A DNA stretch of 64,000 bases from Candidatus Woesearchaeota archaeon. Its GTDB lineage: Archaea > Nanobdellota > Nanobdellia > Woesearchaeales > JABGUJ01. Position numbers and translations under genes: made by a program. Numbering within the stretch: the stretch's first letter is position 1; the number at the start of each line of letters is the position of its first letter. Positions 1 through 64,000 of this stretch are shown in pieces. The stretch is taken from assembly GCA_018646625.1 (NCBI GenBank), contig JABGUJ010000001.1, positions 5,534 through 69,533 on the forward strand, given 5' to 3'. Under the pieces are notes generated by a model. That model was given only the letters and a program-made list of their open reading frames with translations. It searched no databases and was not told where the DNA came from.

Positions 1-81
1 CACCTCTATCTCCTAATTTTATTACTATTTTAAAATACTCACTAAATATTTATATCTTTCGGAAATGAAAAAAATCAGAAA

Positions 82-1209
82 TTATTCAAATGCTTCCTTC
101 AACTTTGAGAAAAAACCTTTGTTTGCTTGTATATCGTCGGCACTCTCTTTCGCATAGTTTCTAAGTAGCTGTTTTTGTGTTTTCGACAACGATTTTGGAA
201 TTTTAACATCAACCCTAACTTTCTGGTCTCCAACACCAAATCCTCTTAAACTTTTGATACCCAATCCCTTTAATCTGAACATAGTACCAGGTTGAGTTCC
301 AGCAGGTATTTTCATTTTCGCCTTACCATCCAAAGTAGGAACCTCAATCTCATCACCAAGTGTTGCTTGAATAAAACTAATCGGAACATCACTATAAAGA
401 TCTAACCCATCCCTTTGAAAAATCTTATGTGGCTTAACATGAAGAAACGCATACAAATCTCCTGACGGACCGCCTTTTTTGCCAGCCTCACCCTCTCCAG
501 CCAATCTTAGTCTTGAACCCGCATCAACACCAGCAGGAATATCAACACTCAACTTGGTCTTATTCAAAACTGAACCAGAACCATGACATTTACTACAAGG
601 ATTAACGATCTTTTTACCTTCTCCTCCACAAGTAGGACAAGCAGAAGCCGTCTGAAACACACCAAACGGAGTTCTTTGAGATCTAGTTACTTGACCAGAA
701 CCACCACAACCATCACAAGTCACAATATCCGAATCTGACTTTGCACCCTTACCATCACAAGTAGAACAAGTAGTTTCTCGTTCCAAAGAAAGACTCTTAT
801 TCACACCGGAAGCTGCTTCCTCCAATGTGATTTCCAAATCATATCTTAAATCTGAACCTCTTTGTGGACCATGAGCACCTCTACGTCTGCCTCCGCCAAA
901 GAACATATCAAATATATCACCAAAATCAGAAAATCCTCCGAAGTTTGAGAAATCCGAGAAATCAAACCCTCCTGCTCCGCCTTGGAAACCAGAAAAGTCA
1001 GCAGTACCATACTGATCATAGTGCGCTCTTTTCTTATCATCACCTAAAACAGCAGCAGCTTCATTAATTTCTTTAAATTTATCAGAAGCATCATCTTCTT
1101 TATTCAAATCTGGATGAAACTTTTTGGCCAATCGCTTATAGGCCTTCTTAATCTCCTCTTTAGAAGCACCTTTACTCAATCCAAGAGTTTTATAATAATC
1201 ATTACCCAT
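82..1209 (-). CDS. dnaJ: Molecular chaperone DnaJ (Hsp40)
   Basis: N-terminal J-domain with HPD motif (KKFHPDLN), Gly/Phe-rich linker, four CxxCxGxG zinc-finger repeats (CSTCDGKG, CDGCGGSG, CPTCGGEG, CSKCHGSG), C-terminal substrate-binding domain. Confidence 0.92.
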   Translation of the reverse strand: MGNDYYKTLGLSKGASKEEIKKAYKRLAKKFHPDLNKEDDASDKFKEINEAAAVLGDDKKRAHYDQYGTADFSGFQGGAGGFDFSDFSNFGGFSDFGDIFDMFFGGGRRRGAHGPQRGSDLRYDLEITLEEAASGVNKSLSLERETTCSTCDGKGAKSDSDIVTCDGCGGSGQVTRSQRTPFGVFQTASACPTCGGEGKKIVNPCSKCHGSGSVLNKTKLSVDIPAGVDAGSRLRLAGEGEAGKKGGPSGDLYAFLHVKPHKIFQRDGLDLYSDVPISFIQATLGDEIEVPTLDGKAKMKIPAGTQPGTMFRLKGLGIKSLRGFGVGDQKVRVDVKIPKSLSKTQKQLLRNYAKESADDIQANKGFFSKLKEAFE

Positions 1210-1735
1210 TTGCTAATCTCTCTCCAATCGCCTTTAACTCAGTCATAACTTCACTATTACTCTCAACTTCTCCAATCTTTTCACCTTCAGCAACATAGGA
1301 TTCAATTACTTCCATTCCATGTATAACACAAAAATCTTCTAAAACTTCAATTCCTTTCTTAGCAGACTGCTCCATTGCACCCACCATTACAACTGCAACT
1401 TTCTTTCCTTTCCACGCTTGAGATTCGTATTGCGGATTGGATCTATCAAAAAATACTTTTAGATTAGCAGTTACATTGTTAAAATAACAAGGAGAACCAA
1501 TCAATAGAACATCAGCATCCTTAATTTCACCAACCAAAACATCCATATCATCAGAAATAATACATTTCTTGGTATCAGAACAAGATTGATCCCCTTTACA
1601 AAGACCCATCTTAAGATCCTTTAAAGAAACTAACTTAGTTTCTGCTCCAAATTCTTTTGCAGAATTTAATATAACATTAAGCATACTTTCAGTATTCCCT
1701 TCTCTAGGACTTCCACTAATACCTAAAATCTTCAT
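1202..1735 (-). CDS. NADPH-dependent FMN reductase-like flavoprotein (flavodoxin fold)
   Basis: N-terminal MKILGISGSPREGNTE typical of NADPH-dependent FMN reductase / iron-sulfur flavoprotein family; overlaps dnaJ start by 8 nt. Confidence 0.55.
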   Translation of the reverse strand: MKILGISGSPREGNTESMLNVILNSAKEFGAETKLVSLKDLKMGLCKGDQSCSDTKKCIISDDMDVLVGEIKDADVLLIGSPCYFNNVTANLKVFFDRSNPQYESQAWKGKKVAVVMVGAMEQSAKKGIEVLEDFCVIHGMEVIESYVAEGEKIGEVESNSEVMTELKAIGERLANG

Positions 1736-2257
1736 TTAGTTCAACTCCGCGATCAAATCTTCTTCACTCATACCAGCTTGAGCTAAGATCTCAGCAAGAA
1801 TTCTTTTATTAAATTCTAATTTCTCAGAAAAAAAATCAGGTTTAGTTTCTTTTAACTTCGATCCTTCAAAACGTTTATCCAATCCAACCACTTTAGAGTT
1901 CTTAACTAAAGAATCCGCCGCAACCAGAATTTTCTGCTCAACAGTTGTAGGAGTCATTTCTTTATCATAAACATGACATGCAACCACATCAGCCACATCA
2001 CCATACCCAAGTTTCCTTAGAAAGACAGATCCTCGTTTTGCATGATTAAATCCATCATCCTCCACAGTATATCCAACATTTTGCAACAAAGAACCAGCAA
2101 CCACCAGCCCTTTATTCACTTGCACACCTGCAGACAACAACTTTTCAGCGAGCACCAAACTAACCTCAAAGAGTTTCTCAGTATGGTTAAGCAAATCTTC
2201 TTTCATTTCTTGCTTACCCAATAAATCATAACATTCTTGTTCAGTTGGTATCATCAT
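1736..2257 (-). CDS. HD-domain phosphohydrolase (HDIG-like)
   Basis: His/Asp pattern H..HD-like (HTEKLFEVS...AGSLLQNVGY...DSLVKN) resembling small HD/HDIG proteins; abuts upstream gene with no gap. Confidence 0.45.
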   Translation of the reverse strand: MMIPTEQECYDLLGKQEMKEDLLNHTEKLFEVSLVLAEKLLSAGVQVNKGLVVAGSLLQNVGYTVEDDGFNHAKRGSVFLRKLGYGDVADVVACHVYDKEMTPTTVEQKILVAADSLVKNSKVVGLDKRFEGSKLKETKPDFFSEKLEFNKRILAEILAQAGMSEEDLIAELN

Positions 2258-2289
2258 ACACCTCGTAAAAAAACAAAAGTAAAGAAGAA

Positions 2290-4152
2290 TTACTTCTTCT
2301 CATCTTTCTTTTCTTCTTTGAACTGAGCATCTACAACATCTTCTTCCTTCTTCCCATCTTCAGAAGGTGCTTCTTTCTGTTTCTCTGCTTGCTCAGCAGC
2401 GGCCTTTTGATAAAGTTCAGTTGCAGCTTCTTGTGCAACTTTGTTAACTTCCTCAATTTTTGCCTTTAATGCAGCCACATTTTTTTGTTCAGGTTCTAAA
2501 AGCTTTTTAAGTTCATCAATCTTGTCTTTGATTCCCTTAATCTTAGCTTCATCAACCTTACCTTCAAACTCTTTAAGAGTTTTTTCGGTACTGTAAACTA
2601 AAGTGTCAGCTGTATTGATAGTTTCAATCTCCTCTTTGCGCTTTTCATCCTCAGACGCATGAGCTTCAGCTTCTTTCTTCATCTTTTCTACTTCATCCTT
2701 ATTTAATTTAGTTGAAGCAGTCACAGTGATTTGCTGTTGCTTACCAGTTCCAAGATCTTTAGCAGAAACATTCACGATACCATTGGCATCAATATCGAAA
2801 GTAACCTCAACTTGAGGAACACCTCTAGGTGCCGGAGGAATACCAACAAGATCAAAGTTTCCTAACTTCTTATTATCGGCAGCCATTGCTCTTTCACCCT
2901 GCAAAACATGTATAGTTACAGCAGGTTGATTATCGGCAGCAGTTGAAAACACTTGAGATTTTTTTGTAGGAATAGTAGTGTTTCTTTCTATCAACTTAGT
3001 AAACACTCCACCTAACGTTTCAATTCCTAAAGATAAAGGAGTTACATCAAGCAAGAGAACATCTTTAACATCTCCAGCCAATACACCACCCTGGATTGCA
3101 GCACCAACTGATACACATTCCATAGGATCTACTCCTCGCTCTATTTTCTTACCCACTAAACCTTCAACAAACTTCTGTACGATAGGCATCCTAGTAGGAC
3201 CACCAACCATGATAATCTTACTAACATCATTGAGTGTAACCTTTGCATCAGCAACAGCTTGCTCAACTGGTTGTTTACATTTCTGCACAATAGCATCAAT
3301 AAGTTCATCCAATTTAGATCTAGTTATTTTAACAACCAAATGCTTAGGCTCGCCATCTTTCTGAGTAACGAAAGGTAAGTTAACTTCTGTTTCTAAAACA
3401 GTTGACAACTCAATCTTCGCCTTTTCGGCTGCTTCTCTAAGCCTTTGCATAGCAGTATCGTCATCACCCAAATCAATTCCTTCTTGTTTTTTAAATTCAT
3501 CAACCAGGAATTTCATCAGCACTTCATCCATATCTCTACCACCAAGATTAGTATCTCCGGAAGTAGATTTAACTTCAAAAACACCTTCACCAAATTCCAT
3601 TACAGTAACATCCAGCGTACCGCCACCAAAATCAAACACCATAATTTTATGATCTTGATCTGCTTTATCCAAACCATAAGCTAATGCAGCAGCAGTAGGT
3701 TCGTTGATTATTCTAACAACATCTAATCCAGCAATCGCACCAGCATCTTTAGTTGCTTGTCTCTGATTATCATCAAAGTACGCAGGAACAGTGATCACTG
3801 CTTTTTCAACAGAACCACCCAAAAAAGCTTCAGCGTCTTTCTTTATCTTTTGCAAAATAAATGCTGAAATTTGCTGAGGAGTATATTCCTTGCTATTAAC
3901 GGCATATTTGAAAGAAGTACCCATCTTTCTTTTTGCACCAGTGATTGTGTTTTTTGGATTACTCACTGCTTGCCTTCTGGCAGGCTCACCAACTAAAAGT
4001 TGACCATCTTTACTAAAAGCTACAACACTAGGTACAGTTTTACCTGCAACAGTTGCACCTTCAGCACTCGGAATAATTACAGGCTTACCACCCTCCAAAA
4101 CCGATGCGCAAGAGTTACTTGTTCCTAAATCAATACCAATTATTTTTGACAT
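2290..4152 (-). CDS. dnaK: Molecular chaperone DnaK (Hsp70)
   Basis: [14 protein letters not shown] and [11 protein letters not shown] actin-fold ATPase motifs, substrate-binding domain, Lys/Glu-rich C-terminal tail. Confidence 0.96.
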
Positions 4153-4167
4153 TTTCCATTACCTCCA

Positions 4168-4482
4168 TTAAATATTATTGTCCTTGACTTTACTGAAAGA
4201 TTTAGTTCTAAGCTCATCAACAAACTCATGAGTTAGCACCTTTCTACCATTGTCAACGAACTTCGTCACCTCAAGAAGTTTGATCAACTTGTTAAGTTTG
4301 AAGTTATCTCGATCCTCAACAGAGCCCAAGGCAGCATAAAGCGCCTGAATACTTGTCATCAGATCCACCTCAGTCGACTTACAAGTCACCAAAGTATCAA
4401 CAGCATCATCAGAATCTAAAAGATATCTTAAGATAGCCTCGGCCTCCAAAAACATCTTCTTCTTCATCTTCATTTCTTTCAT
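4168..4482 (-). CDS. Hypothetical protein inside the Hsp70 gene string
   Basis: Compact ORF between dnaK and upstream gene, same strand, short spacers; no recognisable motif. Confidence 0.35.
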   Translation of the reverse strand: MKEMKMKKKMFLEAEAILRYLLDSDDAVDTLVTCKSTEVDLMTSIQALYAALGSVEDRDNFKLNKLIKLLEVTKFVDNGRKVLTHEFVDELRTKSFSKVKDNNI

Positions 4483-4483
4483 T

Positions 4484-4993
4484 TTATCTTAAAATCTCAA
4501 AATTCAAAATCTTATTCAACAATGTTTCATCCTTTACTATATTCTTCAACTCACCACCATCCAAAGTTTTACCTCCAGATTTTAGATAAGTTGCATACTG
4601 TCTTATAGACTCAGGATCTTCATCATTAAGAAAATGATTTAACATAAACCAGAGATGTAGTTTTTCCCCATGCTCTGAACAGTTACCAACTTTACATCCT
4701 AATGGTTTAACTTCATGAATAGAACAACCTTTACCGTCAAAAAAAGTACAGGGACCGTAATGTTTTCCTTTCTTTTTATCTAACTTAGGTTTATGCAATG
4801 TCGTATTAAACATTTCAACAGCGTCTAAGCGAATATCTTTAAGACTATCAACAGAGATCTTTAGAAACTCTGCAATTTTATCTAGATCATCCTTAATCAA
4901 AAATCCAGACCCCATTTTACAACAATGATTCTTCCTATCACATTTTTTACCGTGACACAATACATCGTCCGCAGGAGTATTTTTCTTTATCAT
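4484..4993 (-). CDS. Cys-rich putative Fe-S/zinc-chelating protein (YkgJ/UPF0153-like)
   Basis: CHGKKCDRKNHCC cluster plus further Cys/His pairs (CTFFDGKGC, CKVGNCSEH); start overlaps grpE stop by 4 nt (ATGA). Confidence 0.4.
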   Translation of the reverse strand: MIKKNTPADDVLCHGKKCDRKNHCCKMGSGFLIKDDLDKIAEFLKISVDSLKDIRLDAVEMFNTTLHKPKLDKKKGKHYGPCTFFDGKGCSIHEVKPLGCKVGNCSEHGEKLHLWFMLNHFLNDEDPESIRQYATYLKSGGKTLDGGELKNIVKDETLLNKILNFEILR

Positions 4994-5493
4994 TTGCTCA
5001 CCTTGACTTTTGAATGTCTCAACACTTTATCTTTTAACATATAACCAACATGAAGCTCTTCCAAGACCACATCAGAATCATCATCCGACTTTTCACTCAA
5101 AAGCACTTCATGCGAATAAGGATCAAATTTCTTACCAACACACTCAATTTTTCTCAAACCAAAACTCTCAAGAACATCAAAAAACTGACTATAAATTAAC
5201 TTTAAACCTTTTGTAACTTGAGTCTCTTTACCATCCAAGTTCTTTAACGACAACTCAAAACTATCAAGCACAGGTAAAAACTTTTTAATAAAATCTCCAC
5301 AAGCATATTCAGAAAAATCCTTCTGCTCCTTCTCAACTCTTCGTTTATAATTCTCAAATTCAGCTTGTAATCTTTTCAAAGATTCAGTAAGCTCCGCTAT
5401 CTTCATATCTTTTTCATCAATCTTGATTTTAACATCAGATTTTTTACTAGAACATTTGCATGTTCCATGTCCACTGCCACATTTTTTTGTCAT
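4990..5493 (-). CDS. grpE: Nucleotide exchange factor GrpE with Cys-rich N-terminal extension
   Basis: LQAEFENYKRR and FLPVLDSFE GrpE motifs; extra CGSGHGTCKCS N-terminus; AAGGTGGGG SD-like sequence 7 nt upstream of ATG on minus strand. Confidence 0.8.
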   Translation of the reverse strand: MTKKCGSGHGTCKCSSKKSDVKIKIDEKDMKIAELTESLKRLQAEFENYKRRVEKEQKDFSEYACGDFIKKFLPVLDSFELSLKNLDGKETQVTKGLKLIYSQFFDVLESFGLRKIECVGKKFDPYSHEVLLSEKSDDDSDVVLEELHVGYMLKDKVLRHSKVKVSK

Positions 5494-5619
5494 GTAACCC
5501 CACCTTAAAAAAATAAATGAAAAACAAATTCACCTAACTACTCTTCCTCTTCTTCCTCGCATTCATCGAAGTCAGATTGGTTTTTCGTCAAATGTATACG
5601 TTTCATTCGCTTCACCCCT

Positions 5620-5636
5620 GTTGACCTTAAGTCAAC
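5620..5636. promoter_or_regulatory. Perfect 17-bp palindrome GTTGACCTTAAGTCAAC in the divergent grpE/regulator promoter region; related half-site repeat GTTGAACTCAAC at 5645-5656
   Basis: Read directly from the sequence; lies between divergent starts at 5493 (-) and 5797 (+), with TATA-like AATATATAAA and TTATATAGATA nearby. Confidence 0.4.
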
Positions 5637-5796
5637 CTGAACTAGTTGAACTCAACACCAATATATAAATCTTTCGGAAAAAGTAACATATCAACAAGAA
5701 GACCTGAAATCAACCAAGGCCCAAAAGTGGACAAAAATGCCCTTTCAGACATGAAAATAAGAAAGAATTATATAGATAACCCCATTAACCAACCAC

Positions 5797-6204
5797 ATGA
5801 AATTCATTAGCCACAAAATCACGATAGTGAGCAGCAACAAACCAGCAGAAAGCACATTAAACGATGAACTTCAATGGCTCGGCACAACTTTAGGCTTATT
5901 TGGTAACAGAGACAAAGACAATTCTTGCTTTAGAATATTTATCGAGCTTCTAAAAAGCACAAGAAGAAACAAAGCAATGAGCAGCGATGCAATCTCACTA
6001 AAGCTAAATCTTTCTCGAGGAACGGTTGTACATCACCTAAACAAAATGATGCAATCAGGAATAGTATTAAGAGAAGGTAACACATACGCATTAAGAGCAA
6101 ACACACTACAGGCAGTGATCGAAGAAGTACAAAAAGACGTTAACAGAACATTTTACGATATGATGCAAATTGCTAAAGAAATAGATGATGGCCTAGGCAT
6201 ATAG
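5797..6204 (+). CDS. Winged-helix transcriptional regulator (putative heat-shock operon regulator)
   Basis: HTH-like segment SLKLNLSRGTVVHHLNKMMQSGIVLREG; divergent from grpE across the palindromic region. Confidence 0.4.
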   Translation: MKFISHKITIVSSNKPAESTLNDELQWLGTTLGLFGNRDKDNSCFRIFIELLKSTRRNKAMSSDAISLKLNLSRGTVVHHLNKMMQSGIVLREGNTYALRANTLQAVIEEVQKDVNRTFYDMMQIAKEIDDGLGI

Positions 6205-6256
6205 ACTTCTCAATTCTAAGAAAAGTTTAAATAAACCATAATTCATAGAGAAATAA

Positions 6257-7129
6257 ATGAAAAAATTAGTGATTGGTGGACAAGCAGTGATCGAAGGGGT
6301 GATGATGAAATCACCAAAATATCTTTCTATAGCCGTAAGAAAACCTAACAAAAAAATATCTGTCAAGACTGAAAGTTTTAAGTCCATTACAGATAAATAC
6401 AAATGGTTAGGGTGGCCACTCATAAGAGGCGTCGTTAATCTAATCGAGATGCTAGCAATAGGTATGCAAGCACTAACCTTCTCCGCAAACGAAGCATCAG
6501 GAGAAGAGGAGGAAGAACTCACAAAAACAGAGATCATAACTACATTCTTAGCAGCAATGTTATTCACAGTCGCATTCTTTATTATTCTACCATTTTATCT
6601 AAGTAAATTGGTAGTTACGTCAGGACAAGGAATACTATTCAATCTACTTGACGGATTGATCAGAGTAGGATTATTCTTAGTATACGTACTAGTAATCCCA
6701 TTCATGAAAGACATAAGAGCAGTCTTCCAATATCACGGCGCAGAACACAAATCAGTACATTGTTACGAGTCCGGCAAGAAACTTACAGTAAAAAATGCAC
6801 AGAAATTCTCCACACTACACCCAAGATGCGGAACTAGTTTCTTATTGATAGTGTTGGTGATTAGCATATTGATTTTTTCATTAATCACATCAGAAAGTAC
6901 AATCATAAAAATATTAGCAAGAGTAGTTCTACTACCAGTTATCGCAGGACTATCCTACGAACTATTAAGATTTAGTGCAAGACACGAGAAAACTATTTGC
7001 TGCAGAGCAATTATCTGGCCAGGATTAATGTTACAAAAACTAACAACACGAGAACCTACAGATAAACAAGTTGAAGTTGCAATCAAAGCATTAGAAGCGG
7101 TACTAAAAAAAGAGAAGGTGAGGAAATAA
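6257..7129 (+). CDS. DUF1385-family membrane protein (YqhQ-like)
   Basis: N-terminal GGQAVIEGVMMKSP and FQYHGAEHK motifs characteristic of DUF1385; several TM segments. Confidence 0.55.
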   Translation: MKKLVIGGQAVIEGVMMKSPKYLSIAVRKPNKKISVKTESFKSITDKYKWLGWPLIRGVVNLIEMLAIGMQALTFSANEASGEEEEELTKTEIITTFLAAMLFTVAFFIILPFYLSKLVVTSGQGILFNLLDGLIRVGLFLVYVLVIPFMKDIRAVFQYHGAEHKSVHCYESGKKLTVKNAQKFSTLHPRCGTSFLLIVLVISILIFSLITSESTIIKILARVVLLPVIAGLSYELLRFSARHEKTICCRAIIWPGLMLQKLTTREPTDKQVEVAIKALEAVLKKEKVRK

Positions 7130-7509
7130 TGTTACAAATGAACGTGATACTACAAAAGATTACTATCGAAGAATTTCTTAGAGGAGTAGCCGATGCAAAA
7201 GTCTACTTCAATGACACACAAAATAAAGCACTGAAACTTAAAGTTGACATGAAAAATCCAGACTGCGCTGAAGAAATACTAGCCAGAATTCGACAACACG
7301 TACGAAAAGCACATGGACCATCAATACAAGAGACTCCTTTTGACGTTGTAAATGTCATGATTAAGGATGAGGAAGAGAACGAAAAACGAATAAACAAGTT
7401 TTTTATGTCCATCGCCAGCAGATTGAGCGCAAGAAACAGTAATGAAGCGTTCAATTTCATACAAACTTTGAGCAGCATCAAGAAACAGAAACTAGAATTC
7501 CCTCAATAA
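7129..7509 (+). CDS. Hypothetical protein
   Basis: ORF start overlaps stop of upstream gene (ATAATG); no recognised motif. Confidence 0.35.
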   Translation: MLQMNVILQKITIEEFLRGVADAKVYFNDTQNKALKLKVDMKNPDCAEEILARIRQHVRKAHGPSIQETPFDVVNVMIKDEEENEKRINKFFMSIASRLSARNSNEAFNFIQTLSSIKKQKLEFPQ

Positions 7510-7564
7510 ATCATTTTTATACTATTACGAATACTTTTTATAGTGTAAAACAATAATTACCCTC

Positions 7565-7942
7565 ATGAGAGTGATTGAGACTTGGTATATCATAACTACA
7601 CTAATTCTAGTAGCGATTCTAATTGAAACCGCTCTTAAGTTCAACAACATTCTAGATGTAATCAGAATAATAATATATCTGGCGGTGTTAATACTTGGTT
7701 ATTTTGTGTATGATGAACTAAGAAGCCGAAAAGGTTTCGAGAACAAACAACTCAAAAGAGCCGAAACAGTTTTTCATAAACATATAGTTCGTAAAGAGAA
7801 AGAAATCTCTGACTTGAAACAAGAAAAGGCCTTCTTGCTGTCTACAGCCATAAGAAGCTCTGAAGCAAAGGAAAGCAGCAAGAAAAAAGAAACCTTTAAA
7901 AAGTCAACAAAGACAAATAAAGCAATTTCGAAAGGAAGGTGA
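7565..7942 (+). CDS. Hypothetical membrane protein with Lys-rich coiled-coil tail
   Basis: Two N-terminal hydrophobic helices followed by a charged helical segment. Confidence 0.35.
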   Translation: MRVIETWYIITTLILVAILIETALKFNNILDVIRIIIYLAVLILGYFVYDELRSRKGFENKQLKRAETVFHKHIVRKEKEISDLKQEKAFLLSTAIRSSEAKESSKKKETFKKSTKTNKAISKGR

Positions 7943-7946
7943 TAGC

Positions 7947-8189
7947 ATGCCCGAAGACGAATTTTATGAAGAAGAACATTTGGACGAAGAAGAGTGCTAC
8001 GATGATGCAAAAGCTGAAGATAAGCTAGAAGACGACGAAGTTTCTGCAGAAGAAGCCGCGTTCATGGAAGGTTACAACAGCGCAGATCCGTTTGAAGAGA
8101 ATCAGAAAAAGGAAAAAGCGAAAGCTAAGGAAGAAGAGCCTTGGGACGAAGAAGAAACTACTGATGGAGATAGTAAAGAACCACTATAA
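7947..8189 (+). CDS. Highly acidic small protein
   Basis: 80 aa, about 45 percent Asp/Glu; starts 4 nt after the upstream stop. Confidence 0.3.
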   Translation: MPEDEFYEEEHLDEEECYDDAKAEDKLEDDEVSAEEAAFMEGYNSADPFEENQKKEKAKAKEEEPWDEEETTDGDSKEPL

Positions 8190-8315
8190 AACCTTCATGA
8201 AACAGCCATTTATTTTTTAACTTAATTTACAATTAGCATAGTGTTGAACTTATTCTTACACACCACAGAAAACCATATAAATTAACTTATCAACAAGACA
8301 TCGAGGATTAAACAC

Positions 8316-8942
8316 ATGAGAACACTCATTAAAGAAATAAATACCCTTAAACTACAGCCAATAAAGAAAGTAATAGATGATAGAATAAAAGAATTCCAGA
8401 AAGTAGGCAGGAAATCTAGCAAAGAACTGTTCAAAGAACTATGCTTTTGCACCTTAACTGCGAACTTTAATGCAGAAAGAGGAATTCAAATACAAAAAAC
8501 CATCAACAACGGGTTTCTAACATTCACAGAGAAAAAACTCGCTAAAGAACTTAAGAAACTAGGACACAGATTTCCTAATGCCAGAGCCAACTACATTCAT
8601 ACTAATCAAAAATACAAAGATAATCTCAAAAAAACATTATCCTCACACAAATCATCATATGAATCCAGAGAATGGTTAGAAAAAAACATAAAAGGTCTGG
8701 GATTTAAAGAAGCCAGCCATTTTCTAAGAAATATAGGATATGAAAACTTAGCAATAATTGATTTCCACATAATAAATCTTCTTGCAAAACACAATCTAAC
8801 AGAAAGCACAAGAACCATAAGTAAAAAGAAGTATATCGAAATCGAAATCATACTTTCAAAAATTGGTGAAAAAACCAAACTTAACCTTGCAGAACTTGAT
8901 CTGTATTTATGGTACATGGAAACCAATAAAGTGTTGAAATAG
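8316..8942 (+). CDS. Archaeal N-glycosylase/DNA lyase (Ogg2-type 8-oxoguanine DNA glycosylase)
   Basis: About 208 aa with HhH-GPD-like GLGFKEASHFLRNIGYENLAIIDFH segment; length and layout match archaeal Ogg2. Confidence 0.6.
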   Translation: MRTLIKEINTLKLQPIKKVIDDRIKEFQKVGRKSSKELFKELCFCTLTANFNAERGIQIQKTINNGFLTFTEKKLAKELKKLGHRFPNARANYIHTNQKYKDNLKKTLSSHKSSYESREWLEKNIKGLGFKEASHFLRNIGYENLAIIDFHIINLLAKHNLTESTRTISKKKYIEIEIILSKIGEKTKLNLAELDLYLWYMETNKVLK

Positions 8943-9013
8943 AACATCTAACACGCTACAACCATGTTTCTTAAACAGTAACCTTAATAAATACAATACT
9001 AATAGCATCCAAC

Positions 9014-10729
9014 ATGAGCTTTAAAGAAGAAATCTATGAATTGCTAAAAAAACACAACATACAAAACATCGAACTAGAGGTTCCTCCAGATTCAAAACTG
9101 GGTGACTTCGCCCTACCTTGTTTTACGTTAGCAGAAGAAAAGAAAAAAGCTCCAAATGCAATCGCAGAAGATCTTGCAAAAGAGATTCAACCAGAAGGTA
9201 GCGTTAAAGAAGTTAAGAACGTTGGACCTTATGTTAACTTTTTCATAGACAAGTCTAAACTTGCAGAACAAACAATCAAAAAAATATTTCAAGAAACAGA
9301 TCTATACGGACATTCTAAAGATGGAGAAGGAAAAAAAGTAGTAGTAGAGTTTCCTGCTCCAAATACGAACAAACCACTACATCTTGGCCATATGAGAAAC
9401 ATGGCTCTCGGCGCGTGTCTGGCGAATATAATCGAATGCCAAGGTTACAAAGTATTCAGAGTAAACCTAAACAACGATCGAGGAATTCACATTTGTAAAA
9501 GTATGCTGGCCTACAAACTTTGGGGAAACAACAACACTCCAGAATCTGATAAAATAAAGTCGGACCATTTTGTGGGTAAATATTATGTTGAATTTGCTAA
9601 GAAAGAGAAAGAAGATCCTAATTACACAGAACAAGCTCAAGAAATGTTAAGAAAATGGGAAGCAGAAGATTCTGAAATTAGATCATTGTGGGAAAAAATG
9701 AACTCTTGGGCATTATCTGGCTTCGATTCCACATACAAACACTTTGGATTACGACCTTTTGATAAAGTATACTACGAAAGTAATACATACAAAGATGGGA
9801 AAAACATCGTGTTAGAAGGATTAGATAAAGGACTATTTCAAAAAAGAGATGACGATGCAATTGTCGTTGATCTAGAAAAAGAAGGTCTAGGAGAAAAAGT
9901 ACTAGTAAGAGCTGATGGCACTACCGTATACATTACTCAAGACTTGCATCTCGCTAATCTAAAATACAACGAATTCAAATTTGATAGATCAGTTTATGTT
10001 GTTGCAACAGAACAAAAATATCATTTTAATGTACTCTTCACACTTCTAAAAAAGTTACAGTACCCTTTCGCAGAAGGATGCTACCACTTCTCATACGGTA
10101 TGGTACATCTCCCCGAAGGAAGAATGAAAAGTCGAGAAGGCACAGCAGTTGACGCTGACGATTTAATGACGAAGATGGAAAATATGGCTGGAGAAGCAAT
10201 AAAAGAACGACACAAAACACTGAGTAAAGATGAAGTTAAAAGCAGAAGTCAAGAAGTAGGCATCGGAGCAATCAAGTTTTATCTTCTAAAAAACGACGCC
10301 AACAAAGACATGACTTTTAATCCTAAGGAAAGCTTATCTTTTGAAGGAGACACAGGCCCATATCTACAATACACGCACGCAAGAGCATGCTCAATCTTAA
10401 GAAAAGCAAAAGAAGAGAAAGACTTAACTCCAAGTGCAGACATCGCATTCAATAAATTAGCAGATAAGTCGGAGTTAGCATTAATAGATACTTTAGCTCA
10501 GTTCCCCTCAAAAACCGAAGAATCATTCGCAGGATATAAACCACATCTCATTGGACAATATCTTCTAACACTAGCAAGAGCGTTCAACGAATTTTATCAC
10601 AGTTGTCCTTGCATTAAAGAAGAAAATGAAGAACTTGCAAAAGCCAGACTATCATTAATTGATTGTACAAGACAAACAATAAAGAATGGTCTCACCTTAT
10701 TAGGTATAACAGCAATTGAAGCCATGTAA
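9014..10729 (+). CDS. argS: Arginyl-tRNA synthetase
   Basis: Class I HIGH-type motif PLHLGHMRN, anticodon-binding C-terminal domain, 571 aa. Confidence 0.9.
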   Translation: MSFKEEIYELLKKHNIQNIELEVPPDSKLGDFALPCFTLAEEKKKAPNAIAEDLAKEIQPEGSVKEVKNVGPYVNFFIDKSKLAEQTIKKIFQETDLYGHSKDGEGKKVVVEFPAPNTNKPLHLGHMRNMALGACLANIIECQGYKVFRVNLNNDRGIHICKSMLAYKLWGNNNTPESDKIKSDHFVGKYYVEFAKKEKEDPNYTEQAQEMLRKWEAEDSEIRSLWEKMNSWALSGFDSTYKHFGLRPFDKVYYESNTYKDGKNIVLEGLDKGLFQKRDDDAIVVDLEKEGLGEKVLVRADGTTVYITQDLHLANLKYNEFKFDRSVYVVATEQKYHFNVLFTLLKKLQYPFAEGCYHFSYGMVHLPEGRMKSREGTAVDADDLMTKMENMAGEAIKERHKTLSKDEVKSRSQEVGIGAIKFYLLKNDANKDMTFNPKESLSFEGDTGPYLQYTHARACSILRKAKEEKDLTPSADIAFNKLADKSELALIDTLAQFPSKTEESFAGYKPHLIGQYLLTLARAFNEFYHSCPCIKEENEELAKARLSLIDCTRQTIKNGLTLLGITAIEAM

Positions 10730-11245
10730 TTACTTCAAGCCATAATGTTTTCTTAAAAGAAATAATAACTCAGGATGAAACTTTCCACCCTCTTCAATCA
10801 GTTTCTGAATCTCATCCATTGTAAAGTATTCAACCTTAATCACTTCTTCAGGATTAACTTCAAAAGGCCCATCAAAAACAACTTTGAAAGTTTCTAAGAA
10901 CTTCTTCAATCCTCTATCATCATCGTAAACATCTCTGTAAAGAAATCCTATAGGCATTTCCGTACCAAGTTCCTCCTTAAACTCTCGCAAGGCGCCCTGC
11001 ATATACGTTTCACCTGATTGAACATGCCCTCCAACTGGCGTACTCCAATGCAAAGGACAAAATGACTTATGTTCGCTTCTTAACTGCAAAGCTAGCTTAC
11101 CTTCATTATTAAAAATAAGAATATGAACTATCCTATGAAGTAATTTTTTCTCATAAATCTCAGAGATTGAGGCTTTACCAACAACTTGATCTTTATCATT
11201 TACTACATCAAGATATTCCATAGAAATTAAAGAATAAGAAGGCAT
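10730..11245 (-). CDS. NUDIX hydrolase
   Basis: Nudix box GGHVQSGETYMQGALREFKEELG. Confidence 0.8.
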   Translation of the reverse strand: MPSYSLISMEYLDVVNDKDQVVGKASISEIYEKKLLHRIVHILIFNNEGKLALQLRSEHKSFCPLHWSTPVGGHVQSGETYMQGALREFKEELGTEMPIGFLYRDVYDDDRGLKKFLETFKVVFDGPFEVNPEEVIKVEYFTMDEIQKLIEEGGKFHPELLFLLRKHYGLK

Positions 11246-11262
11246 TTAATAATCTTTTGTAG

Positions 11263-11838
11263 CTATTTAATAAGCCCCTTCTTCTCAAGAAGAAGATAAG
11301 GATAACCTCTCTTATCAGTATCTATATGATCTATTCCAAGTTGCTTTGCAAATTCCTCTAATTTTTGCCGAGTCAAGCTCACACCACCAAAATCTTTAAG
11401 TGCCTCTATCTCAACAAAAAAGCCAAGCTCAGCAACTTCATCCAGCGCAATCTCAAACTCATCATTAAAGACATAAGTTTCCCTTTTCTTATTAACCACG
11501 ATCAATGATTTAATATTCAGCTCAGAGAACATTTTTTTAATCATCTCTGGATTTGCCACTTCACTCTCATATTCATCACAATGTGTTGTAATTTCAACAT
11601 TCTCTGGATGAAAGTGTTTGTAGTTAAGTATAGCTTTATTTCCTCTCTTTCTAATACTCAACCACTCAAAAGGATAATCTGGCTCAACAAAATCCCTATT
11701 AGATAAAGTAAAATACTCATCGGTTTGATTTGAAACCCCTGCAAACTTCGCCTTCTGCTTAAGCACGGCCTTAACAGATGAAAAAAACATCTCGCTTACA
11801 GGGATCTTAATCTCCACTTCAATATTATCACTAGCCAT
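11263..11838 (-). CDS. CYTH-domain protein (triphosphate tunnel metalloenzyme / class IV adenylyl cyclase-like)
   Basis: N-terminal ExExK signature (NIEVEIKIPV) and overall 190-aa size. Confidence 0.65.
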   Translation of the reverse strand: MASDNIEVEIKIPVSEMFFSSVKAVLKQKAKFAGVSNQTDEYFTLSNRDFVEPDYPFEWLSIRKRGNKAILNYKHFHPENVEITTHCDEYESEVANPEMIKKMFSELNIKSLIVVNKKRETYVFNDEFEIALDEVAELGFFVEIEALKDFGGVSLTRQKLEEFAKQLGIDHIDTDKRGYPYLLLEKKGLIK

Positions 11839-12834
11839 CTAGATAGATACCTTAAAGTCGCTTCTTGCTTTGTTCTCTAACAAAGAATCACCAATACCTT
11901 TACCTACAAAAAAACTTTGTTCAGTAAAGATCACAGCAAGAGATTCCCAGAATGATCTTGGTTCCTCAAACGCAGCAGGTTTAGCTGTTATGTTCAGCTC
12001 AACTTCAATGTACTCTAGTGCTTCATCCATTCCACCTAAGCGATCAACTAAACCATTCTCTAATGCTTGCCTACCAGTATAATACTGACCAGTCGCCAAT
12101 TTTCTAACTTCAAAATCACTCATGTTTCTATTCTCTGCCACAGTAGAAATAAATTCATCATGCAACTCATCAAGAACATCTTGTATAATCTCTCGTTCAT
12201 CCTCAGGCATTTCCTTAAGTGGCGTACCTAAATCTTTATGCTTTCCAGCAACTAAGCGATTATACGACAAATTGTATCTATCTAAAAAACCATAAAGTTC
12301 AACATAAGAACCAATAACACCAATACTTCCAGTTAAAGACATCTTACTCGCAACAATATGATCTGTAGCAGTACTTACCCAATAAGCACCTGAGGCACCA
12401 ACTTCCCTTATCAAAGCCACCGAAGGTTTATCCATTTTATTGATTCTATTAGATATTTCTTCAGATGCTACAGGACTACCACCAGGAGAATTAACCTCAA
12501 ACAACACAGCTTCAATCAAAGGATTCTCGTCTGCTTTATCAATAAGTTTTACAATACTAGAAGATGCAGCACCACTAGAAGAACCAAAAGAACTAGAAGA
12601 CTCTGCAGTGATTACACCATGAACTTTAATTATCGCAACATTTGCGTCTCCGATTAACTCAGTACCATCAACTTCTACAAATAACAATGCAACTCCAGCA
12701 ATTACCAAACTAACTAAGCCCAGCATCACCAAAAAAAGAACTATGAATACCCACTTAAAAACACTCCCCACATTACTCTTCTTTTCATCAGATTTTTTAT
12801 TTTGCACCATAAAGCACCACATACTCCTGTTCAA
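11839..12834 (-). CDS. sppA: Signal peptide peptidase SppA (S49 family)
   Basis: N-terminal TM anchor, ClpP/crotonase-like core with NSPGGSPVASEE and SLTGSIGV motifs. Confidence 0.7.
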   Translation of the reverse strand: MNRSMWCFMVQNKKSDEKKSNVGSVFKWVFIVLFLVMLGLVSLVIAGVALLFVEVDGTELIGDANVAIIKVHGVITAESSSSFGSSSGAASSSIVKLIDKADENPLIEAVLFEVNSPGGSPVASEEISNRINKMDKPSVALIREVGASGAYWVSTATDHIVASKMSLTGSIGVIGSYVELYGFLDRYNLSYNRLVAGKHKDLGTPLKEMPEDEREIIQDVLDELHDEFISTVAENRNMSDFEVRKLATGQYYTGRQALENGLVDRLGGMDEALEYIEVELNITAKPAAFEEPRSFWESLAVIFTEQSFFVGKGIGDSLLENKARSDFKVSI

Positions 12835-13315
12835 CTTTTGTTTTACTAATTAACTCACTTAAACGTCTATTATCTTTATCAAAGAAAATATAAATTGGAT
12901 CTATTATCCAAAGCAACATAAATGGAAACACTGGTATAATAAACAAATTTCTCAAAAAAGCTTGCAAGTAAGTTAGTTCTCCTGTTTGAGATACAACCTT
13001 TACTCTAACCAACATCTGTCCAATGGTTTGACCAAATTTATATTGTAAGACCGACAAATATATCCAAGCCAAAATTGATATAACCATCACAGAAAAAAAC
13101 AACATCCCGTAATTAGGAGAATTCGCAAACACTTTCTGATATGCAGAAAGAGATAATTCCTCTGCACCACTAAAAAGCCTTAAAAATAAATTCTTAAACG
13201 ATTCAATGATCACAAAATCAATTATAATCAAATCAGCCAATAAAGAAATCAGCCTTCTAAGAAGTGAAGCATTACCAGTCACCTTTTTATTCATATCTGG
13301 AAGATCAAGATCCAT
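12797..13315 (-). CDS. RDD-family membrane protein
   Basis: RRLISLLADLIIIDFVII N-terminal RDD-like motif plus three TM helices. Confidence 0.5.
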   Translation of the reverse strand: MDLDLPDMNKKVTGNASLLRRLISLLADLIIIDFVIIESFKNLFLRLFSGAEELSLSAYQKVFANSPNYGMLFFSVMVISILAWIYLSVLQYKFGQTIGQMLVRVKVVSQTGELTYLQAFLRNLFIIPVFPFMLLWIIDPIYIFFDKDNRRLSELISKTKVEQEYVVLYGAK

Positions 13316-13400
13316 AGATTAAACTAGAAAAGGACGTTATTTAAACTTTGCCACCAATTCAATAGTAATACTTAAAAAGCAAATAACTATATCACCAGTT

Positions 13401-13685
13401 ATGGAAAAAGAAATAGCAGTAAGAAACTACTACGTAATATTCGTAATTGCAACAATCTTATACGTTCTTTCTCTTGCAAAATTCATTGCAGGAGGTTCTG
13501 ACTGGACTCTGTTTGCATTTTCGCTGCTAATCATGTTCTTATCCTTGTGGGGATCTGTAATTGCAAAGAAACTTCTAGGAAATAAGAGAAAGCCAGCTAG
13601 AAAAGTAGTTGTAAGAAGACGAAAAGCTGTCAAGAAGACCCCTACCAAGAAAAAGCCCGTAAAACGCAAAAAACGAAGGAAATAG
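13401..13685 (+). CDS. Small membrane protein with poly-basic C-terminal tail
   Basis: Two hydrophobic helices then KRKPARKVVVRRRKAVKKTPTKKKPVKRKKRRK. Confidence 0.35.
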   Translation: MEKEIAVRNYYVIFVIATILYVLSLAKFIAGGSDWTLFAFSLLIMFLSLWGSVIAKKLLGNKRKPARKVVVRRRKAVKKTPTKKKPVKRKKRRK

Positions 13686-13748
13686 GCGCTCTAATTCTAT
13701 TTAGTTTTACAAAAGATTTATAAATAGCCCTTTAATCGATTGAAATAT

Positions 13749-13823
13749 AGCGGGGTAGGGCAGCCAGGAGTGCCCGTCGGGCTCATAACCCGGAGGTCGG
13801 AGGTTCAAATCCTCTCCCCGCTA
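13749..13823 (+). tRNA. Initiator tRNA-Met (anticodon CAT)
   Basis: Cloverleaf read by hand: acceptor AGCGGGG/CCCCGCT with A1:U72, anticodon loop CTCATAA, G29-31:C39-41 in anticodon stem, T-arm GGAGG-TTCAAAT-CCTCT, discriminator A, no encoded CCA. Confidence 0.85.
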
Positions 13824-14251
13824 CTGTTCTTTTGGGGCTTTAGGCATGTTTAGGCTAATACAGTAGAGATTAAAATGTCAAGACGAATGCCACACCACAT
13901 AAGTCATAGATTACTAATTAGAGAACTGCAAGCTGCAGATCCAGATTTTCCGTCTAAACCCGCAAAATCAAGAACGTATCTGATTTAGAGACCAGACTTT
14001 ACGCGGGCGTTCATAAAGCAACATTCAAAGATGGTTCCGTATTCTACGTCAAAAACTCAGATGGACTAGCAAAACCGTTCGCATTCGAAGATGAAGAAAC
14101 AGGTAGAGCACACCTAGGTTTCTACCTTCACTTAAGAGATTTAGAATTTTATCATCCTGAAACTAGATTTATTCTATCAGAAGGAGAACATGGATTCCGA
14201 ATACTTTGTGCCTCACCAGAACTTACTACAACCTTAACAAAAGATAGAAAA

Positions 14252-14449
14252 ATGAGACTAGAACAATTTCCTGAAGATCAATACTGTTCCCAAAGAGATA
14301 AATTATTAGCAATTGCAGATAGAGAAATGTACCATGGAGATATAACTCAAAGCAGAAATTACGGTGCAACTGAATCGGGAGTTCTATACTACCATGATTT
14401 GCACATTTTCAAGGCAATACCTTCTGAACTAGTTCATCTTCCACTATAG
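14252..14449 (+). CDS. Hypothetical protein; possibly the 3' remnant of a longer disrupted ORF (frame open from 13958 without an ATG/GTG/TTG start)
   Basis: First in-frame ATG at 14252 but the reading frame is open about 100 codons upstream; overlapping frame-0 mini-ORF 13875-13988. Confidence 0.25.
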   Translation: MRLEQFPEDQYCSQRDKLLAIADREMYHGDITQSRNYGATESGVLYYHDLHIFKAIPSELVHLPL

Positions 14450-15228
14450 TGCAACACCTTTTTCTCCAGAAGCATGAATAACTTGTTGATTGCATACCCC
14501 AATACTCCTGTTAGTATAATGGCAGAATACATTTCAGGAATCTTATAAACCAATTGAGCATCTAAAATTCTATGACCTAATCCTACATTTGTACCAATGA
14601 ACATCTCCACCACTATTACTATAATCAAACAAAGCGATACTCCAAGACGATACCCTGTTACGATTTCAGGTAAAGACTCTGGAAGAATAACATGTCTAAA
14701 TAATTTAAAACCCTTAGCCTTATAGGCTCTTGCTGCTCTTAATCTTAACTTGTTGGCGTGCTTCACACCATACATGGAATTAACTACAATTATCAATGTA
14801 GAACCCCATACGGCGATTGCAATCTTAGCTGCGTCCCCTATTCCAAAAAAAAGCAAAAACAATGGAAACAAAGCAGTTGCAGGAATAGATCTAAAAAAAT
14901 CTACAACAAATTCCAAAGAATAATACACTTTTTTAAAATAACCCATCATCATTCCAATCGGTGTACCGATAATTATAGCAAGAAAAAACGAAACAAATAC
15001 TCTAACAAACGTTGCACCAACATCAGGTAAAATTTCCGCACTTAAACAAAGCCCTACAAGCTCACTAAACACAGTCCAAGGACCGGGAAGAAACAACGCA
15101 TTCACTAATTCTAAACTAGATGAAAACTGCCAAATCAAGATAATTAAGAGAGGCGTTAACAACATGTATCCTGTACGTCTAGTACCATCCTTATCCGAGA
15201 GAGTTTTGAGAAATTCTAACCTACTCAT
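14434..15228 (-). CDS. ABC transporter permease (NitT/TauT family, SsuC/ThiX-like)
   Basis: Six TM helices and EAA-like loop AARAYKAKGFKLFRHVILPESLPEIVTG. Confidence 0.8.
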   Translation of the reverse strand: MSRLEFLKTLSDKDGTRRTGYMLLTPLLIILIWQFSSSLELVNALFLPGPWTVFSELVGLCLSAEILPDVGATFVRVFVSFFLAIIIGTPIGMMMGYFKKVYYSLEFVVDFFRSIPATALFPLFLLFFGIGDAAKIAIAVWGSTLIIVVNSMYGVKHANKLRLRAARAYKAKGFKLFRHVILPESLPEIVTGYRLGVSLCLIIVIVVEMFIGTNVGLGHRILDAQLVYKIPEMYSAIILTGVLGYAINKLFMLLEKKVLHYSGR

Positions 15229-15989
15229 CTTGCCCCCCCATCATCTTCAAAAAGATCTAGAACTTTGTTTCTAATCTTGTAGAACCGTTCATCACGTAAC
15301 ATCTCAAGAGTTCTAGGTCGAGGCAAATCAACTTTAACAATCCCTTTAATTTCAGCAGGACGTTTAGATAATACTACAACCCTATCAGCGAGCAAAACAG
15401 CCTCATCAATTTCATGAGAAATAAACAAAGTGGTCTTCTTGTTTTCTCTCCAAATCTTCAATAATTCCATCTCCATTTTCCTAGAAGTATGATAATCCAA
15501 AGCAGAAAATGGTTCATCCATCAACAAAACATCAGGATTAAATGCTAAAGCTCTACAAATTGAAGTTAACTGCTTCATTCCCCCGGACAATTGATACAAA
15601 AATTTATTGTGGTGTTCCCATAAATTTACTTTCTGCAACAATTTGTTACCAACTTGTTCCCTTTTCGCTTTAGACACACCTTCCATCTCCAGACCAAAAG
15701 TCACATTGTCTATCACAGTTCTCCAAGGGAACATACTATCATGATAATTCTGAAAAACAAAACCCACTCTTGCATGCTCGGGATTTTTTTTATTTATAGT
15801 AACTCTACCTTCAAAGTCAGTTTCTAATCCACACAAAACATTAAACATTGTAGTCTTACCACACCCGTTAGGACCAAAGAAAGTTACAAATTCTCCCTCC
15901 TCAATATCGAGAGAGATATCTCTAATAGATTCAGTAACTGGATCATCATAATATGTTTTTTTAAGATTCTTGATCTTTATGTAAGTCAT
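15225..15989 (-). CDS. ABC transporter ATP-binding protein (NitT/TauT family)
   Basis: Walker A GPNGCGKTT, signature LSGGMKQ, Walker B LLMDEPFSALD; overlaps permease by 4 nt. Confidence 0.88.
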   Translation of the reverse strand: MTYIKIKNLKKTYYDDPVTESIRDISLDIEEGEFVTFFGPNGCGKTTMFNVLCGLETDFEGRVTINKKNPEHARVGFVFQNYHDSMFPWRTVIDNVTFGLEMEGVSKAKREQVGNKLLQKVNLWEHHNKFLYQLSGGMKQLTSICRALAFNPDVLLMDEPFSALDYHTSRKMEMELLKIWRENKKTTLFISHEIDEAVLLADRVVVLSKRPAEIKGIVKVDLPRPRTLEMLRDERFYKIRNKVLDLFEDDGGAR

Positions 15990-16485
15990 CTTGTCTCCCG
16001 TTCAAATAAAGTTGAGTTTCGGTAATAGCAGCATTCATACCTAAAGCCCAAGCACCCGCACAGATCATTGTTATTCCTGGCTTAGGAGTACCAGAAAGAT
16101 AATGAAATGCAGTAAACACACCTATATTAATCGCATATAACGTCAACATTCTAGGATACGCACTTTTTCTAGTTGTATATTTCTGAGGAATAGATCTATA
16201 GACCCTGCCCAAAGCAACACTATATGTCAATTGAAAAGCTAGTTGTTTTACAACAGTCAAAACACCTCTTCCGCTGCCGTCTTCATTCACACCTAAAGTA
16301 ATTGCGTAAAATCCACCATTTTTAGCAACTGCAAAACCAAAGTCTACTTTGTTCACAGTCTTAAAAAGATGTTTTGCACGTTCATAATGATTAAAGACAC
16401 AACCGCAAAGCGATTCGACAGTATCATTAATACGGATGCTAGTTTTCAGAACTATATCCTCTAATGAACCTCGATTAAATTCCAT
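15961..16485 (-). CDS. Hypothetical protein in the ABC transporter operon
   Basis: 174-aa ORF overlapping the ATPase start by 29 nt; no recognised motif. Confidence 0.35.
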   Translation of the reverse strand: MEFNRGSLEDIVLKTSIRINDTVESLCGCVFNHYERAKHLFKTVNKVDFGFAVAKNGGFYAITLGVNEDGSGRGVLTVVKQLAFQLTYSVALGRVYRSIPQKYTTRKSAYPRMLTLYAINIGVFTAFHYLSGTPKPGITMICAGAWALGMNAAITETQLYLNGRQDDLHKDQES

Positions 16486-16493
16486 GCTCCAAC

Positions 16494-18338
16494 CTAATAA
16501 AACAACCCGCTAACATTAATTCTCGAATCAAGATGCCCTGCCTCAAACATTTTATCTGCATAATGTTGTACTGACGTAGAATCCAAATCATCAGATCCTA
16601 AGAAGGGCACAATCATCAAATGTTCAACCATTTCTGAATCCACGTTTGCATATTCAATCAAGTATTGTGCAGCAATCTCGGGATTATCATTGATAAACTT
16701 CGCAGCTCGATCTTGTATTCTAACCAATTTATCCGCCAAAAGAAGATCATCAGTAACCAAATCAGAACTCATCACGCTACCAGATACCAAATCAGTGAAG
16801 TAAGTTACATATACCGCATCAACTAATGCCTTAGCAATTCCTTTTTGTATTGCATAAGTACCCATAGGCTCTAAAACCAAAATATCATCAACACTACCCG
16901 ATTCTAATGCATCGACAAGCAACGAAGGCGCCATTTGTATATATTCAAAAAATACATTTTCCGTACTCATAAGCTCCTCCACAATAACTTTAACACCAGA
17001 ACCAAGATATATCCCTAAGGTCTTGCCTTCAAGATCTAGTATGTTATTCATATCAGAATCCGCTTTAACTAAAATTCTTTGCAAAAAATGATCCTCATCA
17101 CCCTTAGCCAATCCAAATATCTTAACCGCATCCGAATGTTGTTGCTGAAGATAAAATAACGCTAAAGTATTCACACCACCAAAAGAAGCATGAACCCTCT
17201 CCGCAAGTATGGCCTCAATCATTGTATTGGTAGATTCAAACATAACGAGCTCCGCACTAAGTCCTTCGTCTTCAAAATAACCCTGTTCTTTCGCAACAAA
17301 CACAGGAAGATACTGCCCATGACCTCTATATCCAATCACAACCTCATGAACAGCACTCGGAGATTGATAGTAAATATTGCTAGTATCAACTTTAGTATCA
17401 AGAATATTTTCTTCATACAAAATATTAGCCATCTCTTGTGTTTTTTCTCTAAATTCATAAGTCAGATCAGAAGATTCTCCTAAAACATAAAACTGAGTAT
17501 ACGGAGCAATCTCTTCAGTCAACTTAGTATACTTAGGTAACAATTTCTTTGCTTCAAACTCATTTTCTTTAATGATTTTTAAAGCACGATCAAAAGCCCT
17601 GACAACTTTATCGGCATCAGCAGGACGACGTTCAACAAAATCAGATGAAAAAAATCCTGCACCAACAGGATAAGGATTCATAATATATTTGGCCCTTGGA
17701 GCTTTTTCTAGTATCTTAGCCATACCTTGTGAAACACCAATTGAACAGAACGGCTCAATAGTCAACAACGCATCAAACTGTTCATCAACTAATCCTTGTA
17801 ATTGTAATAACTTATCAACTTGTATAATTTCAGCAGCATCTTTGCTACCAAAAACATTCTTGAATATCAAAGTTAAACTAAGTTTTTGTGTTGTACCAAT
17901 GTACGTACCAAAAGATTTGCCTTTTAATTCAGAGATATCCGTTACATTAGAGTCAACATTGACCATCAAACAAGATCCTGAATGATTCAAGTTTTCAAAA
18001 GCAGGATAGAATATCTGAAATGCTCCAGGACTCTGTTCCTCAATCGGCAAATAACTAGTAACACCAATAAAAGCTTTATCAATTCTCCCTAAAACAACAT
18101 CATTCAAAAGAGTATTACCATCTCCATATTCAATATATTCCGCTACTAACCCTTCATCTTCCAAAAAACCATTCTCCAAGACAATAAAATCAGGAAGAAA
18201 TGCGCTAAGTTCCAGATAACCAATTCTAACTGGCTCACCATCTACTAAATTACCATTAACAACATTGCCAGTACCACAACCAAATAAAAAAAGTAAAAAA
18301 GTTAGTAAAATAAGTATTGTTCTCATTCTACACCCCAC
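16494..18338 (-). CDS. Lipoprotein with two tandem NMT1/SsuA-like solute-binding domains
   Basis: Lipobox LFGCGTGN; two internal repeats each starting with an RIGY/VIGY-type motif (PVRIGYLELSAFLP... and VVIGYRGHGQYLPVFVAKEQGYFEDEGL). Confidence 0.7.
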   Translation of the reverse strand: MGCRMRTILILLTFLLFLFGCGTGNVVNGNLVDGEPVRIGYLELSAFLPDFIVLENGFLEDEGLVAEYIEYGDGNTLLNDVVLGRIDKAFIGVTSYLPIEEQSPGAFQIFYPAFENLNHSGSCLMVNVDSNVTDISELKGKSFGTYIGTTQKLSLTLIFKNVFGSKDAAEIIQVDKLLQLQGLVDEQFDALLTIEPFCSIGVSQGMAKILEKAPRAKYIMNPYPVGAGFFSSDFVERRPADADKVVRAFDRALKIIKENEFEAKKLLPKYTKLTEEIAPYTQFYVLGESSDLTYEFREKTQEMANILYEENILDTKVDTSNIYYQSPSAVHEVVIGYRGHGQYLPVFVAKEQGYFEDEGLSAELVMFESTNTMIEAILAERVHASFGGVNTLALFYLQQQHSDAVKIFGLAKGDEDHFLQRILVKADSDMNNILDLEGKTLGIYLGSGVKVIVEELMSTENVFFEYIQMAPSLLVDALESGSVDDILVLEPMGTYAIQKGIAKALVDAVYVTYFTDLVSGSVMSSDLVTDDLLLADKLVRIQDRAAKFINDNPEIAAQYLIEYANVDSEMVEHLMIVPFLGSDDLDSTSVQHYADKMFEAGHLDSRINVSGLFY

Positions 18339-20167
18339 ATAAGATCCATAACATCTATTGGTTTCTGAATGATTTCCGCATCATAAAGAAAATCAGCCAA
18401 TTCAACATACTTATCATGTTGCGCATCTTCAATAGGATATTGTTCCATCAAAGGCACAGCAAAGGCCACATCTCTAGACAAACCCATATATTTAATCAAA
18501 ATCTCTCTCGCCTCGTCCGGATTCTCATCAATAAAATCCTGCGCATAAACAATAGCCCCCTTAAATCTTTTAGCAACATCTTCTTTATTCTCAATAAACT
18601 TAGTAGACATCGCACCACAACCAATATATGCCGGTTGTACCGCATCAGCAAATATGTTCCAAGAAATTGCTTTTACATTGCCTTGCAACAAAGCCACAGT
18701 CACAGTTGGTTGATAACCAAACAAAGCATCAATAGCTCCAGAGTTTAATGCATTCAATTGTTGAGAAGGTACTAACTTAATTAACTCAACAGACTCAGGA
18801 TCTACTCCCCTCTTACTCAAAAAAGTTTCAAAAAACAACGAAGCCGTTGAACCAGGAAATACTCCCACCTTCTTACCTACTAAATCATTCATCTCATTAA
18901 TGCCAGAATTATTCAAAGTCAACAACGCAGAAAAATTCGCAGTACCTGATTGTTCAGTCGAAGTATATATCATCAAATTACCAGGATTTAATGCCTCTAT
19001 AGCCAAAACCGGGACAACAGAAAATTCCACCACCGCATCAATACTATCTTGGACCAATGCTTCAGCCAATAAATTAGAACTCTCAATTAATTGATCTTCC
19101 ACTTGCAAACCATTCATCTCAAAGAAACCTTTCTCCTCAGCAACAAAAAGTGGCAAAGTAGGAACAATTTTTACATAGCCCACTCTAACCTTATCAAGTT
19201 TTTTTCTAGGTAATAACAGACTATTCGCGTCTATTTTTTTTTCAATAATACCAGAATTATAAAAGAAGTCTATATTATTCTGCAACACAAAAGGATCAAT
19301 ATTCTCTGCTTGATACAACAACGGTAATTTATCAACAACATCTTTCGCCAAGCCTATGTTATTTGAAAGAATACCCCTAGCAGAATCAGGATTATTAACT
19401 AAATAATCACTAGCTTCCATCATTGCTTTCTTCAGCCTAAGTACAACATCAGGATTCATTTCATAAAACCTAGTGGATATTGCATTAACCCCAATATAAG
19501 AAGACTCAACCGCATAAGAATACACATTTTCTTCTAATACTCGAACATCATAATTATGTATCAACATTGTTTTAAGAGGATCATAAGCCAGCAAGGCATC
19601 AATCGCTCCAGAAAGAAATGCTTCCATATGCAAACTTCCTTGCATCCGTACAAAATCGATAGAACTTACATCAACCCCTTCAGACGATAGTAAATGAGCA
19701 AGAATATTGGTTGCAGTAGTACCTGGATAAACTCCAATCTGTTTACCTTCAAGATCAGATAATGATCTGATCACAGAATCATTCTTAACCACCAATGCAG
19801 TAAATCCATGCTCCCTAGTCATTGGCCTAGCAAACAACAATTTAACCATACCAGGAGAAGATGATTCACTCATCAATATTGGAATAACTGATAGTGCAGA
19901 TGCAAAATCAATCTCATCAGTAAGCAAAGAATCAAGAGCCATATTAGAACTTCCTAATAAAACAGGTTCAACCTTAAGATTATATTTTTCAAAGAAACCC
20001 AAATCTTTTGCAACAAAATAAGTTAAACTGGGAGCAATATTTTGATACCCTATTCGAACTACATCATAATCTTGCTTTTCGCTCATTACAACATTTGCAT
20101 TAGTACCACAACCCAAAAATGAGCAGGTAATCAAAACTAAAAGTATCATACATAGTATCTTATCCAT
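18323..20167 (-). CDS. Paralogous lipoprotein with two tandem NMT1/SsuA-like solute-binding domains
   Basis: Lipobox FLGCGTNA; repeats VVRIGYQNIAPSLTYFVAKDLGFFEKYNL and VRVGYVKIVPTLPLFVAEEKGFFEMNGL; identical length (614 aa) to neighbour. Confidence 0.7.
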   Translation of the reverse strand: MDKILCMILLVLITCSFLGCGTNANVVMSEKQDYDVVRIGYQNIAPSLTYFVAKDLGFFEKYNLKVEPVLLGSSNMALDSLLTDEIDFASALSVIPILMSESSSPGMVKLLFARPMTREHGFTALVVKNDSVIRSLSDLEGKQIGVYPGTTATNILAHLLSSEGVDVSSIDFVRMQGSLHMEAFLSGAIDALLAYDPLKTMLIHNYDVRVLEENVYSYAVESSYIGVNAISTRFYEMNPDVVLRLKKAMMEASDYLVNNPDSARGILSNNIGLAKDVVDKLPLLYQAENIDPFVLQNNIDFFYNSGIIEKKIDANSLLLPRKKLDKVRVGYVKIVPTLPLFVAEEKGFFEMNGLQVEDQLIESSNLLAEALVQDSIDAVVEFSVVPVLAIEALNPGNLMIYTSTEQSGTANFSALLTLNNSGINEMNDLVGKKVGVFPGSTASLFFETFLSKRGVDPESVELIKLVPSQQLNALNSGAIDALFGYQPTVTVALLQGNVKAISWNIFADAVQPAYIGCGAMSTKFIENKEDVAKRFKGAIVYAQDFIDENPDEAREILIKYMGLSRDVAFAVPLMEQYPIEDAQHDKYVELADFLYDAEIIQKPIDVMDLMWGVE

Positions 20168-20217
20168 CTTGACCTCCAGAACACCCCTACAACTCTAAAG
20201 AGACAGAAAGCGAATTA

Positions 20218-20266
20218 TATAACTTTAATCCTTATAAGTTATAACTTTCTATCAATATATAACTTT
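20218..20266. repeat. Three direct copies of TATAACTTT (20218, 20240, 20258) in the divergent promoter between the SBP gene and the AbrB-PhoU regulator
   Basis: Read directly from the sequence. Confidence 0.35.
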
Positions 20267-20307
20267 TTTAGAAACACTTAAATAAAAGCGCGAACTACCA
20301 TAATTCG

Positions 20308-21246
20308 ATGAGAAGGAAAGTTATACAGCAAAATCCCACCACATTAGTAGTCTCATTACCAGCAAAATGGGCAAAAGCAAACGAAGTAACAAAAGGCGAT
20401 GAGTTGGACATTTCGGAACAAGAAGATAAACTAATTGTAAGCATAGCAGATCAATCAAAAAGAAAAGAAAGGACCGTCACATTAAATTTTAATAAAAAAC
20501 ATTGGGAAATCCCAAATAAAAAATATAAATATGTTCAAAGAATTCTTGCAGCACCATACAAAGCAGGATATGATGAAATCATAATAAGATCCGATTGCAA
20601 AGAAGTTTTAGAATACATCGAAAAAAGAGTTGAAACGTTCATAGGAATAGAAATAATTGACCAAGGAAGAGATTATTTCAAAATAAAAAACCTGGTTTCA
20701 GGGTTAGATGAAGAGTTTGATAATGTCTTTAGAAGAACATTACTAATAACAAATCGATTTGCCACAGAATCATTGGAAATAATAAAATCAAAAGAATATG
20801 ATGATCTAAAAAATCTTCTAAGACTAGAAAAAACCCATAACAAGATAACTGATTTCTGTAAAAGACTATTGGCAGCAAAAGACTACGATTCACCAAAGAA
20901 AACAAGATACCTTTATGCACTCATTGCAGAGAATGAAAGACTTGTCGACGAGTATAAAGACATCTGCAAATACATATTGAATAGTAAAAATCCAGAAATC
21001 AGCAAGGAAATTGTTACACTTCTAGAAGATACAAACAAATTAGTAGTACAATACTCAAATTCATTCTTTAAATTTGATCTCGAAAGCATCCACACATTAA
21101 CAAAAGGCTTTTGTAAAGAAGAAGAAACTGCGCTGCAATTATTCGATAAACCATCAACAAAAGATAAGAGAATAGTACATCACATTTTAAACATATTAAC
21201 AAAGACATACGAAATGGGCGAAGCCTTTCTAGAAATGAATATCTAA
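20308..21246 (+). CDS. AbrB/SpoVT-domain plus PhoU-like domain protein (putative regulator)
   Basis: N-terminal swapped-hairpin motif TTLVVSLPAKWAKANEVTKGDELDI; C-terminal helical PhoU-like repeats. Confidence 0.5.
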   Translation: MRRKVIQQNPTTLVVSLPAKWAKANEVTKGDELDISEQEDKLIVSIADQSKRKERTVTLNFNKKHWEIPNKKYKYVQRILAAPYKAGYDEIIIRSDCKEVLEYIEKRVETFIGIEIIDQGRDYFKIKNLVSGLDEEFDNVFRRTLLITNRFATESLEIIKSKEYDDLKNLLRLEKTHNKITDFCKRLLAAKDYDSPKKTRYLYALIAENERLVDEYKDICKYILNSKNPEISKEIVTLLEDTNKLVVQYSNSFFKFDLESIHTLTKGFCKEEETALQLFDKPSTKDKRIVHHILNILTKTYEMGEAFLEMNI

Positions 21247-23399
21247 GCACATCTTAGTAAATCCGATACTTCAGACCCAACAGAACAAAGTGCCTTATCT
21301 TCTCTAAATTTATGTGCAACTCGTTCTAACAAACCCTCTGGCGCATCAACATAATCACCAGAAAGATGAGCTGCCAGAACAGATCTCGACACGCCAGCAC
21401 CTTCAACAACACCCGCAACATACTCAGCACCTTCTCTGATTCGCGCATAAAACTCTCTGCTAATTAAACCTGTTAATTGCCTTTGAGTTGCTTCGTAGTT
21501 CTCGACGTTTGAATTAAACCTTTCAAGAACATCAAACACTTTTTGCTTAACTGCCAAAACCTCATCAAGAGATGCCTCAGGCCCAAGAACAGCATAATTT
21601 ACGACAATGTCTTCCGCAATCGACATCCTTTCAGCCGTAGAATAAAACCGTTCTTTAGGCGCGGGCAATGAATATAAAATATTTGTACTTTCAACTCTAT
21701 GAGGAGTAAACAAACCCTCAACATCTTGAGTTTTCAAATCAATACCATAGTGAACCCCTAATTCAATATCTTTATTATGCCAAAAAACTCTATCCATCCA
21801 ACCAGTATTCTCAGCATACATTTCATCAAAAGCATCTTTAATCTTAATCGATAATCCCTTTGCACGATCCGAAGAAGTATTCCCTCTAGAATCTAAGAAG
21901 GCTCTAAACTCAATTTCAACACCAAACTCCGCAAACAACTCTTCAACTTCCCGCTTAGTATCTCCACCTTTTACCCAATCATCATAAACATAAACCTTCT
22001 CTCCAGGCTTGACATCACCAAACCTAGATCTAAAAGCATCTAACTGGAGCTGCTTCGCATTAGAATTCAACATAGAATAAATCCAAAAATGTCTTTCCTC
22101 CATCACATCTAAAACAGGAGCTAGCTCATCTCTCGCAACACGCATCTTCTCTTCATCACCGCTCTGCCTATACTGTTTCTCTTTTTTTCGTAAAGCAGAA
22201 ATATCTCCTAATGCTTTCCGAACAGCACCAACATCACCAGAATAACTATCTGCAAAATCATCAGTTCTAACATAAGCTTCAGTCACTTTTTTTGCAGAAG
22301 TAAATTTAAAATAATCCACACTTGCATCTAACTTAACATCTAAAGTCGCAGACATTGCTTGCATCATCTTACCAATAGGTCTTGCACCTCTATCTGCAAT
22401 GAAAACCCTATCAACACCATTCTGAATTATATCTTCCAAATGCGGAAGAACAGCAAAAGCAAGACGACGAGCATCAATGTAATGCTCTCGTTGTTGTTGT
22501 CTCTTTTGTTGAGTCGGCGCAGCCACCACAGATCTAACATTTCTTGAATAGTCGCCCAAAGTATGATAGACAAAACCAATAGGAAGACCATTCTTCTCAG
22601 AAAAATCTCGCACTAAATCTAAATCATCACTAATACGATCAAGATTATCTTGCAATCCACATAAATGTTCAGCAGGAGTACCAACCACCGTACTGTAATT
22701 ACCATCATCAGTACAATCTTCGAATTGATCAATCAAACCTTCAACATTATCACGCACTGCAACCATAAAAGCAGGAGAACCATAATCAGTAAGAAATTTA
22801 CGATCTCTATCATCAAGAAAGTTATCATACAAATCCCAGAACTCAGGTTCCACAGGAGTAAAAGAAGAAGCAGTTTGTCTTATCAGATCAGAAAAATTCT
22901 CATCAGGATCCCGAACATAACATTCTGCCAATTGTACAAAAAAAGCAGTCCGATTATAATCCATGTTGTAAAGCAAAATATCATGCACAATACCACTAGC
23001 ATTAGTAACTTCTTTTCCAGCAAGAATCTCTTCCATAGAATCACTCAAACCATAACGTCGCAAATGATCTTTATAATCAGAAGAATTACCACCACAAACA
23101 CAGTGACCACTTAAGTCATCACAACCAACATAATTATCCTCTTTAATATTCTCTTGGTCATCTGCAAAGAAGTTACCGAAAAAATAAGCAGTCGTACAAT
23201 GATCACCATCACGCTGAGCATAAACATTAGCAAGCTTTTGAAGAACTTCTATTTTATCAAGTGGAGATTCCTGAGAAATATTACGCCTCATCTCCCAGCC
23301 TGAACTGACAGGAGCACTAGGATTACATCCAAACAACATACTAGCAAGTACAGCAGTGCTAATAACTCTACCAAATCGACTGAAAGGATTTAAAGCCAT
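21243..23399 (-). CDS. Large secreted lipoprotein of unknown function (718 aa), Asp/Arg-rich
   Basis: Signal peptide with lipobox SMLFGCNPS; composition unlike the Lys-rich housekeeping proteins. Confidence 0.5.
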   Translation of the reverse strand: MALNPFSRFGRVISTAVLASMLFGCNPSAPVSSGWEMRRNISQESPLDKIEVLQKLANVYAQRDGDHCTTAYFFGNFFADDQENIKEDNYVGCDDLSGHCVCGGNSSDYKDHLRRYGLSDSMEEILAGKEVTNASGIVHDILLYNMDYNRTAFFVQLAECYVRDPDENFSDLIRQTASSFTPVEPEFWDLYDNFLDDRDRKFLTDYGSPAFMVAVRDNVEGLIDQFEDCTDDGNYSTVVGTPAEHLCGLQDNLDRISDDLDLVRDFSEKNGLPIGFVYHTLGDYSRNVRSVVAAPTQQKRQQQREHYIDARRLAFAVLPHLEDIIQNGVDRVFIADRGARPIGKMMQAMSATLDVKLDASVDYFKFTSAKKVTEAYVRTDDFADSYSGDVGAVRKALGDISALRKKEKQYRQSGDEEKMRVARDELAPVLDVMEERHFWIYSMLNSNAKQLQLDAFRSRFGDVKPGEKVYVYDDWVKGGDTKREVEELFAEFGVEIEFRAFLDSRGNTSSDRAKGLSIKIKDAFDEMYAENTGWMDRVFWHNKDIELGVHYGIDLKTQDVEGLFTPHRVESTNILYSLPAPKERFYSTAERMSIAEDIVVNYAVLGPEASLDEVLAVKQKVFDVLERFNSNVENYEATQRQLTGLISREFYARIREGAEYVAGVVEGAGVSRSVLAAHLSGDYVDAPEGLLERVAHKFREDKALCSVGSEVSDLLRCA

Positions 23400-23641
23400 T
23401 TTTTTGCGGAATAGCTAAATAGAGAGGTTCTGCGCTTTATAAAGATTTCGCAAAGACACCACTTAAGAGGGACAACGAGTTTAATTTCCATATTGAAAAT
23501 AAACACCAAATACAAAATAGAACATTATATAAAGAGTAAATTAAAGGAATAGCAGAAACAGTCACTGTATCGAGTGTAAAAACAAGACACAGTGAAAAAA
23601 CATAAAAACTAAGATAAAAAATTTTAGTGGAGTAATAAAAA

Positions 23642-23839
23642 ATGAACGGAAGAGTAAAGTTCTTCAACGAACAAAAAGGATTTGGCTTTATTGAAGCTGA
23701 AGATGGAAAAGACTACTTTGTACACCAAACTGGTATTAACGAAGGCGTTGTAATCAGAGAGAATGATAATGTTTCTTTCGAAGTTGCTGACGGCGATAGA
23801 GGCCTAAAGGCTGTAAACGTTGCTCTAGCAGAAGAATAA
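23642..23839 (+). CDS. csp: Cold-shock protein (CspA family)
   Basis: RNP1/RNP2 motifs KGFGFI and DYFVHQ in a 65-aa protein; about 240-nt untranslated region upstream. Confidence 0.88.
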   Translation: MNGRVKFFNEQKGFGFIEAEDGKDYFVHQTGINEGVVIRENDNVSFEVADGDRGLKAVNVALAEE

Positions 23840-23896
23840 TTTTTACAAAAGACAAAAAAGGTCTAGGAAACTAGACCACTAAAGTCTTTGTCAAGA

Positions 23897-25033
23897 TTAA
23901 ACAAAAACAAATTTTTCTTTTTCTACCATTTTTATTGCAAGAGGCTTAGACACATCTCCAAATTCATCGAACGTAGTCAATCCTCCGACACCCCTATAGT
24001 CAGTAACACCATATAACTCATCTCTAATACAGATAGAGTCTTGGCCACAAACTTCTAGAGCTAAAGCAATAATCATAACAGCATCATAGCTATCTGCTGC
24101 AGTTCTCTCAGGCAAATCACCATAACGAGTAACAAAGTCATCAACAAAATCACCAATGATCATATCATCACTCTCAGGATCGAATGCAGGTGCAGTGTAA
24201 AGTATACCATCAGCCGCTTCACCAGCCACATCAAGTAAATCTTGACTTTCAATAATCACAGGCGCTAAGATTTGTGATTCAATACCCAATTCTTTTGCTT
24301 GTTTAACAGCCAACTCAAGTGACAAACCAGCAAAATAAACAACATCCGAATCGGATGACTTAATCTTAATCAACTGTGTTCTAAAATCATTAACAGATTT
24401 ATCATAAGACTCCTGCACAATAACCTCACCACCCAGTTCCCTAAATCTTGTAACAAACGCATCATTGTAATCTACACCATTAGCTAAATTCAAAAACAAC
24501 GTCGACGCAGTCCTCGCACCCAACACATCATAAGCATACTCAGCCATATACTTTCCATGTACATCTCCACTTATACTGTTCCTGAAAACAAAATCTCCTG
24601 CATCACGAATTCTAGGAGCAGATGCAACCGTAGAAAAAACAACAGTTTGCGAGATCTCAGCAACTGGAGCTACAGCCATAACGTTTGATGAACTTGTAGG
24701 ACCAATAACAACAGAAACTTTGTCATTATCAATTAATTTTCTAAGTGCCAACAAAGCCCTAGTCTTATCAAACATACTATCCTCATACACAACTTCTAAT
24801 CTTTTACCGCTAATGCCGCCTTTAGAATTAATTTCTTCAACAGCTAAATCAACACCTTTTCTAACATTCTCTGCATGCCATGCCGCCTTCCCAGTAAAAG
24901 GTTGAACCGCACCGATCTTGATAACATCATCTTCAACAACTTGAGCAGTAATTTGACTTGAACCGCAACCACCCAAAATAATGATCATAAATAAAGCTAA
25001 AGCTATCTTAAATTTCATTTGTAGTACCTCCAA
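23897..25033 (-). CDS. LivJ-like (Peripla_BP_6) solute-binding lipoprotein, orphan (cassette 1)
   Basis: Lipobox ILGGCGSS; N-terminal IKIGAVQPFTGKAAWHAENVRKGVDLAVEEINSKGGISGKRLEVVYEDS typical of the Leu/Ile/Val-binding family. Confidence 0.75.
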   Translation of the reverse strand: MEVLQMKFKIALALFMIIILGGCGSSQITAQVVEDDVIKIGAVQPFTGKAAWHAENVRKGVDLAVEEINSKGGISGKRLEVVYEDSMFDKTRALLALRKLIDNDKVSVVIGPTSSSNVMAVAPVAEISQTVVFSTVASAPRIRDAGDFVFRNSISGDVHGKYMAEYAYDVLGARTASTLFLNLANGVDYNDAFVTRFRELGGEVIVQESYDKSVNDFRTQLIKIKSSDSDVVYFAGLSLELAVKQAKELGIESQILAPVIIESQDLLDVAGEAADGILYTAPAFDPESDDMIIGDFVDDFVTRYGDLPERTAADSYDAVMIIALALEVCGQDSICIRDELYGVTDYRGVGGLTTFDEFGDVSKPLAIKMVEKEKFVFV

Positions 25034-25139
25034 CAGAATGCCTAAACCCTAATAATCAAAGAGTAAAGAAACTATATAAGAATTTGTCGTAAATAAAATA
25101 TGACAACATTTAAATATCTCATAGAATACACAAATACCA

Positions 25140-25838
25140 ATGAAAGAAGCGCTAAGAGAGTATGGGCTTTCAGACAACGAAGCAAACGTATATCTAGCAG
25201 TTCTAAAGTTAGGAGAATCACCCGTAACAGATATAGCCAACAAAGCCAACACTTACAGAACCTTAACGTACGAAGTCCTAAAATCATTAGAAGACAAAGG
25301 TTTAGTCAGCTCAGTAATAAGAGATAAGAAAAAACATTTTATTGTAGCAAGCCCTGAAAAATTATTACAAGGATTAAAAGAAAAAGAAAGAAGAATTCAA
25401 GAAATCATGCCAGACCTATTATCAATTCACAAATCTGTTTCTATTAAACCGACAATGACCGTATATTCAGGTACAGAAGGAATCAAAAATATTTTCCAAG
25501 ACATTCTTAACGTTGGAGAGGATTTCATAGCCATTGCATCAGTTGAACAAGTCAGATCAAAAATTGATTTTATGTTTAAACACTTCATATTAAAAAGAGT
25601 TGAACTGAAAATGAAGGCTAAACTAATTATTGACAAAGAACCACTAACAAAAGAACTCACAGAGTACAAAGTAATGGATTTTAGTGTACCAACCCTTCTA
25701 TATGTATACGCAAATAAAGTTGCAGTAATAAATGTTGGAACTGAATTAGTAGGAATGATAATTGAAAGTGAGGATTACGCTAAAACACAAAAAATGATGT
25801 TTGATTGGATGTGGAACACAGCTAAGAGTAAGCCATAG
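25140..25838 (+). CDS. TrmB-family HTH transcriptional regulator, short form (cassette 1)
   Basis: N-terminal LREYGLSDNEANVYLAVLKLGESPVTDIANKANTYRTLTYEVLKSLEDKGLVSS matches the TrmB HTH. Confidence 0.7.
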   Translation: MKEALREYGLSDNEANVYLAVLKLGESPVTDIANKANTYRTLTYEVLKSLEDKGLVSSVIRDKKKHFIVASPEKLLQGLKEKERRIQEIMPDLLSIHKSVSIKPTMTVYSGTEGIKNIFQDILNVGEDFIAIASVEQVRSKIDFMFKHFILKRVELKMKAKLIIDKEPLTKELTEYKVMDFSVPTLLYVYANKVAVINVGTELVGMIIESEDYAKTQKMMFDWMWNTAKSKP

Positions 25839-26952
25839 GAATACTATTTCTAATAACTTTAGGAGCTAAAACTTTACCAAAACCGCCAGTAACAGAATCA
25901 TAGTCTAAAACACCAGACGCACCTTGATAATTTCTCAACATTGCAACATACGCGCCTAAACAATCACTATTGAACTTAGAATTTTCACATTTGACTAATG
26001 CATTCTTCAATATCATCAATGCATCATAGCTATCTCTATTAACAATACCACTACTACGATTATAACGAGACATAAACTCAGACTCAAACCCTTTATCAAC
26101 AATACCAGAATAAACATACAATACCCCTTCATCAGCACCAGCCGCACCTTGAATCTCGTACGGTTCCTCGACAGCCATATCAGACAACAAAGTTAAATTC
26201 AAACCCAACTCCCTCATCTGATTAAATATTAATCCGCCCCTACCATAAAGAACAAGTATTGCATCAGCACCAGATTCAGAAATCTTAGCTAACCGAGTTC
26301 TAAAATCAGAATCCGAATAATCATAACTTTCAACAACTGTCAACTCACCACCTAAATTCCTCAACGTACTACCAAAAGCCCCAATATAAGCTTGCGCCCA
26401 ATCATTGTCAATGTGAATCACACCCACTTTTCGAACACCAGACTCAAAAGCAACTTTAGCCAATTCTTCACCTTCGCGACCTATCAAAAATCTCGTACTA
26501 AAATAATATTTAGTCAACTTACCAAAATTATCCCCAGGAGTAATTAGAAAAACTTTTTTCTCATCCACCAAATTTGCCGCAGCTTTAACAGAAGAACCAC
26601 AAAATGGACCCAACAAAGCAACAACATCATCCATCTCAACTAATTTATGAACGGCATTAACAGTATTCTGAGGTCTACAACCATCATCTTCGTAAACCAA
26701 CTCAATTAATCTACCATTAACACCACCTAAAGAATTAATTTCTTCGAGAGCCATTTCAAATCCGTCCCGCATACGTTCACCATAAAACGCAATCGGACCT
26801 GCAAAAGGACCTACCACTCCAACCTTAATCGGCTCTAGCTCCACACTCTCCTCTACAACATTATTAGAACAACCTACAACAAACAAAAGCAACAAAATCA
26901 TAAAAAATGCTAGTCTCATAGTATATTCATTAACAGAAGCATATTTAAACAT
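25822..26952 (-). CDS. LivJ-like solute-binding lipoprotein, orphan (extra copy)
   Basis: Lipobox VVGCSNN; IKVGVVGPFAGPIAFYGERMRDGFEMALEEINSLGGVNGRLIELVYEDD. Confidence 0.75.
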   Translation of the reverse strand: MFKYASVNEYTMRLAFFMILLLLFVVGCSNNVVEESVELEPIKVGVVGPFAGPIAFYGERMRDGFEMALEEINSLGGVNGRLIELVYEDDGCRPQNTVNAVHKLVEMDDVVALLGPFCGSSVKAAANLVDEKKVFLITPGDNFGKLTKYYFSTRFLIGREGEELAKVAFESGVRKVGVIHIDNDWAQAYIGAFGSTLRNLGGELTVVESYDYSDSDFRTRLAKISESGADAILVLYGRGGLIFNQMRELGLNLTLLSDMAVEEPYEIQGAAGADEGVLYVYSGIVDKGFESEFMSRYNRSSGIVNRDSYDALMILKNALVKCENSKFNSDCLGAYVAMLRNYQGASGVLDYDSVTGGFGKVLAPKVIRNSIPMAYS

Positions 26953-26971
26953 AACTATAAACTAAAACAAA

Positions 26972-27622
26972 ATGACACTTATTGTAGGTATTGACGAAGC
27001 AGGACGTGGACCAGTCATCGGACCATTAGTTATTGCAGGGGTAATGATCAATGAAAAAGACGAACCAAAACTAATCAAATTAGGCGTAAAAGATTCTAAA
27101 CAACTTACGGAAAAAAGAAGAAATGAGTTATTTCAAGAGATTAAAGACTTAGGCGTAGAATATGAAATTCTAATCATACATCCAGAAGAAATTGATGAAA
27201 CTCTAAGAAGTCCATCATCTAACTTAAACTGGTTAGAAGCAGACAAATCTGTAGAAATAATAAAAAAATTAAAACCTGATGGCGTCATATTAGATTGTCC
27301 ATCAACCGTTCCAGAAAAATACAAACAATATGTTGAACAAAAACTCAAAGACAAAACGAACGTGATTGCAGAACATAAAGCAGACGATACATATCCGGTA
27401 GTCAGTGCAGCTTCTATCTTAGCAAAAGTAACAAGAGACGCAGAGATTGAAGCAATAAAAAAGAAATACGGAGACTGCGGATCAGGCTATCCTTCAGATC
27501 CTAAAACTCAAGATTTTCTTAAGAAAAATTTTAAGAAATTTCCTGAAATATTCAGACAAACTTGGGAAAGTTACAAAAATATAATAAGAAAAAAAGAACA
27601 AAAAGGTTTAGGAGATTTTTAA
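26972..27622 (+). CDS. rnhB: Ribonuclease HII
   Basis: IVGIDEAGRGPVIGPLVIAGV catalytic motif and C-terminal SAASILAK motif. Confidence 0.88.
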   Translation: MTLIVGIDEAGRGPVIGPLVIAGVMINEKDEPKLIKLGVKDSKQLTEKRRNELFQEIKDLGVEYEILIIHPEEIDETLRSPSSNLNWLEADKSVEIIKKLKPDGVILDCPSTVPEKYKQYVEQKLKDKTNVIAEHKADDTYPVVSAASILAKVTRDAEIEAIKKKYGDCGSGYPSDPKTQDFLKKNFKKFPEIFRQTWESYKNIIRKKEQKGLGDF

Positions 27623-28755
27623 GCATCTACAAACTCGCCATCCCTAAACACTTTCAAGATAAAATCGCTTTCATCTCTTATAACATCTCCATTGTGATCA
27701 AATCTAAGACGACCAGAAGAACCTTCATGATCTACCCCGTATAATCCGTTTTTTATACAGACCGGATCTTCACCACACTGCTCTAACAACCCGGCATAGA
27801 TATATACAATATCATAAGCCAAGTAAGGATGAATTGTTGGTTCCTTCCCAGCAATCTCAATATATTTCTCTCGAAAACGTTTAGTCTTAGGATTATCGCT
27901 CTCCATATCAAACTCATAAAAGGAATATATTCCTTCAGCAGCCTCTCCCGCAATCTGATAAACTTCAGGACCCCACGAAGACGGATTAATCATAAATGGA
28001 ACATCAATACCCAACTCTCTTGCTTGTTTAACTATCAGACCCCCTTCTTCTGAATGAGACACAAAAAACATAACATCAGGATCACCCGACTTTATTTTCA
28101 AAAGATAAGTTCTAAAATCATGATCTCCGGTCTCAAACTTTTCATAAGCAATAATCTCGCCGCCCAACTCTTCAAACTTCTTCACAAAAGCATCTCCTAA
28201 CCCAACACCATAATCAGAGTTCTTCACAATAACTGCAGCTTTCTTAGCATTAAGAACTGAAACCGACTTTTCAGCAATCTTAAAAGCTTCAACATCGCCA
28301 GCAACCTTGGCCCTAAAAGTAAAATCGCCAGCATATCTCAAGTGAGGAACCGCAGAACCCGGAGTAAATATAGGAATTTGTGATTGCTCAGCAAATGGCG
28401 CAATGTACAAACTATTAACAGTCACATCACTTATCACTGCACTAACACCTCTTGCGGCTAGACTTTGAAATGCTTTTATCGCTTCCTTAGGTTGAGCCAT
28501 ACTATCTTCCATAATAATCTCTAAACGTTTACCATTTATTCCACCATTAGAATTAATTTCATCTTGCGCAATCTGCACGCCTCTCCACACCCTAACACCA
28601 TAAGAATCAGAATTCGCCCCACTCATTGGCATGACCGCCCCAATAGTATAAACTTCTTCTTGCTTAACTACTTCACCAGTAACCCCACATCCAACTATAA
28701 ACATCAAAGCTAACGCTACTAACAATAATCTTAATTTCATTTTTACCTCCAACAA
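27619..28755 (-). CDS. LivJ-like solute-binding lipoprotein, orphan (cassette 2)
   Basis: Lipobox IVGCGVTG; YTIGAVMPMSGANSDSYGVRVWRGVQIAQDEINSNGGINGKRLEIIMEDS. Confidence 0.75.
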   Translation of the reverse strand: MLEVKMKLRLLLVALALMFIVGCGVTGEVVKQEEVYTIGAVMPMSGANSDSYGVRVWRGVQIAQDEINSNGGINGKRLEIIMEDSMAQPKEAIKAFQSLAARGVSAVISDVTVNSLYIAPFAEQSQIPIFTPGSAVPHLRYAGDFTFRAKVAGDVEAFKIAEKSVSVLNAKKAAVIVKNSDYGVGLGDAFVKKFEELGGEIIAYEKFETGDHDFRTYLLKIKSGDPDVMFFVSHSEEGGLIVKQARELGIDVPFMINPSSWGPEVYQIAGEAAEGIYSFYEFDMESDNPKTKRFREKYIEIAGKEPTIHPYLAYDIVYIYAGLLEQCGEDPVCIKNGLYGVDHEGSSGRLRFDHNGDVIRDESDFILKVFRDGEFVDA

Positions 28756-28868
28756 CTTAACGCCAAAACACCTACTTCACCAAGAGCAAAATAAAGATAT
28801 AAAACATCCCCCACCCCGCAGGGGGTTGAATAGAAACACTTAAATAGAATTCAAGCTATAAAACCCCT

Positions 28869-29621
28869 ATGAACACAGAATTACTAAGAGAAATTGGCCT
28901 AACAGACTCTGAAATAAAGGTATATTTAGCATTATTAGAACTAGGATCATCTACCGCGGGACCGATAATAGAAAAATCAAAAGTAACATCATCAAAGATT
29001 TATGAAATACTAGAAAGGCTGATGCAAAAAGGATTAGTTAATTTTGTTATCAAATCTGGAACTCGCTACTACGATACACAATCTCCTTCAAGACTAAAAG
29101 AATATCTACAAGAGAAAAAAAGAACAATACAAGAACAAGAAATCGAAATTGAGAAACTAATTCCGCAACTTGAAATTAAAAGAGAATTAGCGAAGAACAA
29201 GAACGAAGCTTCAATCCATAAAGGCATCAAAGCAATTAAAAATTTCTACCTAAACATATTAGATGAGCTAAATCCAGGAGATGAATATTTTGTTCTTGGT
29301 GCAAATTATGGAGATCACGCAATGGGCATAAGATCCTTTTTTCATAAATACCACCAACAAAGAGCAGATAAAAAAATCAAATTAAATATGCTAGTAAACT
29401 CAGATACAAGAGGCACACTAGTAGAAACTACCGCCCTCAACTCGGAAGTTCGTTACCTCCCCCCGCATTTAATGAGTAACATGACAACAGTATTTTACAA
29501 AAACAAAGCATTTATTTTCTTCCTAACATCAGAACCCACCGGCTTCTTAATAGAAAGCAAAGAAGTCGTTGACGGATTTAGGTCATACTATGACACTTTC
29601 AAGAGAATAGCAAAAAAATAA
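28869..29621 (+). CDS. TrmB-family HTH regulator paralogue (cassette 2)
   Basis: LLREIGLTDSEIKVYLALLELGSSTAGPIIEKSKVTSSKIYEILERLMQKGLVNF. Confidence 0.7.
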   Translation: MNTELLREIGLTDSEIKVYLALLELGSSTAGPIIEKSKVTSSKIYEILERLMQKGLVNFVIKSGTRYYDTQSPSRLKEYLQEKKRTIQEQEIEIEKLIPQLEIKRELAKNKNEASIHKGIKAIKNFYLNILDELNPGDEYFVLGANYGDHAMGIRSFFHKYHQQRADKKIKLNMLVNSDTRGTLVETTALNSEVRYLPPHLMSNMTTVFYKNKAFIFFLTSEPTGFLIESKEVVDGFRSYYDTFKRIAKK

Positions 29622-29683
29622 AATCATATAGAAATACATTTAAAGAATAGTGCCTTAAGAGTTATAAGTTAGCAGAACAAGAG

Positions 29684-31033
29684 GTGAATTTTATTAACGA
29701 CAACAATCATGCATTTTATTTAGTAATGATAGTTTCTATAGTTGCAATTGTAGGAATATTTATTATTGTTTCTAGGGGACCAAACACATTAGAGAAAGAT
29801 ATTGCTGGAGAGGCAACTAGAGCAATCACAGGAGAGATCATAAAAAAACCATTAATGACGCATGTAAATGATGCGTGGATTTACTCCAACATGGAAGTCT
29901 TAGAACTTGGGAAGACTGTCAAAATTCACAGAACAAATGTACTTTTCAAGAAAAAATTAACACCCGAGATAAAAAAAATAAGAGACGCAAAAGCAACAAG
30001 ATTTGTTAGAATACCAAAGTTCATGATCTGTCTAAACAACATATGCAATAACTATAAATTGAGCGATAAAATTGTGATTGAGGAAATAACATATACGCTA
30101 AGCAGTACAGACAACAAAATTAGATTAATCTCTAACAATATTGATGATTGGGATATTCTTCCTCAGATAGCAACACAAATATTTGAACAGACAGAAACCC
30201 ATAATATTCCCGTGATAGAACCGGCAGGCCATTTTAAGACCTATATAGAAGAGAATGTCGATCAAAGGGTCCCTAAATACTTACAAGTTGGCATAATAGT
30301 AGATGACACCGACTACACAATAACTGATGAAGAAATAGAGGACTTCATCAGTCTTATGGACAAAGAACTGTCGAAAAAAACAAACATAAATGTGAAATTA
30401 CACGGAATAAGACATACAAATTTTGGAATAACGGCAGATAATTATTATAACGAAAACAATGATAATCCACCAGATTATGTCATTATCTTTAGAAGCAATA
30501 CAATCTCATTAAGTTATGGAGGTTACGCAATAACCTCCTCTAACCTCATCGAAGAAGGATACTGTAATAATTTTGTTTCTCCTTACCAGAGTGCAAATCT
30601 TATTTGGGGTGCTGTAATTGATTGGACTCATATATATTCCGGATGTGGTTATGACTTAGAGCATTACAAAAGCACAGGAGAGTTAAATCATATAAGTAAC
30701 GTAAGTTTAGATGATGGTTCATGCAAAAACCAAGCAGGGATAGCTTGTGTATTTAACGACATTGTTGAGTACTATGCCTGCAGTAATAAGGATCCCTCCC
30801 ACCCCTATCTACAAAGCAAGATGTCTTTTTTAGCATTTGTAGCCATACATGAATTATTACACCACTTCGGCAATACCCATAATTACGATCATTTTGGAAC
30901 AGACACATGTGATGATATCATGGGAAGCGAAGATTACAAGCAAAGCTGGAATCATCTTTCGTCTTTTGGCATGTGCCCCTATACCATCGACAATCTCGCA
31001 ACAAGTTATAATTATCTGCGAATATGTAGTTAA
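29684..31033 (+). CDS. Membrane-anchored putative zinc metallopeptidase with metzincin-type HExxHxxGxxH motif
   Basis: N-terminal TM anchor; near the C-terminus HELLHHFGNTH followed by Cys/Met-containing segment (TDTCDDIMGS...MCPY); otherwise no similarity recognised. Confidence 0.4.
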   Translation: MNFINDNNHAFYLVMIVSIVAIVGIFIIVSRGPNTLEKDIAGEATRAITGEIIKKPLMTHVNDAWIYSNMEVLELGKTVKIHRTNVLFKKKLTPEIKKIRDAKATRFVRIPKFMICLNNICNNYKLSDKIVIEEITYTLSSTDNKIRLISNNIDDWDILPQIATQIFEQTETHNIPVIEPAGHFKTYIEENVDQRVPKYLQVGIIVDDTDYTITDEEIEDFISLMDKELSKKTNINVKLHGIRHTNFGITADNYYNENNDNPPDYVIIFRSNTISLSYGGYAITSSNLIEEGYCNNFVSPYQSANLIWGAVIDWTHIYSGCGYDLEHYKSTGELNHISNVSLDDGSCKNQAGIACVFNDIVEYYACSNKDPSHPYLQSKMSFLAFVAIHELLHHFGNTHNYDHFGTDTCDDIMGSEDYKQSWNHLSSFGMCPYTIDNLATSYNYLRICS

Positions 31034-31034
31034 G

Positions 31035-32198
31035 TCACTCAACCAAAACAAATTCACCATTTCTAACAGTTTTCATTTGTATTGGCCGATAAAGGCCCCA
31101 AATTCCATTCTCAAACTCCAAGTCTCCGCCAGCTCCAGAATATGATTCCATAGACGACAAGTACTCCACTAAACAGTCAGCATCACCATCACAAACTTCA
31201 AAACCTTCAAATAATAACATCAAAACATCATATCCAACAGCACCATAGTACTTATCAACTAATGCCTCACCATAATGCAATTCATACTCAGCTATAAACT
31301 CAGCACTCACAACATCTTCAGGATCAAAGTCATACATAATAGCAGTAACACCATCAGCTGCGTCACCCGCTAAAGCAACAACACTATCATAAGACACCAA
31401 CTCTTGGCCATATACAGGCAACTCAACTTCAAGCTCCTTAATTTGCTTCAACATCATTGCCGCACCAGGAATACCAATTGGTAAAATCAACATCGCTTCT
31501 GGCTCTGCATCTTTAACCTTTAGGATTTGAGTTCTCATATCTGAAGAACCAAAGTCATAAGTCTCAGCAATAATAACATCCCCACCAAGTTTCTCAAACT
31601 CTTCTGTGAAAACTTCATAATAACCAATGGGATAATCATTGTTTTCATAGATTACACCAACAGTTTTTATTTCATGAGAGCTAATCAACTTTGCAGCTTC
31701 AGTTGCAGCCAACCGTGAAGATGCAGATATTCTAAAAACATAGTCACCCGCATATGTTATCTTTGGTGATGCAGCTACAGGAGTAATATGAATTATTTTG
31801 TTTGCTTCCGCAATCGGAGCAACAGCCAATGCAACACTGCTACAAATTCCTGTAACAATTACATCAACTTTATCCACATTAACAAACTTATTTGCAATAA
31901 TTGCAGCCTCACTTGGATTACACCTGCTATCCTCAACTACAATCTCAATCTTCTTACCACCCATATTGATCTGATCTAAAGCCAACAAAAGGGATTTTTC
32001 AACAGGATAACCAACACTAGCCAACGGCCCGGTCTGAGGAACCATGAATCCAACCTTAACTACATCTTTCTCAACTTTTACAACTTCACCAGTAACTGTA
32101 CCACAACCAGTAAATACGCTAAACACTAACAATAAAGCTACCGCTAAAACAATCAGTTTATTCATTTTAAGCCTCCAGATGACCTCTTTAGAAGCCAA
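31035..32198 (-). CDS. LivJ-like solute-binding lipoprotein, orphan (cassette 3)
   Basis: Lipobox FTGCGTVTG; VKVGFMVPQTGPLASVGYPVEKSLLLALDQIN...KIEIVVEDS. Confidence 0.75.
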   Translation of the reverse strand: MASKEVIWRLKMNKLIVLAVALLLVFSVFTGCGTVTGEVVKVEKDVVKVGFMVPQTGPLASVGYPVEKSLLLALDQINMGGKKIEIVVEDSRCNPSEAAIIANKFVNVDKVDVIVTGICSSVALAVAPIAEANKIIHITPVAASPKITYAGDYVFRISASSRLAATEAAKLISSHEIKTVGVIYENNDYPIGYYEVFTEEFEKLGGDVIIAETYDFGSSDMRTQILKVKDAEPEAMLILPIGIPGAAMMLKQIKELEVELPVYGQELVSYDSVVALAGDAADGVTAIMYDFDPEDVVSAEFIAEYELHYGEALVDKYYGAVGYDVLMLLFEGFEVCDGDADCLVEYLSSMESYSGAGGDLEFENGIWGLYRPIQMKTVRNGEFVLVE

Positions 32199-32268
32199 CC
32201 TCTTTTTTGTTACTACTTAACAGATACATTAAATATATAAATACTCCCTCCCACCAAGTGAGGTGTAA

Positions 32269-33027
32269 ATGAAAAAAGAGAAACTATCTTCAACATTAGA
32301 GAATATAGGCCTCACTAAAGGCGAAATCACAATTTACTTCTCATTACTAGAATTAGGCTCAACAACTACGGGAAAGATAATAGAAAACGCACAAATATCA
32401 TCTGGCAAAATATACGAAATACTTGACAAACTGATAAACAAAGGTTTGGTGAATTACATAGTAAAAGGAAAAATAAAATATTTTAATGCAGCCACACCAG
32501 ATTCTCTTTTAGAATTTGTTGAAGAGAAAAAATCTAACCTAGAAAAGAGAGAAAAAGAAATCAGAAACATTCTTCCAGATCTAAAAGAGTTACATAAATT
32601 CACAGAAGAAGAAAGTTGCGCAGTAGTCTATAAAGGGATCAAAGGATTAAAACATGCAGCAGATCTAACATTGGAACACGCAGAACCTGGTGATGAATAC
32701 ACAGCAATGGGATTAGTGGAACACAAACCAGAAAAATTCAACCTATTCTGGAGACAGTTCCATCAAAAACGTGCAGAGAAAGGTGTAAAAACAAGACTAC
32801 TATTTGCAGAGGAAAGCGAAAGATATGCAAAACAACTAAAAAACATTCCGTTATCAGAAGTAAGAGTCTTAAAATCAGTTAGCGCATCAGCTGTAACACT
32901 TATAGGCCCACATCTGAAAATAATAGATTACGACAGTGAAACCACAATATATATCAAGAATAAATACATAGCAAAATCATTCAAAGCATTCTTTGAAAGT
33001 CTTTGGAAACTAGGAGATAAAGTATAA
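32269..33027 (+). CDS. TrmB-family HTH regulator paralogue (cassette 3)
   Basis: LENIGLTKGEITIYFSLLELGSTTTGKIIENAQISSGKIYEILDKLINKGLVNY; GAGGTG SD 5 nt before ATG. Confidence 0.7.
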   Translation: MKKEKLSSTLENIGLTKGEITIYFSLLELGSTTTGKIIENAQISSGKIYEILDKLINKGLVNYIVKGKIKYFNAATPDSLLEFVEEKKSNLEKREKEIRNILPDLKELHKFTEEESCAVVYKGIKGLKHAADLTLEHAEPGDEYTAMGLVEHKPEKFNLFWRQFHQKRAEKGVKTRLLFAEESERYAKQLKNIPLSEVRVLKSVSASAVTLIGPHLKIIDYDSETTIYIKNKYIAKSFKAFFESLWKLGDKV

Positions 33028-33851
33028 TGACCCACATCAACGTCGATAAAAAACAACTAGACAAATTAAGAGAGCAAGGGTTCTTCGATATAGAACTAAA
33101 AACAGAATATGAAACACGAAGAATGCAAAGACTTCAACCCAAAACATCATTAATTCTCTACAATTCAAAAAAACTAGTAATCCAAGCAAGTGATGAAATC
33201 AAAAAACAAGTTGAACACACACTTAAAGACCTAGCAATTGGTAAGAAGTTAACAAAACAAGAAGTACAAAAGATCATCCTCACAGGCACCACCATTGGTT
33301 CGGATGAAACTCTAAAAGGCGATACATTTGGAGGGTTAGTTGTCGCAGCCGTAAGGGTAGATGACAAAACAAGAGAATCATTAGAATTACTAGGAGTACA
33401 AGATTCAAAAAAAATCAAAGATGAAAAGATTGCAGGATTCTCAGAAGAAATAAAACGAATAGTAGGGAAAGAAAACTACGCAATAAAAAACGTCAAACCA
33501 AAAGAATACAACAAACATGATTCACAAGATCTCCTTAACGCACTCCACACTCAAGTCGCATTAGAACTTGGTGAAGGAACTCACATAGTAGATCAATATC
33601 CAGGATGTAAAGTGGGGGATATCAAAGAATTCAAAGCAGAATCAAAATACCCCAGCGTTGCAGCCGCATCAATCATTGCAAGAGACGCAGCGTTAAAACA
33701 ATTAGGAACATTAAGCAACGAACTAGGCATAGATATTCCAAAAGGTTCAACACATGTTAAAGAAGCATTAGAATATCTAAAGAGGTCAAAGAGAAACCCT
33801 GAAGAGTTCGTAAAGATGCACTTCAGAAATGTTAAAGAAATATTCAGCTAA
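33027..33851 (+). CDS. rnhC: RNase HIII-like ribonuclease (RNase HII family with about 95-aa N-terminal extension)
   Basis: GSDETLKGDTFGGLVVAAV resembles the RNase HIII GSDE-GKGD catalytic motif; C-terminal KYPSVAAASIIAR matches the RNase HII-family SAASI motif; start overlaps the TrmB stop by 1 nt. Confidence 0.55.
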   Translation: MTHINVDKKQLDKLREQGFFDIELKTEYETRRMQRLQPKTSLILYNSKKLVIQASDEIKKQVEHTLKDLAIGKKLTKQEVQKIILTGTTIGSDETLKGDTFGGLVVAAVRVDDKTRESLELLGVQDSKKIKDEKIAGFSEEIKRIVGKENYAIKNVKPKEYNKHDSQDLLNALHTQVALELGEGTHIVDQYPGCKVGDIKEFKAESKYPSVAAASIIARDAALKQLGTLSNELGIDIPKGSTHVKEALEYLKRSKRNPEEFVKMHFRNVKEIFS

Positions 33852-33939
33852 AATGCCAAGATTCTGGCGTTACAGACATTAACAAGCAAAAACTTTATAA
33901 AAGTCGTAAAAAACAAATAAAGCAAAAAAGGGGATATGA

Positions 33940-36900
33940 TTGACTAAGATAAATAAATTGGTTATGAGGGGTTTCAAGAGCTTCGCTAAGAAGACAGAAC
34001 TCATCTTTGGAGATGATTTTAACGTCATTCTTGGCCCCAACGGATCAGGAAAATCTAATGTTCTAGACGCCCTATGCTTTGTATTAGGCAAGTCAAGTGC
34101 AAAAGCACTTAGAAGTGAAAAATCCGCCAACCTAATCTATAACGGTGGCAAGAGTAAAAAACCAGCATCCGAAGCAGAAGTTAGTATCTATTTCGACAAC
34201 ACAAAAAAAGAACTACCTACTGAAGAAGATCAAGTTAAGATCACAAGACTTGTAAAACCAAGCGGACAAAGCGTATACAAAATAAATGACGTAACAAGAA
34301 CTCGACATCACATCATAGAACTTCTAAGCATAGTGAAAATTAATCCTGATGGTTATAACATTATACTCCAAGGAGACATTGTGCGATTCTGTGAAATGTC
34401 ACCCAACGATCGTAGAGTTCTAATTGAAGATATATCTGGAATTGGCATGTATGAAGAAAAGAAGAACAAAGCCATAAATGAACTAAACAAAGTTGAAGAA
34501 AGACTAAAAGAAGTAGAAATTATACTATCAGAAAGAGAATCAAGACTTAAAGATCTAAAGAAAGAAAGAGATCAAGCACTAGCATTCAATGACCTTAACC
34601 AAAAAATAACCCAGAACAAAGCAACTTACATTTACAAGAACATAAAAAACAAACAAGAATCTGTTGATAAACAAGACAATAGAATTAGAAAAGAAAGAGA
34701 AGAACTAGACAAAGCAAATGGAGAAATCCAGAAAATCAAATATCTAATAGAACAAAAGAAGAAAGAAATTGAAGAAATTAATAAAGAAATTGAACAGAAA
34801 GGCGAGAAAGATCAAGTCACAATCCATAAACAAGTAGAAGAACTAAAAATTGATCTGGCAACATCTACAGATAAAGTCAAGAATCACGAAAATGAGATCG
34901 TGAAACTTAATACAAGAAAAGAAAATGTTAACCGAAGCCTGGCAGAGATACAAGCCAAAATAGATACCCTCTTCCAACAAAGAAATGATACTAAGAAATC
35001 GTTCCAGTCTGCTGCAAATCTAAAAGAAGAGATTGAAAAGAAAATTAAAGACTTTAAGAAGAAGAATAATCTCGATAACCTTGGAGACATAGAGAAAGAA
35101 GTTGACATCCTTGACACAGATGCAGAAGCTAAACAAAAAGAAATTCAAGATGCAAGACAGCAACAGCAAAACCTTCTAAGAGAAAAAGATAGAATTGAGA
35201 TGCAAATTCAATCTGTGGACGAGAAGATAAACAAAGTATTAGAGCTACAAAAAGAAAACAAATCTCAACTAGAAGAACTCAAATATAAGAAAGAAGAATT
35301 CAAGAAAACCACATCACAATTATCAAAGAGAATAAATGACGATTCAAGCTACGCCGCTCAATTAGGGGAATCCAGAAAAAAATTAATGGTGGCCAACGAA
35401 GAGCTAGCTAAACTAAGAAACAGAAGTGTAGGAATTCAAGAAAAGATAGCAGGAAACATCGCACTTAAAAGAATATTAGAAGAAAAGAAAAGCATCCCCG
35501 GGATCTACGGCACTGTCTCCGAGTTAGGAGAAGTTCAAACCAGATACTCTTTAGCACTAGAAGTCGCTGCGGGAGCTAAAATCAAAAGCGTAGTAGTAGA
35601 AAGCGACGCAGTTGCCTCTAAATGCATCTCATTCCTTAAAGAAAATAAATTAGGTATTGCAACATTTTTACCATTAAACAAAATTAAAGGCAGAACTAGC
35701 GACCCCAAAGTCAAAGTATTATCAAGATCAAATGGGGCACACGGCCTAGCCATTGATTTAATCACGTACGATTCAAAGTTCAAGAATGTATTTGAATACG
35801 TTTTCTCAGATACGGTGGTCGTTGAGAACATCACAACAGCAAGAAGAATTGGGATTGGTTCTGCTAAAATGGTTACTCTTGATGGAGATACGGCAGAGGT
35901 ATCAGGAGCAATGCAAGGCGGTTTTAGAAAACGAGAGAAAGGTTTAGGATTTGTAGAAAAAGAAGTATCAAGATCACTGAAACAATATGAAAAAGTCTCA
36001 GAAGAGATGGAAATAAAGATATCCTCAATACAAACACAGAAATCTGTCAATGAAGAAGAGATCGTAAAATTAAGAGAATTCAAAGCACATCTAGAAGGAG
36101 ACATAATCAAACTTGAAAAGATACTACATCTGGACTCAGGAGACACAGAAGCTAACAATAAACTAAGAAAAGAACTAGAACAACAAGCAGAAAAGATGGA
36201 CAGCGACATAAACAAAGTCCAGAACACCCTTAGTGGAATGAATCGAGAATTGGCCCAAAACAAGATAGCCAAACAAGAGTTAAGAAACAAGATTAACGAA
36301 CTAAGAAACCCTGTTTTGATTGCAGAATTAAACGCATTTGAAGAGAAAAGAAAAGAACTTAACGAAACCATGATCAAGACAGAAGCAGAGTTAAACAGCA
36401 TCAAAGCCCAAGTTAAAAACATATTAGAACCAGAAATATCAAACTTAAACAAAGTCAAGAGAGAACTCAAAAGTGAAGAAGAAAACATCACCGAGAGTAT
36501 AAAATCTACTAAAAAACACATTTCTAGCTTGAAAACAGAACTAACATCTAAAGAAAAAGAACAAAAACGATTCCAAGAACAATTTAAAGGATTATTTGGT
36601 CAAAGACAAAAACTTAGTGACGAAGTAAGCAAACAAGAAACTAAATTGGGTACATATGACGAACGTTCAAGACAAGCAGAACACAAAATAAACGCAATCT
36701 CATTAGAAAGTGCAAAGTTCAAAGCAGAACTTGAAGCGCTAAGACAAGAATATGAACCTTACAAAGATGTTGACTTAATTATGAACAAGTCCGTCGACCA
36801 ACTAAAACAAGAGATCTACAACGCAGAACGAAGAATAGAACGTATGGGTAGCATTAACATGAGATCTCTAGAAATCTATGATCAAATTGAAAAAGAATAC

Positions 36901-37434
36901 CATAGCTTAGTTGAAAAGAAAGAAAGACTAAGATTAGAGAAAGAAGATGTAATGGCCATGATGGATGAAATTGAAGGCAAAAAAGTAATACAGTTCATGA
37001 AAACGTTCGAAGGCGTTAATGAACATTTCAAAAACATCTTCCTAGCATTATCCACAAAAGGGGATGCCTCAATGGTTCTAGAAAATAAAGAACAGCCATT
37101 TGACGGCGGCGTATTAATTAAAGTAAAAATCTCAGGTAACAAGTTTATGGACATCAGAAGTTTATCGGGTGGAGAGAAAACAATGACTGCACTAGCATTT
37201 ATCTTCTCAATCCAAGAACACGATCCAGCATCATTCTACATAATGGACGAAGTTGATGCAGCTCTAGACAAAAAGAATTCCGAAAGGCTGGCACAACTAG
37301 TAAAGAAATACTGCGACAGAGCACAATACGTGGTAATAAGCCATAATGATTCAGTAATTTCAGAAGGAGATAGACTATACGGCGTATCAATGGACGAACA
37401 CGGAGTAAGTAAAGTTGTCAGCCTTAAAGTTTAG
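33940..37434 (+). CDS. smc: Chromosome segregation protein SMC
   Basis: N-terminal Walker A GPNGSGKSN, long coiled coils, hinge (IPGIYGTVSELGEV...), C-terminal signature LSGGEKT and Walker B FYIMDEVDAALD; 1164 aa. Confidence 0.9.
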   Translation: MTKINKLVMRGFKSFAKKTELIFGDDFNVILGPNGSGKSNVLDALCFVLGKSSAKALRSEKSANLIYNGGKSKKPASEAEVSIYFDNTKKELPTEEDQVKITRLVKPSGQSVYKINDVTRTRHHIIELLSIVKINPDGYNIILQGDIVRFCEMSPNDRRVLIEDISGIGMYEEKKNKAINELNKVEERLKEVEIILSERESRLKDLKKERDQALAFNDLNQKITQNKATYIYKNIKNKQESVDKQDNRIRKEREELDKANGEIQKIKYLIEQKKKEIEEINKEIEQKGEKDQVTIHKQVEELKIDLATSTDKVKNHENEIVKLNTRKENVNRSLAEIQAKIDTLFQQRNDTKKSFQSAANLKEEIEKKIKDFKKKNNLDNLGDIEKEVDILDTDAEAKQKEIQDARQQQQNLLREKDRIEMQIQSVDEKINKVLELQKENKSQLEELKYKKEEFKKTTSQLSKRINDDSSYAAQLGESRKKLMVANEELAKLRNRSVGIQEKIAGNIALKRILEEKKSIPGIYGTVSELGEVQTRYSLALEVAAGAKIKSVVVESDAVASKCISFLKENKLGIATFLPLNKIKGRTSDPKVKVLSRSNGAHGLAIDLITYDSKFKNVFEYVFSDTVVVENITTARRIGIGSAKMVTLDGDTAEVSGAMQGGFRKREKGLGFVEKEVSRSLKQYEKVSEEMEIKISSIQTQKSVNEEEIVKLREFKAHLEGDIIKLEKILHLDSGDTEANNKLRKELEQQAEKMDSDINKVQNTLSGMNRELAQNKIAKQELRNKINELRNPVLIAELNAFEEKRKELNETMIKTEAELNSIKAQVKNILEPEISNLNKVKRELKSEEENITESIKSTKKHISSLKTELTSKEKEQKRFQEQFKGLFGQRQKLSDEVSKQETKLGTYDERSRQAEHKINAISLESAKFKAELEALRQEYEPYKDVDLIMNKSVDQLKQEIYNAERRIERMGSINMRSLEIYDQIEKEYHSLVEKKERLRLEKEDVMAMMDEIEGKKVIQFMKTFEGVNEHFKNIFLALSTKGDASMVLENKEQPFDGGVLIKVKISGNKFMDIRSLSGGEKTMTALAFIFSIQEHDPASFYIMDEVDAALDKKNSERLAQLVKKYCDRAQYVVISHNDSVISEGDRLYGVSMDEHGVSKVVSLKV

Positions 37435-38555
37435 AATTCAGATAAAACATCCATAATTTCTTTAACAGTTTTGTCCCAAGAATATTTGTACATAATTGTT
37501 TTTCTAGCATGACTACCCATTTCTTTTCTTAAATCATCATTCTTAACAATTTTAGCTAGATGCGCAGCCATTTGCTCGGCATTACGCAGCTCAAACAAAT
37601 AACCATTTAACCCTCTTTTCACATATTTCTTAATCAAACCAACACCAGTTGTGACAACTGGAACACCACAACTCATTGCTTCCATAGTAGCAAGAGAAGT
37701 TGTTTCAGTAAGAGAAGATAAAGCAAACACATCCATCGCTTGATAATACGGAATCACATTATCCGTACCAGAAACCTCTATAATATTCGAAGAATCCTTA
37801 AAAATAGAATTAAAAGGCAATCCTTTACCGACAACCAATAACATCACGTCATCTCTTTTCTCTCTAAGAATCGAAAACGCATTGTAAAGCGTAGTCAAAT
37901 CTTTCTCTCTCGCAATCCTACCAGCATAGCCAATAACTTTTTTCCTGAAATTTATACCAATATTAGATTTTGCAATATTTTTATTTTTCGGAGGACAGAA
38001 TTTCTTAACATCTACACCCAAATGCACTAAATCCATCCTAGACTTAACACCAACTTTTCTCAACTCATCAATTAATCCATCATAAGGAACTAAAAGCAAA
38101 TCACATTTATTGTAAAAGTGCCTAGTCAACCATTTAATAGACTTTAAAGAGAACTTTTTAAGCAAAGGCCTTTCAAAAATACTTCTTGAAACCAACTCCC
38201 ACTCATAAGAATGAACAAAAGAAATTGTTGGCTTCTTATACTTCTTACCATACTTTATTGCCATCGCACCTATCGATCCTATGGTGTGTGACCAAACAAT
38301 ATCCGCATCCTTAACCAGTTTTTTAATTTTCCTGGGTTGAAGAGTAGCAGGAACAAAGTCACCAACCCTCATTTTATGCAACGGTACTCTAACAACAGTC
38401 ACCCCTTTTATTTCAACAACATGACCTTCGTAAGCCGGAGCAATAACTGTTACTTTGTATTTTTTAGCTAAATAAGGTAACAACTCAGCAAGAAATCTGG
38501 CAATACCATCCCATCTCGGGAGAAAACAATCCGATGCAATTAAGAGCTTTTTCAT
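37431..38555 (-). CDS. GT4-family glycosyltransferase (PIG-A/BshA-like GlcNAc transferase)
   Basis: GT-B fold with C-terminal motif SLTETTSLATMEAMSCGVPVV (the E-x7-E region of GT4 enzymes). Confidence 0.7.
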   Translation of the reverse strand: MKKLLIASDCFLPRWDGIARFLAELLPYLAKKYKVTVIAPAYEGHVVEIKGVTVVRVPLHKMRVGDFVPATLQPRKIKKLVKDADIVWSHTIGSIGAMAIKYGKKYKKPTISFVHSYEWELVSRSIFERPLLKKFSLKSIKWLTRHFYNKCDLLLVPYDGLIDELRKVGVKSRMDLVHLGVDVKKFCPPKNKNIAKSNIGINFRKKVIGYAGRIAREKDLTTLYNAFSILREKRDDVMLLVVGKGLPFNSIFKDSSNIIEVSGTDNVIPYYQAMDVFALSSLTETTSLATMEAMSCGVPVVTTGVGLIKKYVKRGLNGYLFELRNAEQMAAHLAKIVKNDDLRKEMGSHARKTIMYKYSWDKTVKEIMDVLSEF

Positions 38556-39205
38556 TTTAGCTTATAAAACTCTTCAGCATAACGATAGCCATGCTTGAAA
38601 CCATTCTTCATTGCTCTAGCGTATACTGCAGGAGTTAATTGAGCTAGAGCCAACCACTGGCTACTAAAACATTTTAATGATTTAATCTTATCACCAAACG
38701 TATCTGAAATATCAACAATTAATTTCGGCGAATCAGTCTTTCTAACATTCATCGTCCATATATTAAAAGCATACAACTCACCAGAGTATTTAATTTCATC
38801 TAAAAAAGTAGTAATAATCTCATGAACCGCCTTATGATCTTTATACAAAACATCATCCATAGAGTGAGTAAAAACCTTAACCGGCTTGTACTTTTTCATA
38901 ATATCTTTAAGTATTTGTTTAACTCTTGGTTGTTTAATCTCACTAGTCAAATGTAAATCTTGTAAACCCAGAAACACAGTATCTTTAACGCCAACAACCT
39001 TACCCGCTTCTTGAGACTCTTTTACTCTCATCTCAGCAGTATATTTTTTTTTTAACCACCAATGACTTCCTTCACCATATGAGAAAATAACTGCATAAAC
39101 ATTATATCCTTCCTTAGAATATTTAGCAATAGTTCCGCCCGCACCTATGATTTCATCATCAGGGTGTGCACAAAACACTACAACATTCTGTTTCTTTGCC
39201 ATCAA
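38552..39205 (-). CDS. PIG-L/LmbE-family N-acetylglucosaminyl deacetylase
   Basis: N-terminal VVFCAHPDDEIIGAGG zinc-binding motif; start overlaps the glycosyltransferase by 4 nt. Confidence 0.75.
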   Translation of the reverse strand: MMAKKQNVVVFCAHPDDEIIGAGGTIAKYSKEGYNVYAVIFSYGEGSHWWLKKKYTAEMRVKESQEAGKVVGVKDTVFLGLQDLHLTSEIKQPRVKQILKDIMKKYKPVKVFTHSMDDVLYKDHKAVHEIITTFLDEIKYSGELYAFNIWTMNVRKTDSPKLIVDISDTFGDKIKSLKCFSSQWLALAQLTPAVYARAMKNGFKHGYRYAEEFYKLK

Positions 39206-39354
39206 TTAGTATCCCTAAATTAGGGCTTTTTAAACATTGCGGGTAGAATAACGAAAGCTGTCTACCGCAACACTACATATATACACCAGAACAGCAATGC
39301 TTAAAAGAAAAAACAACACCTTTTTCTTACTAATTCATTAGGAGGGATTATAAT

Positions 39355-39981
39355 ATGACTAAAGCAACAACAATTTGCGTTCTAGTAGATGATGAAGAAA
39401 AATTAGTAGCTGAAGGTAGACAAGCTCTTGAAACTGCAGGCCACAAAGTTTTAGATTTAGACATTACTCAAGTAATGGCGCCAAGCGCATGGCAAACAAC
39501 ACTTGAACAAGCAGGTGGTAAAAGAGTTTATGTAGTACTTGATAAGAATTTTGAGTACAAAGCAGATGCAATAAAACCATACGCAGAAGGAGCTGACGCA
39601 GTACAACTAGCCGGGCAAGAACCTTCTGATGTTCCTGAAGACATTTCCGGCGGAGGCGCATTAGATTCAATTATTGCTGCCGCAGCAATGTACGGAGGAG
39701 AAATCGTTGTACAGGTCTTGACTTCCGAAAGAGATATGGGAACAGACTATGCAACTAGAGCAGATCACGGAGTTGAAATTTGGACAGGTCACAAAAGAGA
39801 TGTAGCTTATGGTGACAGAGTAACTCAAATAATAGATGCACATGCAGCAAAAGATGCAGCAGTTGCAAGAGATGCACCTGAACAAGTCATAGCAAAACAT
39901 TTTGACGACTTAAAAGAAGAGCACGGGGTCGAAAGACTTTATCTACAACAAAGAACAAGAAAAAGACCTGGAGCGGAATAG
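39355..39981 (+). CDS. Hypothetical Ala-rich protein with receiver-domain-like N-terminus
   Basis: TICVLVDDEEKLVAEGRQALETAGHKV resembles the start of a CheY-like REC domain; composition (Ala/Asp-rich, Lys-poor) is atypical for this window. Confidence 0.3.
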   Translation: MTKATTICVLVDDEEKLVAEGRQALETAGHKVLDLDITQVMAPSAWQTTLEQAGGKRVYVVLDKNFEYKADAIKPYAEGADAVQLAGQEPSDVPEDISGGGALDSIIAAAAMYGGEIVVQVLTSERDMGTDYATRADHGVEIWTGHKRDVAYGDRVTQIIDAHAAKDAAVARDAPEQVIAKHFDDLKEEHGVERLYLQQRTRKRPGAE

Positions 39982-39993
39982 GTCTATTCTTTT

Positions 39994-42282
39994 TTATTTT
40001 CTTTTTGCTTCTCTTTCTAAATCAGCATAATATGCTTGAGGTCCACCAATCTCAGAAACCTTATAGAATAAATCGTCATTTAAACCTGGAAGATAAACTT
40101 CTACTCTCGCGCCTTTAGTTGGTCCATTAGTAATATATCGAATTAAACCGCCCAATCCCCCTGTAATCATCTCGTGACTCGCAATTGCTCCAATACTATG
40201 ACCATCTTTTTTAGAAGAAGGTACCTCTAAACCGTCTGTCAATTTTACAGCTAGCTTAGCATCAAGATCTCCTGATTGAGTTATAATGGTCTTAACCAAA
40301 TCAGATTTTCCACTTAGAGTGTACGGATTTTCTTCAGCAGTAATAAATACTTTACCCCGCACAGATGCCTCAGCGGCGTTATCAACTAAATTTAACATCG
40401 CCGCCATCAATACATCTCGCTCAACATTAACATAGATATGTTCAGGTACTTGATTAATTATTTGTGCATGTCCTCGTGGAGATAAGTGTGCAACAATCTC
40501 ATCAATAAATCCTTTATAGTCAATAATAACAAACTTACCTTTGCGTTCTGTACCCGCCATAAGATCTTCAAGAAGATCTCTAAGTTTCACAGCTTGTTGA
40601 CAATTGAAAGCATCCTTCTTAATATTAGACGGAACTTCATTCGTTGGCGCACTAACCAAATAATCAAGACCATCATACAAAAAGCCATCATCATTATATC
40701 GGTCACCCGCAATCAAGACCAAATCTCCCAAATAAGAAGACAAAGAATCTCTTAAACATCTAAACGCATTAATCGTCAAAGGATTTGCTAAGTTTTTCCC
40801 ATCATGCGCTTTCTTCTTAACTCGCTTTCTTTCAACGAAAGCAGCTTCTTGAGTAGCAGTTAATCTCTCAACTTCCGCATCAGCCTCTGCAGCTCTTCGA
40901 GCAGCCTCGGCCTCACTAACTCGAGCACCCATAGTCTCCAACTGAGACTCAACCCTCTCAGTAACCAATCTAGATCTTTCAACAAGAGACTGACCCATTC
41001 GCGCCGAGTACGCTTGATTAGCTTCATCAATCTTTCCTGCAAGTACAACACGCGCCGCCTTTCGAGAAAAAGCTCTCCAAAATCTATTTGTTGGCTTATA
41101 GTAATAATGATCAAAACAAGCAGGACAATTATAAAAAACCCCTCTGCGAAAGATTCTCTTACCATGCAATTTTAAATCTTCATCCAGTTCACAGAGTAAA
41201 CCAACCTGCAATCCAGGCATCCCAATCAATCTTGGATCTAATTGTTGAGAATAGTTAGATAACACCCCAAAATTTCGAGAAGTCGATCCCCCTGCCACTT
41301 GCGGTGCAAGTGCATGTTCTAAGGTTTCAAGATCATACCCCCAACCCCGATCAACAGGGCGTTGCGGATCAAGCAATCTAACATACCTTCCAAAATATTT
41401 ACCATCTAAGAAAACAGACGTACCGTCTCTGCGCAGTTCATAACCAGTACCAAAATAAGTATTTAATCGATCAACAGTATCTTCTACACGAGATTGAGAA
41501 TGAGTTGCAACATGCTTAAATGGTTTAGCCCTCCACCCGAAAATAGGAATAGAAGAAACTAAAGGAGAAACAGACATCATACCTTGAGTAAACCATTCGT
41601 CCCAAAGACTATTTCTAACAGAATATTCACCCATCTGAACAGATGCTCCGGGTTCAGGACCGCCAAGATCAACATGTCTCATATCAAGAACTGTATTAAA
41701 TCTTTCACTCAAAACATGAGTCAGTGCAACAATGTTTTCAGGAATAGAAAAAGCAGTAGATTGATCAACATCTCTTACATGACGATGCGTCTCAGTAGTT
41801 ACAGACAAAGTAATTGAAGGATCGGGAGGATCAAGCAATGCAGCCCATTGCAACAGATTATGCATAAAAACATCTTCCATAACTTCATAAGGAATTCCTT
41901 TGAACGGAGAAGAAAACAAACGAATTAATCTTTCATCACTACACTCTAAAACATCATCCTTTTCTGCAGCCAAAGCATATATTTGAAACAATCTATTTTC
42001 TCTCAATCCATCCCAAAAAAAACTCACAGAAGAATACCAATCAACAAAAGAAAAATCACTTAACACCCGCCCCCCTTCCATTTTTTTAAGGTTAGGTCTT
42101 TTTTCGTACTTACCAACAACTTTGGCCCTCATAACATCCAGATCTATAAGTAAACTTCTACCAGAAATTGTTTTAGAAAGTTTATGCTTAATTGCCTTAC
42201 GATCTTCACCCTCTCTCAGAACCCTATCTAGAACATCATCTAGAGAGCTTGCGCTCGCTCCTCCTACTGCACTATGAACCAT
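39994..42282 (-). CDS. Large cytoplasmic protein with C-terminal GHKL/histidine-kinase-like ATPase domain (762 aa)
   Basis: C-terminal N-box-like MLNLVDNAAEAS, G-box-like GGLGGLI and ...EVYLPG ending; Arg-rich coiled-coil EAEAARRAAEADAEVERL; no TM segments; N-terminal 500 aa unrecognised. Confidence 0.45.
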   Translation of the reverse strand: MVHSAVGGASASSLDDVLDRVLREGEDRKAIKHKLSKTISGRSLLIDLDVMRAKVVGKYEKRPNLKKMEGGRVLSDFSFVDWYSSVSFFWDGLRENRLFQIYALAAEKDDVLECSDERLIRLFSSPFKGIPYEVMEDVFMHNLLQWAALLDPPDPSITLSVTTETHRHVRDVDQSTAFSIPENIVALTHVLSERFNTVLDMRHVDLGGPEPGASVQMGEYSVRNSLWDEWFTQGMMSVSPLVSSIPIFGWRAKPFKHVATHSQSRVEDTVDRLNTYFGTGYELRRDGTSVFLDGKYFGRYVRLLDPQRPVDRGWGYDLETLEHALAPQVAGGSTSRNFGVLSNYSQQLDPRLIGMPGLQVGLLCELDEDLKLHGKRIFRRGVFYNCPACFDHYYYKPTNRFWRAFSRKAARVVLAGKIDEANQAYSARMGQSLVERSRLVTERVESQLETMGARVSEAEAARRAAEADAEVERLTATQEAAFVERKRVKKKAHDGKNLANPLTINAFRCLRDSLSSYLGDLVLIAGDRYNDDGFLYDGLDYLVSAPTNEVPSNIKKDAFNCQQAVKLRDLLEDLMAGTERKGKFVIIDYKGFIDEIVAHLSPRGHAQIINQVPEHIYVNVERDVLMAAMLNLVDNAAEASVRGKVFITAEENPYTLSGKSDLVKTIITQSGDLDAKLAVKLTDGLEVPSSKKDGHSIGAIASHEMITGGLGGLIRYITNGPTKGARVEVYLPGLNDDLFYKVSEIGGPQAYYADLEREAKRK

Positions 42283-42392
42283 TAGAAAAAGATACTCACT
42301 TATAATTTAAATGCTTTACTAAAGCCCAGAAAAACCCTATTTAAAGCCCTCTAAACCAAAGACTTATAATCAATAACTAACCAAAACAAGGC

Positions 42393-43490
42393 ATGATTGA
42401 AATAAAAGAAGTAACTCGAGAAAACATAGCAGAATTTCTCAAACTTCCTGTAAAAATATACAAAAACGATCCAGAATGGGTACATCCAATAGATGAAGAT
42501 GAAGAATTATTCTTCTCAGACTCCAACCCTTGCTGGGACAATGTAAAGAAAAAACTTTTTATCGCAATAAAGAATAAAGAAACAGTTGGAAGAATCGCAG
42601 CATTCATTGATCCGTTCTATCAAAAGATTGAGAAAGTTGGTTACTTCGGCTGTTTCGAATCAATTAATGATAAAGAAGTTGCTAAGGCACTACTAAATGC
42701 AGCAGAACAATACATCAAACAAAACAAAATCAAAGAAATATGGGGACCAATCGATGGAAACATTGGACACAAATGTGGCCTACTACTAGAACACGAACCA
42801 CAAATCATTGCACCACTAATGAACTACCATCCTAAATACTATAAAGATTTAATGAAATCATGCAAATTAAAAAAACTAGTAGATACATTATCTTACAAAA
42901 TAGATATTTCTCAAGTAAAAGATAAAGATTTAGTAATTAACCAACCCACACACATCCACTTCAGACCAATAAGAAACGACAAAGTAGTAGATGACTGTCA
43001 CATTGGAACAAAAATAATAAACGCAGCGTTCAAACCAACAAAACACACATTATTCAGACCACACAAGATAGAAGAAGCAGAATTCCAATGGAAAGATGTT
43101 CCTATGCTCAATAACCCTCACTTAGCATTCTTCATCTACGACGAGAAAAAGAAAAAAGACTGTGGACTGGTCCTTAGCTTTCCAAACGTAAACATAATTG
43201 TTAAACACTTCAAAGGCAAGCTAAACTTCATCAACAAAATAAAATTCATTTTTAATAGAAATAAAATAGGAGAAGTAAAGTCCGACATCATGGCAGTTTT
43301 ACCAGAATACAAAGGTAAAGGACTGGGAAAACTTATGATGGTAAAGCTTCTAAGAAACATGAAAGAACAAGGTTTCCAAACATTAGAGTACTCATGGGTA
43401 TTAGAAACAAACAAAATATCCCGAAAAATTGCAGAACACTATGGCGGAAAAATAGATAAGAAATATAGAATATATCAGAAAAAGATCTAG
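42393..43490 (+). CDS. Putative GNAT-fold N-acyltransferase (365 aa)
   Basis: C-terminal acetyl-CoA-binding-like segment MAVLPEYKGKGLGKLMM. Confidence 0.35.
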   Translation: MIEIKEVTRENIAEFLKLPVKIYKNDPEWVHPIDEDEELFFSDSNPCWDNVKKKLFIAIKNKETVGRIAAFIDPFYQKIEKVGYFGCFESINDKEVAKALLNAAEQYIKQNKIKEIWGPIDGNIGHKCGLLLEHEPQIIAPLMNYHPKYYKDLMKSCKLKKLVDTLSYKIDISQVKDKDLVINQPTHIHFRPIRNDKVVDDCHIGTKIINAAFKPTKHTLFRPHKIEEAEFQWKDVPMLNNPHLAFFIYDEKKKKDCGLVLSFPNVNIIVKHFKGKLNFINKIKFIFNRNKIGEVKSDIMAVLPEYKGKGLGKLMMVKLLRNMKEQGFQTLEYSWVLETNKISRKIAEHYGGKIDKKYRIYQKKI

Positions 43491-44167
43491 ATAATCTTAG
43501 CCAAAACACTTTCTCCTGCTCTAACTTTATCCCCTTCTTTAACTAAAACTTTAACTTTATTAGCAGGCAGTACAACATCAACCTGAGAACCCATCTTAAT
43601 CATTCCAAACCTTTGTCCTTTCTTCACTTTACTACCTTTTTTCACCCAACAAACAACTTTGTTCACAGCTAAATCTGCAATTTGCACAACATAAACAGGA
43701 AACTTCCCTTTAATCAACACAACATTCCGTTCATTCACCCACATATGATGAGAATATTTGTAAAAAGGCCGTATATTTAGTAAAGTTCTAAACCACATTA
43801 TCGTCATTGCCAAATTGTTATGATTATAATGCTTGACATGATCAACCTTGCCTGCAATTGGCGCCCTATTAACGTGAACAGAAAAAGGACTCATAAACAC
43901 ACCAATCAAATACTTATCGCCATAAGATTTTTCTTTAATATCATCCTTAAGACTAATTTTTCTACCCCTCTTAACGGAAATCGGAACAACACCCTTCTTA
44001 ATCCTCTTAACATAAACGATTTCACCATCCGCAGGACTAACAACATTATTACCAGAAGGAACAACTCTATCAGGATCTCTAAAGAACCAAATAAATCTCC
44101 AATAAACCCACGCCATACACAAAACGCACAAAACCACTAATATCGCAAAACCACACACATTCATCAC
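43487..44167 (-). CDS. psd: Phosphatidylserine (archaetidylserine) decarboxylase proenzyme
   Basis: N-terminal TM anchor; FGMIKMGSQVDV self-cleavage-site-like G-S motif near the C-terminus; HVNRAPIAGKV region. Confidence 0.7.
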   Translation of the reverse strand: MMNVCGFAILVVLCVLCMAWVYWRFIWFFRDPDRVVPSGNNVVSPADGEIVYVKRIKKGVVPISVKRGRKISLKDDIKEKSYGDKYLIGVFMSPFSVHVNRAPIAGKVDHVKHYNHNNLAMTIMWFRTLLNIRPFYKYSHHMWVNERNVVLIKGKFPVYVVQIADLAVNKVVCWVKKGSKVKKGQRFGMIKMGSQVDVVLPANKVKVLVKEGDKVRAGESVLAKII

Positions 44168-45766
44168 TCACACATATTTTACCTTTATCCCATGTTTATG
44201 AGGATACTTTTCAAACTCATACAAATTAATAATCAAAGGGCTTTTGCCAGTTTTCTTCTGCAATATTGAAAAATTAAGTGGAAAGTCAGTACTTAATTTA
44301 GTAAAATAACGCATAACAGCAGCATGTGCTTTTTTCTCTAACGCTTTACTTTTACGCTGCTTTTTCTTCAATTGCACATCAATCTGCAAGAAAGGATTAT
44401 AGTTCTTATCATAAACTTCTTGTAATCTAAACACACCCGAAAACTGTTTCAAAAATTGTTTATTAGAAAAAATAACATCATGAATATATTCAGGATAAAT
44501 CAATTGACCTATAAAATTCACAGTACCATCAGATCTACCTACAACAAAAACAAAAGGAGTTGGAAGTTCAAGTTTCAAAGAAACACCGTGCTCTTTTAAG
44601 ATCTTATTAACTTTATCATTAGTTAACAATCCGCCAACGTCATGTATATTATACCTAATCAAAGGCATCATCGCCTTCAGATCACAGTTAGTAAATATCA
44701 ATTCATCTTTCTTATTAGTTTCAATGAAATACTTAGTAGGATCATACTGAAACAAAGTCGGCAAAACAGAAGCATACGTTCCATAAATTGCTTTTCGCAA
44801 CTTTTTATCATTCATACACAAATAACGAATATAAGCAGAATCTTTTGTTTCATTAACACCAGTTATTCCCAAATCTGATGCACCAAACGCAGAAAAAATA
44901 AATCCCTTACGATCATCTCGCATAGATGTGCCTAAAATAGTAGACATGTGCTGCCTCCATCCTTCAGTAAAAGGTTCAGCACCAAGAAGCAAGTTAATTT
45001 TATATCGCTTAAAATTAATCTTTTTCCGTACGCCTTCTTCAAATAAATTCTTAGTAAAATGAGGAGTACCAGCAAAGATAAATTGATCATATTCATCTTT
45101 CATATCTTTGAAAATATCAAGACTTTCCTCCATGTCCGCACCAGGAGCAATAACTGAACACTTAGAATCAGCAATCATCAACAAATCCACACCACTAACC
45201 CAAGATCCCAATGCAAAAGTGTCAACTAACAAGGTTTTTTCTTTAGTAATATTAAATAACAAATCCAGTCCTAGAGCCGCAAAGTTCTTTGACTCCTTTT
45301 GCTCTTCTCTAGATTTCGCCCAAGTACTTGCCTTGCCACTATACCCGGAACTTCTAGCCAATAAACTACATTTAGAAACATCCATCCCAACACAAAGATC
45401 ACTTAAACCTTTAGAAGTTTTAACATAATCATTCTTTGTCATCATAGGAACATACTTCACAAAGTCATCAAAATCCGCAACATCAGATATTATCACATTC
45501 CTAGAAGATAAAAAGTTTTCATAATGAGAAATATTCAAAGCTGCACGCTTAAACGCTGCCACCACTTTGCGCTTCGCCATAATATCAAGATCTTTAGGTG
45601 AAGAATTCAGAATCAAAGATCTTAAGAAATCAATATTATGAGCATTTCTACGCATAAAACTATCCAGCACAGCAGCTGGAAGATACCTCACCACTTTTGA
45701 CAACATAATACTATACTCCAAAAGAAGGTATTTAAAGGTTTTTAACCAAAGGACAGAGAAATTCAA
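44168..45766 (-). CDS. Putative adenylate-forming enzyme (PaaK/F390-synthetase/GH3-like)
   Basis: SSGYSGKAS resembles the SSGTTGKP P-loop of phenylacetate-CoA-ligase-like enzymes; 532 aa. Confidence 0.35.
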   Translation of the reverse strand: MNFSVLWLKTFKYLLLEYSIMLSKVVRYLPAAVLDSFMRRNAHNIDFLRSLILNSSPKDLDIMAKRKVVAAFKRAALNISHYENFLSSRNVIISDVADFDDFVKYVPMMTKNDYVKTSKGLSDLCVGMDVSKCSLLARSSGYSGKASTWAKSREEQKESKNFAALGLDLLFNITKEKTLLVDTFALGSWVSGVDLLMIADSKCSVIAPGADMEESLDIFKDMKDEYDQFIFAGTPHFTKNLFEEGVRKKINFKRYKINLLLGAEPFTEGWRQHMSTILGTSMRDDRKGFIFSAFGASDLGITGVNETKDSAYIRYLCMNDKKLRKAIYGTYASVLPTLFQYDPTKYFIETNKKDELIFTNCDLKAMMPLIRYNIHDVGGLLTNDKVNKILKEHGVSLKLELPTPFVFVVGRSDGTVNFIGQLIYPEYIHDVIFSNKQFLKQFSGVFRLQEVYDKNYNPFLQIDVQLKKKQRKSKALEKKAHAAVMRYFTKLSTDFPLNFSILQKKTGKSPLIINLYEFEKYPHKHGIKVKYV

Positions 45767-46595
45767 GAATCACTGCCTCTAATTCATCAGCATCTTCAAC
45801 AACAACCATGTGATGATTATCTCTAAGAACCCTTAGTTCAGCAGATTTGTGTAACGTTTGAATCTCCTTAGTAAATCTGGGAGGAATAACCGGATCTTGA
45901 TCTCCAGCAAGAAGCAAGAGAGGCATTTCCAAAGATCTTATTGCGCCATCTATTTTAGATTGATTCTTAAAAACATACTTCTCAACATTATCTAAAGTTT
46001 TTACAATACTTCTCAAAGGAGTTAAATGTACAAGATGAGATAAAAGATGTAGATCTTCCCTCATACCTGATGCAGACAAATCAACATCACCAAATCCTCT
46101 CAAATGATTATGATGAGAAAGCTTATGCTTCGAAATATATCTCAAAAGATGAGTAAGATATGGTTTCAAATTTAACAAACGTTCATGATCAAAAGGATAT
46201 GTTCGTGCACTCTCGACCAACACCATAGCAGAAGGACGCAAAGACTTGTACAACATACAATAATTAATTGCCACCGCGCCACCCAGACTATGACCCAGGA
46301 ATGCAAAATTTTCAATCTTCTCTTTTTTCAAAATTGCCCTTATATCTTTAGAAAAATTAGGCAATCTATACTTGGACATTGCATCAGGAGCATCGGATTT
46401 ACCATGACCCCTCATATCAATAGCCAACAAAGAAAAACCTACTCGCTTAAAATAATCAAACTCTTTTTTCCATATAGTCCAGTTAGCACCAACACCATGA
46501 AGAAAAACTAAAGTGAATGGAGATTTGCCTTTATGATAATGATAATAGATTCTCGTACCATCAAAAGACTTCATTCTTCGCATAGAAATAACCAA
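45732..46595 (-). CDS. Alpha/beta-fold hydrolase
   Basis: Nucleophile elbow GHSLGG, HG oxyanion motif (FLHGVGAN), C-terminal His. Confidence 0.7.
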   Translation of the reverse strand: MVISMRRMKSFDGTRIYYHYHKGKSPFTLVFLHGVGANWTIWKKEFDYFKRVGFSLLAIDMRGHGKSDAPDAMSKYRLPNFSKDIRAILKKEKIENFAFLGHSLGGAVAINYCMLYKSLRPSAMVLVESARTYPFDHERLLNLKPYLTHLLRYISKHKLSHHNHLRGFGDVDLSASGMREDLHLLSHLVHLTPLRSIVKTLDNVEKYVFKNQSKIDGAIRSLEMPLLLLAGDQDPVIPPRFTKEIQTLHKSAELRVLRDNHHMVVVEDADELEAVILEFLCPLVKNL

Positions 46596-46637
46596 CAGAC
46601 TATGAATTTATAAAACATACTAAGAAAAAGAAAAAAA

Positions 46638-47114
46638 TCACTTCAAAGCGGTATAGATATCATGTTCCGAGTCGTCTGAATCTTCATGAAATCTATCATC
46701 ATACAATTCAAAGAAAATCTTTGATTTATCCTCAACAAGATTAAGCTTCTTAAACTCCTCTTCAAGAGCACAATACGTCTCACCAACTTTAGATATATTA
46801 CCCTTATGTGTCACAACAAAATACTTTGCGGCAGGAACTTTTTGAAGTTTCATCCCTTCAGGCACAAAACCATCATCCTTCACTTCAACTCCAGCAATAT
46901 GCTCAAAAGAACAATCATCGCCTTCTATCCCTTCTGCCACGTTACACAAACCATAAAACAAATCGCCAGATCGATTTTTAATCTCTTGCAGCCTTGGAAC
47001 AAAAGCATTCCAAGAATCCTTAAGTCTAGCAGGATAATTAGGCTCTTTCAACGAAACCTTGATTGGCATCCCAATCACAAAAAATTCATCTTTCTCAACA
47101 ATTTTATGATCCAC
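46638..47114 (-). CDS. GyrI-like small-molecule-binding domain protein
   Basis: About 155 aa with the pattern typical of AraC-effector-binding/GyrI-like proteins (EFFVIGMPIKV..., FEHIAGVEV...). Confidence 0.5.
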   Translation of the reverse strand: MDHKIVEKDEFFVIGMPIKVSLKEPNYPARLKDSWNAFVPRLQEIKNRSGDLFYGLCNVAEGIEGDDCSFEHIAGVEVKDDGFVPEGMKLQKVPAAKYFVVTHKGNISKVGETYCALEEEFKKLNLVEDKSKIFFELYDDRFHEDSDDSEHDIYTALK

Positions 47115-47277
47115 TTCACATCACCAAAACTAAAACAATCTAACTCAATTAAATACATATCGTAAGAATGTCCAGTGTCCAGTGAAATAATAAGAAATGC
47201 GCCGACACATAAACATAGGTAAAATTGAGGGGATTAATACCTCAACACATTTAAATTCAAATATTTCTGATAATGAT

Positions 47278-47859
47278 ATGAAAACAATCGAAATATTCAC
47301 AAGAAGCGAATTTAGAACATGGCTAAAAAAACACCATAAAACAGAAAACAAAGTAGCAGTTGTAATACATAAAAAACACACTTCTAAACCATCCCCGACT
47401 CATAGAGAACTAATGGAAGAAGCCATATGCTTTGGATGGATAGATACAACTGTAAAAAGGTTAGATGAAGATAGATACATCCGAAATTTTACTAAAAGAA
47501 ATAATAATAGCAAATGGAGCAATAATACAATCAGATATGCGAAAGAGTTGGTTAAACAAAAAAGAATGAGGCCTCAAGGCTTAAAATATTACAAAGAGGG
47601 ATTAGCAAAGCCAACACACGATTTTGGCATACCTAGAAAACCCACCATGCCAGACGAATTAAAAAAATCTTTAGCTAGAGATAAAAGAGCCAAGTCCGGC
47701 TTTGAAGAATATCCTCCTTCAACAAAAATAATGTTTTATAGGTGGATATTGCGTGGAAAAAAAGAAGAAACAAGAGCCAAACGAATAAAGATAACTATTG
47801 AAAAAGCTAAAGCAGGAAATAGGGATGTCTTTACTACTTCTCAAAAAATCAATCAATAG
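47278..47859 (+). CDS. YdeI/OmpD-associated family protein
   Basis: FRTWLKKHH...AVVIHKK...EAICFGWIDT matches the YdeI-family N-terminus; start chosen at internal ATG 47278 rather than ORF-track 47197. Confidence 0.5.
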   Translation: MKTIEIFTRSEFRTWLKKHHKTENKVAVVIHKKHTSKPSPTHRELMEEAICFGWIDTTVKRLDEDRYIRNFTKRNNNSKWSNNTIRYAKELVKQKRMRPQGLKYYKEGLAKPTHDFGIPRKPTMPDELKKSLARDKRAKSGFEEYPPSTKIMFYRWILRGKKEETRAKRIKITIEKAKAGNRDVFTTSQKINQ

Positions 47860-47893
47860 ATAGTAATTAGGTAGCGCATTAGAACATAAAAAA

Positions 47894-48042
47894 TGCGCCG
47901 GCCGGGACTTTCGACAATAGCAGGTTTGACAGTCCCACAAGGAGACCAACTGGTCAGTTTTTACAACATCAACCCGCCAATTCTTTCGAACCCGGATCAA
48001 AGGCTTGGAAGGCCTCTATCCTAGCCATTAGACTACCGGCGC
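47894..48042 (-). tRNA. tRNA-Gly (anticodon TCC) interrupted by an intron of about 74 nt located in the T-loop (position 59/60)
   Basis: Hand-folded: GCGCCGG acceptor paired with CCGGCGC 149 nt away; D-arm TAGTCTAATGGCTAGGATA; anticodon stem-loop GAGGC-CTTCCAA-GCCTT; T-stem CCGGG...CCCGG split by AGAATTGG...GTCGAAAG, with the TCGAAAG heptamer repeated at both junctions; discriminator A, no CCA. Confidence 0.6.
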
Positions 48043-48068
48043 ATAGAACCAGAAAAAAATTAGTGGAT

Positions 48069-49130
48069 TTATAAGCCTTTCGACTTACTTAGCTCTTCTC
48101 TAAACTGTTCCATAAATCTATCAAAATCCCTCAAAGACACAGAAGCACCGCAAGCCAAATCATGACCACCGCCGTTACCTTCTATCCCCACCAAAGCCTT
48201 TTTCAAAATATTAGAAATATTAACTTTACTTGACCTCAAACTTAACTTCATATCGCCAGACTTTTCTCTACCCAACATAATAATCTTAGTAGGAAAAAGA
48301 TATAACATTTCATTAGATAATTCTTTTGTAAAACTATTTCTATCAGCCCTATAAGCATAAAACAAAATTTTATCTTTAGTTGCTGCTTTCTTCGCTTCAT
48401 TCAAAATCTCATCATACTCAACTTTAAGCTTCTCATAACGTTTGTAAATATACTTGCCTCGTGGAGTTTCTTGATTCAATATCTCATAAGGTGAAGCAAT
48501 CCTTGTAAGAATCTTAATACACTTCATAGCCTCATCTGTTTTCCCTTTGAGTATAAAAGAAACAACTTTAACCAATTCACCTAACTTAGAATCAAACAAA
48601 GCTTGAGGAGGAGTTTTAATTTTCTTAGATAACAAATCAGGATATTGCGCAATAAATTCATCTTTAAAATCAGGCAAATACCAATCACCAACACAACCCA
48701 TCATTGCAATCCACAAATCATGTTTCACAACTTGATAAGCCATACAACTTGTTGGTTGAATTTCGCCACGCGTTCTAGAATTAAAATATTCAACTTTATC
48801 CATATTTTGTGGTTCGTGATGATCTAACCAAACTACAGGAATATGAACTCTATCTAAAAAGTCTTGGCTAACTAAGGGTTTATCCAATATAAAAATCTTA
48901 TCAGGATCATACTCTTCAACCTTTTTAAGAAACTGTGGAGTAACTTCAGGAGAATTTTTCACCATTACTCCGCGCCCTTCACGCAAATACCTGTAGAACA
49001 AAAGAAAAGATGCAGTCCCATCCGGATCTGAATCAAAAAGAAACAAAGGTCTAGTACAATGATCTAATTCGTCTTTTATTTTGATTAATTGCTTTTGAGA
49101 TAAAACCATGGAAACACGACTCCTAGCCAA
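48069..49130 (-). CDS. DHH/DHHA1 phosphoesterase (NrnA/RecJ-like)
   Basis: DHH motifs DSDPDG and LDHHEP, DHHA1 motif GGGH (GIEGNGGGHDLACGA). Confidence 0.75.
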   Translation of the reverse strand: MARSRVSMVLSQKQLIKIKDELDHCTRPLFLFDSDPDGTASFLLFYRYLREGRGVMVKNSPEVTPQFLKKVEEYDPDKIFILDKPLVSQDFLDRVHIPVVWLDHHEPQNMDKVEYFNSRTRGEIQPTSCMAYQVVKHDLWIAMMGCVGDWYLPDFKDEFIAQYPDLLSKKIKTPPQALFDSKLGELVKVVSFILKGKTDEAMKCIKILTRIASPYEILNQETPRGKYIYKRYEKLKVEYDEILNEAKKAATKDKILFYAYRADRNSFTKELSNEMLYLFPTKIIMLGREKSGDMKLSLRSSKVNISNILKKALVGIEGNGGGHDLACGASVSLRDFDRFMEQFREELSKSKGL

Positions 49131-49263
49131 TTTATAAAACTTACCTGAATATAAGATAAAAGACTAGGGGAGTACAAAGTACTCACCACCCCCTAGCAAT
49201 TTCGCCTTGTGTTTTCGCCAAAAAACTGTGATTAATGCATTCTGAGGCTTAATATGCCCAGAT

Positions 49264-49389
49264 CTATCGTTTAAGTTTTTCTTTCACCGCTTCGTTAATG
49301 AACTTCTCTATAGTTTTCTCATTAGTTATACAGGCGATTTTGAGCTTCTTATGAAGCTCATCCGTAATCTCGATATTGACTCTGCCCAT
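49264..49389 (-). CDS. Small ribbon-helix-helix (CopG/Arc-like) protein, 41 aa, absent from the ORF track
   Basis: Translation MGRVNIEITDELHKKLKIACITNEKTIEKFINEAVKEKLKR has the beta-strand then two helices of RHH repressors/antitoxins. Confidence 0.4.
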   Translation of the reverse strand: MGRVNIEITDELHKKLKIACITNEKTIEKFINEAVKEKLKR

Positions 49390-49564
49390 GATATTAGTTA
49401 AATAAGTTAGTTAGGTTATATTAATAAAATAACTAATATTACTTATTTAAATAACTTTGCATCTCAAAAACCACAAAAAACAGTAAAAAAAACAACGTCT
49501 AAAACTAACAACTAAACGAGAAATAAATTATTTCTACGTCGACAAAAACACAAAGAAAATAGGT

Positions 49565-49789
49565 TTACTCTTCTTCAGAAGATGAATTATCTTCACCAGA
49601 ATTCAATTCATCAAGCTGATCTATTCTGCCTTCAACAAAAGTCTTAAGCCGTTTAGCTTCGTCCTCAACCGTAACTAAATAAGAAAGATCCCCGAAATGT
49701 TCTTCAGCACAATCCAGACAGTACGCGTCCTTAGAGTCCTTAATCATGTACTCCGCCGGTTTACCACAAATGAAACATTTTTTAGACAT
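49565..49789 (-). CDS. Small zinc-ribbon protein with acidic tail
   Basis: CFICG...CLDC pair, C-terminal DELNSGEDNSSSEEE. Confidence 0.4.
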   Translation of the reverse strand: MSKKCFICGKPAEYMIKDSKDAYCLDCAEEHFGDLSYLVTVEDEAKRLKTFVEGRIDQLDELNSGEDNSSSEEE

Positions 49790-49846
49790 AATAAAGATAA
49801 AACAAAAAAATCATTTATAAATCTTTTCTATGAGATAGTAACAAAC

Positions 49847-50476
49847 TCAAGCATCCAAGATAGATACAACTTCTGAGAAGATCTCTTGAGGCGTACTTTC
49901 AGTACCAACTCTAGACAATAGACCTTTCTGATCATAATAATCAGTCAAAGGCGCAGTCTTATTCTTATATTCAACAAGCCGCTCTTTCACAGTTTCAGGT
50001 TTCTGATCTTCTCGCTGATACAAAACACCACCACAAGAATCACATTTACCTTCCTCTTTAGGAGGTTTAGTTTTAACATTAAAGATCGCACTACACTCTT
50101 TACAAGTCCATCTTGTTGCCAACCTATCCAAAACTGTTTCTTCAGAACAAGTTAACTCAATTACTTTACTAATCTCAGTAATTTTATCTAAAGCTTCAGC
50201 TTGAGGAATAGTTCTTGGAAAACCATCAAAAAGAAATCCTTTTTCACAATCAGGTTCTTTAAGTCTATCTTCAACAATACCAATAACAACTTCATCAGGA
50301 ACAAGCTCCCCTTTATCCATAAAGTCCTTTGCCTTTTGTCCCATTTCTGTTTCATTCTTAATAGCTTCTCTAAGAATATCACCAGTAGAAATATGAGCTA
50401 CACCGTACTTCTCAACCACCATTTCAGCGATTGTTCCTTTACCAGCACCAGGCTGACCTAAAAAAATTAATTTCAT
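49847..50476 (-). CDS. adk: Adenylate kinase, bacterial long type with zinc-binding lid
   Basis: Walker A GQPGAGKGT, LID CKECSA...CDSCGG. Confidence 0.88.
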   Translation of the reverse strand: MKLIFLGQPGAGKGTIAEMVVEKYGVAHISTGDILREAIKNETEMGQKAKDFMDKGELVPDEVVIGIVEDRLKEPDCEKGFLFDGFPRTIPQAEALDKITEISKVIELTCSEETVLDRLATRWTCKECSAIFNVKTKPPKEEGKCDSCGGVLYQREDQKPETVKERLVEYKNKTAPLTDYYDQKGLLSRVGTESTPQEIFSEVVSILDA

Positions 50477-50481
50477 TCACT

Positions 50482-50934
50482 TCACCCCAAATATTTTAGT
50501 TGTTCTTTCAATTTTATTTCATCTTTCCAAGAGTTTTTCAGAGCCAATACGATAGATGACATAATCAACATCAACTCATCCCATTCCTGAAACACTTTGT
50601 TAATAAATTTTGCACTCTTATCATCATCTTCTTTCAAAGACAACTCAAGTGCTTCTCTAGAGAGAAACATAAATCTAGAATAAACCTTAAAGATCTTATC
50701 CCTAAGAATTTCATCAACACTACTTAATTCGTGCAATGAAGCAAAAGAACCTTCACCATGAACTAAATCATCAATTATCTTAATATGCCTTTCAAGACGC
50801 TCCAAGATCCTGCTCCTGATTGAACGAACAAGAAATTCATCATCCTCGAGAGTACTAATCTCAAACAACCTATTCAAAGAATCATAGTCAGGTAAACTAT
50901 ACCTGGACTTAATTTGGTCATAAAGTTCTTTCAT
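50482..50934 (-). CDS. Hypothetical protein
   Basis: 150-aa helical ORF immediately upstream of adk. Confidence 0.35.
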   Translation of the reverse strand: MKELYDQIKSRYSLPDYDSLNRLFEISTLEDDEFLVRSIRSRILERLERHIKIIDDLVHGEGSFASLHELSSVDEILRDKIFKVYSRFMFLSREALELSLKEDDDKSAKFINKVFQEWDELMLIMSSIVLALKNSWKDEIKLKEQLKYLG

Positions 50935-50949
50935 TAATCAAATCCTCAA

Positions 50950-51022
50950 AGCCTCTGGAGGGAATTGAACCCTCGATCTCTCGATTACAAGTCGAGTGCA
51001 TTAGCCGCTATGCTACAGAGGC
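50950..51022 (-). tRNA. tRNA-Thr (anticodon TGT)
   Basis: Hand-folded: GCCTCTG/CAGAGGC acceptor, D-arm GCAT-AGCGGCTA-ATGC, anticodon CTCGA-CTTGTAA-TCGAG, T-arm GAGGG-TTCAATT-CCCTC, discriminator U. Confidence 0.85.
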
Positions 51023-51077
51023 ACTAAAGCCCTTAAATTCGCAGTTTATTTATAAAATTATTGTAGAAATCGACCAA

Positions 51078-51704
51078 TTACCAAAGACCTTTCTGCGGGA
51101 AGAACGGTGTAGATCTTGGCAAGAACTCCTTTAATTCCAAGTAATTCTTCACAGCCCCCTGAAAAGTATAAACATGGGTCCTAAGAATCTTTTTATGATC
51201 TTCAATATTCTTCTTATACCAACGTTTTCTAAAAATAGACGAAAAATGAGTTAACAAAGGACTTTTACTCCAGAAATCACTTTGAAAATCCACTAAAAGA
51301 TTGCCGTAGAACTTAAACTCAATCTCACCAACATTAGTTTTATACTTTTTACCTTCCACCATTACTTCAGTATTAGCGATTGCAACAAGATGTGCACTGG
51401 TTAAGATATTATAACATAAAAAATTAGAGCCGTCTGGCCTGTGCTGAGCAATCCACCACCACCAAATATGTTTAACACCGCCTTCATGCTCTTCAAGATA
51501 AAACTTTTCAAAATATTTCTCAGCACCAGTAGTATCCATAGTAGCCATATTAGTAATATCAGTATAATCGTTTTCTAGAAGCCATTCTTTACAAAAATCA
51601 TAAATATTTTTCAAATGAAAGACATCTTTATATTTAACAATCAACTCACCATTGCCGCCTATAACGTCAATGGAGTCCATATTTCCAGACAATGGTCCAC
51701 TCAT
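51078..51704 (-). CDS. Hypothetical protein
   Basis: 208-aa ORF, Trp/Tyr-rich, no motif recognised. Confidence 0.35.
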   Translation of the reverse strand: MSGPLSGNMDSIDVIGGNGELIVKYKDVFHLKNIYDFCKEWLLENDYTDITNMATMDTTGAEKYFEKFYLEEHEGGVKHIWWWWIAQHRPDGSNFLCYNILTSAHLVAIANTEVMVEGKKYKTNVGEIEFKFYGNLLVDFQSDFWSKSPLLTHFSSIFRKRWYKKNIEDHKKILRTHVYTFQGAVKNYLELKEFLPRSTPFFPQKGLW

Positions 51705-51736
51705 ACCATAATAGACCCGGAGAAGGTATTTAAAGA

Positions 51737-52456
51737 TTATTGTTTAAGGCGAAGAAATCTAACAAGAAACCCTAGTCTAAGTTCAAATAAAAAGAATAGA
51801 GTGAAAATTCTAGCTAAACCAAAAACAGACAAAGGATTTACAAAACATTCAACATTCCCTTTCTTAACAGCACGAACCACTCCTAAAACTGTTTTAGCAG
51901 ATTTAACAGCAGTATAACTCTTCCCAAATTGAAAACTGAAATGAGAATCACTTGTCGCAACGATCGGTTTAGAAAATTTTTTTGCAACTTTTCTCGCATG
52001 ACCATTAAGATCTAAGACAATTGATGTAAACGAGCTCATTTCAATCGCATCAAACAAATCAATATGCTTTACTAACTTACCACGCAAACAATTCATCAAA
52101 ACATGATAAGGATGGGGAGCAATAATCAAAGAGTTTCTAAACTTATTTCTCAGCTCACGCAAATCATCAAAAGTATCAACATTCTCAGATTGTTTCTTAG
52201 GCGCATTCAATATTAAGACATGCGCACCATTTATGGTTTTCTCAATTCCAGGAATAAGCAAGATTCCTTTTTTCTTAGCATAAGCAAAAACTTGTTTATC
52301 TTCTAACTGAAAATCATGGTGAGTAAATGCTAAAACATCAAATTTCCCTTCAACAGCACGATCAATAATATCATAAGGCGAATAGATTACTTTCTTCTGT
52401 ACAGTATTATCCTTAGGATCTCTATTTGTATGAATATGAAAGTCTGCTTTTAACAT
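51737..52456 (-). CDS. PHP-domain metal-dependent phosphoesterase
   Basis: N-terminal ADFHIHT and THHD motifs of the PHP family. Confidence 0.65.
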   Translation of the reverse strand: MLKADFHIHTNRDPKDNTVQKKVIYSPYDIIDRAVEGKFDVLAFTHHDFQLEDKQVFAYAKKKGILLIPGIEKTINGAHVLILNAPKKQSENVDTFDDLRELRNKFRNSLIIAPHPYHVLMNCLRGKLVKHIDLFDAIEMSSFTSIVLDLNGHARKVAKKFSKPIVATSDSHFSFQFGKSYTAVKSAKTVLGVVRAVKKGNVECFVNPLSVFGLARIFTLFFLFELRLGFLVRFLRLKQ

Positions 52457-52540
52457 AATCTAGATCTCAATCTGCACATATTTAAAGCTACCCAACAGAC
52501 AAAAGAAAATTATATAAACACAATATATACAGAATCCCGC

Positions 52541-53734
52541 ATGATCATAGGTATAGTCGGAAAACCGTCCGTTGGAAAGTCCACATTCTTTAAAGCAGCT
52601 ACGCTTGCAGATGTAGACATAGCCAATTACCCATTCACCACAATAAAACCCAATCACGCAGTAGGTTTTGTAAAAATTGACTGCGTAGATCAACACTTCA
52701 ATAAACAATGTAATCCACGAGAAGGATATTGTATAAATCACAAAAGATTTGTTCCAGTTGACCTAGTAGATGTCGCAGGCTTAGTACCAGGAGCACATGA
52801 AGGACTCGGCATGGGTTCACAATTTCTCAGCGATCTTAATCAAGCAGACGCGCTTATTCACGTAATAGACATATCCGGTTCAATAAATGAAAAAGGGGAA
52901 CCCGTAGAAAAACTAAGCTACGATCCCGCTAATGACGTCAGATTTTTAGAAGAAGAACTAGACTATTGGTATTTGGGGATAATGAAAAAAGGATGGGAAA
53001 AATTCGCAAGAACCACCATACAAGAAAAGAAAGAAATTCACAAATCCTTAGGTAAACAACTAGGCGGCCTTGGCGTAAATGAAAACATGGTTGAAGATAT
53101 CATAAAGAAGCTTAATTTAGACAAAGAAAAACCATTATCTTGGACAGAAGAAGAATTGTTTCAACTTGCAAGAGAATTGAGAATCAGAACAAAACCCATG
53201 CTAATTGCAGCCAACAAGATTGACGTTCCAGGAGCCTCAGACAATCTCGAAAGATTAAGAAAAGAATTCCCAGAATATACATTTGTTCCATGTAGTTCAG
53301 AAAGTGAGTTAGCACTAAAAGAAGCAGCAAAACATGGATTAATTGATTACGTTCCTGGTGAAAATAATTACACAGTAAAAGGAGATCTTAGTGAAGCACA
53401 AACTAAAGCATTAGAGTTCATAAAAACAAACATGCTTGATAAGTTTAATACAACCGGCGTACAAGATACATTAAACGCAGCCATATTTGATGTTTTAAAA
53501 TACATTGCAATCTTCCCTGGAGGAATGACCAAACTAGAAGATCAACACGGTAACGTTCTCCCTGATTGCTTCTTACTAAAAGAAAAATCAACAGCATTAG
53601 ACTTTGCATTCAAAATCCATACTGATTTAGGAAAAAGATTCATTTGCGCTAAAGATGTTAAAACAAGAATGACAGTTGGCAAAGATCACGTTCTAAAACA
53701 CCGAGATGTTGTTGAAATCGTTTCTGATAAATAA
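52541..53734 (+). CDS. Obg-family GTPase (Ygr210/YchF-like)
   Basis: G1 GKPSVGKST, G2 region PFTTIKPN, G4 NKID, about 400 aa. Confidence 0.7.
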   Translation: MIIGIVGKPSVGKSTFFKAATLADVDIANYPFTTIKPNHAVGFVKIDCVDQHFNKQCNPREGYCINHKRFVPVDLVDVAGLVPGAHEGLGMGSQFLSDLNQADALIHVIDISGSINEKGEPVEKLSYDPANDVRFLEEELDYWYLGIMKKGWEKFARTTIQEKKEIHKSLGKQLGGLGVNENMVEDIIKKLNLDKEKPLSWTEEELFQLARELRIRTKPMLIAANKIDVPGASDNLERLRKEFPEYTFVPCSSESELALKEAAKHGLIDYVPGENNYTVKGDLSEAQTKALEFIKTNMLDKFNTTGVQDTLNAAIFDVLKYIAIFPGGMTKLEDQHGNVLPDCFLLKEKSTALDFAFKIHTDLGKRFICAKDVKTRMTVGKDHVLKHRDVVEIVSDK

Positions 53735-53735
53735 T

Positions 53736-54860
53736 CTATTCAACAACCACAAAACCGTTCTCCGTTATTTGTTTAACAAAAACTTCTCTTTCTGCCACTT
53801 GTTCTTCTGTAAATGAGAACACACCACTCGCCCCGTTATAATCAAACACATTTCGACTTTCTGAAACCATACAATCAACACTGTCACAATTACTACCAAT
53901 TCCGGCCATTAACATAATTGCATCATAAGCAAACGCGGCGTTCATCTCAGGCTCTTCGCCGTATTTCACCTCATACCTGACCGCAAAATCACTTTCATCG
54001 ACCCTAAACGGATAAGTATATGTAACCCCATATGCGCTTTTACCAACAGTATTAACTAACAATTTTGTTTGCGATAACCAAGGACCAATAAATTTAACAT
54101 CCACATCATATTCGCCAGCCTGTTTTAACAGATTTGCAAAATGAGGAGGATTAAATGAAGTAAAGATTGCCTCAGTTCTATGTTCTTTTGCTTTCAACAA
54201 AGCCGTTCTCAAATCAGCAGATTCAAATTTATCAACAGATTCAATAATTGTTATTTCACCACCATTTTGTTCAAAAGCACGTTGAAAATGTTCTCTATAA
54301 CTTTGTCCGAAAAAATCATGTTGATGAAAAATCGCAACCTTAGTTACGCCATTATCAATAACGTGCTCCGCAAGTTTATCCATTTCATTCGATATAGCAG
54401 GAGGCATGTTAAACAAATGCGGGTGTTTGCCAATCAAAGGATCGGTTCTTACCGAAATACTATAAGTTAAAGCTTTTCCTTCAGTTATAGGTGCAACAGC
54501 AGGAGTTACTGCGCCACAATATACAATAATCTTGTCCAAACCATCAACATCCAAAAGCTTACTAACTGTTTTAGTACCTTCAGTTGGACTGCACTTATCA
54601 TCTTCAACAATAAGTCGTACCAGCCTATTATTAATTCCACCTGCTCGATTTATATCATCTACAGCCATCTGCGCCCCTTGTAAAGCCCACTCACCATACA
54701 GAGCAACAGGACCCGTTAAAGGTAAACTGAACCCAATCTCAATATCCTCATAAACGCTCTTACCAGTTATGGAACTAGACCCACAACCCATGATTAATAC
54801 TACCACTATCAATATCATAGCCAATTTCACTCTAACCACCAAGTCAAAAGAAAGCAACAA
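53736..54860 (-). CDS. LivJ-like solute-binding lipoprotein, orphan (cassette 4)
   Basis: Lipobox IMGCGSSS; IEIGFSLPLTGPVALYGEWALQGAQMAVDDINRAGGINNRLVRLIVEDD. Confidence 0.75.
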   Translation of the reverse strand: MLLSFDLVVRVKLAMILIVVVLIMGCGSSSITGKSVYEDIEIGFSLPLTGPVALYGEWALQGAQMAVDDINRAGGINNRLVRLIVEDDKCSPTEGTKTVSKLLDVDGLDKIIVYCGAVTPAVAPITEGKALTYSISVRTDPLIGKHPHLFNMPPAISNEMDKLAEHVIDNGVTKVAIFHQHDFFGQSYREHFQRAFEQNGGEITIIESVDKFESADLRTALLKAKEHRTEAIFTSFNPPHFANLLKQAGEYDVDVKFIGPWLSQTKLLVNTVGKSAYGVTYTYPFRVDESDFAVRYEVKYGEEPEMNAAFAYDAIMLMAGIGSNCDSVDCMVSESRNVFDYNGASGVFSFTEEQVAEREVFVKQITENGFVVVE

Positions 54861-54929
54861 ACCATATATATTTTTACCATACTACGACATTACGACAATA
54901 TTTATAAAGTAGCAAAGAACACCAAGTAT

Positions 54930-55703
54930 ATGAACACAAAAATCTTAGAAAAAGCAGGCTTAACAAATAACGAAATAAAAGTTTATCTTGCTCTTTTATC
55001 TCTTGGATCAGTAAGCGCGGGAGAAATAATAAAAAAATCAGAATTACACAGAGCAGCAGTTTATGACACCCTAGAAAGACTCATGGACAAAGGTCTTGTT
55101 TCTTATGTAATCAAAGCAAACAGAAAATATTTTGAAGCCGCAATGGCAAAAAACTTAGTAGAAATAATAGAAAAAAAAGAAAAAAAAATCAAAAAAGAAA
55201 AACAAGAACTACTAAAAATCATCCCGGACTTAGAAGCAAAAAGAAAACTAGGTAAAGAAGCTCAAGAAGTTACTTTGTTTAAAGGAAATAAAGGATTAAA
55301 ATCAATATTTCAAGATTGGTTAGAAGACGATAAAGAAAATCTAGTTATTGGTGCATTCGCCGAAGAAGCAGAGTCGCTTCAATACCATATGAAATACTCT
55401 CTACCAAGCTTTCACAAACGCAGAGAAAGAAAGAAACAAGTTATGAAGTTTATTTTCACTGAGAAATCCATTGCAAGAGCCAAACAATTAAGCAAATACA
55501 AATACACTCCAATAAGAATCCTAAAAGCACCCTTCGCTTCTCCTACATCAATACAAATTTACGGAGAGAAAGTAGCGATACTATTATGGTCTTCAGATCC
55601 AATAGGCATAGTTATGAGAAGCAAAGAAATCTCAAACGCATACAGAGAATACTTCAAAGTGTTATGGAACATGTCCGTTGATCTAAAAGAATATATGAAA
55701 TAA
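54930..55703 (+). CDS. TrmB-family HTH regulator paralogue (cassette 4)
   Basis: ILEKAGLTNNEIKVYLALLSLGSVSAGEIIKKSELHRAAVYDTLERLMDKGLVSY. Confidence 0.7.
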   Translation: MNTKILEKAGLTNNEIKVYLALLSLGSVSAGEIIKKSELHRAAVYDTLERLMDKGLVSYVIKANRKYFEAAMAKNLVEIIEKKEKKIKKEKQELLKIIPDLEAKRKLGKEAQEVTLFKGNKGLKSIFQDWLEDDKENLVIGAFAEEAESLQYHMKYSLPSFHKRRERKKQVMKFIFTEKSIARAKQLSKYKYTPIRILKAPFASPTSIQIYGEKVAILLWSSDPIGIVMRSKEISNAYREYFKVLWNMSVDLKEYMK

Positions 55704-55704
55704 A

Positions 55705-56733
55705 TCACAAATCTCTATAACGAGCAGCAACATCATCAAAACCAAGAAGACCAGCAATATTTCCACAAACAATTTTTGCAGCACGACGATAAACGCAAGG
55801 ATCATATTCATCAGTTGAAATATCCTCCGAACAATCCTCAAAACGCTTCAAGTCAGATTCAAAAATTGGTTTTAAGTCATCAAAATAAGAGTAACCGTTA
55901 TTTCTACCCAACATCCTAACTAATTCTAGCTGCGAGTACATAACTATTAGACTCCCAGGTTCATCAGCAGTTTGTAGCATTTCTAAAGCACCGTCATAAA
56001 GCGATCTTTCCAACTCAGCAACATCCATACCCAAATCTTTTGCAGAATCATTAGAAAAATAATATAATGATTTTACAGGCACATTAACTCCTCTCAGAAT
56101 ATTATCCATAGGAAACAAAAACATCGCCAAGTTTGAAACAGTATTATCATCATTGCCTAAAATAGAATATACTTTATCAACAAGTCCACGTTCATATGCA
56201 CTCGCATCAACACCTAACTCTTCTGCTTTTAATCTCGCATCTTCAACAAGAGATTGAAAAAAAGAAAAATTCCATTGACTATTAGTACAATCAAACAAAT
56301 CCAAATTAGTACTTGCTTTAGCATAACACTGAGCAACAGGATTATCTCCATCACAGTCAAATCTCCCTGCAAGTGCTTCAGCAACCTTCTTCTCAAATGC
56401 GGCTACATTAATACTAGCACAGGTTTCATTATAAGCTGCAAGATCTTTCTCATATTGAACAATCTCATCAGGAGAAGCATCTTCACTCGGAAGTATAGGT
56501 TCCATAGGCCAACCGTTTTTACCTTCGGCACGCAAACAATCGGACAAATCACTTCTTGCAGAAACCAAATGTCCTAAATGAGCACCATCTTGAGGAAAGG
56601 AAGCAGAACTAGCTGCATGAAATGCACGATCATAAGCATCAAGAACATCAGATTTATCTGGAGACCTCAAAGTCAAAGCCAAAACTGCAGCAGTTATAAG
56701 CGCTCCAATACCTAAATATCTACCTAAAGTCAT
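55705..56733 (-). CDS. Secreted Cys-containing protein of unknown function, Ala/Asp-rich
   Basis: Signal peptide LGIGALITAAVLALTL; composition atypical for this window. Confidence 0.4.
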   Translation of the reverse strand: MTLGRYLGIGALITAAVLALTLRSPDKSDVLDAYDRAFHAASSASFPQDGAHLGHLVSARSDLSDCLRAEGKNGWPMEPILPSEDASPDEIVQYEKDLAAYNETCASINVAAFEKKVAEALAGRFDCDGDNPVAQCYAKASTNLDLFDCTNSQWNFSFFQSLVEDARLKAEELGVDASAYERGLVDKVYSILGNDDNTVSNLAMFLFPMDNILRGVNVPVKSLYYFSNDSAKDLGMDVAELERSLYDGALEMLQTADEPGSLIVMYSQLELVRMLGRNNGYSYFDDLKPIFESDLKRFEDCSEDISTDEYDPCVYRRAAKIVCGNIAGLLGFDDVAARYRDL

Positions 56734-56845
56734 CTTCTAAAAAAGAACACACAACTACTATTTAAATCTTTCGTCACTTTAGAGTGACTAATATCTACAA
56801 CAGCTTAAAGCGCCGTATTCAAACAGTACAAAGAATATATGAAAT

Positions 56846-58066
56846 CTAAAGCTTAAGAATTCGATCAATTTCTTCTTTAAGGCGTTTTTCATAATCAGTT
56901 TTAGTTTCGCCTTCCCTTTTCTCCTGAGACAATGCACCCATCATCCCTTCAGTCATAATTCTCTCATCTTCAGGAGTCAAATTTTCAACACTAACTTGAC
57001 CAACATGTTCTCGGATCAACTTGCCCTCAACTTCATCAACACTCCCCTGCTCAACTTTGACTTCTTCAAAATCCTCACCAGTCAATTTAGTAGTGTTACG
57101 CATAACAAAATATGCACCAGCACTATCCAAAGTCGAATGAATCATATTAAAATCAATATCTGAAGGCTTACCAGAACTTAACCGACCAACTAATCGCATA
57201 GTAACAATATGATTTGACAAATCTTTCCCGTTAACAAGAGAAAGCAACTCATCTTCAACTTGATTAGGGTTCATCCCAGCACAATCCAATTTAATCTTAA
57301 AAGAAGCATACAATTCAAGAGGAAAATATTCTAACCATTCATCTTTCTCAGTATCAATAAAATATAAACCGCCATGGCCCAAATCTTCGATCTCTTTAAA
57401 ATTGCAAGGAAACAAAGGACCAGGATAAACTATTCGTCCATATCCCTCTTCATTTTTATCAAAGATATAGTGAACGTGTCCACCAGCATAATAATCGAAA
57501 CATTTTGGCAACAAAGATAATGGCGCAGCATCCATCTGCTCTAATTCTTTTGGTTTAAACTCAGACAAAGCAGTATGAAACATAAATATCTTAAACCCAG
57601 TTTCATCTTCAAGATTAGTTTTATCTAAACTTTCATAATAACTTCTCTCCAACATACCTTTCTTACCAATCATCCCAGTAATCTTTGCACCAGTCTTTTC
57701 ATCAACGCTAAATCTTAATATTAATTTATTCTCCTCAACTCCACCTTTAACCACATTAACTGCAAGACCTGCCTCCTCCAACACATCCAACATAGTCTTA
57801 CCAGAAGCTGCAAAATCATGACTTCCTGCAATTAAATAAAATGGAATTGATGCATCCTTTAGTGATTTCAATTTACCAACAACAATTTTTAACAAATCAA
57901 CTGGCGGCATTGCAGTATTAAACAAATCACCAGAAAACAACACAAAATCTACAGCACGAGATAAACATTCATCTATTGCTTTAATGAACGCATCAGTAGA
58001 TGCACTCTTAAGTTTAGGGTCTCTCCAAGAACCAATGTGTACGTCAGCTAAATGTGCAAATCTCAT
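56846..58066 (-). CDS. mre11: DNA double-strand break repair nuclease Mre11
   Basis: Calcineurin-like phosphoesterase motifs LADVHIG, GDLFN, AGSHD, GGHVH. Confidence 0.8.
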   Translation of the reverse strand: MRFAHLADVHIGSWRDPKLKSASTDAFIKAIDECLSRAVDFVLFSGDLFNTAMPPVDLLKIVVGKLKSLKDASIPFYLIAGSHDFAASGKTMLDVLEEAGLAVNVVKGGVEENKLILRFSVDEKTGAKITGMIGKKGMLERSYYESLDKTNLEDETGFKIFMFHTALSEFKPKELEQMDAAPLSLLPKCFDYYAGGHVHYIFDKNEEGYGRIVYPGPLFPCNFKEIEDLGHGGLYFIDTEKDEWLEYFPLELYASFKIKLDCAGMNPNQVEDELLSLVNGKDLSNHIVTMRLVGRLSSGKPSDIDFNMIHSTLDSAGAYFVMRNTTKLTGEDFEEVKVEQGSVDEVEGKLIREHVGQVSVENLTPEDERIMTEGMMGALSQEKREGETKTDYEKRLKEEIDRILKL

Positions 58067-58098
58067 AATACAAAAAAAGTCATAATTACTTATAAAGC

Positions 58099-59616
58099 TT
58101 ACCTAATCGCACTAAAATCTTTCTTAACACTCTCAGAAATTTGTTTCTTAACCAAATCAGAAAATAAAGGAATCTTAATCGGCATCGCAAACTTAGCAAA
58201 ATTAGAAGTTATTATCGCCTCACCCTTATCCAAAGAAGCAATTGTTCTATTATCATTACTCAAATCCTGAGCAGCACTTTCAATAATAGCTTGCCTTTCA
58301 GGTGCCATCTCAATACCTAAAATAATTTTCGTATTCATGTTAGCAAGAATTTGACGAGGAATCAAAGAAGGAAGCTGAGTGATTGCAAACAAACCGACTT
58401 TAAACTTTCGACCCTCTCTAGCAATAGTTGAAAAAATATTAGGACCGCGCTCTAAAGCTTCTTTACCTAAAACACGTGGCGCCTCCTCCAACACAATTGA
58501 AATAACGGGCTTGTCATCCAGTTCCCCTTTAAATTTATAATAACGATATCTCGAAAGGATTTCTGAAGCAATCAAACTTCCAACTAAGATCTCAACACTA
58601 CCACCAAAATTAGAAGTGTCAACAACAACGATCTTACCAAGTTCTAACTCTCGAACTATATCGCCAATAGTCGTCTCTCCAGCACTTAGATCAAAAACAC
58701 CATTACATCCTAATCTGAAGTTTGAAAAACTTAAATCCAATAAACCCATTACCTTTCTCTTAACAACCGCAAGAGTAGCTTCATTAAACAAATTATCTAA
58801 TGGCTTCTCCATAACAATGGCCTCAATCCATTCCCTGCCATATTTTTTATAATAAAACGACAAAGCATCTTTTTGAGGCATACTCCAATCTACTGCACCA
58901 TCAAAATGCTGCGGCTTTAGATTTCTAATATTAATCTTAAGACTCATTGCACCTACTGGCGGATTTCTAGGGGTGTAGTAAACAACACTACCCGAAGATG
59001 GATGGTCCTTCAAACCCAACCCATCTCTACCATAATATTCATCATGTGGATCTAAAACCAACACACCAGCATAACTTTTGTCGACATTATCCCATAAAAT
59101 ACAAGAAGTAAGATTACTTTTACCCCTTCCCGTAGTTGCAGGAACTAAAACGTGATGAGATAGTACACTTTTACCATCCAAATAAACAGGAACATCCAAT
59201 ACTTTACTACCAGAACGTAAATTGCCTACAAAAAAAGGATTTTTTGGACGAGTAATAAACTTAAGATCATCTTTTTCCACTTCACGAACTTTTGAAAAAA
59301 ACGAAGGCATACTTTTAGAAATCTTAACACCAGAAGAATCTACGGTGATTAAACTTTTAAGCAAAGCAAGATTATAATTTCTCAATTCAGAATCAAAGAA
59401 ATTCTCATCAGATCCATCTTCTAATTGCAAACCAGAAACTAATTCCAGATTCTGTTGCGAAATCTGAGAACCAAAAAGTAAATCATAAACTTGCATCATT
59501 ATCTTCTTGCCAGAACTTTCAGCAATCATCAATTCTCCCAGTTCTACATCAACATCACTTTTCTGTCTAACAAGAATCTTAGAAAATTCCCCACCTACAA
59601 TCTGTCCTTTCACCAT
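58099..59616 (-). CDS. herA: HerA-type hexameric ATPase/helicase (FtsK-HerA superfamily)
   Basis: Walker A ATTGRGKS, Walker [10 protein letters not shown], downstream TQ motif (AITQLPS). Confidence 0.75.
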
Positions 59617-59625
59617 TTTAAAGAG

Positions 59626-59799
59626 TTAAAAACCAATAGCAGAACGAACCACATCCCAGTATAAATAAAGTCCCGCACCAAGCAGCACAAGTACCACTAA
59701 CACAACAAGCAAGATTTTAAAGTCAATCGGCTTAGATTTAGCAGAAGCAGTATTCTCTTCAGTTTCAACCTTTGCCGTTTTTTTAGCCTTGCCAAACAT
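59626..59799 (-). CDS. Small single-pass membrane protein (57 aa), absent from the ORF track
   Basis: MFGKAKKTAKVETEENTASAKSKPIDFKILLVVLVVLVLLGAGLYLYW...; sits between the PIN-like gene and herA. Confidence 0.25.
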   Translation of the reverse strand: MFGKAKKTAKVETEENTASAKSKPIDFKILLVVLVVLVLLGAGLYLYWDVVRSAIGF

Positions 59800-60531
59800 T
59801 TATCCAGTCCTCTTGTGCTTTAGAACTACTCTAACTGCTTTGTTTAAATCTCTTTCTGAAATGGCACATCCACTCAGTTTTAAACCCCAAAAAACGCTTT
59901 CTATAAGCTCCCTATTCGCATCAGCAATATCGGGAAGCTTAGGCATATATTGATCAAGAATACCCATGTCATACGCAACTGACATCAACTCAAGAGATCT
60001 TAATACTTTAATATCTCCAACCAGCTCTTTAAACTCTCTCAAACATCTTTTATCTTCTTTGATTTTTGTTCTAAGCTTATGTTGCAATAATTTCCTCAAC
60101 TCATGAGGCGCTTCAATAAGTTTACGCATTGTACGCTCATCGATCACAATCGCTTGAGCACCAGTCAACATTGCACATGCAACAACTTGAACCTCTGCAA
60201 AGTGAACTATAGTAATTGGATGACCTCGCGCAATAAAACACCGATTAGCCAAATCGTTTAACTTCTCAGCCAAATTAGTAATCTCAAGATCATCAAAAAC
60301 AGTAATCACTCCACGTCTGATGTACTTAAGAACTTGCAAAGCTTCAAATTTAAACTTCCGTGTTCGCAACGGTTTCTCAATCACTTCCTTGTAAACTTTG
60401 GGAGTAATAATAAATTCACCCTTAAAACTATTCTTAAGAGGATCCAGAGTCCAAAGAAGATTATTCATTGTTAAACTAATCAAAGGACCAGTATCAAAGA
60501 TCAATGCTTTATGAAAATCTAGAGATTTCAT
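59800..60531 (-). CDS. PIN-like domain protein (putative nuclease), 243 aa
   Basis: N-terminal ALIFDTGPLISL and later acidic residues (AIVIDERT) resemble a PIN fold; could instead be a degenerate NurA-like nuclease. Confidence 0.35.
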   Translation of the reverse strand: MKSLDFHKALIFDTGPLISLTMNNLLWTLDPLKNSFKGEFIITPKVYKEVIEKPLRTRKFKFEALQVLKYIRRGVITVFDDLEITNLAEKLNDLANRCFIARGHPITIVHFAEVQVVACAMLTGAQAIVIDERTMRKLIEAPHELRKLLQHKLRTKIKEDKRCLREFKELVGDIKVLRSLELMSVAYDMGILDQYMPKLPDIADANRELIESVFWGLKLSGCAISERDLNKAVRVVLKHKRTG

Positions 60532-61193
60532 AAATCAAACAACCCCCTAACATATTTCATTCTAGAATCTACAGTAACCCCTTCTTTAGCTGAAGGCATG
60601 TCAACCTTACCAGCATAGTCCATTAATTCCCATTGAGATAAATTAAGAACACTCGCTGCTTGAGCCATGGAAATACCCTTACCATACAACATACTTCCTT
60701 TCTTAATCATAGACTTTTGAAGAACATCTTGAACATAAACTCTAAATTTCTCATCAAACCCAGAAATCAAACCGAAAATGGAATTCATTCTCTCCCTATA
60801 ACGATTATAATCATCATTAGACAAAAGATCATAACACTTTTTCAAATTCTTAGAAACTTTTTTGATAAAATTACCCGCAATTTCGCCACGTTCAATTATT
60901 TTAGAAAGCGCATATATCACCACAGCAACTGAAACAGAATCTTTTTCTTGAAAAATACTGGCTTCGTAAACCGCTTCATCACTAAGTTTCTTAAGATCCC
61001 CTACTTTACCTAACTTAACCAATACTATGGACCGCTTAAGAACTTCAAGAATTTCGCGTTTAACTTCACCCCTCATAACAATAATATCCGTTTGAACAAT
61101 TATAAAGCTTTCGATGAAACTATCGAAAACAGAAGAAAGGGGGCTTGAAAACTTAAAAAACAAAAGGTTTATATAGTAACTTGGCCCCATCAA
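60528..61193 (-). CDS. Hypothetical protein with C-terminal HTH-like segment (true start may be the internal ATG at 61076)
   Basis: GISMAQAASVLNLSQWELMDYAG helix-turn-helix-like; stop overlaps the PIN-like gene start by 4 nt. Confidence 0.3.
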   Translation of the reverse strand: MMGPSYYINLLFFKFSSPLSSVFDSFIESFIIVQTDIIVMRGEVKREILEVLKRSIVLVKLGKVGDLKKLSDEAVYEASIFQEKDSVSVAVVIYALSKIIERGEIAGNFIKKVSKNLKKCYDLLSNDDYNRYRERMNSIFGLISGFDEKFRVYVQDVLQKSMIKKGSMLYGKGISMAQAASVLNLSQWELMDYAGKVDMPSAKEGVTVDSRMKYVRGLFDL

Positions 61194-61262
61194 TTTTTAG
61201 GTTAACCCTGGTTTGGGGCGTTAATTAATTAGTAAAGGTTTGTAAATATAATTGGTGGTTGA

Positions 61263-61895
61263 ATGTTAAATATCGTTCAGAGATTTATGAAAAGATTGGT
61301 GAGACAATTCTTTAAGAAGAAAAAAAAGGTGAAGATCGGGTTGTATGGTCCTCCAAACGGTGGTAAAACAACGCTAGCAAATCGAATCTGCGAAGACTGG
61401 CTCGGAGAAGAGATGGGATCTGTTTCTGCAATTGAACACGAAACTAGAGAAATCAAGATTAAAGAAGAAATTTCTGTAAAATCTGGTAAGAAAGAATTAA
61501 AATTCAACTTAGTAGACACTCCAGGCATTGCAACTAAAATTGATTACGAAGACTTTGTTAAAAAAGGCATGAGTGAAAAGAAAGCCAAACAAAGAGCTAA
61601 AGAAGCAACAAAAGGAGTTATCGACGCAATCAAATGGCTTGATGAAATGGATGTAGTAATCGTAGTTCTAGATGGAACTAAAGACCCATACTCGCAAGTT
61701 AATATTACAATCGTTGGAAATTTAGCAGCAAGGGACATCCCTGTATTAATTGTCTGCAACAAGATGGATCTTAAAAAAGCAAAGAAGAAAAAGATTGAAG
61801 CAGCATTTCCGCAATACGACGTTGTACCAATAAGCGCTAAAACAGGAAAAAACATCGACAAGTTTTACGAAGCACTATTCGTAATAGCAGGATAA
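61263..61895 (+). CDS. Small Ras-superfamily GTPase
   Basis: G1 GPPNGGKTT, G3 DTPG, G4 NKMD, G5 SAK. Confidence 0.7.
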   Translation: MLNIVQRFMKRLVRQFFKKKKKVKIGLYGPPNGGKTTLANRICEDWLGEEMGSVSAIEHETREIKIKEEISVKSGKKELKFNLVDTPGIATKIDYEDFVKKGMSEKKAKQRAKEATKGVIDAIKWLDEMDVVIVVLDGTKDPYSQVNITIVGNLAARDIPVLIVCNKMDLKKAKKKKIEAAFPQYDVVPISAKTGKNIDKFYEALFVIAG

Positions 61896-61914
61896 AAAAA
61901 GAGGTTATTAGAAA

Positions 61915-62358
61915 ATGAGTTTAACTTTGCAATTTGTGCCGTATGGTGAAATAGAAAATCTTGATTCCACCGCAAAGGTAAACAAACTTATCAAGATAGT
62001 AAAAGAAGAAAAGATCATCTTACTAGAAGGAAGAATTGAGAAAAACGAAGAAACCCTTCTTATCAAAAAAACTATGGAAGAGATTGGTCCAAAGTTTAAA
62101 GGAATTGAACTATTTGTGATGTATCCTAAGGATGAAGAAAGCGATCCTATACAGAGATTAAAGAAAAGTGTAGTAGATATGTTACTAGGAAATAGACAGG
62201 GATTAACCATCATAGGCCCTGCAACAATCGTTAAAGAAATAAGAAAAGATCCAGATAAGATACAATTACTAACAAAGAACCTATCAAAAAGAAAGAAAAC
62301 ACCTGCATCAAGATCAAAGTCTACTAAAAAAAAGACTAAGACTAAAAAAAGGAAATAA
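61915..62358 (+). CDS. Conserved archaeal protein, DUF2073-like (assignment from memory)
   Basis: 147-aa ORF 19 nt downstream of the GTPase, Lys-rich C-terminal tail. Confidence 0.4.
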   Translation: MSLTLQFVPYGEIENLDSTAKVNKLIKIVKEEKIILLEGRIEKNEETLLIKKTMEEIGPKFKGIELFVMYPKDEESDPIQRLKKSVVDMLLGNRQGLTIIGPATIVKEIRKDPDKIQLLTKNLSKRKKTPASRSKSTKKKTKTKKRK

Positions 62359-62370
62359 AGGTTTAGATAA

Positions 62371-62760
62371 ATGCCACATCAGTGCGTCAGGTGTAGTGCC
62401 CTATATGATGACGGGGCCCAAGAAATTCTACAAGGTTGCAGTAAGTGCTCTGCCAAAGTTTTCTTCTATATAAGGAAAGACCATTTAAAGAAAACTCAAG
62501 AACAAGTTGAAAAACTCTCTCCCAAAGATAAAGAGCAGATAGAAAAAGACGTAAAAGAAATGGTGGGCAACACCGAACAAGACGCCCCAGTAATTCTCGA
62601 TCTCGAATCCATCAGAGTTAAAAAGCCAGGTAAATTTGAAATAGACTTAGTTAAATTATTCAAAGACGATCCTTTGATCTATAAACTTGCAGATGGTAAA
62701 TACATGATTGACCTTCCAAAAACATTCAAGAAAGGTCTTGACAAATTTGAAGAAAACTAA
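62371..62760 (+). CDS. Zn-ribbon protein, DUF2072-like
   Basis: N-terminal CVRC...CSKC zinc ribbon; 12 nt after the upstream gene. Confidence 0.45.
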   Translation: MPHQCVRCSALYDDGAQEILQGCSKCSAKVFFYIRKDHLKKTQEQVEKLSPKDKEQIEKDVKEMVGNTEQDAPVILDLESIRVKKPGKFEIDLVKLFKDDPLIYKLADGKYMIDLPKTFKKGLDKFEEN

Positions 62761-62769
62761 AAGTTAATT

Positions 62770-63630
62770 CTAAAATAAACTCAGAAATATTCCCGGGGTA
62801 ACCATGCCTTCTAAAAATGAAGATATCAATATCAATGTAAGAGATATCAAAAACAAAATCAAAGAGTCTTTCACTACATTAGTAAACTTCTTACTTCCAA
62901 ATTGTTCTAAAACTAAAGCTTTAGAAACCAAACCACCAGCAATAGCAGCAATCAAAAATCCAAGAACTTCGGGCACTAAATGAATCGCAAAAACTCCAAT
63001 AATCTGAAAGAATTCAAGAAGACTATTAGCTAAAAAACGAGATACCAACATTATAGCCGCGGAAAAGATTGAAGCATTCAATACCAACAAATAGATTCCA
63101 CCAGCACCGTAAAAAAACGACAGTATAAAACAAACAATAGCCACACCAACATTATTCTGTAAAAGATTAAAGAAATTAGTAATACTTCCAGCAGACTCTC
63201 TGTTGACAAAATCCTCTATTGCAGATTCAGTAAAATTATTACCAGTCAAAAACTTTGCCTGAAATCCAAAAACCGTATCATAAGACACAAACTCATCAAC
63301 ATAAGATGTCTGAGCCAGGTGCCCTAACAACAAATAACCAAAAAAAATACCTAAAAACAGCATTCCATAAATCTTAAAGATTTGAACATGATTTTTCAAG
63401 AAATGTTTTACCCCCACTCGCCTTTCAATCTCTTCCTCCAATTTCAAAAGTTTAACAACAGTAGGAACAACCAAAATAGTAATAAAAAACAAGGTTGCCA
63501 TTGAAGCATCACTAGAAAAAAAGTAATTAGCAGTAGAAAAACCTACGAGGACGTAAAGTACCCCTAGAAAAAAGGCAAACAAAGGATGCCTTAGTAAACG
63601 TTTTTTAGTAAATATGTCGCTTATTGCCAT
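62770..63630 (-). CDS. SpoIIM-like (DUF95) multi-pass membrane protein
   Basis: Six predicted TM helices; layout resembles the stage II sporulation protein M family. Confidence 0.45.
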   Translation of the reverse strand: MAISDIFTKKRLLRHPLFAFFLGVLYVLVGFSTANYFFSSDASMATLFFITILVVPTVVKLLKLEEEIERRVGVKHFLKNHVQIFKIYGMLFLGIFFGYLLLGHLAQTSYVDEFVSYDTVFGFQAKFLTGNNFTESAIEDFVNRESAGSITNFFNLLQNNVGVAIVCFILSFFYGAGGIYLLVLNASIFSAAIMLVSRFLANSLLEFFQIIGVFAIHLVPEVLGFLIAAIAGGLVSKALVLEQFGSKKFTNVVKDSLILFLISLTLILISSFLEGMVTPGIFLSLF

Positions 63631-63638
63631 CTATTTAT

Positions 63639-63926
63639 TTAACGAATCCTTGCTCTGAACTTCTCATGACTATTACTTGCACTAGGCACGTGATGGACAT
63701 GATGTTGATGATTTGGCGTCTCTTCTTTTTTCCTACTTTTCTTAAACAAACCTAAAGTTATATCAGATTTAGAAAGTAAATATAATCCAAGCACTATCGC
63801 CACCAATAAAAGTATCACCCACCAAACAATCCCAGCAGATAAAAAATCTTTAAAGAATGCCCAAGCGCCACCTACAGCTCTAACGCTATTCTCGCCTAAA
63901 TCTTCAACAACTGTTTTCTTAGCCAC
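63639..63926 (-). CDS. Small membrane protein with His-rich C-terminus; reading frame stays open to the window edge so the gene may be longer
   Basis: ORF-track start is a GTG; upstream in-frame codons (…KPLVVAKK…) continue past position 64000. Confidence 0.35.
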   Translation of the reverse strand: MAKKTVVEDLGENSVRAVGGAWAFFKDFLSAGIVWWVILLLVAIVLGLYLLSKSDITLGLFKKSRKKEETPNHQHHVHHVPSASNSHEKFRARIR

Positions 63927-64000
63927 AACTAACGGTTTTTCTTTTTTAGGCTTAACAGCTGGTTTATCTTCAGGCTCAGAAGCTTGCTCATAAGATGACT

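Follow-up and report, generated by a model that had tools for sequence, protein, structure and literature searches.

Upstream of grpE in a 64-kb stretch of Candidatus Woesearchaeota DNA (referred to here, over its full length, as the window) lies a 17-bp palindrome, GTTGACCTTAAGTCAAC, at positions 5620-5636. Its retention in related genomes marks this palindrome as a control site in the DNA, deeply conserved, where transcription of the grpE-dnaK-dnaJ operon is predicted to start. We conclude that it is probably the operator of a dedicated repressor of this Hsp70 operon, and that the protein most likely to bind it is the winged-helix product of the divergent gene at 5797-6204. The regulator family and the operator appear to be new, and the job that they would perform is of a known type.

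The chaperone operon and the divergent gene for its putative regulator

Pfam and NCBIfam matches, together with the recurrence of the same gene string in related loci, outline a presumed regulated operon on the minus strand at 82-5493 of the window, whose GC content is ~35%. From its promoter-proximal end, the operon comprises grpE (4990-5493), genes for a CxxCxxCC protein (4484-4993) and a 104-aa protein (4168-4482), dnaK (2290-4152), genes for an HD-like protein (1736-2257) and an FMN reductase (1202-1735), and dnaJ (82-1209), all on the minus strand. Across a gap of 303 bp, the gene for a 135-aa winged-helix protein, the putative repressor, occupies 5797-6204 on the plus strand. Profiling of 30 ORFs identified no further chaperone genes in the window, and a scan for sigma-70 promoters and terminators returned nothing relevant, as expected for an archaeon.

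The extra genes set between grpE, dnaK and dnaJ, which encode the CxxCxxCC Zn/Fe-binding protein, the 104-aa protein without a family, the HD-like protein and the NADPH-dependent FMN reductase, are found again in many Woesearchaeota loci (window 82-5493; L001-L080) and hint at a link to redox. A small ORF of 22 codons, MKRIHLTKNQSDFDECEEEEEE, lies at 5538-5606 on the minus strand behind a Shine-Dalgarno-like GGGGTGA, and is the first ORF after the operator, upstream of grpE. In the close strain L215, whose spacer is ~92% identical, this ORF is open and of equal length (MKRIYLTENLSDFDECEEEEEE), with three synonymous and three non-synonymous codon changes; it did not turn up in species further away. 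Its product may be a leader peptide or a micro-protein. Elsewhere in the window, adjacent genes at 61915-62760 match the origin-associated proteins OapB and OapC, which suggests that a replication origin may be close to the window's 3' end, and the ORFs at 21243-23399, 39994-42282, 44168-45766 and 29684-31033 (718, 762, 532 and 449 aa, respectively) have no Pfam match at E<=1e-4.

The palindrome and its promoter

The predicted core promoter of the chaperone operon occupies 5662-5677 on the minus strand and consists of a BRE (CCGAAAGA, 5677-5670) followed by a TATA box (TTTATATA, 5669-5662). Beyond the TATA box, the same strand carries 3 nt, a 12-nt proximal element, 8 nt and then the palindrome, giving a TATA-to-palindrome gap of 25 nt in the window. 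Archaeal transcription normally starts ~22-27 nt after the TATA box, so the palindrome begins at about +1 to +4 of the predicted transcript (its span at this promoter being ~+4 to +20), and the proximal element falls between the TATA box and the start. Sites at the archaeal transcription start are typical of repressors such as Phr (PMC9133787). The same geometry is found in relatives: in 64 of 69 loci a TATaTAAA..tTTc.g block and the operator are separated by 21-27 nt, most often by 23 nt (40 loci). Anchoring 65 species on the palindrome gives the plus-strand consensus TtttGTTGACTTtAAgTCAAC.aaa....ggTAA.aTcAACtA.TATaTAAA..tTTc.gcaaa..t.tatAtAta.

The first-pass annotation of this DNA had reported the palindrome and a second, related word in the gap between grpE and the winged-helix gene, and both words do lie there. 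It had also called the 17-mer perfect, which does not hold. GTTGACCTTAAGTCAAC has perfect 6-bp arms around a 5-nt centre (6+5+6) and makes seven of eight possible pairs; pair 7/11 is C/A, hence the palindrome is imperfect, and it has one mismatch to the family consensus GTTGACTTWAAGTCAAC, which across species is a perfect 8+1+8 palindrome. On in-window statistics alone the palindrome is within chance and not remarkable, as GTTGA-N1-9-TCAAC is seen twice per window against 0.57 expected and 12 of 100 shuffles equal that count. Nowhere in the window are GTTGA/TCAAC pentamers denser than in the 100 nt around the palindrome (six, against a background of 0.38 per 100 nt). With 28.3 of 29.9 bits on the family matrix, GTTGACCTTAAGTCAAC alone exceeds 10 bits in the window; the next best site reaches 9.5. 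A second pentamer cluster at ~56.95-57.08 kb, inside a 406-aa Metallophos gene, was rejected as coincidental; its four TCAAC and one GTTGA are mostly in one orientation and include no GTTGA-N1-9-TCAAC arrangement.

The related word, GTTGAACTCAAC, is the promoter-proximal element at 5645-5656 (no strand assigned), 8 nt past the palindrome; at ~-17 to -6 it lies downstream of the TATA box and ahead of the predicted start. It reads as a 5+2+5 palindrome in the window, and the close strain L215 (~92% identical) has ATTAAACTCGAC in its place. Across species, the 12-nt element reads ggTAAnaT(C/A)AAC at 3 nt from the TATA box, with a variable left half and an ending that is TCAAC in 25, TAAAC in 18 and TCTAC in 7 of 65 loci. 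The palindromic form of the element therefore does not persist. We read 5645-5656 as a conserved promoter-proximal element, not a second operator of the same kind, with a palindromic form that is lineage-specific. Its centre lies 22.5 bp, about two helical turns, from that of the operator, and it is possibly an auxiliary half-site.

A degenerate third copy, GAAGACCTGAAATCAAC, lies between the two promoters at 5698-5714 (no strand assigned; repeat D1). It agrees with the palindrome at 13 of 17 positions and scores below 9 bits on the family matrix; it is kept in L215, as is the entire region between both TATA boxes, and we consider its function doubtful. The ~85-bp stretch at 5680-5760 between the TATA boxes, which contains this copy and an ATCAAC word, is missing from most relatives. 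Compared with L215 it has three changes in ~100 nt, and is better kept than the leader region.

On the plus strand, the predicted regulator promoter at 5760-5775 consists of a BRE (AGAAAGA, 5760-5766) and a TATA box (ATTATATA(G), 5767-5775). The TATA box ends 22-23 nt (more generally ~22-24 nt) before the ATG, an arrangement that is conserved in relatives and indicates a leaderless or near-leaderless mRNA. This promoter and the minus-strand promoter form an inverted repeat (repeat I2), and their opposed TATA boxes are ~14 bp apart in most species versus ~95 bp in the window. In six relatives a second 17-mer sits just past the regulator's own TATA box, which points to autoregulation there. The earlier suggestion that the palindrome controls both directions finds no such basis in the window, where no operator overlaps the regulator's own promoter and the geometry fits grpE-dnaK only.

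Conservation and specificity across genomes

The site is conserved across species, specific to chaperone promoters and fixed in its promoter geometry. A scan of species-representative genomes located the regulator gene in at least 588 places, and 80 loci with proteins 50-63% identical were kept. Of 79 upstream regions, 61 contain GTTGA-N7-TCAAC, with a length of 17 bp every time. At the positions left free by this search pattern, T8 and A10 are conserved at 99% and T7 and A11 at 81%, and position 6 is C or T. We defined a chaperone-type neighbour as a divergent grpE, hsp20 or 167-aa HExxH protein gene upstream of the regulator gene. Such a neighbour is present in 67 of the 78 species-level Woesearchaeota/Nanoarchaeota loci with enough upstream DNA, and a site fitting GTTGACTTWAAGTCAAC, one-base variants allowed, is present in all 67. 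This bears out the proposal of an operator-like element at a heat-shock promoter beside a divergent winged-helix regulator, and gives the element a conserved, fixed place. Among loci without a divergent chaperone-type gene the site is present in none of eight, and their regulator has the same recognition helix, indicating that adjacency is not obligatory and that autoregulation is not general.

The 532,845 bp that these loci cover contain 75 matrix hits scoring 12 bits or more, every one of them within these promoter regions, and the chance expectation of GTTGA-N7-TCAAC in that DNA, estimated from base composition, is ~0.6. In five loci (L018, L019, L045, L073 and L003) a gene lies between the regulator and grpE, and the site remains at the grpE/hsp20 promoter. 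The intergenic columns beside the palindrome are unconserved in the 65-species anchored alignment, and in strain L215 the 17-mer is 100% intact within altered immediate flanks. We therefore take the palindrome to be real because it is conserved across genomes, not because of its in-window statistics. The first-pass annotation had also suggested looking for the palindrome upstream of other chaperone genes (thermosome, prefoldin, sHsp); neither the 64-kb window nor 533 kb of related flanks contains another site. In many relatives, hsp20 is the first gene after the operator. The gene in that position is grpE in most species and Hsp20 in at least 11 (Pfam E 1e-15 to 1e-18). In several relatives (L013, L026, L071, L085, L087, L174 and L199), it encodes a ~165-aa HEYIH (HExxH) protein without a Pfam family, possibly a metalloprotease involved in stress.

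When metagenome contigs were scanned without bias for the exact consensus 17-mer, 120 matches were returned, of which 68 adjoin the regulator, grpE or hsp20. The remaining 52 were set aside as mostly unrelated (GC 0.26-0.68, many coding), and several of them are one recurring viral-contig sequence that is present in IMG/VR too. One 1132-bp contig (L097, Ga0307928_10182987) carries four tandem 17-bp operators at 484-580, spaced by 25, 30 and 25 nt; a G-run and a T-run follow each copy, and a 105-aa ORF without assigned function comes after the array. No regulator, grpE or hsp20 gene is present on this contig, and the iteron-like array might represent a mobile element, serve as a decoy or mark another regulated promoter.

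Variants of the operator were also observed. L049 has GTCGATTTAAGGTCGAC at 1269-1285, in the usual place downstream of the grpE-side TATA box, with the symmetric changes T3 to C and A15 to G; the TCGAC variant is seen in one arm in L017 as well. In four loci where the regulator is not beside grpE (L036, L061, L069 and L075), another palindrome, TTTCTATATAGAAA, is kept ~50-60 nt upstream of the regulator ATG.

The winged-helix protein and its distant homologues

The 135-aa protein matches Pfam HTH_24 (23.1 bits, cut-off 21.9) and HTH_5 (22.7 bits, cut-off 22), both marginal passes, and by fold and profile it belongs to the ArsR/SmtB-like winged-helix superfamily. It scores 17 bits on the NCBIfam metalloregulator model, for which the cut-off is 55, and C44 is its only nearly invariant Cys. 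None of the curated Pfam or NCBIfam families corresponds to it. An identical protein is annotated in Candidatus Woesearchaeota assemblies (e.g. GCA_018658585.1), and more than 430 close relatives, ~135 aa each, come nearly all from Woesearchaeota/Nanoarchaeota. The winged HTH spans residues 40-99 and its recognition helix, LSRGTVVHHL, is invariant among close relatives; the N-terminal portion contains the conserved segment xKITIIxxRKP...ELQWLGxSLGLFxxRDKDKSCFRIF. An AF2 model (pLDDT 83) shows an H-H-H-strand-strand winged helix with a short helix at 21-31 and a long C-terminal helix of 30 residues at 104-133, and its N-terminus is poorly ordered though conserved in sequence. The nearest structures are ArsR, MarR and CzrA.

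Pairing with chaperone genes is conserved in the regulator family. An exhaustive profile search gave 284 clusters (50% identity) at E<=1e-10. Cultured methanogens have members that are 28-35% identical and carry SRVNHHIRNL as their recognition helix, unlike that of the close relatives. All seven methanogen-type loci examined have the gene divergent from groES-groEL (L201, L203, L207, L208, L210, L211 and L212), which come from Methanosalsum zhilinae, Methanoculleus, Methanoregula, two Methanospirillum and two metagenome contigs whose origin is inferred from similarity. In one of the seven clpB is added, and in one (Methanoregula) hsp20 lies downstream of the regulator; at a further DPANN-like locus the homologue is divergent from hsp20. 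That the family is found time and again beside chaperone genes, of three different systems, is the best indirect argument for a role in regulating proteostasis genes.

The GTTGAC palindrome is absent from the methanogen-type loci. A GATATCA/TGATATCA word recurs towards the regulator side in these loci, and in Methanoculleus GCGTCC-N8-GGACGC adjoins the groES TATA box; seven loci are too few to settle either word as the methanogen operator.

Discussion

The link between regulator and operator is one of association, and the position of the TATA box gives the predicted transcription start; binding by the 5797 product, repression and a stress signal are what we propose. A homodimer of the 135-aa protein would bind the two GTTGAC half-sites, 23-25 nt downstream of the operon TATA box, at the start. 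Binding of TBP and TFB would still be possible, and recruitment of RNA polymerase or promoter clearance would be blocked. Heat or protein-folding stress would take the repressor off the DNA and allow the operon to be transcribed, much as Phr is released under stress (PMC9133787). It is speculative, but conceivable, that a chaperone (DnaK)-titration loop would act through the basic-hydrophobic N-terminal stretch K-I-T-I-I-x-x-R-K-P.

Alternative explanations for the palindrome and its neighbour differ in how well they accommodate the comparative data. A chance palindrome without function, which the unremarkable in-window statistics would allow, is refuted by the conservation, specificity and fixed geometry of the site over 67 species-level loci and 68 metagenome contigs, and we give it practically no weight. 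It is unlikely, though considerably less so, that a real operator is bound by another transcription factor encoded elsewhere and that the winged-helix gene has another role. Eight loci have the regulator and no nearby site, and once the two are apart the site stays with grpE and not with the regulator, both of which would fit such a factor. However, the regulator adjoins the chaperone promoter in most informative loci (67 of 78), an invariant recognition helix is paired with an invariant operator, and distant homologues adjoin chaperone operons too. In addition, the second copy over the regulator's own start in six lineages is a classic autoregulation pattern. We consider it similarly unlikely that the winged-helix protein activates under stress, or has a dual role in which it represses the chaperone promoter and activates its own; the first-pass annotation had allowed for either a repressor or an activator. 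The common layout does put the operator centre ~50 bp upstream of the regulator TATA box, which is a typical position for an archaeal activator, yet this shared layout is lost in the window, with its TATA boxes ~95 bp apart, and the site lies downstream of the chaperone TATA box at the start, a location that is repressive in characterised archaeal systems (Phr; PMC9133787).

A role mainly at the RNA level is slightly less probable again; in that case the palindrome would form a hairpin at the 5' terminus of the operon mRNA and act on its stability, sense temperature or be recognised by an RNA-binding protein. The predicted start is within a few nucleotides of the palindrome, so the palindrome would be transcribed, and RNAfold predicts a 7-bp stem at the 5' end of the mRNA. 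The half-site variants C6/A12 and C7/A11 would be U-G wobbles on the mRNA strand, and most variants are G-U compatible. However, covariation among 66 operators is 0.152, compared with a shuffled mean of 0.151, and 223 of 500 shuffles score as high. The absence of covariation beyond column conservation indicates a constraint on sequence, as for a protein-DNA site. The arms keep an invariant sequence among loci whose proteins are only 50-60% identical, with the single symmetric double change in L049, and 99% conservation extends to T8 and A10, which would lie in the loop. Moreover, the hairpin would not cover the Shine-Dalgarno sequence, the predicted folding energy of the leader is ordinary (z = -0.54), and nothing in Rfam matched 5300-6000 at E<=1. 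Where a regulator promoter has a second copy, this copy sits between the TATA box and a leaderless ATG, which also argues against a hairpin. A DNA operator for a dedicated repressor, with the winged-helix protein as its most likely ligand, is thus the reading that we prefer.

The homologues beside chaperone genes suggest a new family of archaeal chaperone-operon regulators. In its broadest form, which we put forward tentatively and at a little short of an even chance, the proposal is that winged-helix repressors of ~135 aa constitute an undescribed archaea-wide family, with the 5797 protein as its founding member, controlling horizontally acquired bacterial-type chaperone operons. These operons would be grpE-dnaK-dnaJ in Woesearchaeota/Nanoarchaeota (hsp20 being optional) and groES-groEL in Methanomicrobia (clpB or hsp20 being optional); every lineage would have an operator of its own, and chaperone feedback would be possible via the N-terminal segment. 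If true, this would add a third heat-shock regulator to those characterised in archaea, and the first that is not of the Phr/HSR1 family, and it would show how archaea have rewired bacterial chaperone operons onto BRE/TATA promoters.

Our analysis defines the operator precisely, shows that the architecture of its promoter is fixed and points to a candidate repressor that is conserved in hundreds of uncultured Woesearchaeota/Nanoarchaeota. The operator is a sharp genomic marker of the heat-shock promoter in metagenome-assembled DPANN genomes. Homologues lie beside groESL in cultured Methanoculleus, Methanospirillum, Methanoregula and Methanosalsum, which makes the hypothesis directly testable. 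DPANN archaea have been reported to have DnaK/GroEL systems, with no mention of a regulator (PMC8204110), and our literature search found no description of the motif or of regulators for archaeal DnaK/GroESL, DPANN or methanogen chaperone operons.

Comparison with known heat-shock regulators

The first-pass annotation had stated that the palindrome matches neither the bacterial CIRCE element nor a known archaeal heat-shock operator, and searches for the CIRCE, HAIR and HSR1 motifs, which were negative or at chance level, agree. The HrcA-CIRCE system resembles the one proposed here in having a dedicated repressor, an inverted-repeat operator at the dnaK/groE promoter or start, and a regulator gene linked to grpE-dnaK-dnaJ. 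However, CIRCE (TTAGCACTC-N9-GAGTGCTAA) has no matches in the 64 kb with up to three mismatches, and none of the 10 ORFs of the locus contains an HrcA domain. The regulator here is instead a small ArsR-like winged-helix protein, and the promoter is of the archaeal BRE/TATA type. HspR-HAIR, a system of Actinobacteria and Helicobacter, relies on a repressor of the MerR family for which DnaK is the co-repressor; it represses the dnaK operon through an inverted repeat, and the half-sites are alike (TTGAGT in HAIR versus TTGACT here). The HAIR element CTTGAGT-N7-ACTCAAG is not at this promoter, HAIR-like matches in the window are at chance level, and the regulator here matches HTH_24, HTH_5 and ArsR-like models, not MerR. 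HspR-HAIR nevertheless offers a model for chaperone feedback, the link to DnaK being speculative in our case. Small archaeal proteins of the ArsR, Lrs14 and Sso10a types (ST1889/2d1h, Sso10a/1r7j, MM 3r0a) are similar only in the generic winged-helix core; what sets the 135-aa family apart is its conserved N-terminal segment of 45 residues and its chaperone-operon context.

The only characterised archaeal heat-shock regulators are Phr of Pyrococcus furiosus and HSR1 of Archaeoglobus fulgidus (PMC9133787, PMC5852551), both of which belong to arCOG01684 (PMC5852551). The narrow family profile does not match the Phr structure (PDB 2p4w) at E<=1. A broader profile does so at E=0.0048, but the match covers just 38 HTH residues, and generic ArsR/MarR proteins score at least as well. 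As Phr is matched over the HTH only and Phr and HSR1 are both in arCOG01684, the 135-aa protein is not detectably a member of the Phr/HSR1 family, and the Phr chain is also longer, at 202 aa. With regard to the operators, that of Phr (TTTA..T..C.....G..A..TAAA) and GTTGACTTWAAGTCAAC are alike only in their A/T-rich flanks (TTTn...nAAA). The HSR1 motif CTAAC-N5-GTTAG, which is absent from the window with up to one mismatch, shares an equal arm-N5-arm layout with GTTGAC-N5-GTCAAC here. At the level of design, the systems are alike in a winged-helix protein, a palindromic operator downstream of the TATA box and, in some lineages, signs of autoregulation, with hsp20 among the known or presumed targets. 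The 23-25-nt gap from TATA box to operator would also place the operator here across the predicted transcription start, the position from which Phr/HSR1-type regulators block recruitment of RNA polymerase. The hsp20 gene follows HSR1 and likewise follows the Methanoregula homologue. The systems would differ in their targets, in that Phr and HSR1 target cdc48 or the thermosome, whereas the regulators described here are paired with bacterial-type DnaK and GroESL operons.

Follow-up and report, generated by a model that had tools for sequence, protein, structure and literature searches.

The locus considered here, on a 64,000-nt stretch of DNA from a Candidatus Woesearchaeota archaeon (hereafter the window), raises the question of why a single ABC translocator should be accompanied by two adjacent lipobox proteins, each of which carries two complete substrate-binding domains (SBDs) of the NMT1/SsuA type, and of how this doubled arrangement arose. 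The operon contains a BPD_transp_1 permease and an ABC_tran ATPase together with the substrate-binding proteins (SBPs), as in type I ABC importers, and represents a variation in architecture on a transporter type already known. The reading that we consider probable is that of a NitT/TauT-like type I ABC importer of a marine Woesearchaeota archaeon, of lineage-specific origin, whose receptors have grown to four non-equivalent SBDs on two predicted lipoproteins. The features on which the argument is built are collected in Table 1.

Table 1. Features of the importer locus, in positions counted from the first nucleotide of the window
Feature	Position	Strand	Description
Gene A	18323..20167	-	ATG start, 614 aa; ORF, lipobox protein; two NMT1/NMT1_2 stretches
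SBD A1	19217..20062	-	SsuA_fam positions 1-282 of 290, 121.3 bits, E 4.5e-35
SBD A2	18326..19195	-	SsuA_fam positions 1-285 of 290, 120.7 bits
Gene B	16494..18326	-	ATG start, 610 aa; ORF, lipobox protein
SBD B1	17370..18233	-	SsuA_fam positions 1-287 of 290, 80.2 bits
SBD B2	16497..17345	-	SsuA_fam positions 1-283 of 290, 89.1 bits
orf174	15961..16485	-	174-aa orphan ORF between gene B and the ATPase gene
ABC ATPase (TauB/SaoA-like)	15225..15989	-	ABC_tran 9.7e-30
ABC permease (TauC/SsuC/SaoP-like)	14434..15228	-	BPD_transp_1 1.3e-23
Divergent promoter/operator region (role inferred)	20168..20307		clustered AAGTTATA / TATAACTTT repeats
Divergent 312-aa protein	20308..21246	+	MazE_antitoxin 4.7e-07, residues 12-44; N-terminal AbrB/MazE-type DNA-binding domain

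Both open reading frames are found on the minus strand where an earlier, sequence-only reading of the window had placed them (18323..20167 and 16494..18338), and the fusion is no assembly artefact, as 22 independent contigs from JGI, ENA, Logan and NCBI assemblies carry these genes too. The product of gene A is identical to MBT3406153.1 of NCBI, labelled [quoted passage not shown], and its ATG is preceded at 4 nt by GGAGGT. Two starts compete for gene B: a GTG at 18338, which gives the 614 aa called by JGI and Logan, and the ATG at 18326, which corresponds to the 610 aa of the NCBI entry MBT3536994.1. The ATG lies in an ATGA overlap with the stop of gene A (..GTA GAATGAGA..), has GGGGTG upstream and is most likely the true start. 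The overlap of 4 nt proposed earlier thus stands with this ATG, but the coordinates attached to it (18323-18338) contradict it, since they describe the 16 nt obtained with the GTG; likewise, the two proteins are of identical length (614 aa each) with the GTG start and measure 614 and 610 aa with the ATG.

A lipobox-like cysteine closes the hydrophobic N-terminal signal of both products (..SFLGC/GT in A, ..FLFGC/GT in B), the motif recurs in the relatives P0026 (..VVTGC) and P0027 (..LLFGC), and both proteins are predicted to be lipid-anchored at this residue. Protein A consists of the signal peptide with Cys20, a tether of ~15 aa, A1 (aa ~36-317), a linker of ~7 aa (LLPRKKL) and A2 (aa ~325-614); protein B follows the same plan, with Cys17, a ~15-aa tether, B1, a linker of ~8 aa and B2. 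Apart from the signal peptide, neither contains a transmembrane domain; a separate protein of 264 aa serves as permease.

The claim that each protein contains two binding domains is well borne out. Pfam finds two stretches per protein for both NMT1 (PF09084; 6.1e-45 and 154.2 bits in A, 2.9e-26 and 93.2 bits in B) and NMT1_2 (PF13379; 134.7 and 69.3 bits), above the gathering scores of 20.5 and 24.7 bits, and each half covers the whole domain, which places A and B in the NMT1/SsuA-like SBP superfamily. The four halves open with VRIGY, VRVGY, VRIGY or VVIGY and run from position 1 to positions 282-287 of the 290 of SsuA_fam. AF2 models of A2 (pLDDT 88-98 over residues 321-610) and of B1 alone (pLDDT 96.1, pTM 0.91) show the two-lobed class II periplasmic-binding-protein fold; with the full profile span of A2 and B2, this confirms that the second halves are binding-protein domains. 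The A1 half was modelled poorly because the MSA barely covered it, an artefact of thin coverage, and A1 and B2 probably share the SBP fold, given their match to the profile. In Foldseek searches SsuA structures came out on top for A2 (3ksx, TM 0.82 on target, followed by ThiY 3ix1 and TauA 6ssy at 0.79) and for B1 (2x26, TMq 0.83, followed by TauA and PqqT at 0.78 and ThiY at 0.73).

The four domains have diverged from one another. A1 and A2 are 38 % identical (E 6e-67) and B1 and B2 30 %, and any pairing of an A domain with a B domain reaches 23-27 %. Their loops differ as well: SSN in A1 and A2 is DGN in B1 and STN in B2, (Y/F)PGxT in A1 and A2 is YIGTT in B1 and YLGSG in B2, and the motif YDP of A1 reads YQP in A2, IEP in B1 and LEP in B2.

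Downstream of gene B, orf174 begins 8 nt past the stop codon and overlaps the start of the ATPase gene by 29 nt. Its product has no match in Pfam or NCBIfam and finds only itself among 5.8 billion clusters, and its codon usage favours the reading frame, with log-odds of +0.40 bits/codon versus -0.6 to -0.9 for the five others. This gene is absent from the sequence-only reading. The ATPase and permease have the types and coordinates previously assigned to them. The best NCBIfam matches of the ATPase are SaoA (NF040729; 215.6 bits against a cut-off of 360) and TauB (204 bits, also below its cut-off), while the permease, which is joined to the ATPase stop by an ATGA overlap, matches SaoP (NF040733; 163.2 bits against 295), TauC and SsuC, all below cut-off. 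Junctions are tight throughout and SD-like GGAG motifs are present; to judge from this layout, A, B, orf174, the ATPase and the permease form one translationally coupled operon. Since no further related ABC ATPase or permease, nor a further SBD of the same family, is found in the 64-kb window, the view that one translocator is served by four SBDs is supported for this stretch, although translocators elsewhere in the genome might also use A or B.

In the intergenic region upstream of gene A, five of the eight copies of AAGTTATA in the window are clustered inside 20218-20325, among them lie three direct copies of TATAACTTT, 22 and 18 nt apart, and a palindrome, AAGTTATAACTT, is found at 20236-20247. 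The AbrB/MazE-type gene beyond it sits where nine related loci have a divergent TrmB regulator, a position that makes it a candidate regulator of the operon.

The proposed working of the importer is as follows. A and B would be exported via the Sec pathway and anchored by lipid at the lipobox cysteine, which would hold the first SBD ~15 residues off the membrane, with the second following it at a distance of 7-8 residues. The SBDs would each close independently on a small ligand of their own and compete with one another for docking on the single TauC-like permease dimer, energised by a TauB-like ATPase dimer. Their differing pockets would widen the ligand or affinity range of one translocator, an arrangement that may be economical for a reduced genome. 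The family context suggests ligands that are small, mostly anionic or heterocyclic metabolites. If the four ligands are distinct, the operon would show in nature, and in compact form, how several receptors are multiplexed on a single ABC translocator; to our knowledge, GlnPQ is so far the one case in which this principle has been taken apart by experiment. DPANN and CPR episymbionts are without most biosynthetic pathways, and substrates have been assigned to few of their transporters; under the same condition, the importer would also be a pointer to the small metabolites that they draw from their surroundings or hosts.

Two other accounts of the doubled architecture have to be weighed. The duplication of a duplication proposed by the sequence-only reading, in which A and B descend from the tandem duplication of one ancestral two-domain gene, could explain why the proteins are collinear over their full length (25 % identity over 612 columns, E 5e-47), nearly equal in length and matched in tether and linker, and why 18 nt of their lipobox DNA are 89 % alike. 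However, halves of the same protein resemble each other more (38 % and 30 %) than do the positional pairs A1-B1 (23 %) and A2-B2 (27 %), and in a neighbour-joining tree of 152 domains, built on very divergent sequences (Kimura distances of 1.2-2.5), the clades A1+B1 and A2+B2 were recovered in 0 of 100 bootstraps. A2 is instead the sister of the single-domain protein P0026 (94 % bootstrap), and the nearest neighbours of B1 and of B2 are each single-domain proteins. Only the A2+P0026 pair and the absence of the two positional clades appear robust in this tree, the grouping of A1, A2 and P0026 receiving just 21 %. Gene conversion could have homogenised the halves, but no nucleotide trace of a recent event is seen; repeats shared at the nucleotide level among the four domain-coding segments do not exceed 27 nt, which indicates that the duplications are old. 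We therefore regard the tandem duplication of a doubled gene as highly improbable and infer that single-domain SBP genes were expanded and fused in this lineage. It might also be that only one SBD per protein works and that its partner has degenerated into a spacer or scaffold which positions the active domain, leaving two functional sites instead of four. B2 is indeed the most derived domain: it retains 47 of the 78 positions conserved in the family (B1 retains 52), has lost the PG motif to SD and carries LGSG in place of PGxT. Moreover, linkers of 7-8 aa, compared with 14 aa in GlnPQ, could hamper the docking of one domain. Yet none of the four domains is truncated relative to the full profile, hinge and core residues are retained in every one of them, B1 folds with a pLDDT of 96, altered specificity would equally produce deviation from the subfamily consensus, and single-domain relatives scatter similarly (in P0027, the d2 domain keeps 49 of 78). 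Such a loss of function is unlikely.

As to the substrate, an SsuABC/TauABC-like importer of aliphatic sulfonates or taurine for sulfur scavenging, with all four domains binding sulfonate, has several points in its favour: SsuA_fam (TIGR01728) is the best-scoring curated family for each domain, SsuA structures head the Foldseek lists, a profile of the subfamily matches SsuA (4.8e-36, 5.4e-30) and TauA (8.2e-29) best among liganded PDB entries, and the translocator is TauB- and TauC/SsuC-like. None of the domains reaches the SsuA_fam cut-off of 163.5 bits, however, which applies to one binding protein (Table 1); the whole-protein scores of A (236.8 bits) and B (164.4 bits) exceed it only by summing two domains, and the lesson for annotation is that doubled SBPs can pass cut-offs that neither domain reaches singly. 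The best per-domain scores for the TauA equivalogs TIGR01729 and PRK11480 are 48.6 and 31.1 bits against cut-offs of 304 and 490, those for SaoX (NF040735) at most 47.6 against 300, and sequence identity lies at 16-20 % for every solved sulfonate binder. In TauA (Gln30) and SsuA (the Gln of GYQ) a glutamine after the first strand hydrogen-bonds the sulfonate (PMC6906117). It is kept in A1 alone, where Q42 aligns with GYQ of SsuA from E. coli and Xanthomonas (2x26, 3e4r); the position is V332 in A2, L38 in B1 and R334 in B2, and the subfamily consensus has no conserved Gln there. Moreover, no SsuD-, SsuE- or TauD-type gene lies within ~10 kb, and we consider a sulfonate importer improbable. Still less can be said for the leading idea of the sequence-only reading, a ThiXYZ-like importer of thiamine pyrimidine precursors (HMP/FAMP) or of thiamine for salvage. 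Both halves of each protein match the NMT1/THI5 model of Pfam, structural neighbours include ThiY (3ix1), the thiamin-bound SBP 4nmy and Thi5 (TM 0.72-0.79), and vitamin scavenging would suit the host-dependent lifestyle of DPANN archaea. The subfamily profile, though, matches ThiY at only 3.4e-15 versus 4.8e-36 for SsuA (despite 1.4e-28 for 4nmy), the ~10-kb neighbourhood holds no genes of thiamine salvage or biosynthesis, related loci have a TrmB-type regulator, and two tRNAs are the only Rfam hits in the window, so that no TPP riboswitch is detected. This makes a thiamine importer very unlikely.

The importer with four non-equivalent SBDs finds its closest parallels among DPANN and CPR relatives, in which several SBPs per translocator recur. 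The translocator is conserved (ATPase 52-59 % and permease 50-57 % identical to those of the window across related DPANN and CPR loci; 52-61 % and 51-56 % in the four loci L009, L011, L026 and L012) while the SBDs diverge and multiply. P0026, a single-domain lipoprotein, is the closest relative of A2 (48 % identical). The gene directly behind it encodes an ATPase that agrees with that of the window in 19 of its first 25 residues, and the operon of P0026 is apparently orthologous. Other multi-SBP loci of the same transporter subfamily comprise L009, with a single and a double SBP, L012, and in Saccharibacteria L011 and L026, with three tandem SBP genes and two, respectively. The Saccharibacteria SBDs, which share 30-41 % pairwise identity, are separate genes with a signal anchor each, whereas the window fuses them pairwise. 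Two-domain forms are rare (3 among the best 150 representatives); among the loci compared, fused SBDs occur only in the window (2+2), in P0027 of L009 and in P0127 of L010, the last without adjoining ABC genes. Most relatives have the divergent TrmB regulator in place of the AbrB/MazE-type gene. Rather tentatively, a laterally exchanged, usually TrmB-linked importer with repeatedly multiplied, fast-diverging SBDs might circulate among DPANN and CPR episymbionts, with orf174 as a possible accessory; the 2+2 form would then be the extreme of a general strategy for scavenging host metabolites, with four specificities served through one pump.

Compared with better known systems, the operon shares with SsuABC/TauABC the SBP fold (TM 0.75-0.83; 2x26, 3ksx, 6ssy), the permease and ATPase type and the operon logic, but differs in carrying its SBDs in pairs on each of two polypeptides, in the predicted lipid anchor (SsuA and TauA are periplasmic), in domain scores below the family cut-offs, in a sulfonate glutamine confined to A1 and in the lack of adjacent desulfonation genes. 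With ThiY/ThiXYZ and NMT1/THI5 it has in common the Pfam NMT1 match and the fold (TM 0.73-0.79); the profile match to ThiY is far weaker than to SsuA/TauA, thiamine genes and a TPP riboswitch are missing nearby, and the THI5 proteins are cytoplasmic enzymes, unlike the predicted exported lipoproteins of this ABC operon. The nearest precedent in architecture is GlnPQ of Lactococcus lactis, with related Gram-positive amino-acid importers, which likewise has tandem SBDs on one polypeptide and four binding sites per functional translocator. Its two SBDs differ in specificity, bind independently and compete for docking on the translocator (PMC8025302), and the same is proposed here. The cooperative capture suggested by the sequence-only reading has no counterpart in GlnPQ, the one tandem-SBD system studied, where the domains work independently. 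In the Foldseek search, 6h30 (GlnPQ) was the only solved structure aligned over both halves of A (563 columns, at low TM). The window nonetheless does not belong to the GlnPQ type: the GlnPQ SBDs are amino-acid binders of sub-cluster F-IV, fused to the permease, joined by a linker of 14 aa and brought to four by homodimerisation, while those of the window are of the NMT1/SsuA family, sit on free-standing predicted lipoproteins without a fused transmembrane domain, have linkers of 7-8 aa and come from two different genes. Two double-domain capture proteins on one pump are thus uncommon, but not unprecedented.

On the minus strand, five consecutive ORFs encode two doubled substrate-binding proteins (SBPs), A and B, the small product orf174, and the ATPase and permease of a single importer. 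The TGA stop codon of A (18325-18323) overlaps an ATG (18326-18324) that is in frame with B, which creates a 4-nt ATGA overlap (junction sequence ...GGT GTA GAATGAGAACA...), and GGGGTG lies immediately 5' of this ATG. Initiation at 18326 yields a B protein of 610 aa, the length recorded at NCBI (MBT3536994.1); gene calls from JGI and Logan begin at the GTG and give 614 aa. The sequence-only reading had described A and B as identical in length, with a 4-nt overlap at 18323-18338. Equal length holds with the GTG start but is lost with the ATG, and the overlap is correct for the ATG at 18326, but the coordinates attached to it combine two start readings. The ATPase/permease junction is an ATGA overlap too, orf174 begins 8 nt beyond the B stop and runs 29 nt into the ATPase gene, and GGAG-type motifs are found 5' of both orf174 and the ATPase gene. 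With these overlaps, the short gap and the motifs at the junctions, the five genes form a compact operon that is probably translationally coupled. The arrangement recurs on 22 contigs from independent assemblies, and the NCBI product name of the proteins is 'ABC transporter substrate-binding protein [Candidatus Woesearchaeota archaeon]'; the fusion of binding domains is real, and the source is a DPANN archaeon. Related components beyond the one permease and the one ATPase are absent from the 64 kb.

Coordinates of the operon and of other features in the window
Feature	Position	Strand	Remarks
A	18323-20167	-	ORF, ATG start, 614 aa
B	16494-18338	-	longest ORF, GTG start, 614 aa
orf174	15961-16485	-	ORF, 174 aa
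ABC ATPase	15225-15989	-	ORF
ABC permease	14434-15228	-	ORF
Palindrome	20236-20247		AAGTTATAACTT, divergent intergenic region
718-aa protein	21243-23399	-	lipobox-like N-terminus (..SMLFGC); no Pfam or NCBIfam match
Peripla_BP_6 lipoprotein SBP gene	23897-25033	-	branched-chain amino acid/urea-type; one of three paralogues
Peripla_BP_6 lipoprotein SBP gene	~25822-26952	-	as above
Peripla_BP_6 lipoprotein SBP gene	~27619-28740	-	as above
TrmB-family regulator gene	~25140-25838	+	
TrmB-family regulator gene	~28869-29621	+	

The codon usage of orf174 looks coding-like (+0.40 bits/codon in frame, between -0.6 and -0.9 in the remaining frames). The product matches no family, and a search against 5.8 billion clusters returned only itself; its C-terminal segments are moderately hydrophobic without a clear transmembrane helix (KD19 maximum 1.35). 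Elsewhere in the window, the three Peripla_BP_6 SBP genes are interspersed with the two TrmB genes and one RNase HII gene. BLASTP of the operon's ATPase and permease against the 64-kb window gave no further match, so these SBPs have no related ABC components nearby. On every long contig, the gene for the 718-aa protein adjoins the AbrB-like gene. The window has a GC content of ~35 %, and the GC skew of its plus strand is strongly and persistently negative, from -0.2 to -0.37 over most of positions 1-64000; the sole stretches with values close to zero are 6-10 kb and 32-38 kb.

All four halves (A1 and A2, B1 and B2) are substrate-binding domains (SBDs). Pfam detects two NMT1/NMT1_2 stretches in each protein and, when the halves are scanned separately, the SsuA_fam profile (290 positions) is covered from 1-282 by A1, 1-285 by A2, 1-287 by B1 and 1-283 by B2, with E-values of 4.5e-35 to 1.5e-22. 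AlphaFold2 models of A2 (pLDDT 88-98) and of B1 as an isolated domain (135-sequence alignment; pLDDT 96.1, pTM 0.91) have SsuA, TauA, ThiY, a thiamin-binding SBP, PqqT and Thi5 as Foldseek neighbours, with a TM of up to 0.83 for SsuA and 13-22 % identity among the neighbours. A1 was poorly modelled in the full-length run of A because MAFFT put nearly all single-domain homologues onto the second half, an alignment artefact and not evidence against its fold; against the profile it scores as high as A2, to which it is 38 % identical. The numbers of family-conserved positions retained, out of 78, are 55 in A1, 65 in A2, 52 in B1 and 47 in B2. Profiles and models thus bear out the proposal that both halves of each protein are binding domains, and neither gave any sign that the second halves lack a binding-protein fold. 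Each protein starts with a short charged segment, which is followed by a hydrophobic stretch and then by a lipobox-like Cys (SFLGC20 in A and FLFGC17 in B), a type of N-terminus also present in two archaeal relatives, the single-domain P0026 and the doubled P0027, and A and B are predicted to be lipid-anchored. Secondary structure and sequence suggest a layout that runs from the membrane through a ~15-aa tether to the first SBD, and through a linker of ~7-8 aa to the second.

The proposed duplication of an already duplicated gene is not supported by the relationships among the four domains. Duplication of a two-domain gene would be expected to leave the positionally equivalent domains as the closest pairs, but A1-B1 (23 % identity) and A2-B2 (27 %) fall below A1-A2 (38 %, E 6e-67) and B1-B2 (30 %, E 2e-35); A1-B2 and A2-B1 stand at 25 % and 26 %. 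In a neighbour-joining tree built from 152 domains (100 bootstraps), A1+B1 and A2+B2 each received 0 % and B1+B2 8 %, while A2 grouped with P0026 at 94 %, the halves of the doubled P0127 were each other's sister (92 %), and P0027_d1 joined a single-domain protein at 100 %. Support for the deep branches is low (A1+A2+P0026 only 21 %; distances 1.2-2.5) and only qualitative points are claimed, but the pattern formed by A2+P0026, the P0127 halves and P0027_d1 shows that doubled SBPs arose independently several times. Recent gene conversion was considered as a cause of the identity pattern and rejected, since no nucleotide-level repeat links the halves in register beyond an 18-nt lipobox match. 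Most simply, the doubled form in the window would have arisen when abutting tandem genes fused and the second signal peptide was lost.

Doubled proteins of this kind are rare. When 1.84 billion representatives were scanned exhaustively with HMMER, 11,190 matched, the best being P0026, a complete lipoprotein 48 % identical to A2 alone; apart from B itself, the only two-domain proteins among the best 150 of these 11,190 were P0027 (611 aa) and P0127 (663 aa). A two-domain query is biased toward two-domain targets, yet few were found, hence the conclusion of rarity. Word-indexed searches with A, B and orf174 returned only identical clusters and single-domain proteins at <=30 % identity; they were left out of this argument because they missed P0026.

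In the P0026 locus (L008), a divergent TrmB gene is followed by the SBP gene and then directly by an ATPase gene whose product is identical to the window ATPase at 19 of its first 25 residues; it appears to be an orthologous operon with a single SBD. The archaeal contig of the P0027 locus (L009) also carries ABCE1 and an H+-PPase; in the locus itself TrmB comes first, followed by a single SBP, the ATPase, the permease and the double SBP. P0127 (L010, 8001-10708) has no adjoining ABC genes; the ORF after it (228 aa) has a hydrophobic start and no Pfam match on record, and P0127 may therefore have no part in transport. In GTDB species genomes, scanned with a 12-sequence alignment, 25 related loci were located, in DPANN archaea (Nanoarchaeota, Aenigmatarchaeota, Micrarchaeota) and Thaumarchaeota, in CPR bacteria (Saccharibacteria, Ryanbacteria, Moraniibacteriota) and in other lineages. 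Their SBPs are all single-domain, and Saccharibacteria carry adjacent SBP genes (three in L011, two in L026) separated by 0-2 nt, with 30-41 % identity and a signal anchor each. Compared with the DPANN/CPR loci, the window ATPase is 52-59 % and the permease 50-57 % identical (L009, L011, L012, L017, L018, L020-L023 and L026, including one Thaumarchaeote), whereas the SBDs share only 23-38 %. This contrast suggests that one transporter subfamily moved laterally between domains of life while its receptors evolved fast. The two plus two SBDs of the window appear to be the fused and most expanded version of a theme that recurs, in which several SBDs serve one translocator.

A divergent TrmB-family regulator gene precedes the SBP gene in nine related loci, archaeal and bacterial (L008, L009, L012, L016, L019, L020, L022, L023, L032). 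Its position is held in the window by a 312-aa protein for which an AbrB/MazE N-terminal domain was the only match in PDB sequence and Pfam searches. Between this gene and A, the interval 20218-20325 contains five of the eight copies of AAGTTATA in the 64-kb window, which make up three direct TATAACTTT repeats spaced by 22 and 18 nt and the palindrome; these clustered repeats are candidate operator or TATA elements.

What the system imports was previously suggested to be HMP, another thiamine precursor or sulfonates. Per domain, SsuA_fam scores reach 80-121 bits (cut-off 163.5), TauA at most 49 (cut-off 304) and SaoX at most 48 (cut-off 300); the whole proteins score 236.8 and 164.4 against SsuA_fam and clear its cut-off only because two domains sum. 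The ATPase is nearest to SaoA/TauB and the permease to SaoP/TauC/SsuC, both under every equivalog cut-off. Against known structures, the subfamily profile matches the unliganded Bordetella protein 3qsl (1.6e-37), SsuA (4.8e-36), TauA (8.2e-29), a thiamin-bound SBP (1.4e-28) and ThiY (3.4e-15), and since the last match is far weaker than those to SsuA and TauA, SsuA/TauA-like is, on profile similarity, the better description. TauA holds sulfonate by Gln30 and backbone amides, the Gln being common to SsuA (PMC6906117). At the aligned position both SsuA structures have the Q of their GYQ and A1 has Q42, while A2 has V, B1 has L and B2 has R. Loop motifs follow the subfamily consensus in A1 and A2 (SSN; PGxT; YDP in A1, YQP in A2) and read DGN, IGTT and IEP in B1 and STN, LGSG and LEP in B2, which has lost the PG. 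Desulfonation or thiamine genes are absent within ~10 kb of the operon, an Rfam scan of the window found two tRNAs and nothing else, and literature searches on double NMT1 SBPs or Woesearchaeota sulfonate transport turned up nothing of relevance. Judged from these residues, the four pockets are clearly not equivalent, and the sequence allows no substrate assignment. An isochorismatase-like gene, with a 418-aa gene, lies downstream of the transporter in three Bacteroidota/Ignavibacteria loci; it was rejected as a clue, the translocators there being only 28-30 % identical to that of the window and so of a different subfamily.

The operon thus encodes four intact, divergent SBDs on two exported proteins (export is predicted), one permease and one ATPase. 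With A and B lipid-anchored, each SBD would capture ligand independently and the four would compete to dock on one permease dimer, which would widen the range of substrates or affinities. Alternatively, one domain per protein might be a spacer and not a working receptor. The short linkers, which make efficient docking of the distal domains questionable, keep this reading alive, but with four intact domains encoded we consider it unlikely. The system would gain in interest if the four ligands proved to be distinct host-derived metabolites.

The deposited, generically annotated proteins, the fold, the transporter class and the tandem-SBD principle are already known. What is new is the doubling of NMT1/SsuA-type SBDs in two adjacent lipoproteins, with four different sites per translocator, and the repeated multiplication of SBDs by this subfamily in DPANN and CPR lineages; a literature search found no paper on either. 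The precedent for tandem SBDs sharing one translocator is GlnPQ, whose SBDs differ in specificity and affinity, bind independently of one another and give each complex four sites in competition for the translocator (PMC8025302). The SBDs of the window belong to another SBD family and, judging from the lipoboxes, are carried by free-standing lipoproteins, whereas those of GlnPQ are fused to the permease; moreover, the window has two distinct tandem proteins, and its linkers are much shorter.

Follow-up and report, generated by a model that had tools for sequence, protein, structure and literature searches.

What do solute-binding proteins serve when no translocator is encoded beside them? This question was raised by a 64,000 nt stretch of DNA from a Candidatus Woesearchaeota archaeon (in the following, the window), which carries five genes for lipid-anchored binding proteins (SBP1 to SBP5), four of them facing a gene for a TrmB-type regulator (TrmB1 to TrmB4). 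A preliminary description of this DNA had taken the lack of a translocator in 64 kb to suggest that the proteins are not transporter subunits. Its inventory of five binding lipoproteins, four of which face TrmB regulators, was supported by matches of Pfam profiles to all nine ORFs.

In cassette 1, SBP1 (23897..25018, minus strand, 373 aa) and TrmB1 (25140..25838, plus strand, 232 aa) are separated by a divergent promoter region (25019..25139). SBP3 (27619..28740, minus) is paired with TrmB2 (28869..29621, plus, 250 aa), SBP4 (31035..32165, minus) with TrmB3 (32269..33027, plus, 252 aa) and, at a distance from the other cassettes, SBP5 (53736..54860, minus) with TrmB4 (54930..55703, plus, 257 aa). 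The fifth paralogue, SBP2 (25822..26952, minus), lies where it had been placed before and has no TrmB partner; its opposite neighbour is the gene for RNase HII. A bystander within the array (29684..31033, plus) encodes a Cys-rich, membrane-anchored protein of 449 aa with one N-terminal hydrophobic segment and a HELLH motif at residue 389 near the C-terminus, for which the Pfam scan gave no significant match. The product of the RNase HIII-like gene (33027-33851) reached 106 bits with TIGR00716, which is under the cut-off of 161.

The genes described earlier were all real, but the longest ORFs, beginning with TTG, had been taken for the SBP starts. In gene calls for public contigs of the same organism, the starts of SBP1, SBP3 and SBP4 are internal ATGs at 25018, 28740 and 32165. 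The start codon of SBP5 is uncertain (54818-54860), with 351 or 360 aa in public gene calls. Because the SBP starts moved to these internal ATGs, the divergent intergenic regions are about 100–130 bp long and not 70–110 bp as first given.

All five minus-strand ORFs matched Peripla_BP_6 (PF13458) over nearly the full profile, with E values of 2.6e-56 for SBP1, 8.8e-44 for SBP2, 2.9e-49 for SBP3, 6.5e-50 for SBP4 and 1.3e-45 for SBP5; the resemblance to LivJ is not spurious at the profile level. The paralogues are 29–40% identical to each other. The AF2 model of SBP1 (pLDDT 91) has the type I two-lobed fold of periplasmic binding proteins. Its best match in the PDB was LivK of T. maritima (3TD9), and TM scores were 0.80–0.84 to 3TD9, 4GNR and 3HUT. 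In each of the five proteins, a hydrophobic signal sequence runs up to a lipobox-like [LVIF]-x-G-C motif (LGGC in SBP1, VVGC in SBP2), and two Cys residues in the C-terminal lobe are invariant. In the same organism, a gene for a Peptidase_A8 protein (signal peptidase II) lies outside the window, about 3 kb from its left end. One source names a homologue "Penicillin-binding protein activator", and weak Pfam matches to LppC were seen; we rejected this assignment, since the matches were below threshold and are due to the type I binding-protein fold common to both families.

Despite the common fold, the five proteins differ clearly from LivJ. With the LivJ/LivK model NF011933 they scored about 89–122 bits, compared to a cut-off of 477. 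In LivJ/LivK crystal structures, the residues that contact the alpha-amino acid are S79, T102, Y202 and E226 of LivJ. In the alignment the full set of these four was retained in none of the five SBPs. At the positions of LivJ Y18/S79/T102/Y202/E226, SBP1 to SBP5 have H/S/S/L/V, Y/G/N/-/M, Y/T/A/H/P, V/S/A/G/E and Y/G/T/N/W, respectively. The best solved relatives are amino-acid binders for SBP1, SBP2, SBP3 and SBP5, while SBP4 is closest to an aromatic-acid binder from R. palustris (4EY3) rather than to LivJ. Judged from these alignments, the paralogues look substrate-specific, because pocket residues and best solved relatives differ, both from LivJ and among the five. The HAAT binders of Rhodopseudomonas palustris (4EY3 and 4EVQ, aromatic-acid binders) likewise form a large set of paralogues that share a fold but have diversified pockets and non-amino-acid ligands. 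However, they are periplasmic proteins of a proteobacterium with a large genome and have neither a TrmB-type partner nor an arrangement in a cassette array.

We compared the array to that of a relative (L092). SBP3 and its orthologue share 93.5% DNA identity and differ by 43 synonymous and 26 non-synonymous codons. For TrmB2 we counted 57 synonymous and 10 non-synonymous differences, and TrmB3 is 100% identical. The array genes are all intact in several strains, and since synonymous differences to L092 also exceed non-synonymous ones, the genes are, by codon comparison, functional and under purifying selection. In L092, an additional cassette of a TrmB and a binding-protein gene occupies the place of the 29684..31033 gene. 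The array is a strain-variable region, in which cassettes are gained, lost and recombined.

The only genes for ABC membrane components and ATPases in the window are a BPD_transp_1/ABC_tran pair (14434-15989), part of an ABC system with NMT1-type binding proteins (14434-20167). Pfam scans of about 50 ORFs of the window revealed no Liv-type permease or ATPase, and the same result was obtained when E. coli LivHMGF was compared by phmmer with all six-frame ORFs of the window. With LivH, LivM, LivG and LivF from DPANN archaea as tblastn queries against the window and its flanks, ATPase matches were limited to the ATPase of the NMT1 system and to SMC. Gene tables for the 10 kb past each end of the window also listed no Liv-type permease or ATPase. 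The earlier statement that no translocator accompanies the cassettes, and that the NMT1-type system is the only ABC system present, is thus correct for the window and 10 kb on either side. This distinguishes the source window from the loci of most relatives, in which Liv genes lie within 10 kb of the cassettes.

To see how the cassette is distributed, we surveyed 78 genome loci, each selected for a homologue of the binding proteins, for which closer homologues of the SBPs served as queries. A divergent SBP/TrmB pair was present in 16 of these loci, with 46 pairs in all: 9 of 22 loci from DPANN archaea, 3 of 13 from CPR bacteria, 3 of 5 from unnamed bacteria and 1 of 6 of the Methanosarcinales type had the pair. 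It was found in none of the 32 other bacterial loci. LivH/LivM was encoded within the fetched stretch in 10 of the 16 loci with pairs, and LivH/M or a Liv-type ATPase in 13; the other three are short or truncated contigs. At one locus (L016) the order is LivF, three TrmB/SBP cassettes, LivH, LivM, one SBP/TrmB cassette and LivG, and a locus from a CPR bacterium (L082) has the same layout. A second, independent set was built around LivH; among its 38 loci with a length of 10 kb or more, 8 contained pairs. The source species was not among the matches in the genome collection, where the closest homologue of SBP1 (L015, 48% identity) is encoded directly upstream of LivH-LivM-LivG-LivF. Together with the fold match of SBP1, this position makes the SBPs look like transporter subunits. 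Literature searches for TrmB in combination with DPANN, CPR or branched-chain amino-acid binding proteins retrieved no description of the cassette, in agreement with the previous view that this architecture is undescribed.

We also searched for a translocator of the source organism outside the window. A profile of 12 LivH proteins from DPANN archaea was run against a collection of 5.8 billion proteins. The source organism was absent among the best 120 of 2292 matches, but these 120 all lay within 10 bits, so this result is uninformative rather than negative. A contig (L114) from a sister sample of one that contains the source organism encodes LivH-LivM-LivG-LivF as well as two binding proteins fused into one. 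The tetranucleotide correlation between L114 and fragments of the source genome was 0.948–0.968, as compared to 0.950–0.984 within the source genome and 0.85–0.94 for other DPANN loci. No sequence overlap between L114 and the source contigs was found. By composition and sample series alone, L114 is a candidate for the translocator of the source organism.

We concluded, with a probability of about 0.68 by our own estimate, that the cassettes are substrate-specific receptor and regulator modules of a Liv-type (HAAT) ABC importer, the translocator genes of which are unlinked here. Each cassette would provide an extracellular binding protein with a lipid anchor, together with a divergent local regulator of TrmBL2 architecture. 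This regulator most likely binds to the promoter region between the two genes and controls both its own expression and that of the binding protein. One LivH/LivM/LivG/LivF translocator would be fed by several receptors with different pockets. In the source lineage the translocator genes would no longer be located beside the cassettes and probably lie in another part of the genome.

The single Liv translocator of E. coli works with more than one binding protein. The LivJ/LivK-LivHMGF system of E. coli shares with the array the type I two-lobed fold, the unlinked position of livJ and, with respect to the cassettes of the relatives, the association with LivH/M/G/F homologues. It differs from the array in several points. 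The E. coli proteins are periplasmic, whereas the SBPs of the array are lipid-anchored, lie far below the cut-off for the LivJ/K subfamily and have not kept the residues contacting the amino acid. Control is exerted by Lrp in E. coli and would be exerted here by one dedicated TrmB-type regulator per SBP, with the exception of SBP2, and no Liv translocator is found near the array genes.

The SBPs might also be true orphans: this marine lineage would have lost the Liv translocator, and the binding proteins, each still under its own TrmBL2-like regulator, would persist without a transporter as surface receptors, scavengers or host-contact proteins, or as proteins that capture ligands where the cell meets a host. 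We regard this as unlikely. It would fit with the 84 kb around the cassettes, which hold neither a Liv-type permease or ATPase nor a remnant of one, and with pockets now far removed from the amino-acid-binding consensus, in genes that are nevertheless under purifying selection. The position of the cassettes among housekeeping rather than transporter genes, in the source as well as in L092, also speaks for it. However, these 84 kb cover only a minor fraction of the genome, and contigs of 672 kb exist for the source organism. A signalling partner such as a kinase or a chemoreceptor is not present nearby. The presence of LivHMGF genes beside the cassettes in each relative with long enough flanks and the matching composition of L114 also argue against a loss. 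The conclusion drawn earlier from the window is not supported, because the cassettes of relatives are embedded among LivH, LivM, LivG and LivF, because a full livKHMGF set was reported in one Woesearchaeota MAG (PMC11606122) and because it is common for a binding-protein gene to be unlinked from the genes of its translocator, as is livJ of E. coli from livKHMGF.

A local regulator in each cassette, as assumed for modules of a Liv-type importer, requires a closer look at the TrmB-like proteins. All four plus-strand ORFs matched the TrmB winged helix (PF01978) above the gathering score, with E values of 3e-15 for TrmB1, 1.7e-17 for TrmB2, 1.3e-13 for TrmB3 and 6.9e-17 for TrmB4. The assignment to the TrmB family made in the preliminary description was thereby substantiated, and it also held at the fold level. 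The sugar-binding domain PF11495 was not matched by any of the four at an E value of 0.01 or better. The models for sugar-sensing TrmB/TrmBL1 (NF040851 and NF047390) gave 29–39 bits compared to cut-offs of 500–650, and only residues 1 to about 100 were aligned. A profile of the four paralogues matched TrmBL2 (5BPD/5BOX) over the full length (E 1e-8). The AF2 model of TrmB2 (pLDDT 91) consists of a winged helix, a long helix (residues 75-108) and a PLD-like C-terminal domain. In Foldseek, TrmBL2 chains were the top matches to this model (E 2e-14), followed by TrmB (3QPH), and its C-terminal domain also matched proteins with a PLD fold. The four regulators have TrmBL2 architecture and lack the sugar-binding domain of TrmB. 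The pairing with LivJ-type proteins had been considered odd for a family of sugar regulators, an objection that does not apply to proteins of this architecture.

The TrmB-controlled trehalose/maltose system of the Thermococcales uses a sugar-type binding protein. It resembles the cassettes in that a winged-helix regulator of the TrmB family, presumed to repress from a shared promoter, adjoins the gene for an ABC binding protein. In contrast, the regulators of the array have no C-terminal sugar-binding domain, the binding proteins are of the LivJ type (Peripla_BP_6), and every cassette has a regulator of its own. In other DPANN genomes, the genes most similar to TrmB2 are found in unrelated contexts and do not adjoin those of binding proteins; the regulator subfamily is therefore not tied to such a neighbour. 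From these contexts, the missing sugar domain and the TrmBL2 architecture, we infer a general family of local regulators.

TrmBL2 occurs as a single copy, whereas the array has four divergent paralogues, each beside the gene for a transporter binding protein. TrmBL2 of Thermococcus/Pyrococcus (5BPD, 5BQT), an archaeal chromatin protein according to the title of the PDB entry, agrees in length and domain order (winged helix, long coiled-coil helix, PLD-like C-terminal domain) with the array regulators, which are only 18–20% identical to it. The four proteins could be chromatin proteins or general DNA binders, co-duplicated with the SBP genes, and not dedicated regulators. TrmBL2 is the best match in structure and profile, and the nearest relatives of TrmB2 in other DPANN genomes stand alone. 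Over 48 cassettes, the similarities of SBPs and partner regulators were weakly but significantly correlated (Spearman 0.25), a value confounded by the relatedness of the organisms. Nonetheless, we consider such a role quite improbable. Head-to-head pairs with a shared promoter of 100–130 bp recur 46 times at 16 loci from two domains and are missing from all 32 ordinary bacterial loci. That one small genome has four paralogues with only 28–31% identity to each other is in line with distinct specificities. Their presence in transporter cassettes argues for local roles rather than for that of an abundant chromatin protein or global repressor.

The intergenic region of cassette 1 also speaks for local control. 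It contains two back-to-back TATA-like boxes, one for SBP1 (25070-25080) and one for TrmB1 (25109-25116), and between them the inverted repeat TTGTC-N13-GACAA (25084-25106), a putative operator. A block of 40 nt comprising the SBP1 TATA box and the inverted repeat is conserved in L092, whereas identity in the flanking genes is only about 70%. In cassette 4, a direct repeat, ACGACA-tt-ACGACA, lies between two TATA-like boxes and is a second candidate. A motif common to all four intergenic regions was not found; candidates were seen only in cassettes 1 and 4.

Delivery of substrate by the SBPs to the BPD_transp_1/ABC_tran pair was rejected as highly improbable: it is the sole translocator within 84 kb, but it already has two double-domain NMT1-type binding proteins of its own, its permease is of a different family from the BPD_transp_2 (LivH/M) permeases with which Peripla_BP_6 proteins pair, and the whole NMT1 block is absent from L092, which keeps the cassettes.

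Being small, soluble and easily expressed, the five SBPs and the four regulators are amenable to ligand screens and DNA-binding tests. As modules of a Liv-type importer, the cassettes suggest a likely local regulatory role for the large, uncharacterised family of TrmBL2-like proteins. DPANN archaea and CPR bacteria take most of their building blocks from outside, and little is known about how they choose what to import and how they regulate it. A repeated cassette that occurs across domains and varies from strain to strain would offer a very small genome a simple means of extending or altering the set of substrates taken up by a single importer.

Pfam searches assigned Peripla_BP_6 (LivJ-type) domains to the lipoproteins encoded by five minus-strand genes (SBP1, 23897..25018; SBP2, 25822..26952; SBP3, 27619..28740; SBP4, 31035..32165; SBP5, 53736..54860) with E-values between 1e-44 and 3e-56, and a TrmB winged helix to the products of four plus-strand genes (TrmB1, 25140..25838; TrmB2, 28869..29621; TrmB3, 32269..33027; TrmB4, 54930..55703). 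Pairwise identity was 29–40% among the binding proteins and 28–31% among the regulators. Apart from slight corrections to the coordinates, this confirmed the array proposed in the preliminary description: SBP1/TrmB1, SBP3/TrmB2, SBP4/TrmB3 and SBP5/TrmB4 form the divergent cassettes 1 to 4, and SBP2 lacks a TrmB partner and faces a canonical RNase HII gene (26972–27622) instead. The intergenic regions of all four cassettes measured about 100–130 bp from the start codons of the public gene calls, and not 70–110 bp as first stated. Of the two RNase H2-type genes inside the array, RNase HII was confirmed; the RNase HIII-like protein (33027–33851; 274 aa with an N-terminal extension) scored 106 bits with TIGR00716, below the cut-off of 161. 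A cold-shock-domain gene of 65 aa (23642–23839) is located directly downstream of SBP1 in convergent orientation, a position conserved in a relative. The window is AT-rich (G+C about 35%), and a DPANN archaeon is indicated by its gene content, which includes HerA/Mre11-type genes, a YGR210-like GTPase, SMC and a set of DnaK, DnaJ and GrpE. The SBP1 protein is encoded on many public contigs, the longest of 672,215 bp, and also in GCA_018658435.1 and GCA_018658585.1.

As previously noted, the cassettes have no Liv-type permease (LivH, LivM) or ATPase (LivG, LivF) nearby: none was found in the window by Pfam, by phmmer with E. coli LivHMGF or by tblastn with DPANN LivH/M/G/F, nor in the 10 kb beyond each window end. 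The central conclusion that the binding proteins are orphans without a translocator was not supported, since the cassettes of relatives recur within Liv-type importer loci. A scan of one genome per species with an alignment of the binding proteins yielded 78 loci, which were annotated by phmmer; the queries were the window proteins and LivHMGF/JK of E. coli. Head-to-head binding-protein/TrmB pairs, 46 in total, were present in 16 of the 78 loci (9 of 22 DPANN or unclassified archaeal, 3 of 13 CPR, 3 of 5 unnamed bacterial and 1 of 6 Methanosarcinales-type loci) and in none of the 32 loci of other bacteria. LivH together with LivM was found in 10 of these 16 loci, and LivH/M or a Liv-type ATPase in 13; the other three sit on short or cut contigs. 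The gene order in one locus (L016) is LivF, three TrmB/SBP cassettes, LivH, LivM, one SBP/TrmB cassette and LivG, and the same layout was seen in an Iainarchaeum (L063) and in the CPR bacterium Wolfebacteria (L082). In an independent LivH-anchored metagenome set, 8 of the 38 loci with a length of 10 kb or more also contained pairs. We concluded from this survey that the cassette recurs as a component of Liv-type importer loci in archaea and bacteria with small genomes and is not unique to the window.

A candidate, still unproven, for the translocator locus of the window's organism or a close relative is the 43 kb contig Ga0233431_1001340 (L114) from the metagenome scan, as judged from its gene content, its tetranucleotide match and its sample series. 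It encodes a fused double Peripla_BP_6 protein, LivH, LivM, LivG and LivF, and a MazE/AbrB-like protein 32% identical to orf312 of the window; a replication-factor-C-type ATPase marks it as archaeal. Its tetranucleotide correlation to five independent source-genome fragments was 0.948–0.968, as compared to 0.950–0.984 within the source and 0.85–0.94 for eight other DPANN loci. The same sample series also holds a contig of the window's organism (Ga0233437), and no sequence overlap was found between L114 and the known contigs of this organism. A complete livKHMGF set has been reported in a Woesearchaeota MAG (PMC11606122). Weighing this MAG and the L114 evidence, we give a probability of about 0.7 to a LivHMGF translocator that is unlinked from the cassettes in the window's genome. 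True loss of the Liv translocator in this lineage, by which the genes missing from the window and its flanks would be missing altogether, is unlikely on the same evidence.

Mean LivH identity was 50% between DPANN and CPR, 51% within DPANN and 41% to other bacteria (L015-L091, P0241-P0360), which suggests one shared clade of DPANN and CPR LivH and transfer between the two domains. Together with the presence of TrmB/binding-protein cassettes in both domains, this similarity group suggests transfer of the whole importer locus. Fused double or longer Peripla_BP_6 proteins (at least 713 aa), as well as series of as many as eight binding-protein genes in tandem that lack regulators, were seen among L114 (5723–7864), L116 (4771–6915) and further DPANN contigs (L029, L049, L051, L067).

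The signal sequences of all five binding proteins end in a lipobox-like x-G-C, and their C-terminal lobes carry two invariant cysteines. An AlphaFold model of SBP1 (pLDDT 91) superposed on ABC binding proteins with a TM score of about 0.8, the best matches being T. maritima LivK (3TD9) and S. pneumoniae LivJ (4GNR). The paralogues were rejected as LivJ equivalents: they scored 89–122 bits with the LivJ/K subfamily model (cut-off 477), and in every one of them the positions differ that correspond to the ligand contacts of LivJ described in the LivJ/LivK structure papers (Y18, S79, T102, Y202 and E226). Among solved structures, SBP4 is nearest to 4EY3, an R. palustris protein that binds aromatic acids, and the other four to amino-acid binders. 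A different ligand is probable for each of the five proteins, and these ligands need not be amino acids.

The regulators (232–257 aa) had no match to the sugar-binding domain PF11495 in Pfam. A profile of all four matched TrmBL2 over the full length and TrmB in the winged helix only. The AlphaFold model of TrmB2 (pLDDT 91) comprises a winged helix, a 34-residue helix and an alpha/beta domain; in fold comparison it came closest to TrmBL2 chains (E 2e-14), followed by TrmB (E 1e-9) and, for the C-terminal domain, phospholipase-D-fold proteins. The search found about 560 homologues, labelled in their source records as proteins of Pacearchaeota, Nanoarchaeota or Woesearchaeota, and none of the four loci examined for the closest homologues had a neighboring Peripla_BP_6 gene. 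The family is therefore a general DPANN regulator type that was recruited repeatedly.

Each of the four intergenic regions contains two back-to-back A/T-rich TATA-like boxes, about 25–30 nt upstream of the regulator ATG and about 50–60 nt upstream of the binding-protein ATG, and GGAGG precedes the latter in cassettes 1–3. Between the boxes, cassette 1 has the inverted repeat TTGTC-N13-GACAA, within a 40 nt block that is conserved in the close relative L092 despite an identity of about 70% in the flanking genes; cassette 4 has ACGACA-tt-ACGACA at the corresponding place. No motif was common to all four regions, which would be expected with a separate site for each paralogue. A dimeric TrmBL2-like protein would bind between the two promoters of its cassette, would control both genes, and would probably be released in response to a ligand.

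Between SMC and the cold-shock gene, L092 shares the gene order of the window, with an additional TrmB/SBP cassette at the position of a 449 aa HELLH protein of the window (29684–31033). This protein matched no Pfam family; it contains many cysteines, is anchored to the membrane at its N-terminus and has the HELLH motif in its C-terminal part. DNA identity between window and L092 was 100% for TrmB3, 89–95% for SBP4, SBP3, TrmB2, RNase HII and SBP2, and about 70% for SBP1 and TrmB1, a mosaic that points to recombination in the array. Synonymous differences exceeded non-synonymous ones in TrmB2 (57/10), SBP3 (43/26) and RNase HII (59/7); on these counts, the array genes are under purifying selection, with the binding protein less tightly constrained than the others.

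A block at about 13300–23400, with tRNA-Met, two double-domain NMT1-type binding proteins, an ABC ATPase and permease, a 312 aa MazE/AbrB-like protein and a 718 aa lipoprotein (orf718, 21243–23399, lipobox MLFGCN), is missing from the contig of the relative. There, two small unannotated ORFs and then the RDD/S49/NUDIX genes come after the cold-shock gene. The difference resembles an insertion or deletion next to the tRNA gene. Proteins of about 310–330 aa with a MazE/AbrB-type N-terminal domain are encoded in the window (20308–21246), L114 (4608–5552) and L006 (11594–12583). The gene is divergent from binding-protein genes of the NMT1 type in the window and of the Peripla_BP_6 type in L114, and in L006 it is near a TrmB homologue; these proteins may form a second family of regulators that act locally on transporter genes in DPANN. 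In the same organism, about 3 kb outside the left end of the window (L096 13887–14351), a 154 aa Peptidase_A8 gene encodes a bacterial-type lipoprotein signal peptidase II, which fits the many lipobox proteins, namely the five binding proteins and orf718.

By analogy, the cassette system would operate as an HAAT importer with several receptors. LivHMGF of E. coli serves both LivJ and LivK, and the livJ gene lies outside the operon. In the trehalose/maltose system of Thermococcales, a TrmB-style local repressor adjoins the binding-protein gene, whereas the regulator in the window is TrmBL2-like, lacks the sugar domain and is present in one copy per binding protein. A limited literature search, which is no proof of absence, found no description of such a cassette. 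The cassette is of moderate interest with regard to nutrient uptake in DPANN and CPR and to the role of TrmBL2-like proteins.

What the first reader, a model, noticed from the sequence alone, without database searches (positions are those of the whole stretch)
26972..33851. RNase HII and an RNase HIII-like paralogue both embedded in the cassette array
ORF 26972-27622 is a canonical RNase HII (GIDEAGRG). ORF 33027-33851 carries GSDETLKGDTFGG and a C-terminal SAASIIAR motif, with an extra N-terminal domain of about 95 aa. This is the RNase HIII layout, which is common in Firmicutes and, as far as I know, rare in archaea. It is translationally coupled to a TrmB-like gene through a 1-nt overlap. 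Having two RNase H2-family enzymes, each wired next to a regulator and binding-protein cassette, is unexpected.
Basis: partly seen in the sequence, partly recalled or inferred. Interest (0 to 1): 0.6.

Follow-up and report, generated by a model that had tools for sequence, protein, structure and literature searches.

The report
Archaeal RNase HII plus RNase HIII pair
This small symbiotic-type (DPANN) archaeon carries an ordinary RNase HII and a genuine but divergent RNase HIII, an enzyme the literature treats as almost purely bacterial; in its relatives the two genes sit side by side, and here strain-variable regulator and binding-protein cassettes have been wedged between them.

Summary
Both ORFs exist as described. 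ORF 26972-27622 is a textbook archaeal RNase HII, with the DEDD site, the GRG motif, the junction tyrosine and a C-terminal PCNA-binding-type motif. ORF 33027-33851 is a true RNase HIII relative. Its catalytic domain scores 100 bits on the rnhC model against 60 bits on archaeal HII. It has the HIII-type DEDE site and lacks the HII tyrosine. Its N-terminal domain matches bacterial HIII N-domains (hhalign 96.6%) and TBP (E 4e-7). The AlphaFold model's four best solved-structure matches are the RNase HIII entries.

It belongs to a discrete clade found in DPANN archaea: 71 clusters at 50% identity and relatives in 227 species genomes. The clade carries an L-K-G motif where HII has GRG, and it scores below NCBI's rnhC cutoff.

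The proposed wiring to cassettes is not conserved. In 45 of 67 related loci HII lies directly upstream of HIII, and in some the two genes overlap. One subclade has the order HII-HIII-SMC-glycosyltransferase-PIG-L. None of 84 loci has a binding-protein gene nearby, and 3 have a TrmB-like gene. In the window, 5.4 kb of cassette DNA splits the pair. A sister strain with an identical HIII protein carries different content there.

I found no paper linking RNase HIII to DPANN archaea. Verdict: new member of a known kind, moderate interest.

The parts
26972..27622 (+). RNase HII, archaeal type (216 aa). Catalytic residues D8, E9, D108, D138; G11-R12-G13; Y173; C-terminal Q210-K-G-L-G-D-F216 PIP-box-like motif.
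   Evidence: Pfam PF01351 179.8 bits and TIGR00729 234.8 bits against a cutoff of 123.3. 189 bits to P. horikoshii RNase HII 1uax, with the catalytic residues aligned to Tk-RNase HII D7/E8/D105/D135. All 15 DPANN HII proteins checked end in QxxL[GSA][DEQ][FW].
33027..33851 (+). RNase HIII, DPANN subfamily (274 aa). Catalytic residues D93, E94, D189, E205 (DEDE); L96-K97-G98 in place of GRG/GKG; S241 at the position of the HII tyrosine.
   Evidence: TIGR00716 rnhC is the best NCBIfam hit at 106 bits, below the 161.2 cutoff. The best sequence matches among solved structures are RNase HIII entries: 3vn5, 2d0a, the 2d0a point mutant 3asm, and 4py5. The Foldseek top 4 are all RNase HIII. The NJ tree gives HIII monophyly at 100% bootstrap.
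33027..33281 (+). N-terminal TBP-like substrate-binding domain plus linker (residues 1-85; strand-helix-four strands-helix). K49 and Q53 are invariant and align with Bst-RNase HIII K50 and Q54.
   Evidence: AlphaFold2 model with pLDDT 90.1. hhalign against bacterial HIII N-domains gives 96.6%. The N-domain profile hits TBP 1mp9 at 4e-7. 27 of 48 family members hit Pfam PF11858, though the window protein itself does not.
33282..33851 (+). Type 2 RNase H catalytic domain of the HIII protein (residues 86-274).
   Evidence: Scanned alone it scores 100.1 bits on rnhC, 60 bits on archaeal HII and at most 43 bits on bacterial HII models.
32269..33027 (+). TrmB-like HTH regulator (252 aa). Its TAA stop overlaps the HIII ATG by 1 nt.
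   Evidence: PF01978 51 bits; far below the NCBIfam TrmB equivalog cutoffs. TAATG read directly from the sequence. A TrmB-like gene lies near HIII in only 3 of 84 related loci.
27623..33026 (.). 5.4-kb strain-variable block separating HII from HIII. Contents: binding protein (-), TrmB-like (+), a 449-aa HExxH protein (+), binding protein (-), TrmB-like (+).
   Evidence: In relatives HII directly precedes or overlaps HIII. Sister assembly L086, with an identical HIII protein, holds three cassettes here and no 449-aa gene. Nucleotide identity to the window is 99.1% to the right of position 31163 but 90.0% on the HII side.
27619..28755 (-). Peripla_BP_6 substrate-binding protein paralogue, convergent with HII with a 4-nt overlap.
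   Evidence: PF13458 169 bits; 40.6% identical to the paralogue at 23897-25033.
28869..29621 (+). TrmB-like regulator paralogue.
   Evidence: PF01978 63.5 bits.
29684..31033 (+). 449-aa protein with no family match, an N-terminal hydrophobic segment and a HELLHH (HExxH) motif. Absent from the sister strain.
   Evidence: Translation; no Pfam or NCBIfam family; no homologue in L086.
31035..32198 (-). Peripla_BP_6 paralogue, divergent from the TrmB-like gene at 32269.
   Evidence: PF13458 171 bits.
23897..26952 (.). Left part of the array: binding protein (23897-25033, -), TrmB-like (25140-25838, +), binding protein (25822-26952, -), the last one divergent from HII.
33940..39205 (.). Conserved downstream synteny: SMC (33940-37434, +), GT4 glycosyltransferase (37431-38555, -), PIG-L deacetylase (38552-39205, -).
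   Evidence: The same order follows HIII in L005, L010, L012, L056, L063, L072 and L083. The SMC assignment rests on the precomputed Pfam annotation of the matching genes (PF02463 SMC_N, PF06470 SMC_hinge).

Best explanation
The window comes from a Woesearchaeota-type DPANN archaeon that carries two type 2 RNases H with divided roles.

The 216-aa enzyme is an orthodox archaeal RNase HII. It has the DEDD active site, the GRG-plus-tyrosine junction sensor and a C-terminal PCNA-interaction-type motif. I infer that it works at the replication clamp, nicking 5' of single embedded ribonucleotides and at RNA-DNA junctions.

The 274-aa enzyme is a genuine RNase HIII. An N-terminal TBP-like domain holds the hybrid duplex, and a DEDE catalytic domain lacks the junction tyrosine and has Leu in place of the first glycine of the GRG motif. 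By analogy with bacterial RNase HIII, I infer that it cuts longer RNA/DNA hybrids (primers, R-loops), the job RNase HI does in other organisms.

The protein belongs to a discrete, vertically conserved subfamily found in several DPANN lineages. Its ancestral gene order is HII-HIII as a tandem, often overlapping, pair. One subclade continues with SMC, a GT4 glycosyltransferase and PIG-L.

In this genome a strain-variable array of divergently transcribed binding-protein and TrmB-like cassettes has expanded around HII and between HII and HIII. HIII is therefore now overlapped by, and probably co-transcribed with, a TrmB-like gene. That coupling is a local accident of genome rearrangement, not a conserved regulatory design.

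Shown here: family membership, domain homology, conservation of the catalytic residues, synteny, and strain variability. Inferred: substrate preference, PCNA binding, co-transcription, and the order of events.
For: HII identity.

HIII identity:
- rnhC is the best model for the full protein and for the catalytic domain alone.
- The sequence and profile searches against solved structures are topped by the RNase HIII entries, with alignments spanning both domains.
- D93/E94/D189/E205 align with Bst D97/E98/D202/E232.
- The model has pLDDT 90.1, and its Foldseek top 4 are all RNase HIII.
- N-domain homology: hhalign 96.6% and TBP hits.

Clade:
- The best 120 of 961 hits carry only DPANN-type archaeal names where a source gives one, and 115 of them have [STA]LKG. 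The 120 bacterial-type HIII have VGT, AGK or SGK.
- 227 species genomes encode a relative.
- 71 clusters at 50% identity reach E<=1e-30, followed by a score gap.
- NJ tree: DPANN HIII monophyletic at 100%, all HIII at 100%, DPANN HII grouped with Thermococcales HII at 96%.

Synteny:
- HII lies upstream on the same strand in 45 of 67 eligible loci, 17 of them within 150 nt, and overlaps HIII (ATGGTAA) in L010, L012 and L056.
- The HII-HIII-SMC-GT4-PIG-L block is seen.
- TrmB-like genes occur in 3 of 84 loci and binding-protein genes in 0 of 84.

Strain variability and the identity break inside the array.
Against: - The protein scores below NCBI's rnhC equivalog cutoff (106 against 161.2 bits).
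- Its own N-domain does not reach Pfam PF11858.
- The first glycine of the G(R/K)G motif is replaced by Leu, with unknown catalytic consequences.
- No biochemistry exists for any member of this clade.
- The left flank of HII is not syntenic with relatives, so 'insertion between HII and HIII' cannot be told apart from a more complex rearrangement.
- The TAATG overlap means HIII expression in this strain may really depend on the TrmB-like gene's promoter.
- Whether these genomes lack RNase HI was not tested.
Confidence: 0.85

Rival explanations
1. The two RNase H genes are functional components of the cassette array. Each would be regulated by the adjacent TrmB-like regulator, perhaps in response to a ligand sensed by the binding protein.
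For: The TrmB stop and the HIII start overlap (TAATG). HII is divergent from a binding-protein gene across only 19 nt. The TrmB-HIII junction is stable in four independent assemblies of this population.
Against: Among 84 related loci there were 0 binding-protein neighbours and 3 TrmB-like neighbours of HIII. The conserved neighbours are HII, SMC and HIT genes. The cassette content between HII and HIII differs between strains that share an identical HIII protein. The cassette paralogues are old (27-41% identity) and also occur away from any RNase H gene, at 53.7-55.7 kb.
Confidence: 0.08
2. The 274-aa protein is just a second archaeal RNase HII paralogue with an unrelated N-terminal extension.
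For: Pfam reports only PF01351 for the window protein. It shares 29% identity with the neighbouring HII over 207 residues.
Against: The catalytic domain prefers the rnhC model by 40 bits. It groups with HIII in 100% of bootstraps. It has K-A-E rather than K-A-D, and no junction tyrosine. The N-domain is homologous to HIII N-domains and to TBP. Foldseek aligns both domains to the RNase HIII crystal structures.
Confidence: 0.02
3. The gene is a recent horizontal acquisition from a bacterium (Firmicutes, Aquificota or Chlamydiota), or comes from a contaminating bacterial contig.
For: RNase HIII is overwhelmingly bacterial in the literature. The best single solved-structure match is Aquifex RNase HIII.
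Against: The clade is monophyletic and separated from every sampled bacterial group, with the LKG signature. It is embedded in archaeal gene order next to archaeal-type HII and SMC in dozens of MAGs. GC content is uniform across the region. An ancient interdomain transfer in either direction is not excluded.
Confidence: 0.05

Closest known systems
Bacterial RNase HIII (RnhC): Geobacillus stearothermophilus 2D0A, Aquifex aeolicus 3VN5, Thermovibrio ammonificans 4PY5
   Same: Two-domain layout with an N-terminal TBP-like domain and a type 2 RNase H domain. DEDE active site. No junction-sensing tyrosine. The conserved K/Q pair in the Y-x-S-G-K-x-x-x-Q-G strand of the N-domain. Length (274 aa) is similar to the Aquificota enzymes (257-279 aa). 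It coexists with an RNase HII, as in Aquifex and Bacillus.
   Different: Only 25-27% identity. Scores below the rnhC equivalog cutoff (106 against 161 bits, where bacterial members score 184-392). Has [STA]-L-K-G where bacteria have G-T-G or G-K-G. The host is an archaeon. The gene is in tandem with HII. No member has been characterised biochemically.
Archaeal RNase HII (Thermococcus kodakarensis 1IO2, Pyrococcus horikoshii 1UAX, Archaeoglobus fulgidus 1I39)
   Same: ORF 26972-27622 is a full member: DEDD, GRG, Tyr, a C-terminal PIP-like motif, and 189 bits to 1UAX. The HIII catalytic domain shares the fold (Foldseek E about 1e-10).
   Different: The HIII protein has the extra N-domain, Glu as the fourth acidic residue, Ser at the tyrosine position and no PIP-like C-terminus.
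Previously reported archaeal RNase HIII (Methanosphaera stadtmanae in Kochiwa 2007; Methanosphaerula palustris in Brindefalk 2013)
   Same: Archaeal genomes that combine HII with HIII. Brindefalk et al. already noted that archaeal HIII TBP domains are very divergent from the bacterial ones.
   Different: Those were one or two isolated euryarchaeal cases interpreted as possible transfers. Here it is a large, conserved clade found in several DPANN lineages with its own gene order. I did not compare sequences with those two proteins.
TATA-box binding protein (TBP) repeat
   Same: The N-domain profile detects archaeal and eukaryotic TBPs by sequence (1mp9 at 4e-7), over the S-G-K-x-x-x-x-G strand-turn-strand core.
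   Different: A single copy, fused to a nuclease. Bacterial HIII N-domains detect TBP just as well, so this is not specific to the DPANN clade.

Membership tests
RNase HIII (RnhC, TIGR00716 / COG1039) | Type 2 RNase H catalytic domain (PF01351) | tested here: met
   PF01351 91.2 bits over residues 90-269.
RNase HIII (RnhC, TIGR00716 / COG1039) | DEDE active site, with Glu rather than Asp as the fourth acidic residue in the K-A-[ED] motif | tested here: met
   D93, E94, D189 and E205 align with Bst D97, E98, D202 and E232. The first three are invariant in 48 relatives. The fourth is E in most members and D in at least two of the rows shown.
RNase HIII (RnhC, TIGR00716 / COG1039) | N-terminal TBP-like substrate-binding domain of about 80-90 residues (PF11858) | tested here: met
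   The model shows a strand-helix-four strands-helix domain. hhalign against bacterial HIII N-domains gives 96.6%, E 5e-10. The full profile aligns from position 8-13 of 3vn5 and 4py5. TBP hits appear. Caveat: the window protein alone does not hit PF11858, although 27 of 48 relatives do.
RNase HIII (RnhC, TIGR00716 / COG1039) | Absence of the RNase HII junction-sensing tyrosine | tested here: met
   S241 (invariant P-K-G-S-T-H) aligns with Y173 of the window HII (G-S-G-Y-P-S) in the MAFFT alignment.
RNase HIII (RnhC, TIGR00716 / COG1039) | G-x-G motif after the D-E pair (G-T-G or G-K-G) | tested here: not met
   The window has T95-L96-K97-G98. 115 of 120 clade members have [STA]LKG, whereas all 120 bacterial-type sequences have a Gly at the first position. 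This is a subfamily signature rather than a reason for exclusion.
RNase HIII (RnhC, TIGR00716 / COG1039) | Score at or above the curated equivalog cutoff (161.2 bits) | tested here: not met
   106.4 bits. Six bacterial members score 184-392 bits.
RNase HIII (RnhC, TIGR00716 / COG1039) | Phylogenetic grouping with RNase HIII rather than RNase HII | tested here: met
   NJ tree on 190 columns: HIII monophyly in 200 of 200 bootstraps. The position of the clade within or beside bacterial HIII is unresolved; it is sister to all sampled bacterial HIII in 24.5% of bootstraps.
RNase HIII (RnhC, TIGR00716 / COG1039) | Mg2+-dependent cleavage of RNA/DNA hybrids, with weak activity on a single embedded ribonucleotide | not testable with these tools
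   Requires enzyme assays.
Archaeal RNase HII (TIGR00729) | Score above the equivalog cutoff; DEDD site; GRG motif; junction tyrosine | tested here: met
   ORF 26972-27622 scores 234.8 bits against a cutoff of 123.3. D8/E9/D108/D138, G11-R12-G13 and Y173 follow from the alignment to Tk and Pho RNase HII.
Archaeal RNase HII (TIGR00729) | C-terminal PCNA-interacting (PIP) motif | tested here: inconclusive
   The sequence motif QKGLGDF is present and is conserved in 15 of 15 DPANN HII proteins. Binding to PCNA was not tested.
TrmB family regulators | N-terminal TrmB winged-helix domain plus a sugar-binding C-terminal domain | tested here: inconclusive
   The HTH domain PF01978 is present (51 bits). 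No C-terminal sugar-binding domain was detected, and scores are far below the NCBIfam TrmB cutoffs (38.9 against 650). The gene is therefore 'TrmB-like' only.

The most novel reading that the evidence does not exclude
The tandem, overlapping HII-HIII gene pair of DPANN archaea could be a relic of the event that created RNase HIII. In this reading, an archaeal RNase HII underwent tandem duplication and fused to a single TBP-type domain, a fold native to archaea, and the gene was later transferred to bacteria. That would answer the question Brindefalk et al. (2013) left open about where the TBP domain of a 'bacterial' enzyme came from. The evidence does not exclude it. The clade is deep, monophyletic and not nested in any sampled bacterial group. 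Its N-domain is about as far from bacterial HIII N-domains as from TBP.
Probability: 0.1. Interest if true: 0.65.

Novelty: new member of a known kind. Interest (0 to 1): 0.4.

Why it matters
Reviews still describe RNase HIII as present in only a few bacteria, and the last targeted search for archaeal copies found two. This window is one representative of a large, conserved RNase HIII clade found in several DPANN lineages, with its own active-site signature and an HII-HIII gene pair.

That matters in three ways:
- It shows how genome-reduced archaea are equipped to remove RNA from DNA.
- It extends the noted link between RNase HIII and host-associated, small-genome organisms.
- It supplies the archaeal sequences needed to test where the enzyme's TBP-like domain came from.

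For annotation, most of these proteins are currently labelled 'hypothetical' by NCBI because they fall below the rnhC cutoff. The cassette context says more about a strain-variable binding-protein and TrmB array than about the RNases.

Tried and rejected
1. Remnant of the HII 3' end at the TrmB-HIII junction. The two 3' ends share only TAGGAGAT and the residues 'LGD'. The TrmB paralogues have C-termini of the same length, so I treat the match as chance.

2. DNA repeat D8 (23666-23697 against the HII 3' end). It looked like an HII fragment beside another cassette. It lies inside a 65-aa cold-shock protein gene (KGFGFI motif), so it is chance.

3. Repeats or composition marks bounding the 27623-33026 block. 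None were found beyond conserved coding motifs of the paralogues, and GC content is uniform.

4. 'Second-best match is archaeal HII' as a sign of archaeal origin. Bacterial HIII proteins show the same order of scores, so it is uninformative.

5. 'The DPANN N-domain is closer to TBP than the bacterial one'. The bacterial N-domain profile hits archaeal TBP equally well.

6. HIT-domain genes next to HIII as aprataxin-like partners. The closest solved relatives are Hint-type HIT proteins, and no aprataxin appears in the list.

7. Foldseek against AFDB50. The library was not available.

8. The NJ tree could not resolve whether the clade is sister to all bacterial HIII (24.5% of bootstraps). No maximum-likelihood tool was available.

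Full report
**Observation**

All coordinates hold. ORF 26972-27622 (+, 216 aa) and ORF 33027-33851 (+, 274 aa) are open as described. The upstream TrmB-like ORF ends in TAA at 33025-33027, and the last A is the first base of the HIII ATG (TAATG).

Two details of the finding need correction. The HIII motif reads VAAASIIAR, not SAASIIAR. The N-terminal extension is about 88 residues, not 95.

The window has about 35% GC throughout. Where a source names the closest relatives of its proteins, it calls them Woesearchaeota, Nanoarchaeota or Aenigmarchaeota, so this is a DPANN archaeal genome.

**RNase HII**

The 216-aa protein scores 234.8 bits on the archaeal RNase HII equivalog TIGR00729, against a cutoff of 123.3. 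It scores 189 bits against Pyrococcus horikoshii RNase HII.

Alignment to Tk-RNase HII places the DEDD residues at D8, E9, D108 and D138. The GRG motif is at residues 11-13 and the junction tyrosine at Y173.

The protein ends in QKGLGDF. All 15 DPANN HII proteins I extracted end in Q-x-x-L-[GSA]-[DEQ]-[FW], a PIP-box-like motif that the HIII proteins lack. It is canonical.

**RNase HIII**

For the 274-aa protein the best curated model is rnhC (TIGR00716, 106 bits, profile positions 35-284). Archaeal HII follows at 55 bits.

The catalytic domain alone (residues 86-274) still prefers rnhC: 100 bits, against 60 for archaeal HII and at most 43 for bacterial HII models.

The best sequence matches among solved structures are RNase HIII from Aquifex (3vn5), Geobacillus (2d0a, and its point mutant 3asm) and Thermovibrio (4py5). 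A profile of 48 relatives aligns to 3vn5 and 4py5 almost end to end, covering profile positions 8-13 through 262.

From these alignments D93, E94, D189 and E205 correspond to Bst D97, E98, D202 and E232. That is the HIII-type DEDE site (K-A-E-S where HII has K-A-D-D). S241 occupies the position of the HII tyrosine.

An AlphaFold2 model built on the family alignment has pLDDT 90.1. It shows a strand-helix-four strands-helix N-domain followed by the RNase H fold. Foldseek against the PDB returns RNase HIII entries as the top four hits, with alignments of 284-311 columns that span both domains. Archaeal HII structures follow, and weak TBP matches appear further down.

**The N-terminal domain**

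The window protein alone does not reach Pfam PF11858, but 27 of 48 relatives do.

A profile-profile comparison restricted to N-domains, 15 DPANN against 15 bacterial, gives 96.6% probability and E 5e-10 over the Y-x-S-G-K-x-x-x-Q-G core.

Window K49 and Q53 are invariant in the family. They align with Bst K50 and Q54; PDB entry 3asm is a Q54A mutant of Bst-RNase HIII.

The DPANN N-domain profile also detects TBPs directly: 1mp9 at 4e-7 and yeast TBP at 8e-6. The bacterial N-domain profile does the same. The extension is therefore the TBP-like domain of RNase HIII, and the refutation test fails to refute.

**A distinct DPANN subfamily**

The word-indexed search found 961 relatives. The best 120 are 45-59% identical, and the names that sources give them are all DPANN-type archaeal names. 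JGI often calls them 'ribonuclease HIII', while NCBI mostly calls them 'hypothetical protein'.

A scan of one genome per species found 227 genomes encoding a relative. Most of the 80 best are labelled DPANN.

The exhaustive search of 50%-identity representatives gives 71 clusters at E<=1e-30. A gap then separates them from roughly 300-aa proteins at about 90 bits, which I take to be bacterial-type HIII from their length.

After the D-E pair, 115 of 120 clade members have [STA]-L-K-G. All 120 bacterial-type sequences have V-G-T, A-G-K, S-G-K or T-G-T.

Bacterial HIII proteins score 184-392 bits on rnhC, against about 106 here.

In a neighbour-joining tree (190 columns, 200 bootstraps):
- all HIII group together in 100% of replicates;
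- DPANN HIII is monophyletic in 100%;
- the adjacent DPANN HII proteins group with Thermococcales HII in 96%.

Whether the DPANN clade is sister to all bacterial HIII is unresolved, at 24.5%. This rules out a recent duplicate of the neighbouring HII. It also argues against a recent import from any sampled bacterial group.

**Gene context**

I ran tblastn with window proteins against 84 related loci.
- Among the 67 loci with at least 2.5 kb of upstream sequence, HII lies upstream on the same strand within 2.5 kb in 45, and within 150 nt in 17.
- In L010, L012 and L056 the two genes overlap: HII ends ...Q-W-stop inside ATGGTAA, the start of HIII.
- The order HII-HIII-SMC-GT4 glycosyltransferase(-)-PIG-L(-) recurs in L010, L012, L056, L063 and L083, and partly in L005 and L072. 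It matches window 33027-39205.
- In another set of loci (35 of 84), HIT-domain genes follow HIII.
- A TrmB-like gene lies nearby in 3 of 84 loci, and a binding-protein gene in none.

So the conserved partner of HIII is HII. The window differs in having 5.4 kb (27623-33026) between them.

**The cassette array**

The window holds five Peripla_BP_6 paralogues (27-41% identity) and four TrmB-like paralogues (27-34%). They are arranged as divergent pairs, and seven of the nine genes lie around HII. These are old paralogues, not fresh duplicates.

Four independent assemblies encode the identical HIII protein. All four show TrmB-HIII-SMC-GT4-PIG-L.

One of them, L086, also reaches HII. It has three cassettes between HII and HIII and lacks the 449-aa HExxH protein of the window.

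At the DNA level L086 is 99.1% identical to the window from 31163 rightwards. It is only 90.0% identical over 25622-29623, and the stretch in between is non-homologous.

The array is therefore strain-variable. The break in identity suggests recombination within it. The RNase genes act as conserved anchors at its edge.

**Mechanism**

Shown:
- two type 2 RNases H with intact active sites;
- an HII with the junction-sensing module and a PIP-like tail;
- an HIII with a TBP-like nucleic-acid-binding domain and without the junction module.

Inferred from bacterial and archaeal enzymology, as reviewed in PMC9719913 and PMC13492167:
- HII initiates ribonucleotide excision at the clamp;
- HIII removes longer hybrids such as primers and R-loops, as RNase HI does elsewhere;
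- Leu in place of the first GRG glycine should further disfavour recognition of a single ribonucleotide.

Co-transcription of HII-HIII in relatives, and of TrmB-HIII here, is inferred from the overlaps.

**Novelty**

Kochiwa 2007 found HIII in 1 of 27 archaeal species. Brindefalk 2013 searched specifically for archaeal HIII and found two candidates. [quoted passage not shown]

Full-text searches combining HIII or rnhC with DPANN, Woesearchaeota, Nanoarchaeota or Pacearchaeota surfaced no paper linking them. A DPANN protein-family paper does not mention ribonucleases.

Automatic pipelines such as IMG already label many members as RNase HIII. So this is a new, undiscussed member clade of a known enzyme family, not a new kind of system.

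The most novel reading left open is that the HII-HIII tandem is the birthplace of RNase HIII. I give it about 10%.

Noticed in passing
window 23636-23833 (+): A 65-aa ORF, [28 protein letters not shown]..., is a CspA-type cold-shock protein (KGFGFI RNP1 motif) in a DPANN archaeon. The ORF listing did not list it.
   Followed up: partly
L004:8867-10044; the same arrangement in 35 of 84 related loci: In many relatives one or two HIT-domain genes (PF01230 with PF11969) follow RNase HIII on the same strand, 20 of them within 300 nt. The closest solved relatives are Hint-type, not aprataxin. The window has no homologue. A functional link to RNA-DNA junction processing is possible but unsupported.
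   Followed up: partly
window 29684-31033 (+): A 449-aa protein with no family match, an N-terminal hydrophobic segment and a HELLHH (HExxH) metalloprotease-like motif. It replaces a binding-protein and TrmB cassette present in sister strain L086.
   Followed up: partly
window 25622-41851 compared with L086: There is a sharp break in nucleotide identity between two strains that share an identical HIII protein. Identity is 99.1% to the right of window position 31163 and 90.0% on the HII side, with non-homologous DNA between. This suggests recombination inside the cassette array.
   Followed up: partly
window 23897-25033, 25822-26952, 27619-28755, 31035-32198, 53736-54860 (all on the - strand): Five Peripla_BP_6 paralogues with N-terminal hydrophobic segments ending in G-C (lipobox-like). 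Four of them are divergently paired with a TrmB-like gene. No ABC permease or ATPase gene lies beside them in this stretch.
   Followed up: no
P0272, P0286, P0289, P0297, P0300-P0302: Some clade representatives are only 194-218 aa and align from about residue 88 onwards. They are either truncated gene calls or RNase HIII-type catalytic domains without the TBP-like domain.
   Followed up: no
L006, L008, L011, L015 and many other loci: Many genome records carrying this DPANN-type gene cluster are titled 'uncultured Methanosarcinales archaeon'. One is titled Bathyarchaeota (L021) and one Campylobacterales (L055). These titles are probably placeholder or mis-binned labels.
   Followed up: no
window 20308-21246 (+): A 312-aa ORF with a MazE/AbrB-type antitoxin-like N-terminal domain (PF04014, 30 bits), upstream of the array.
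   Followed up: no
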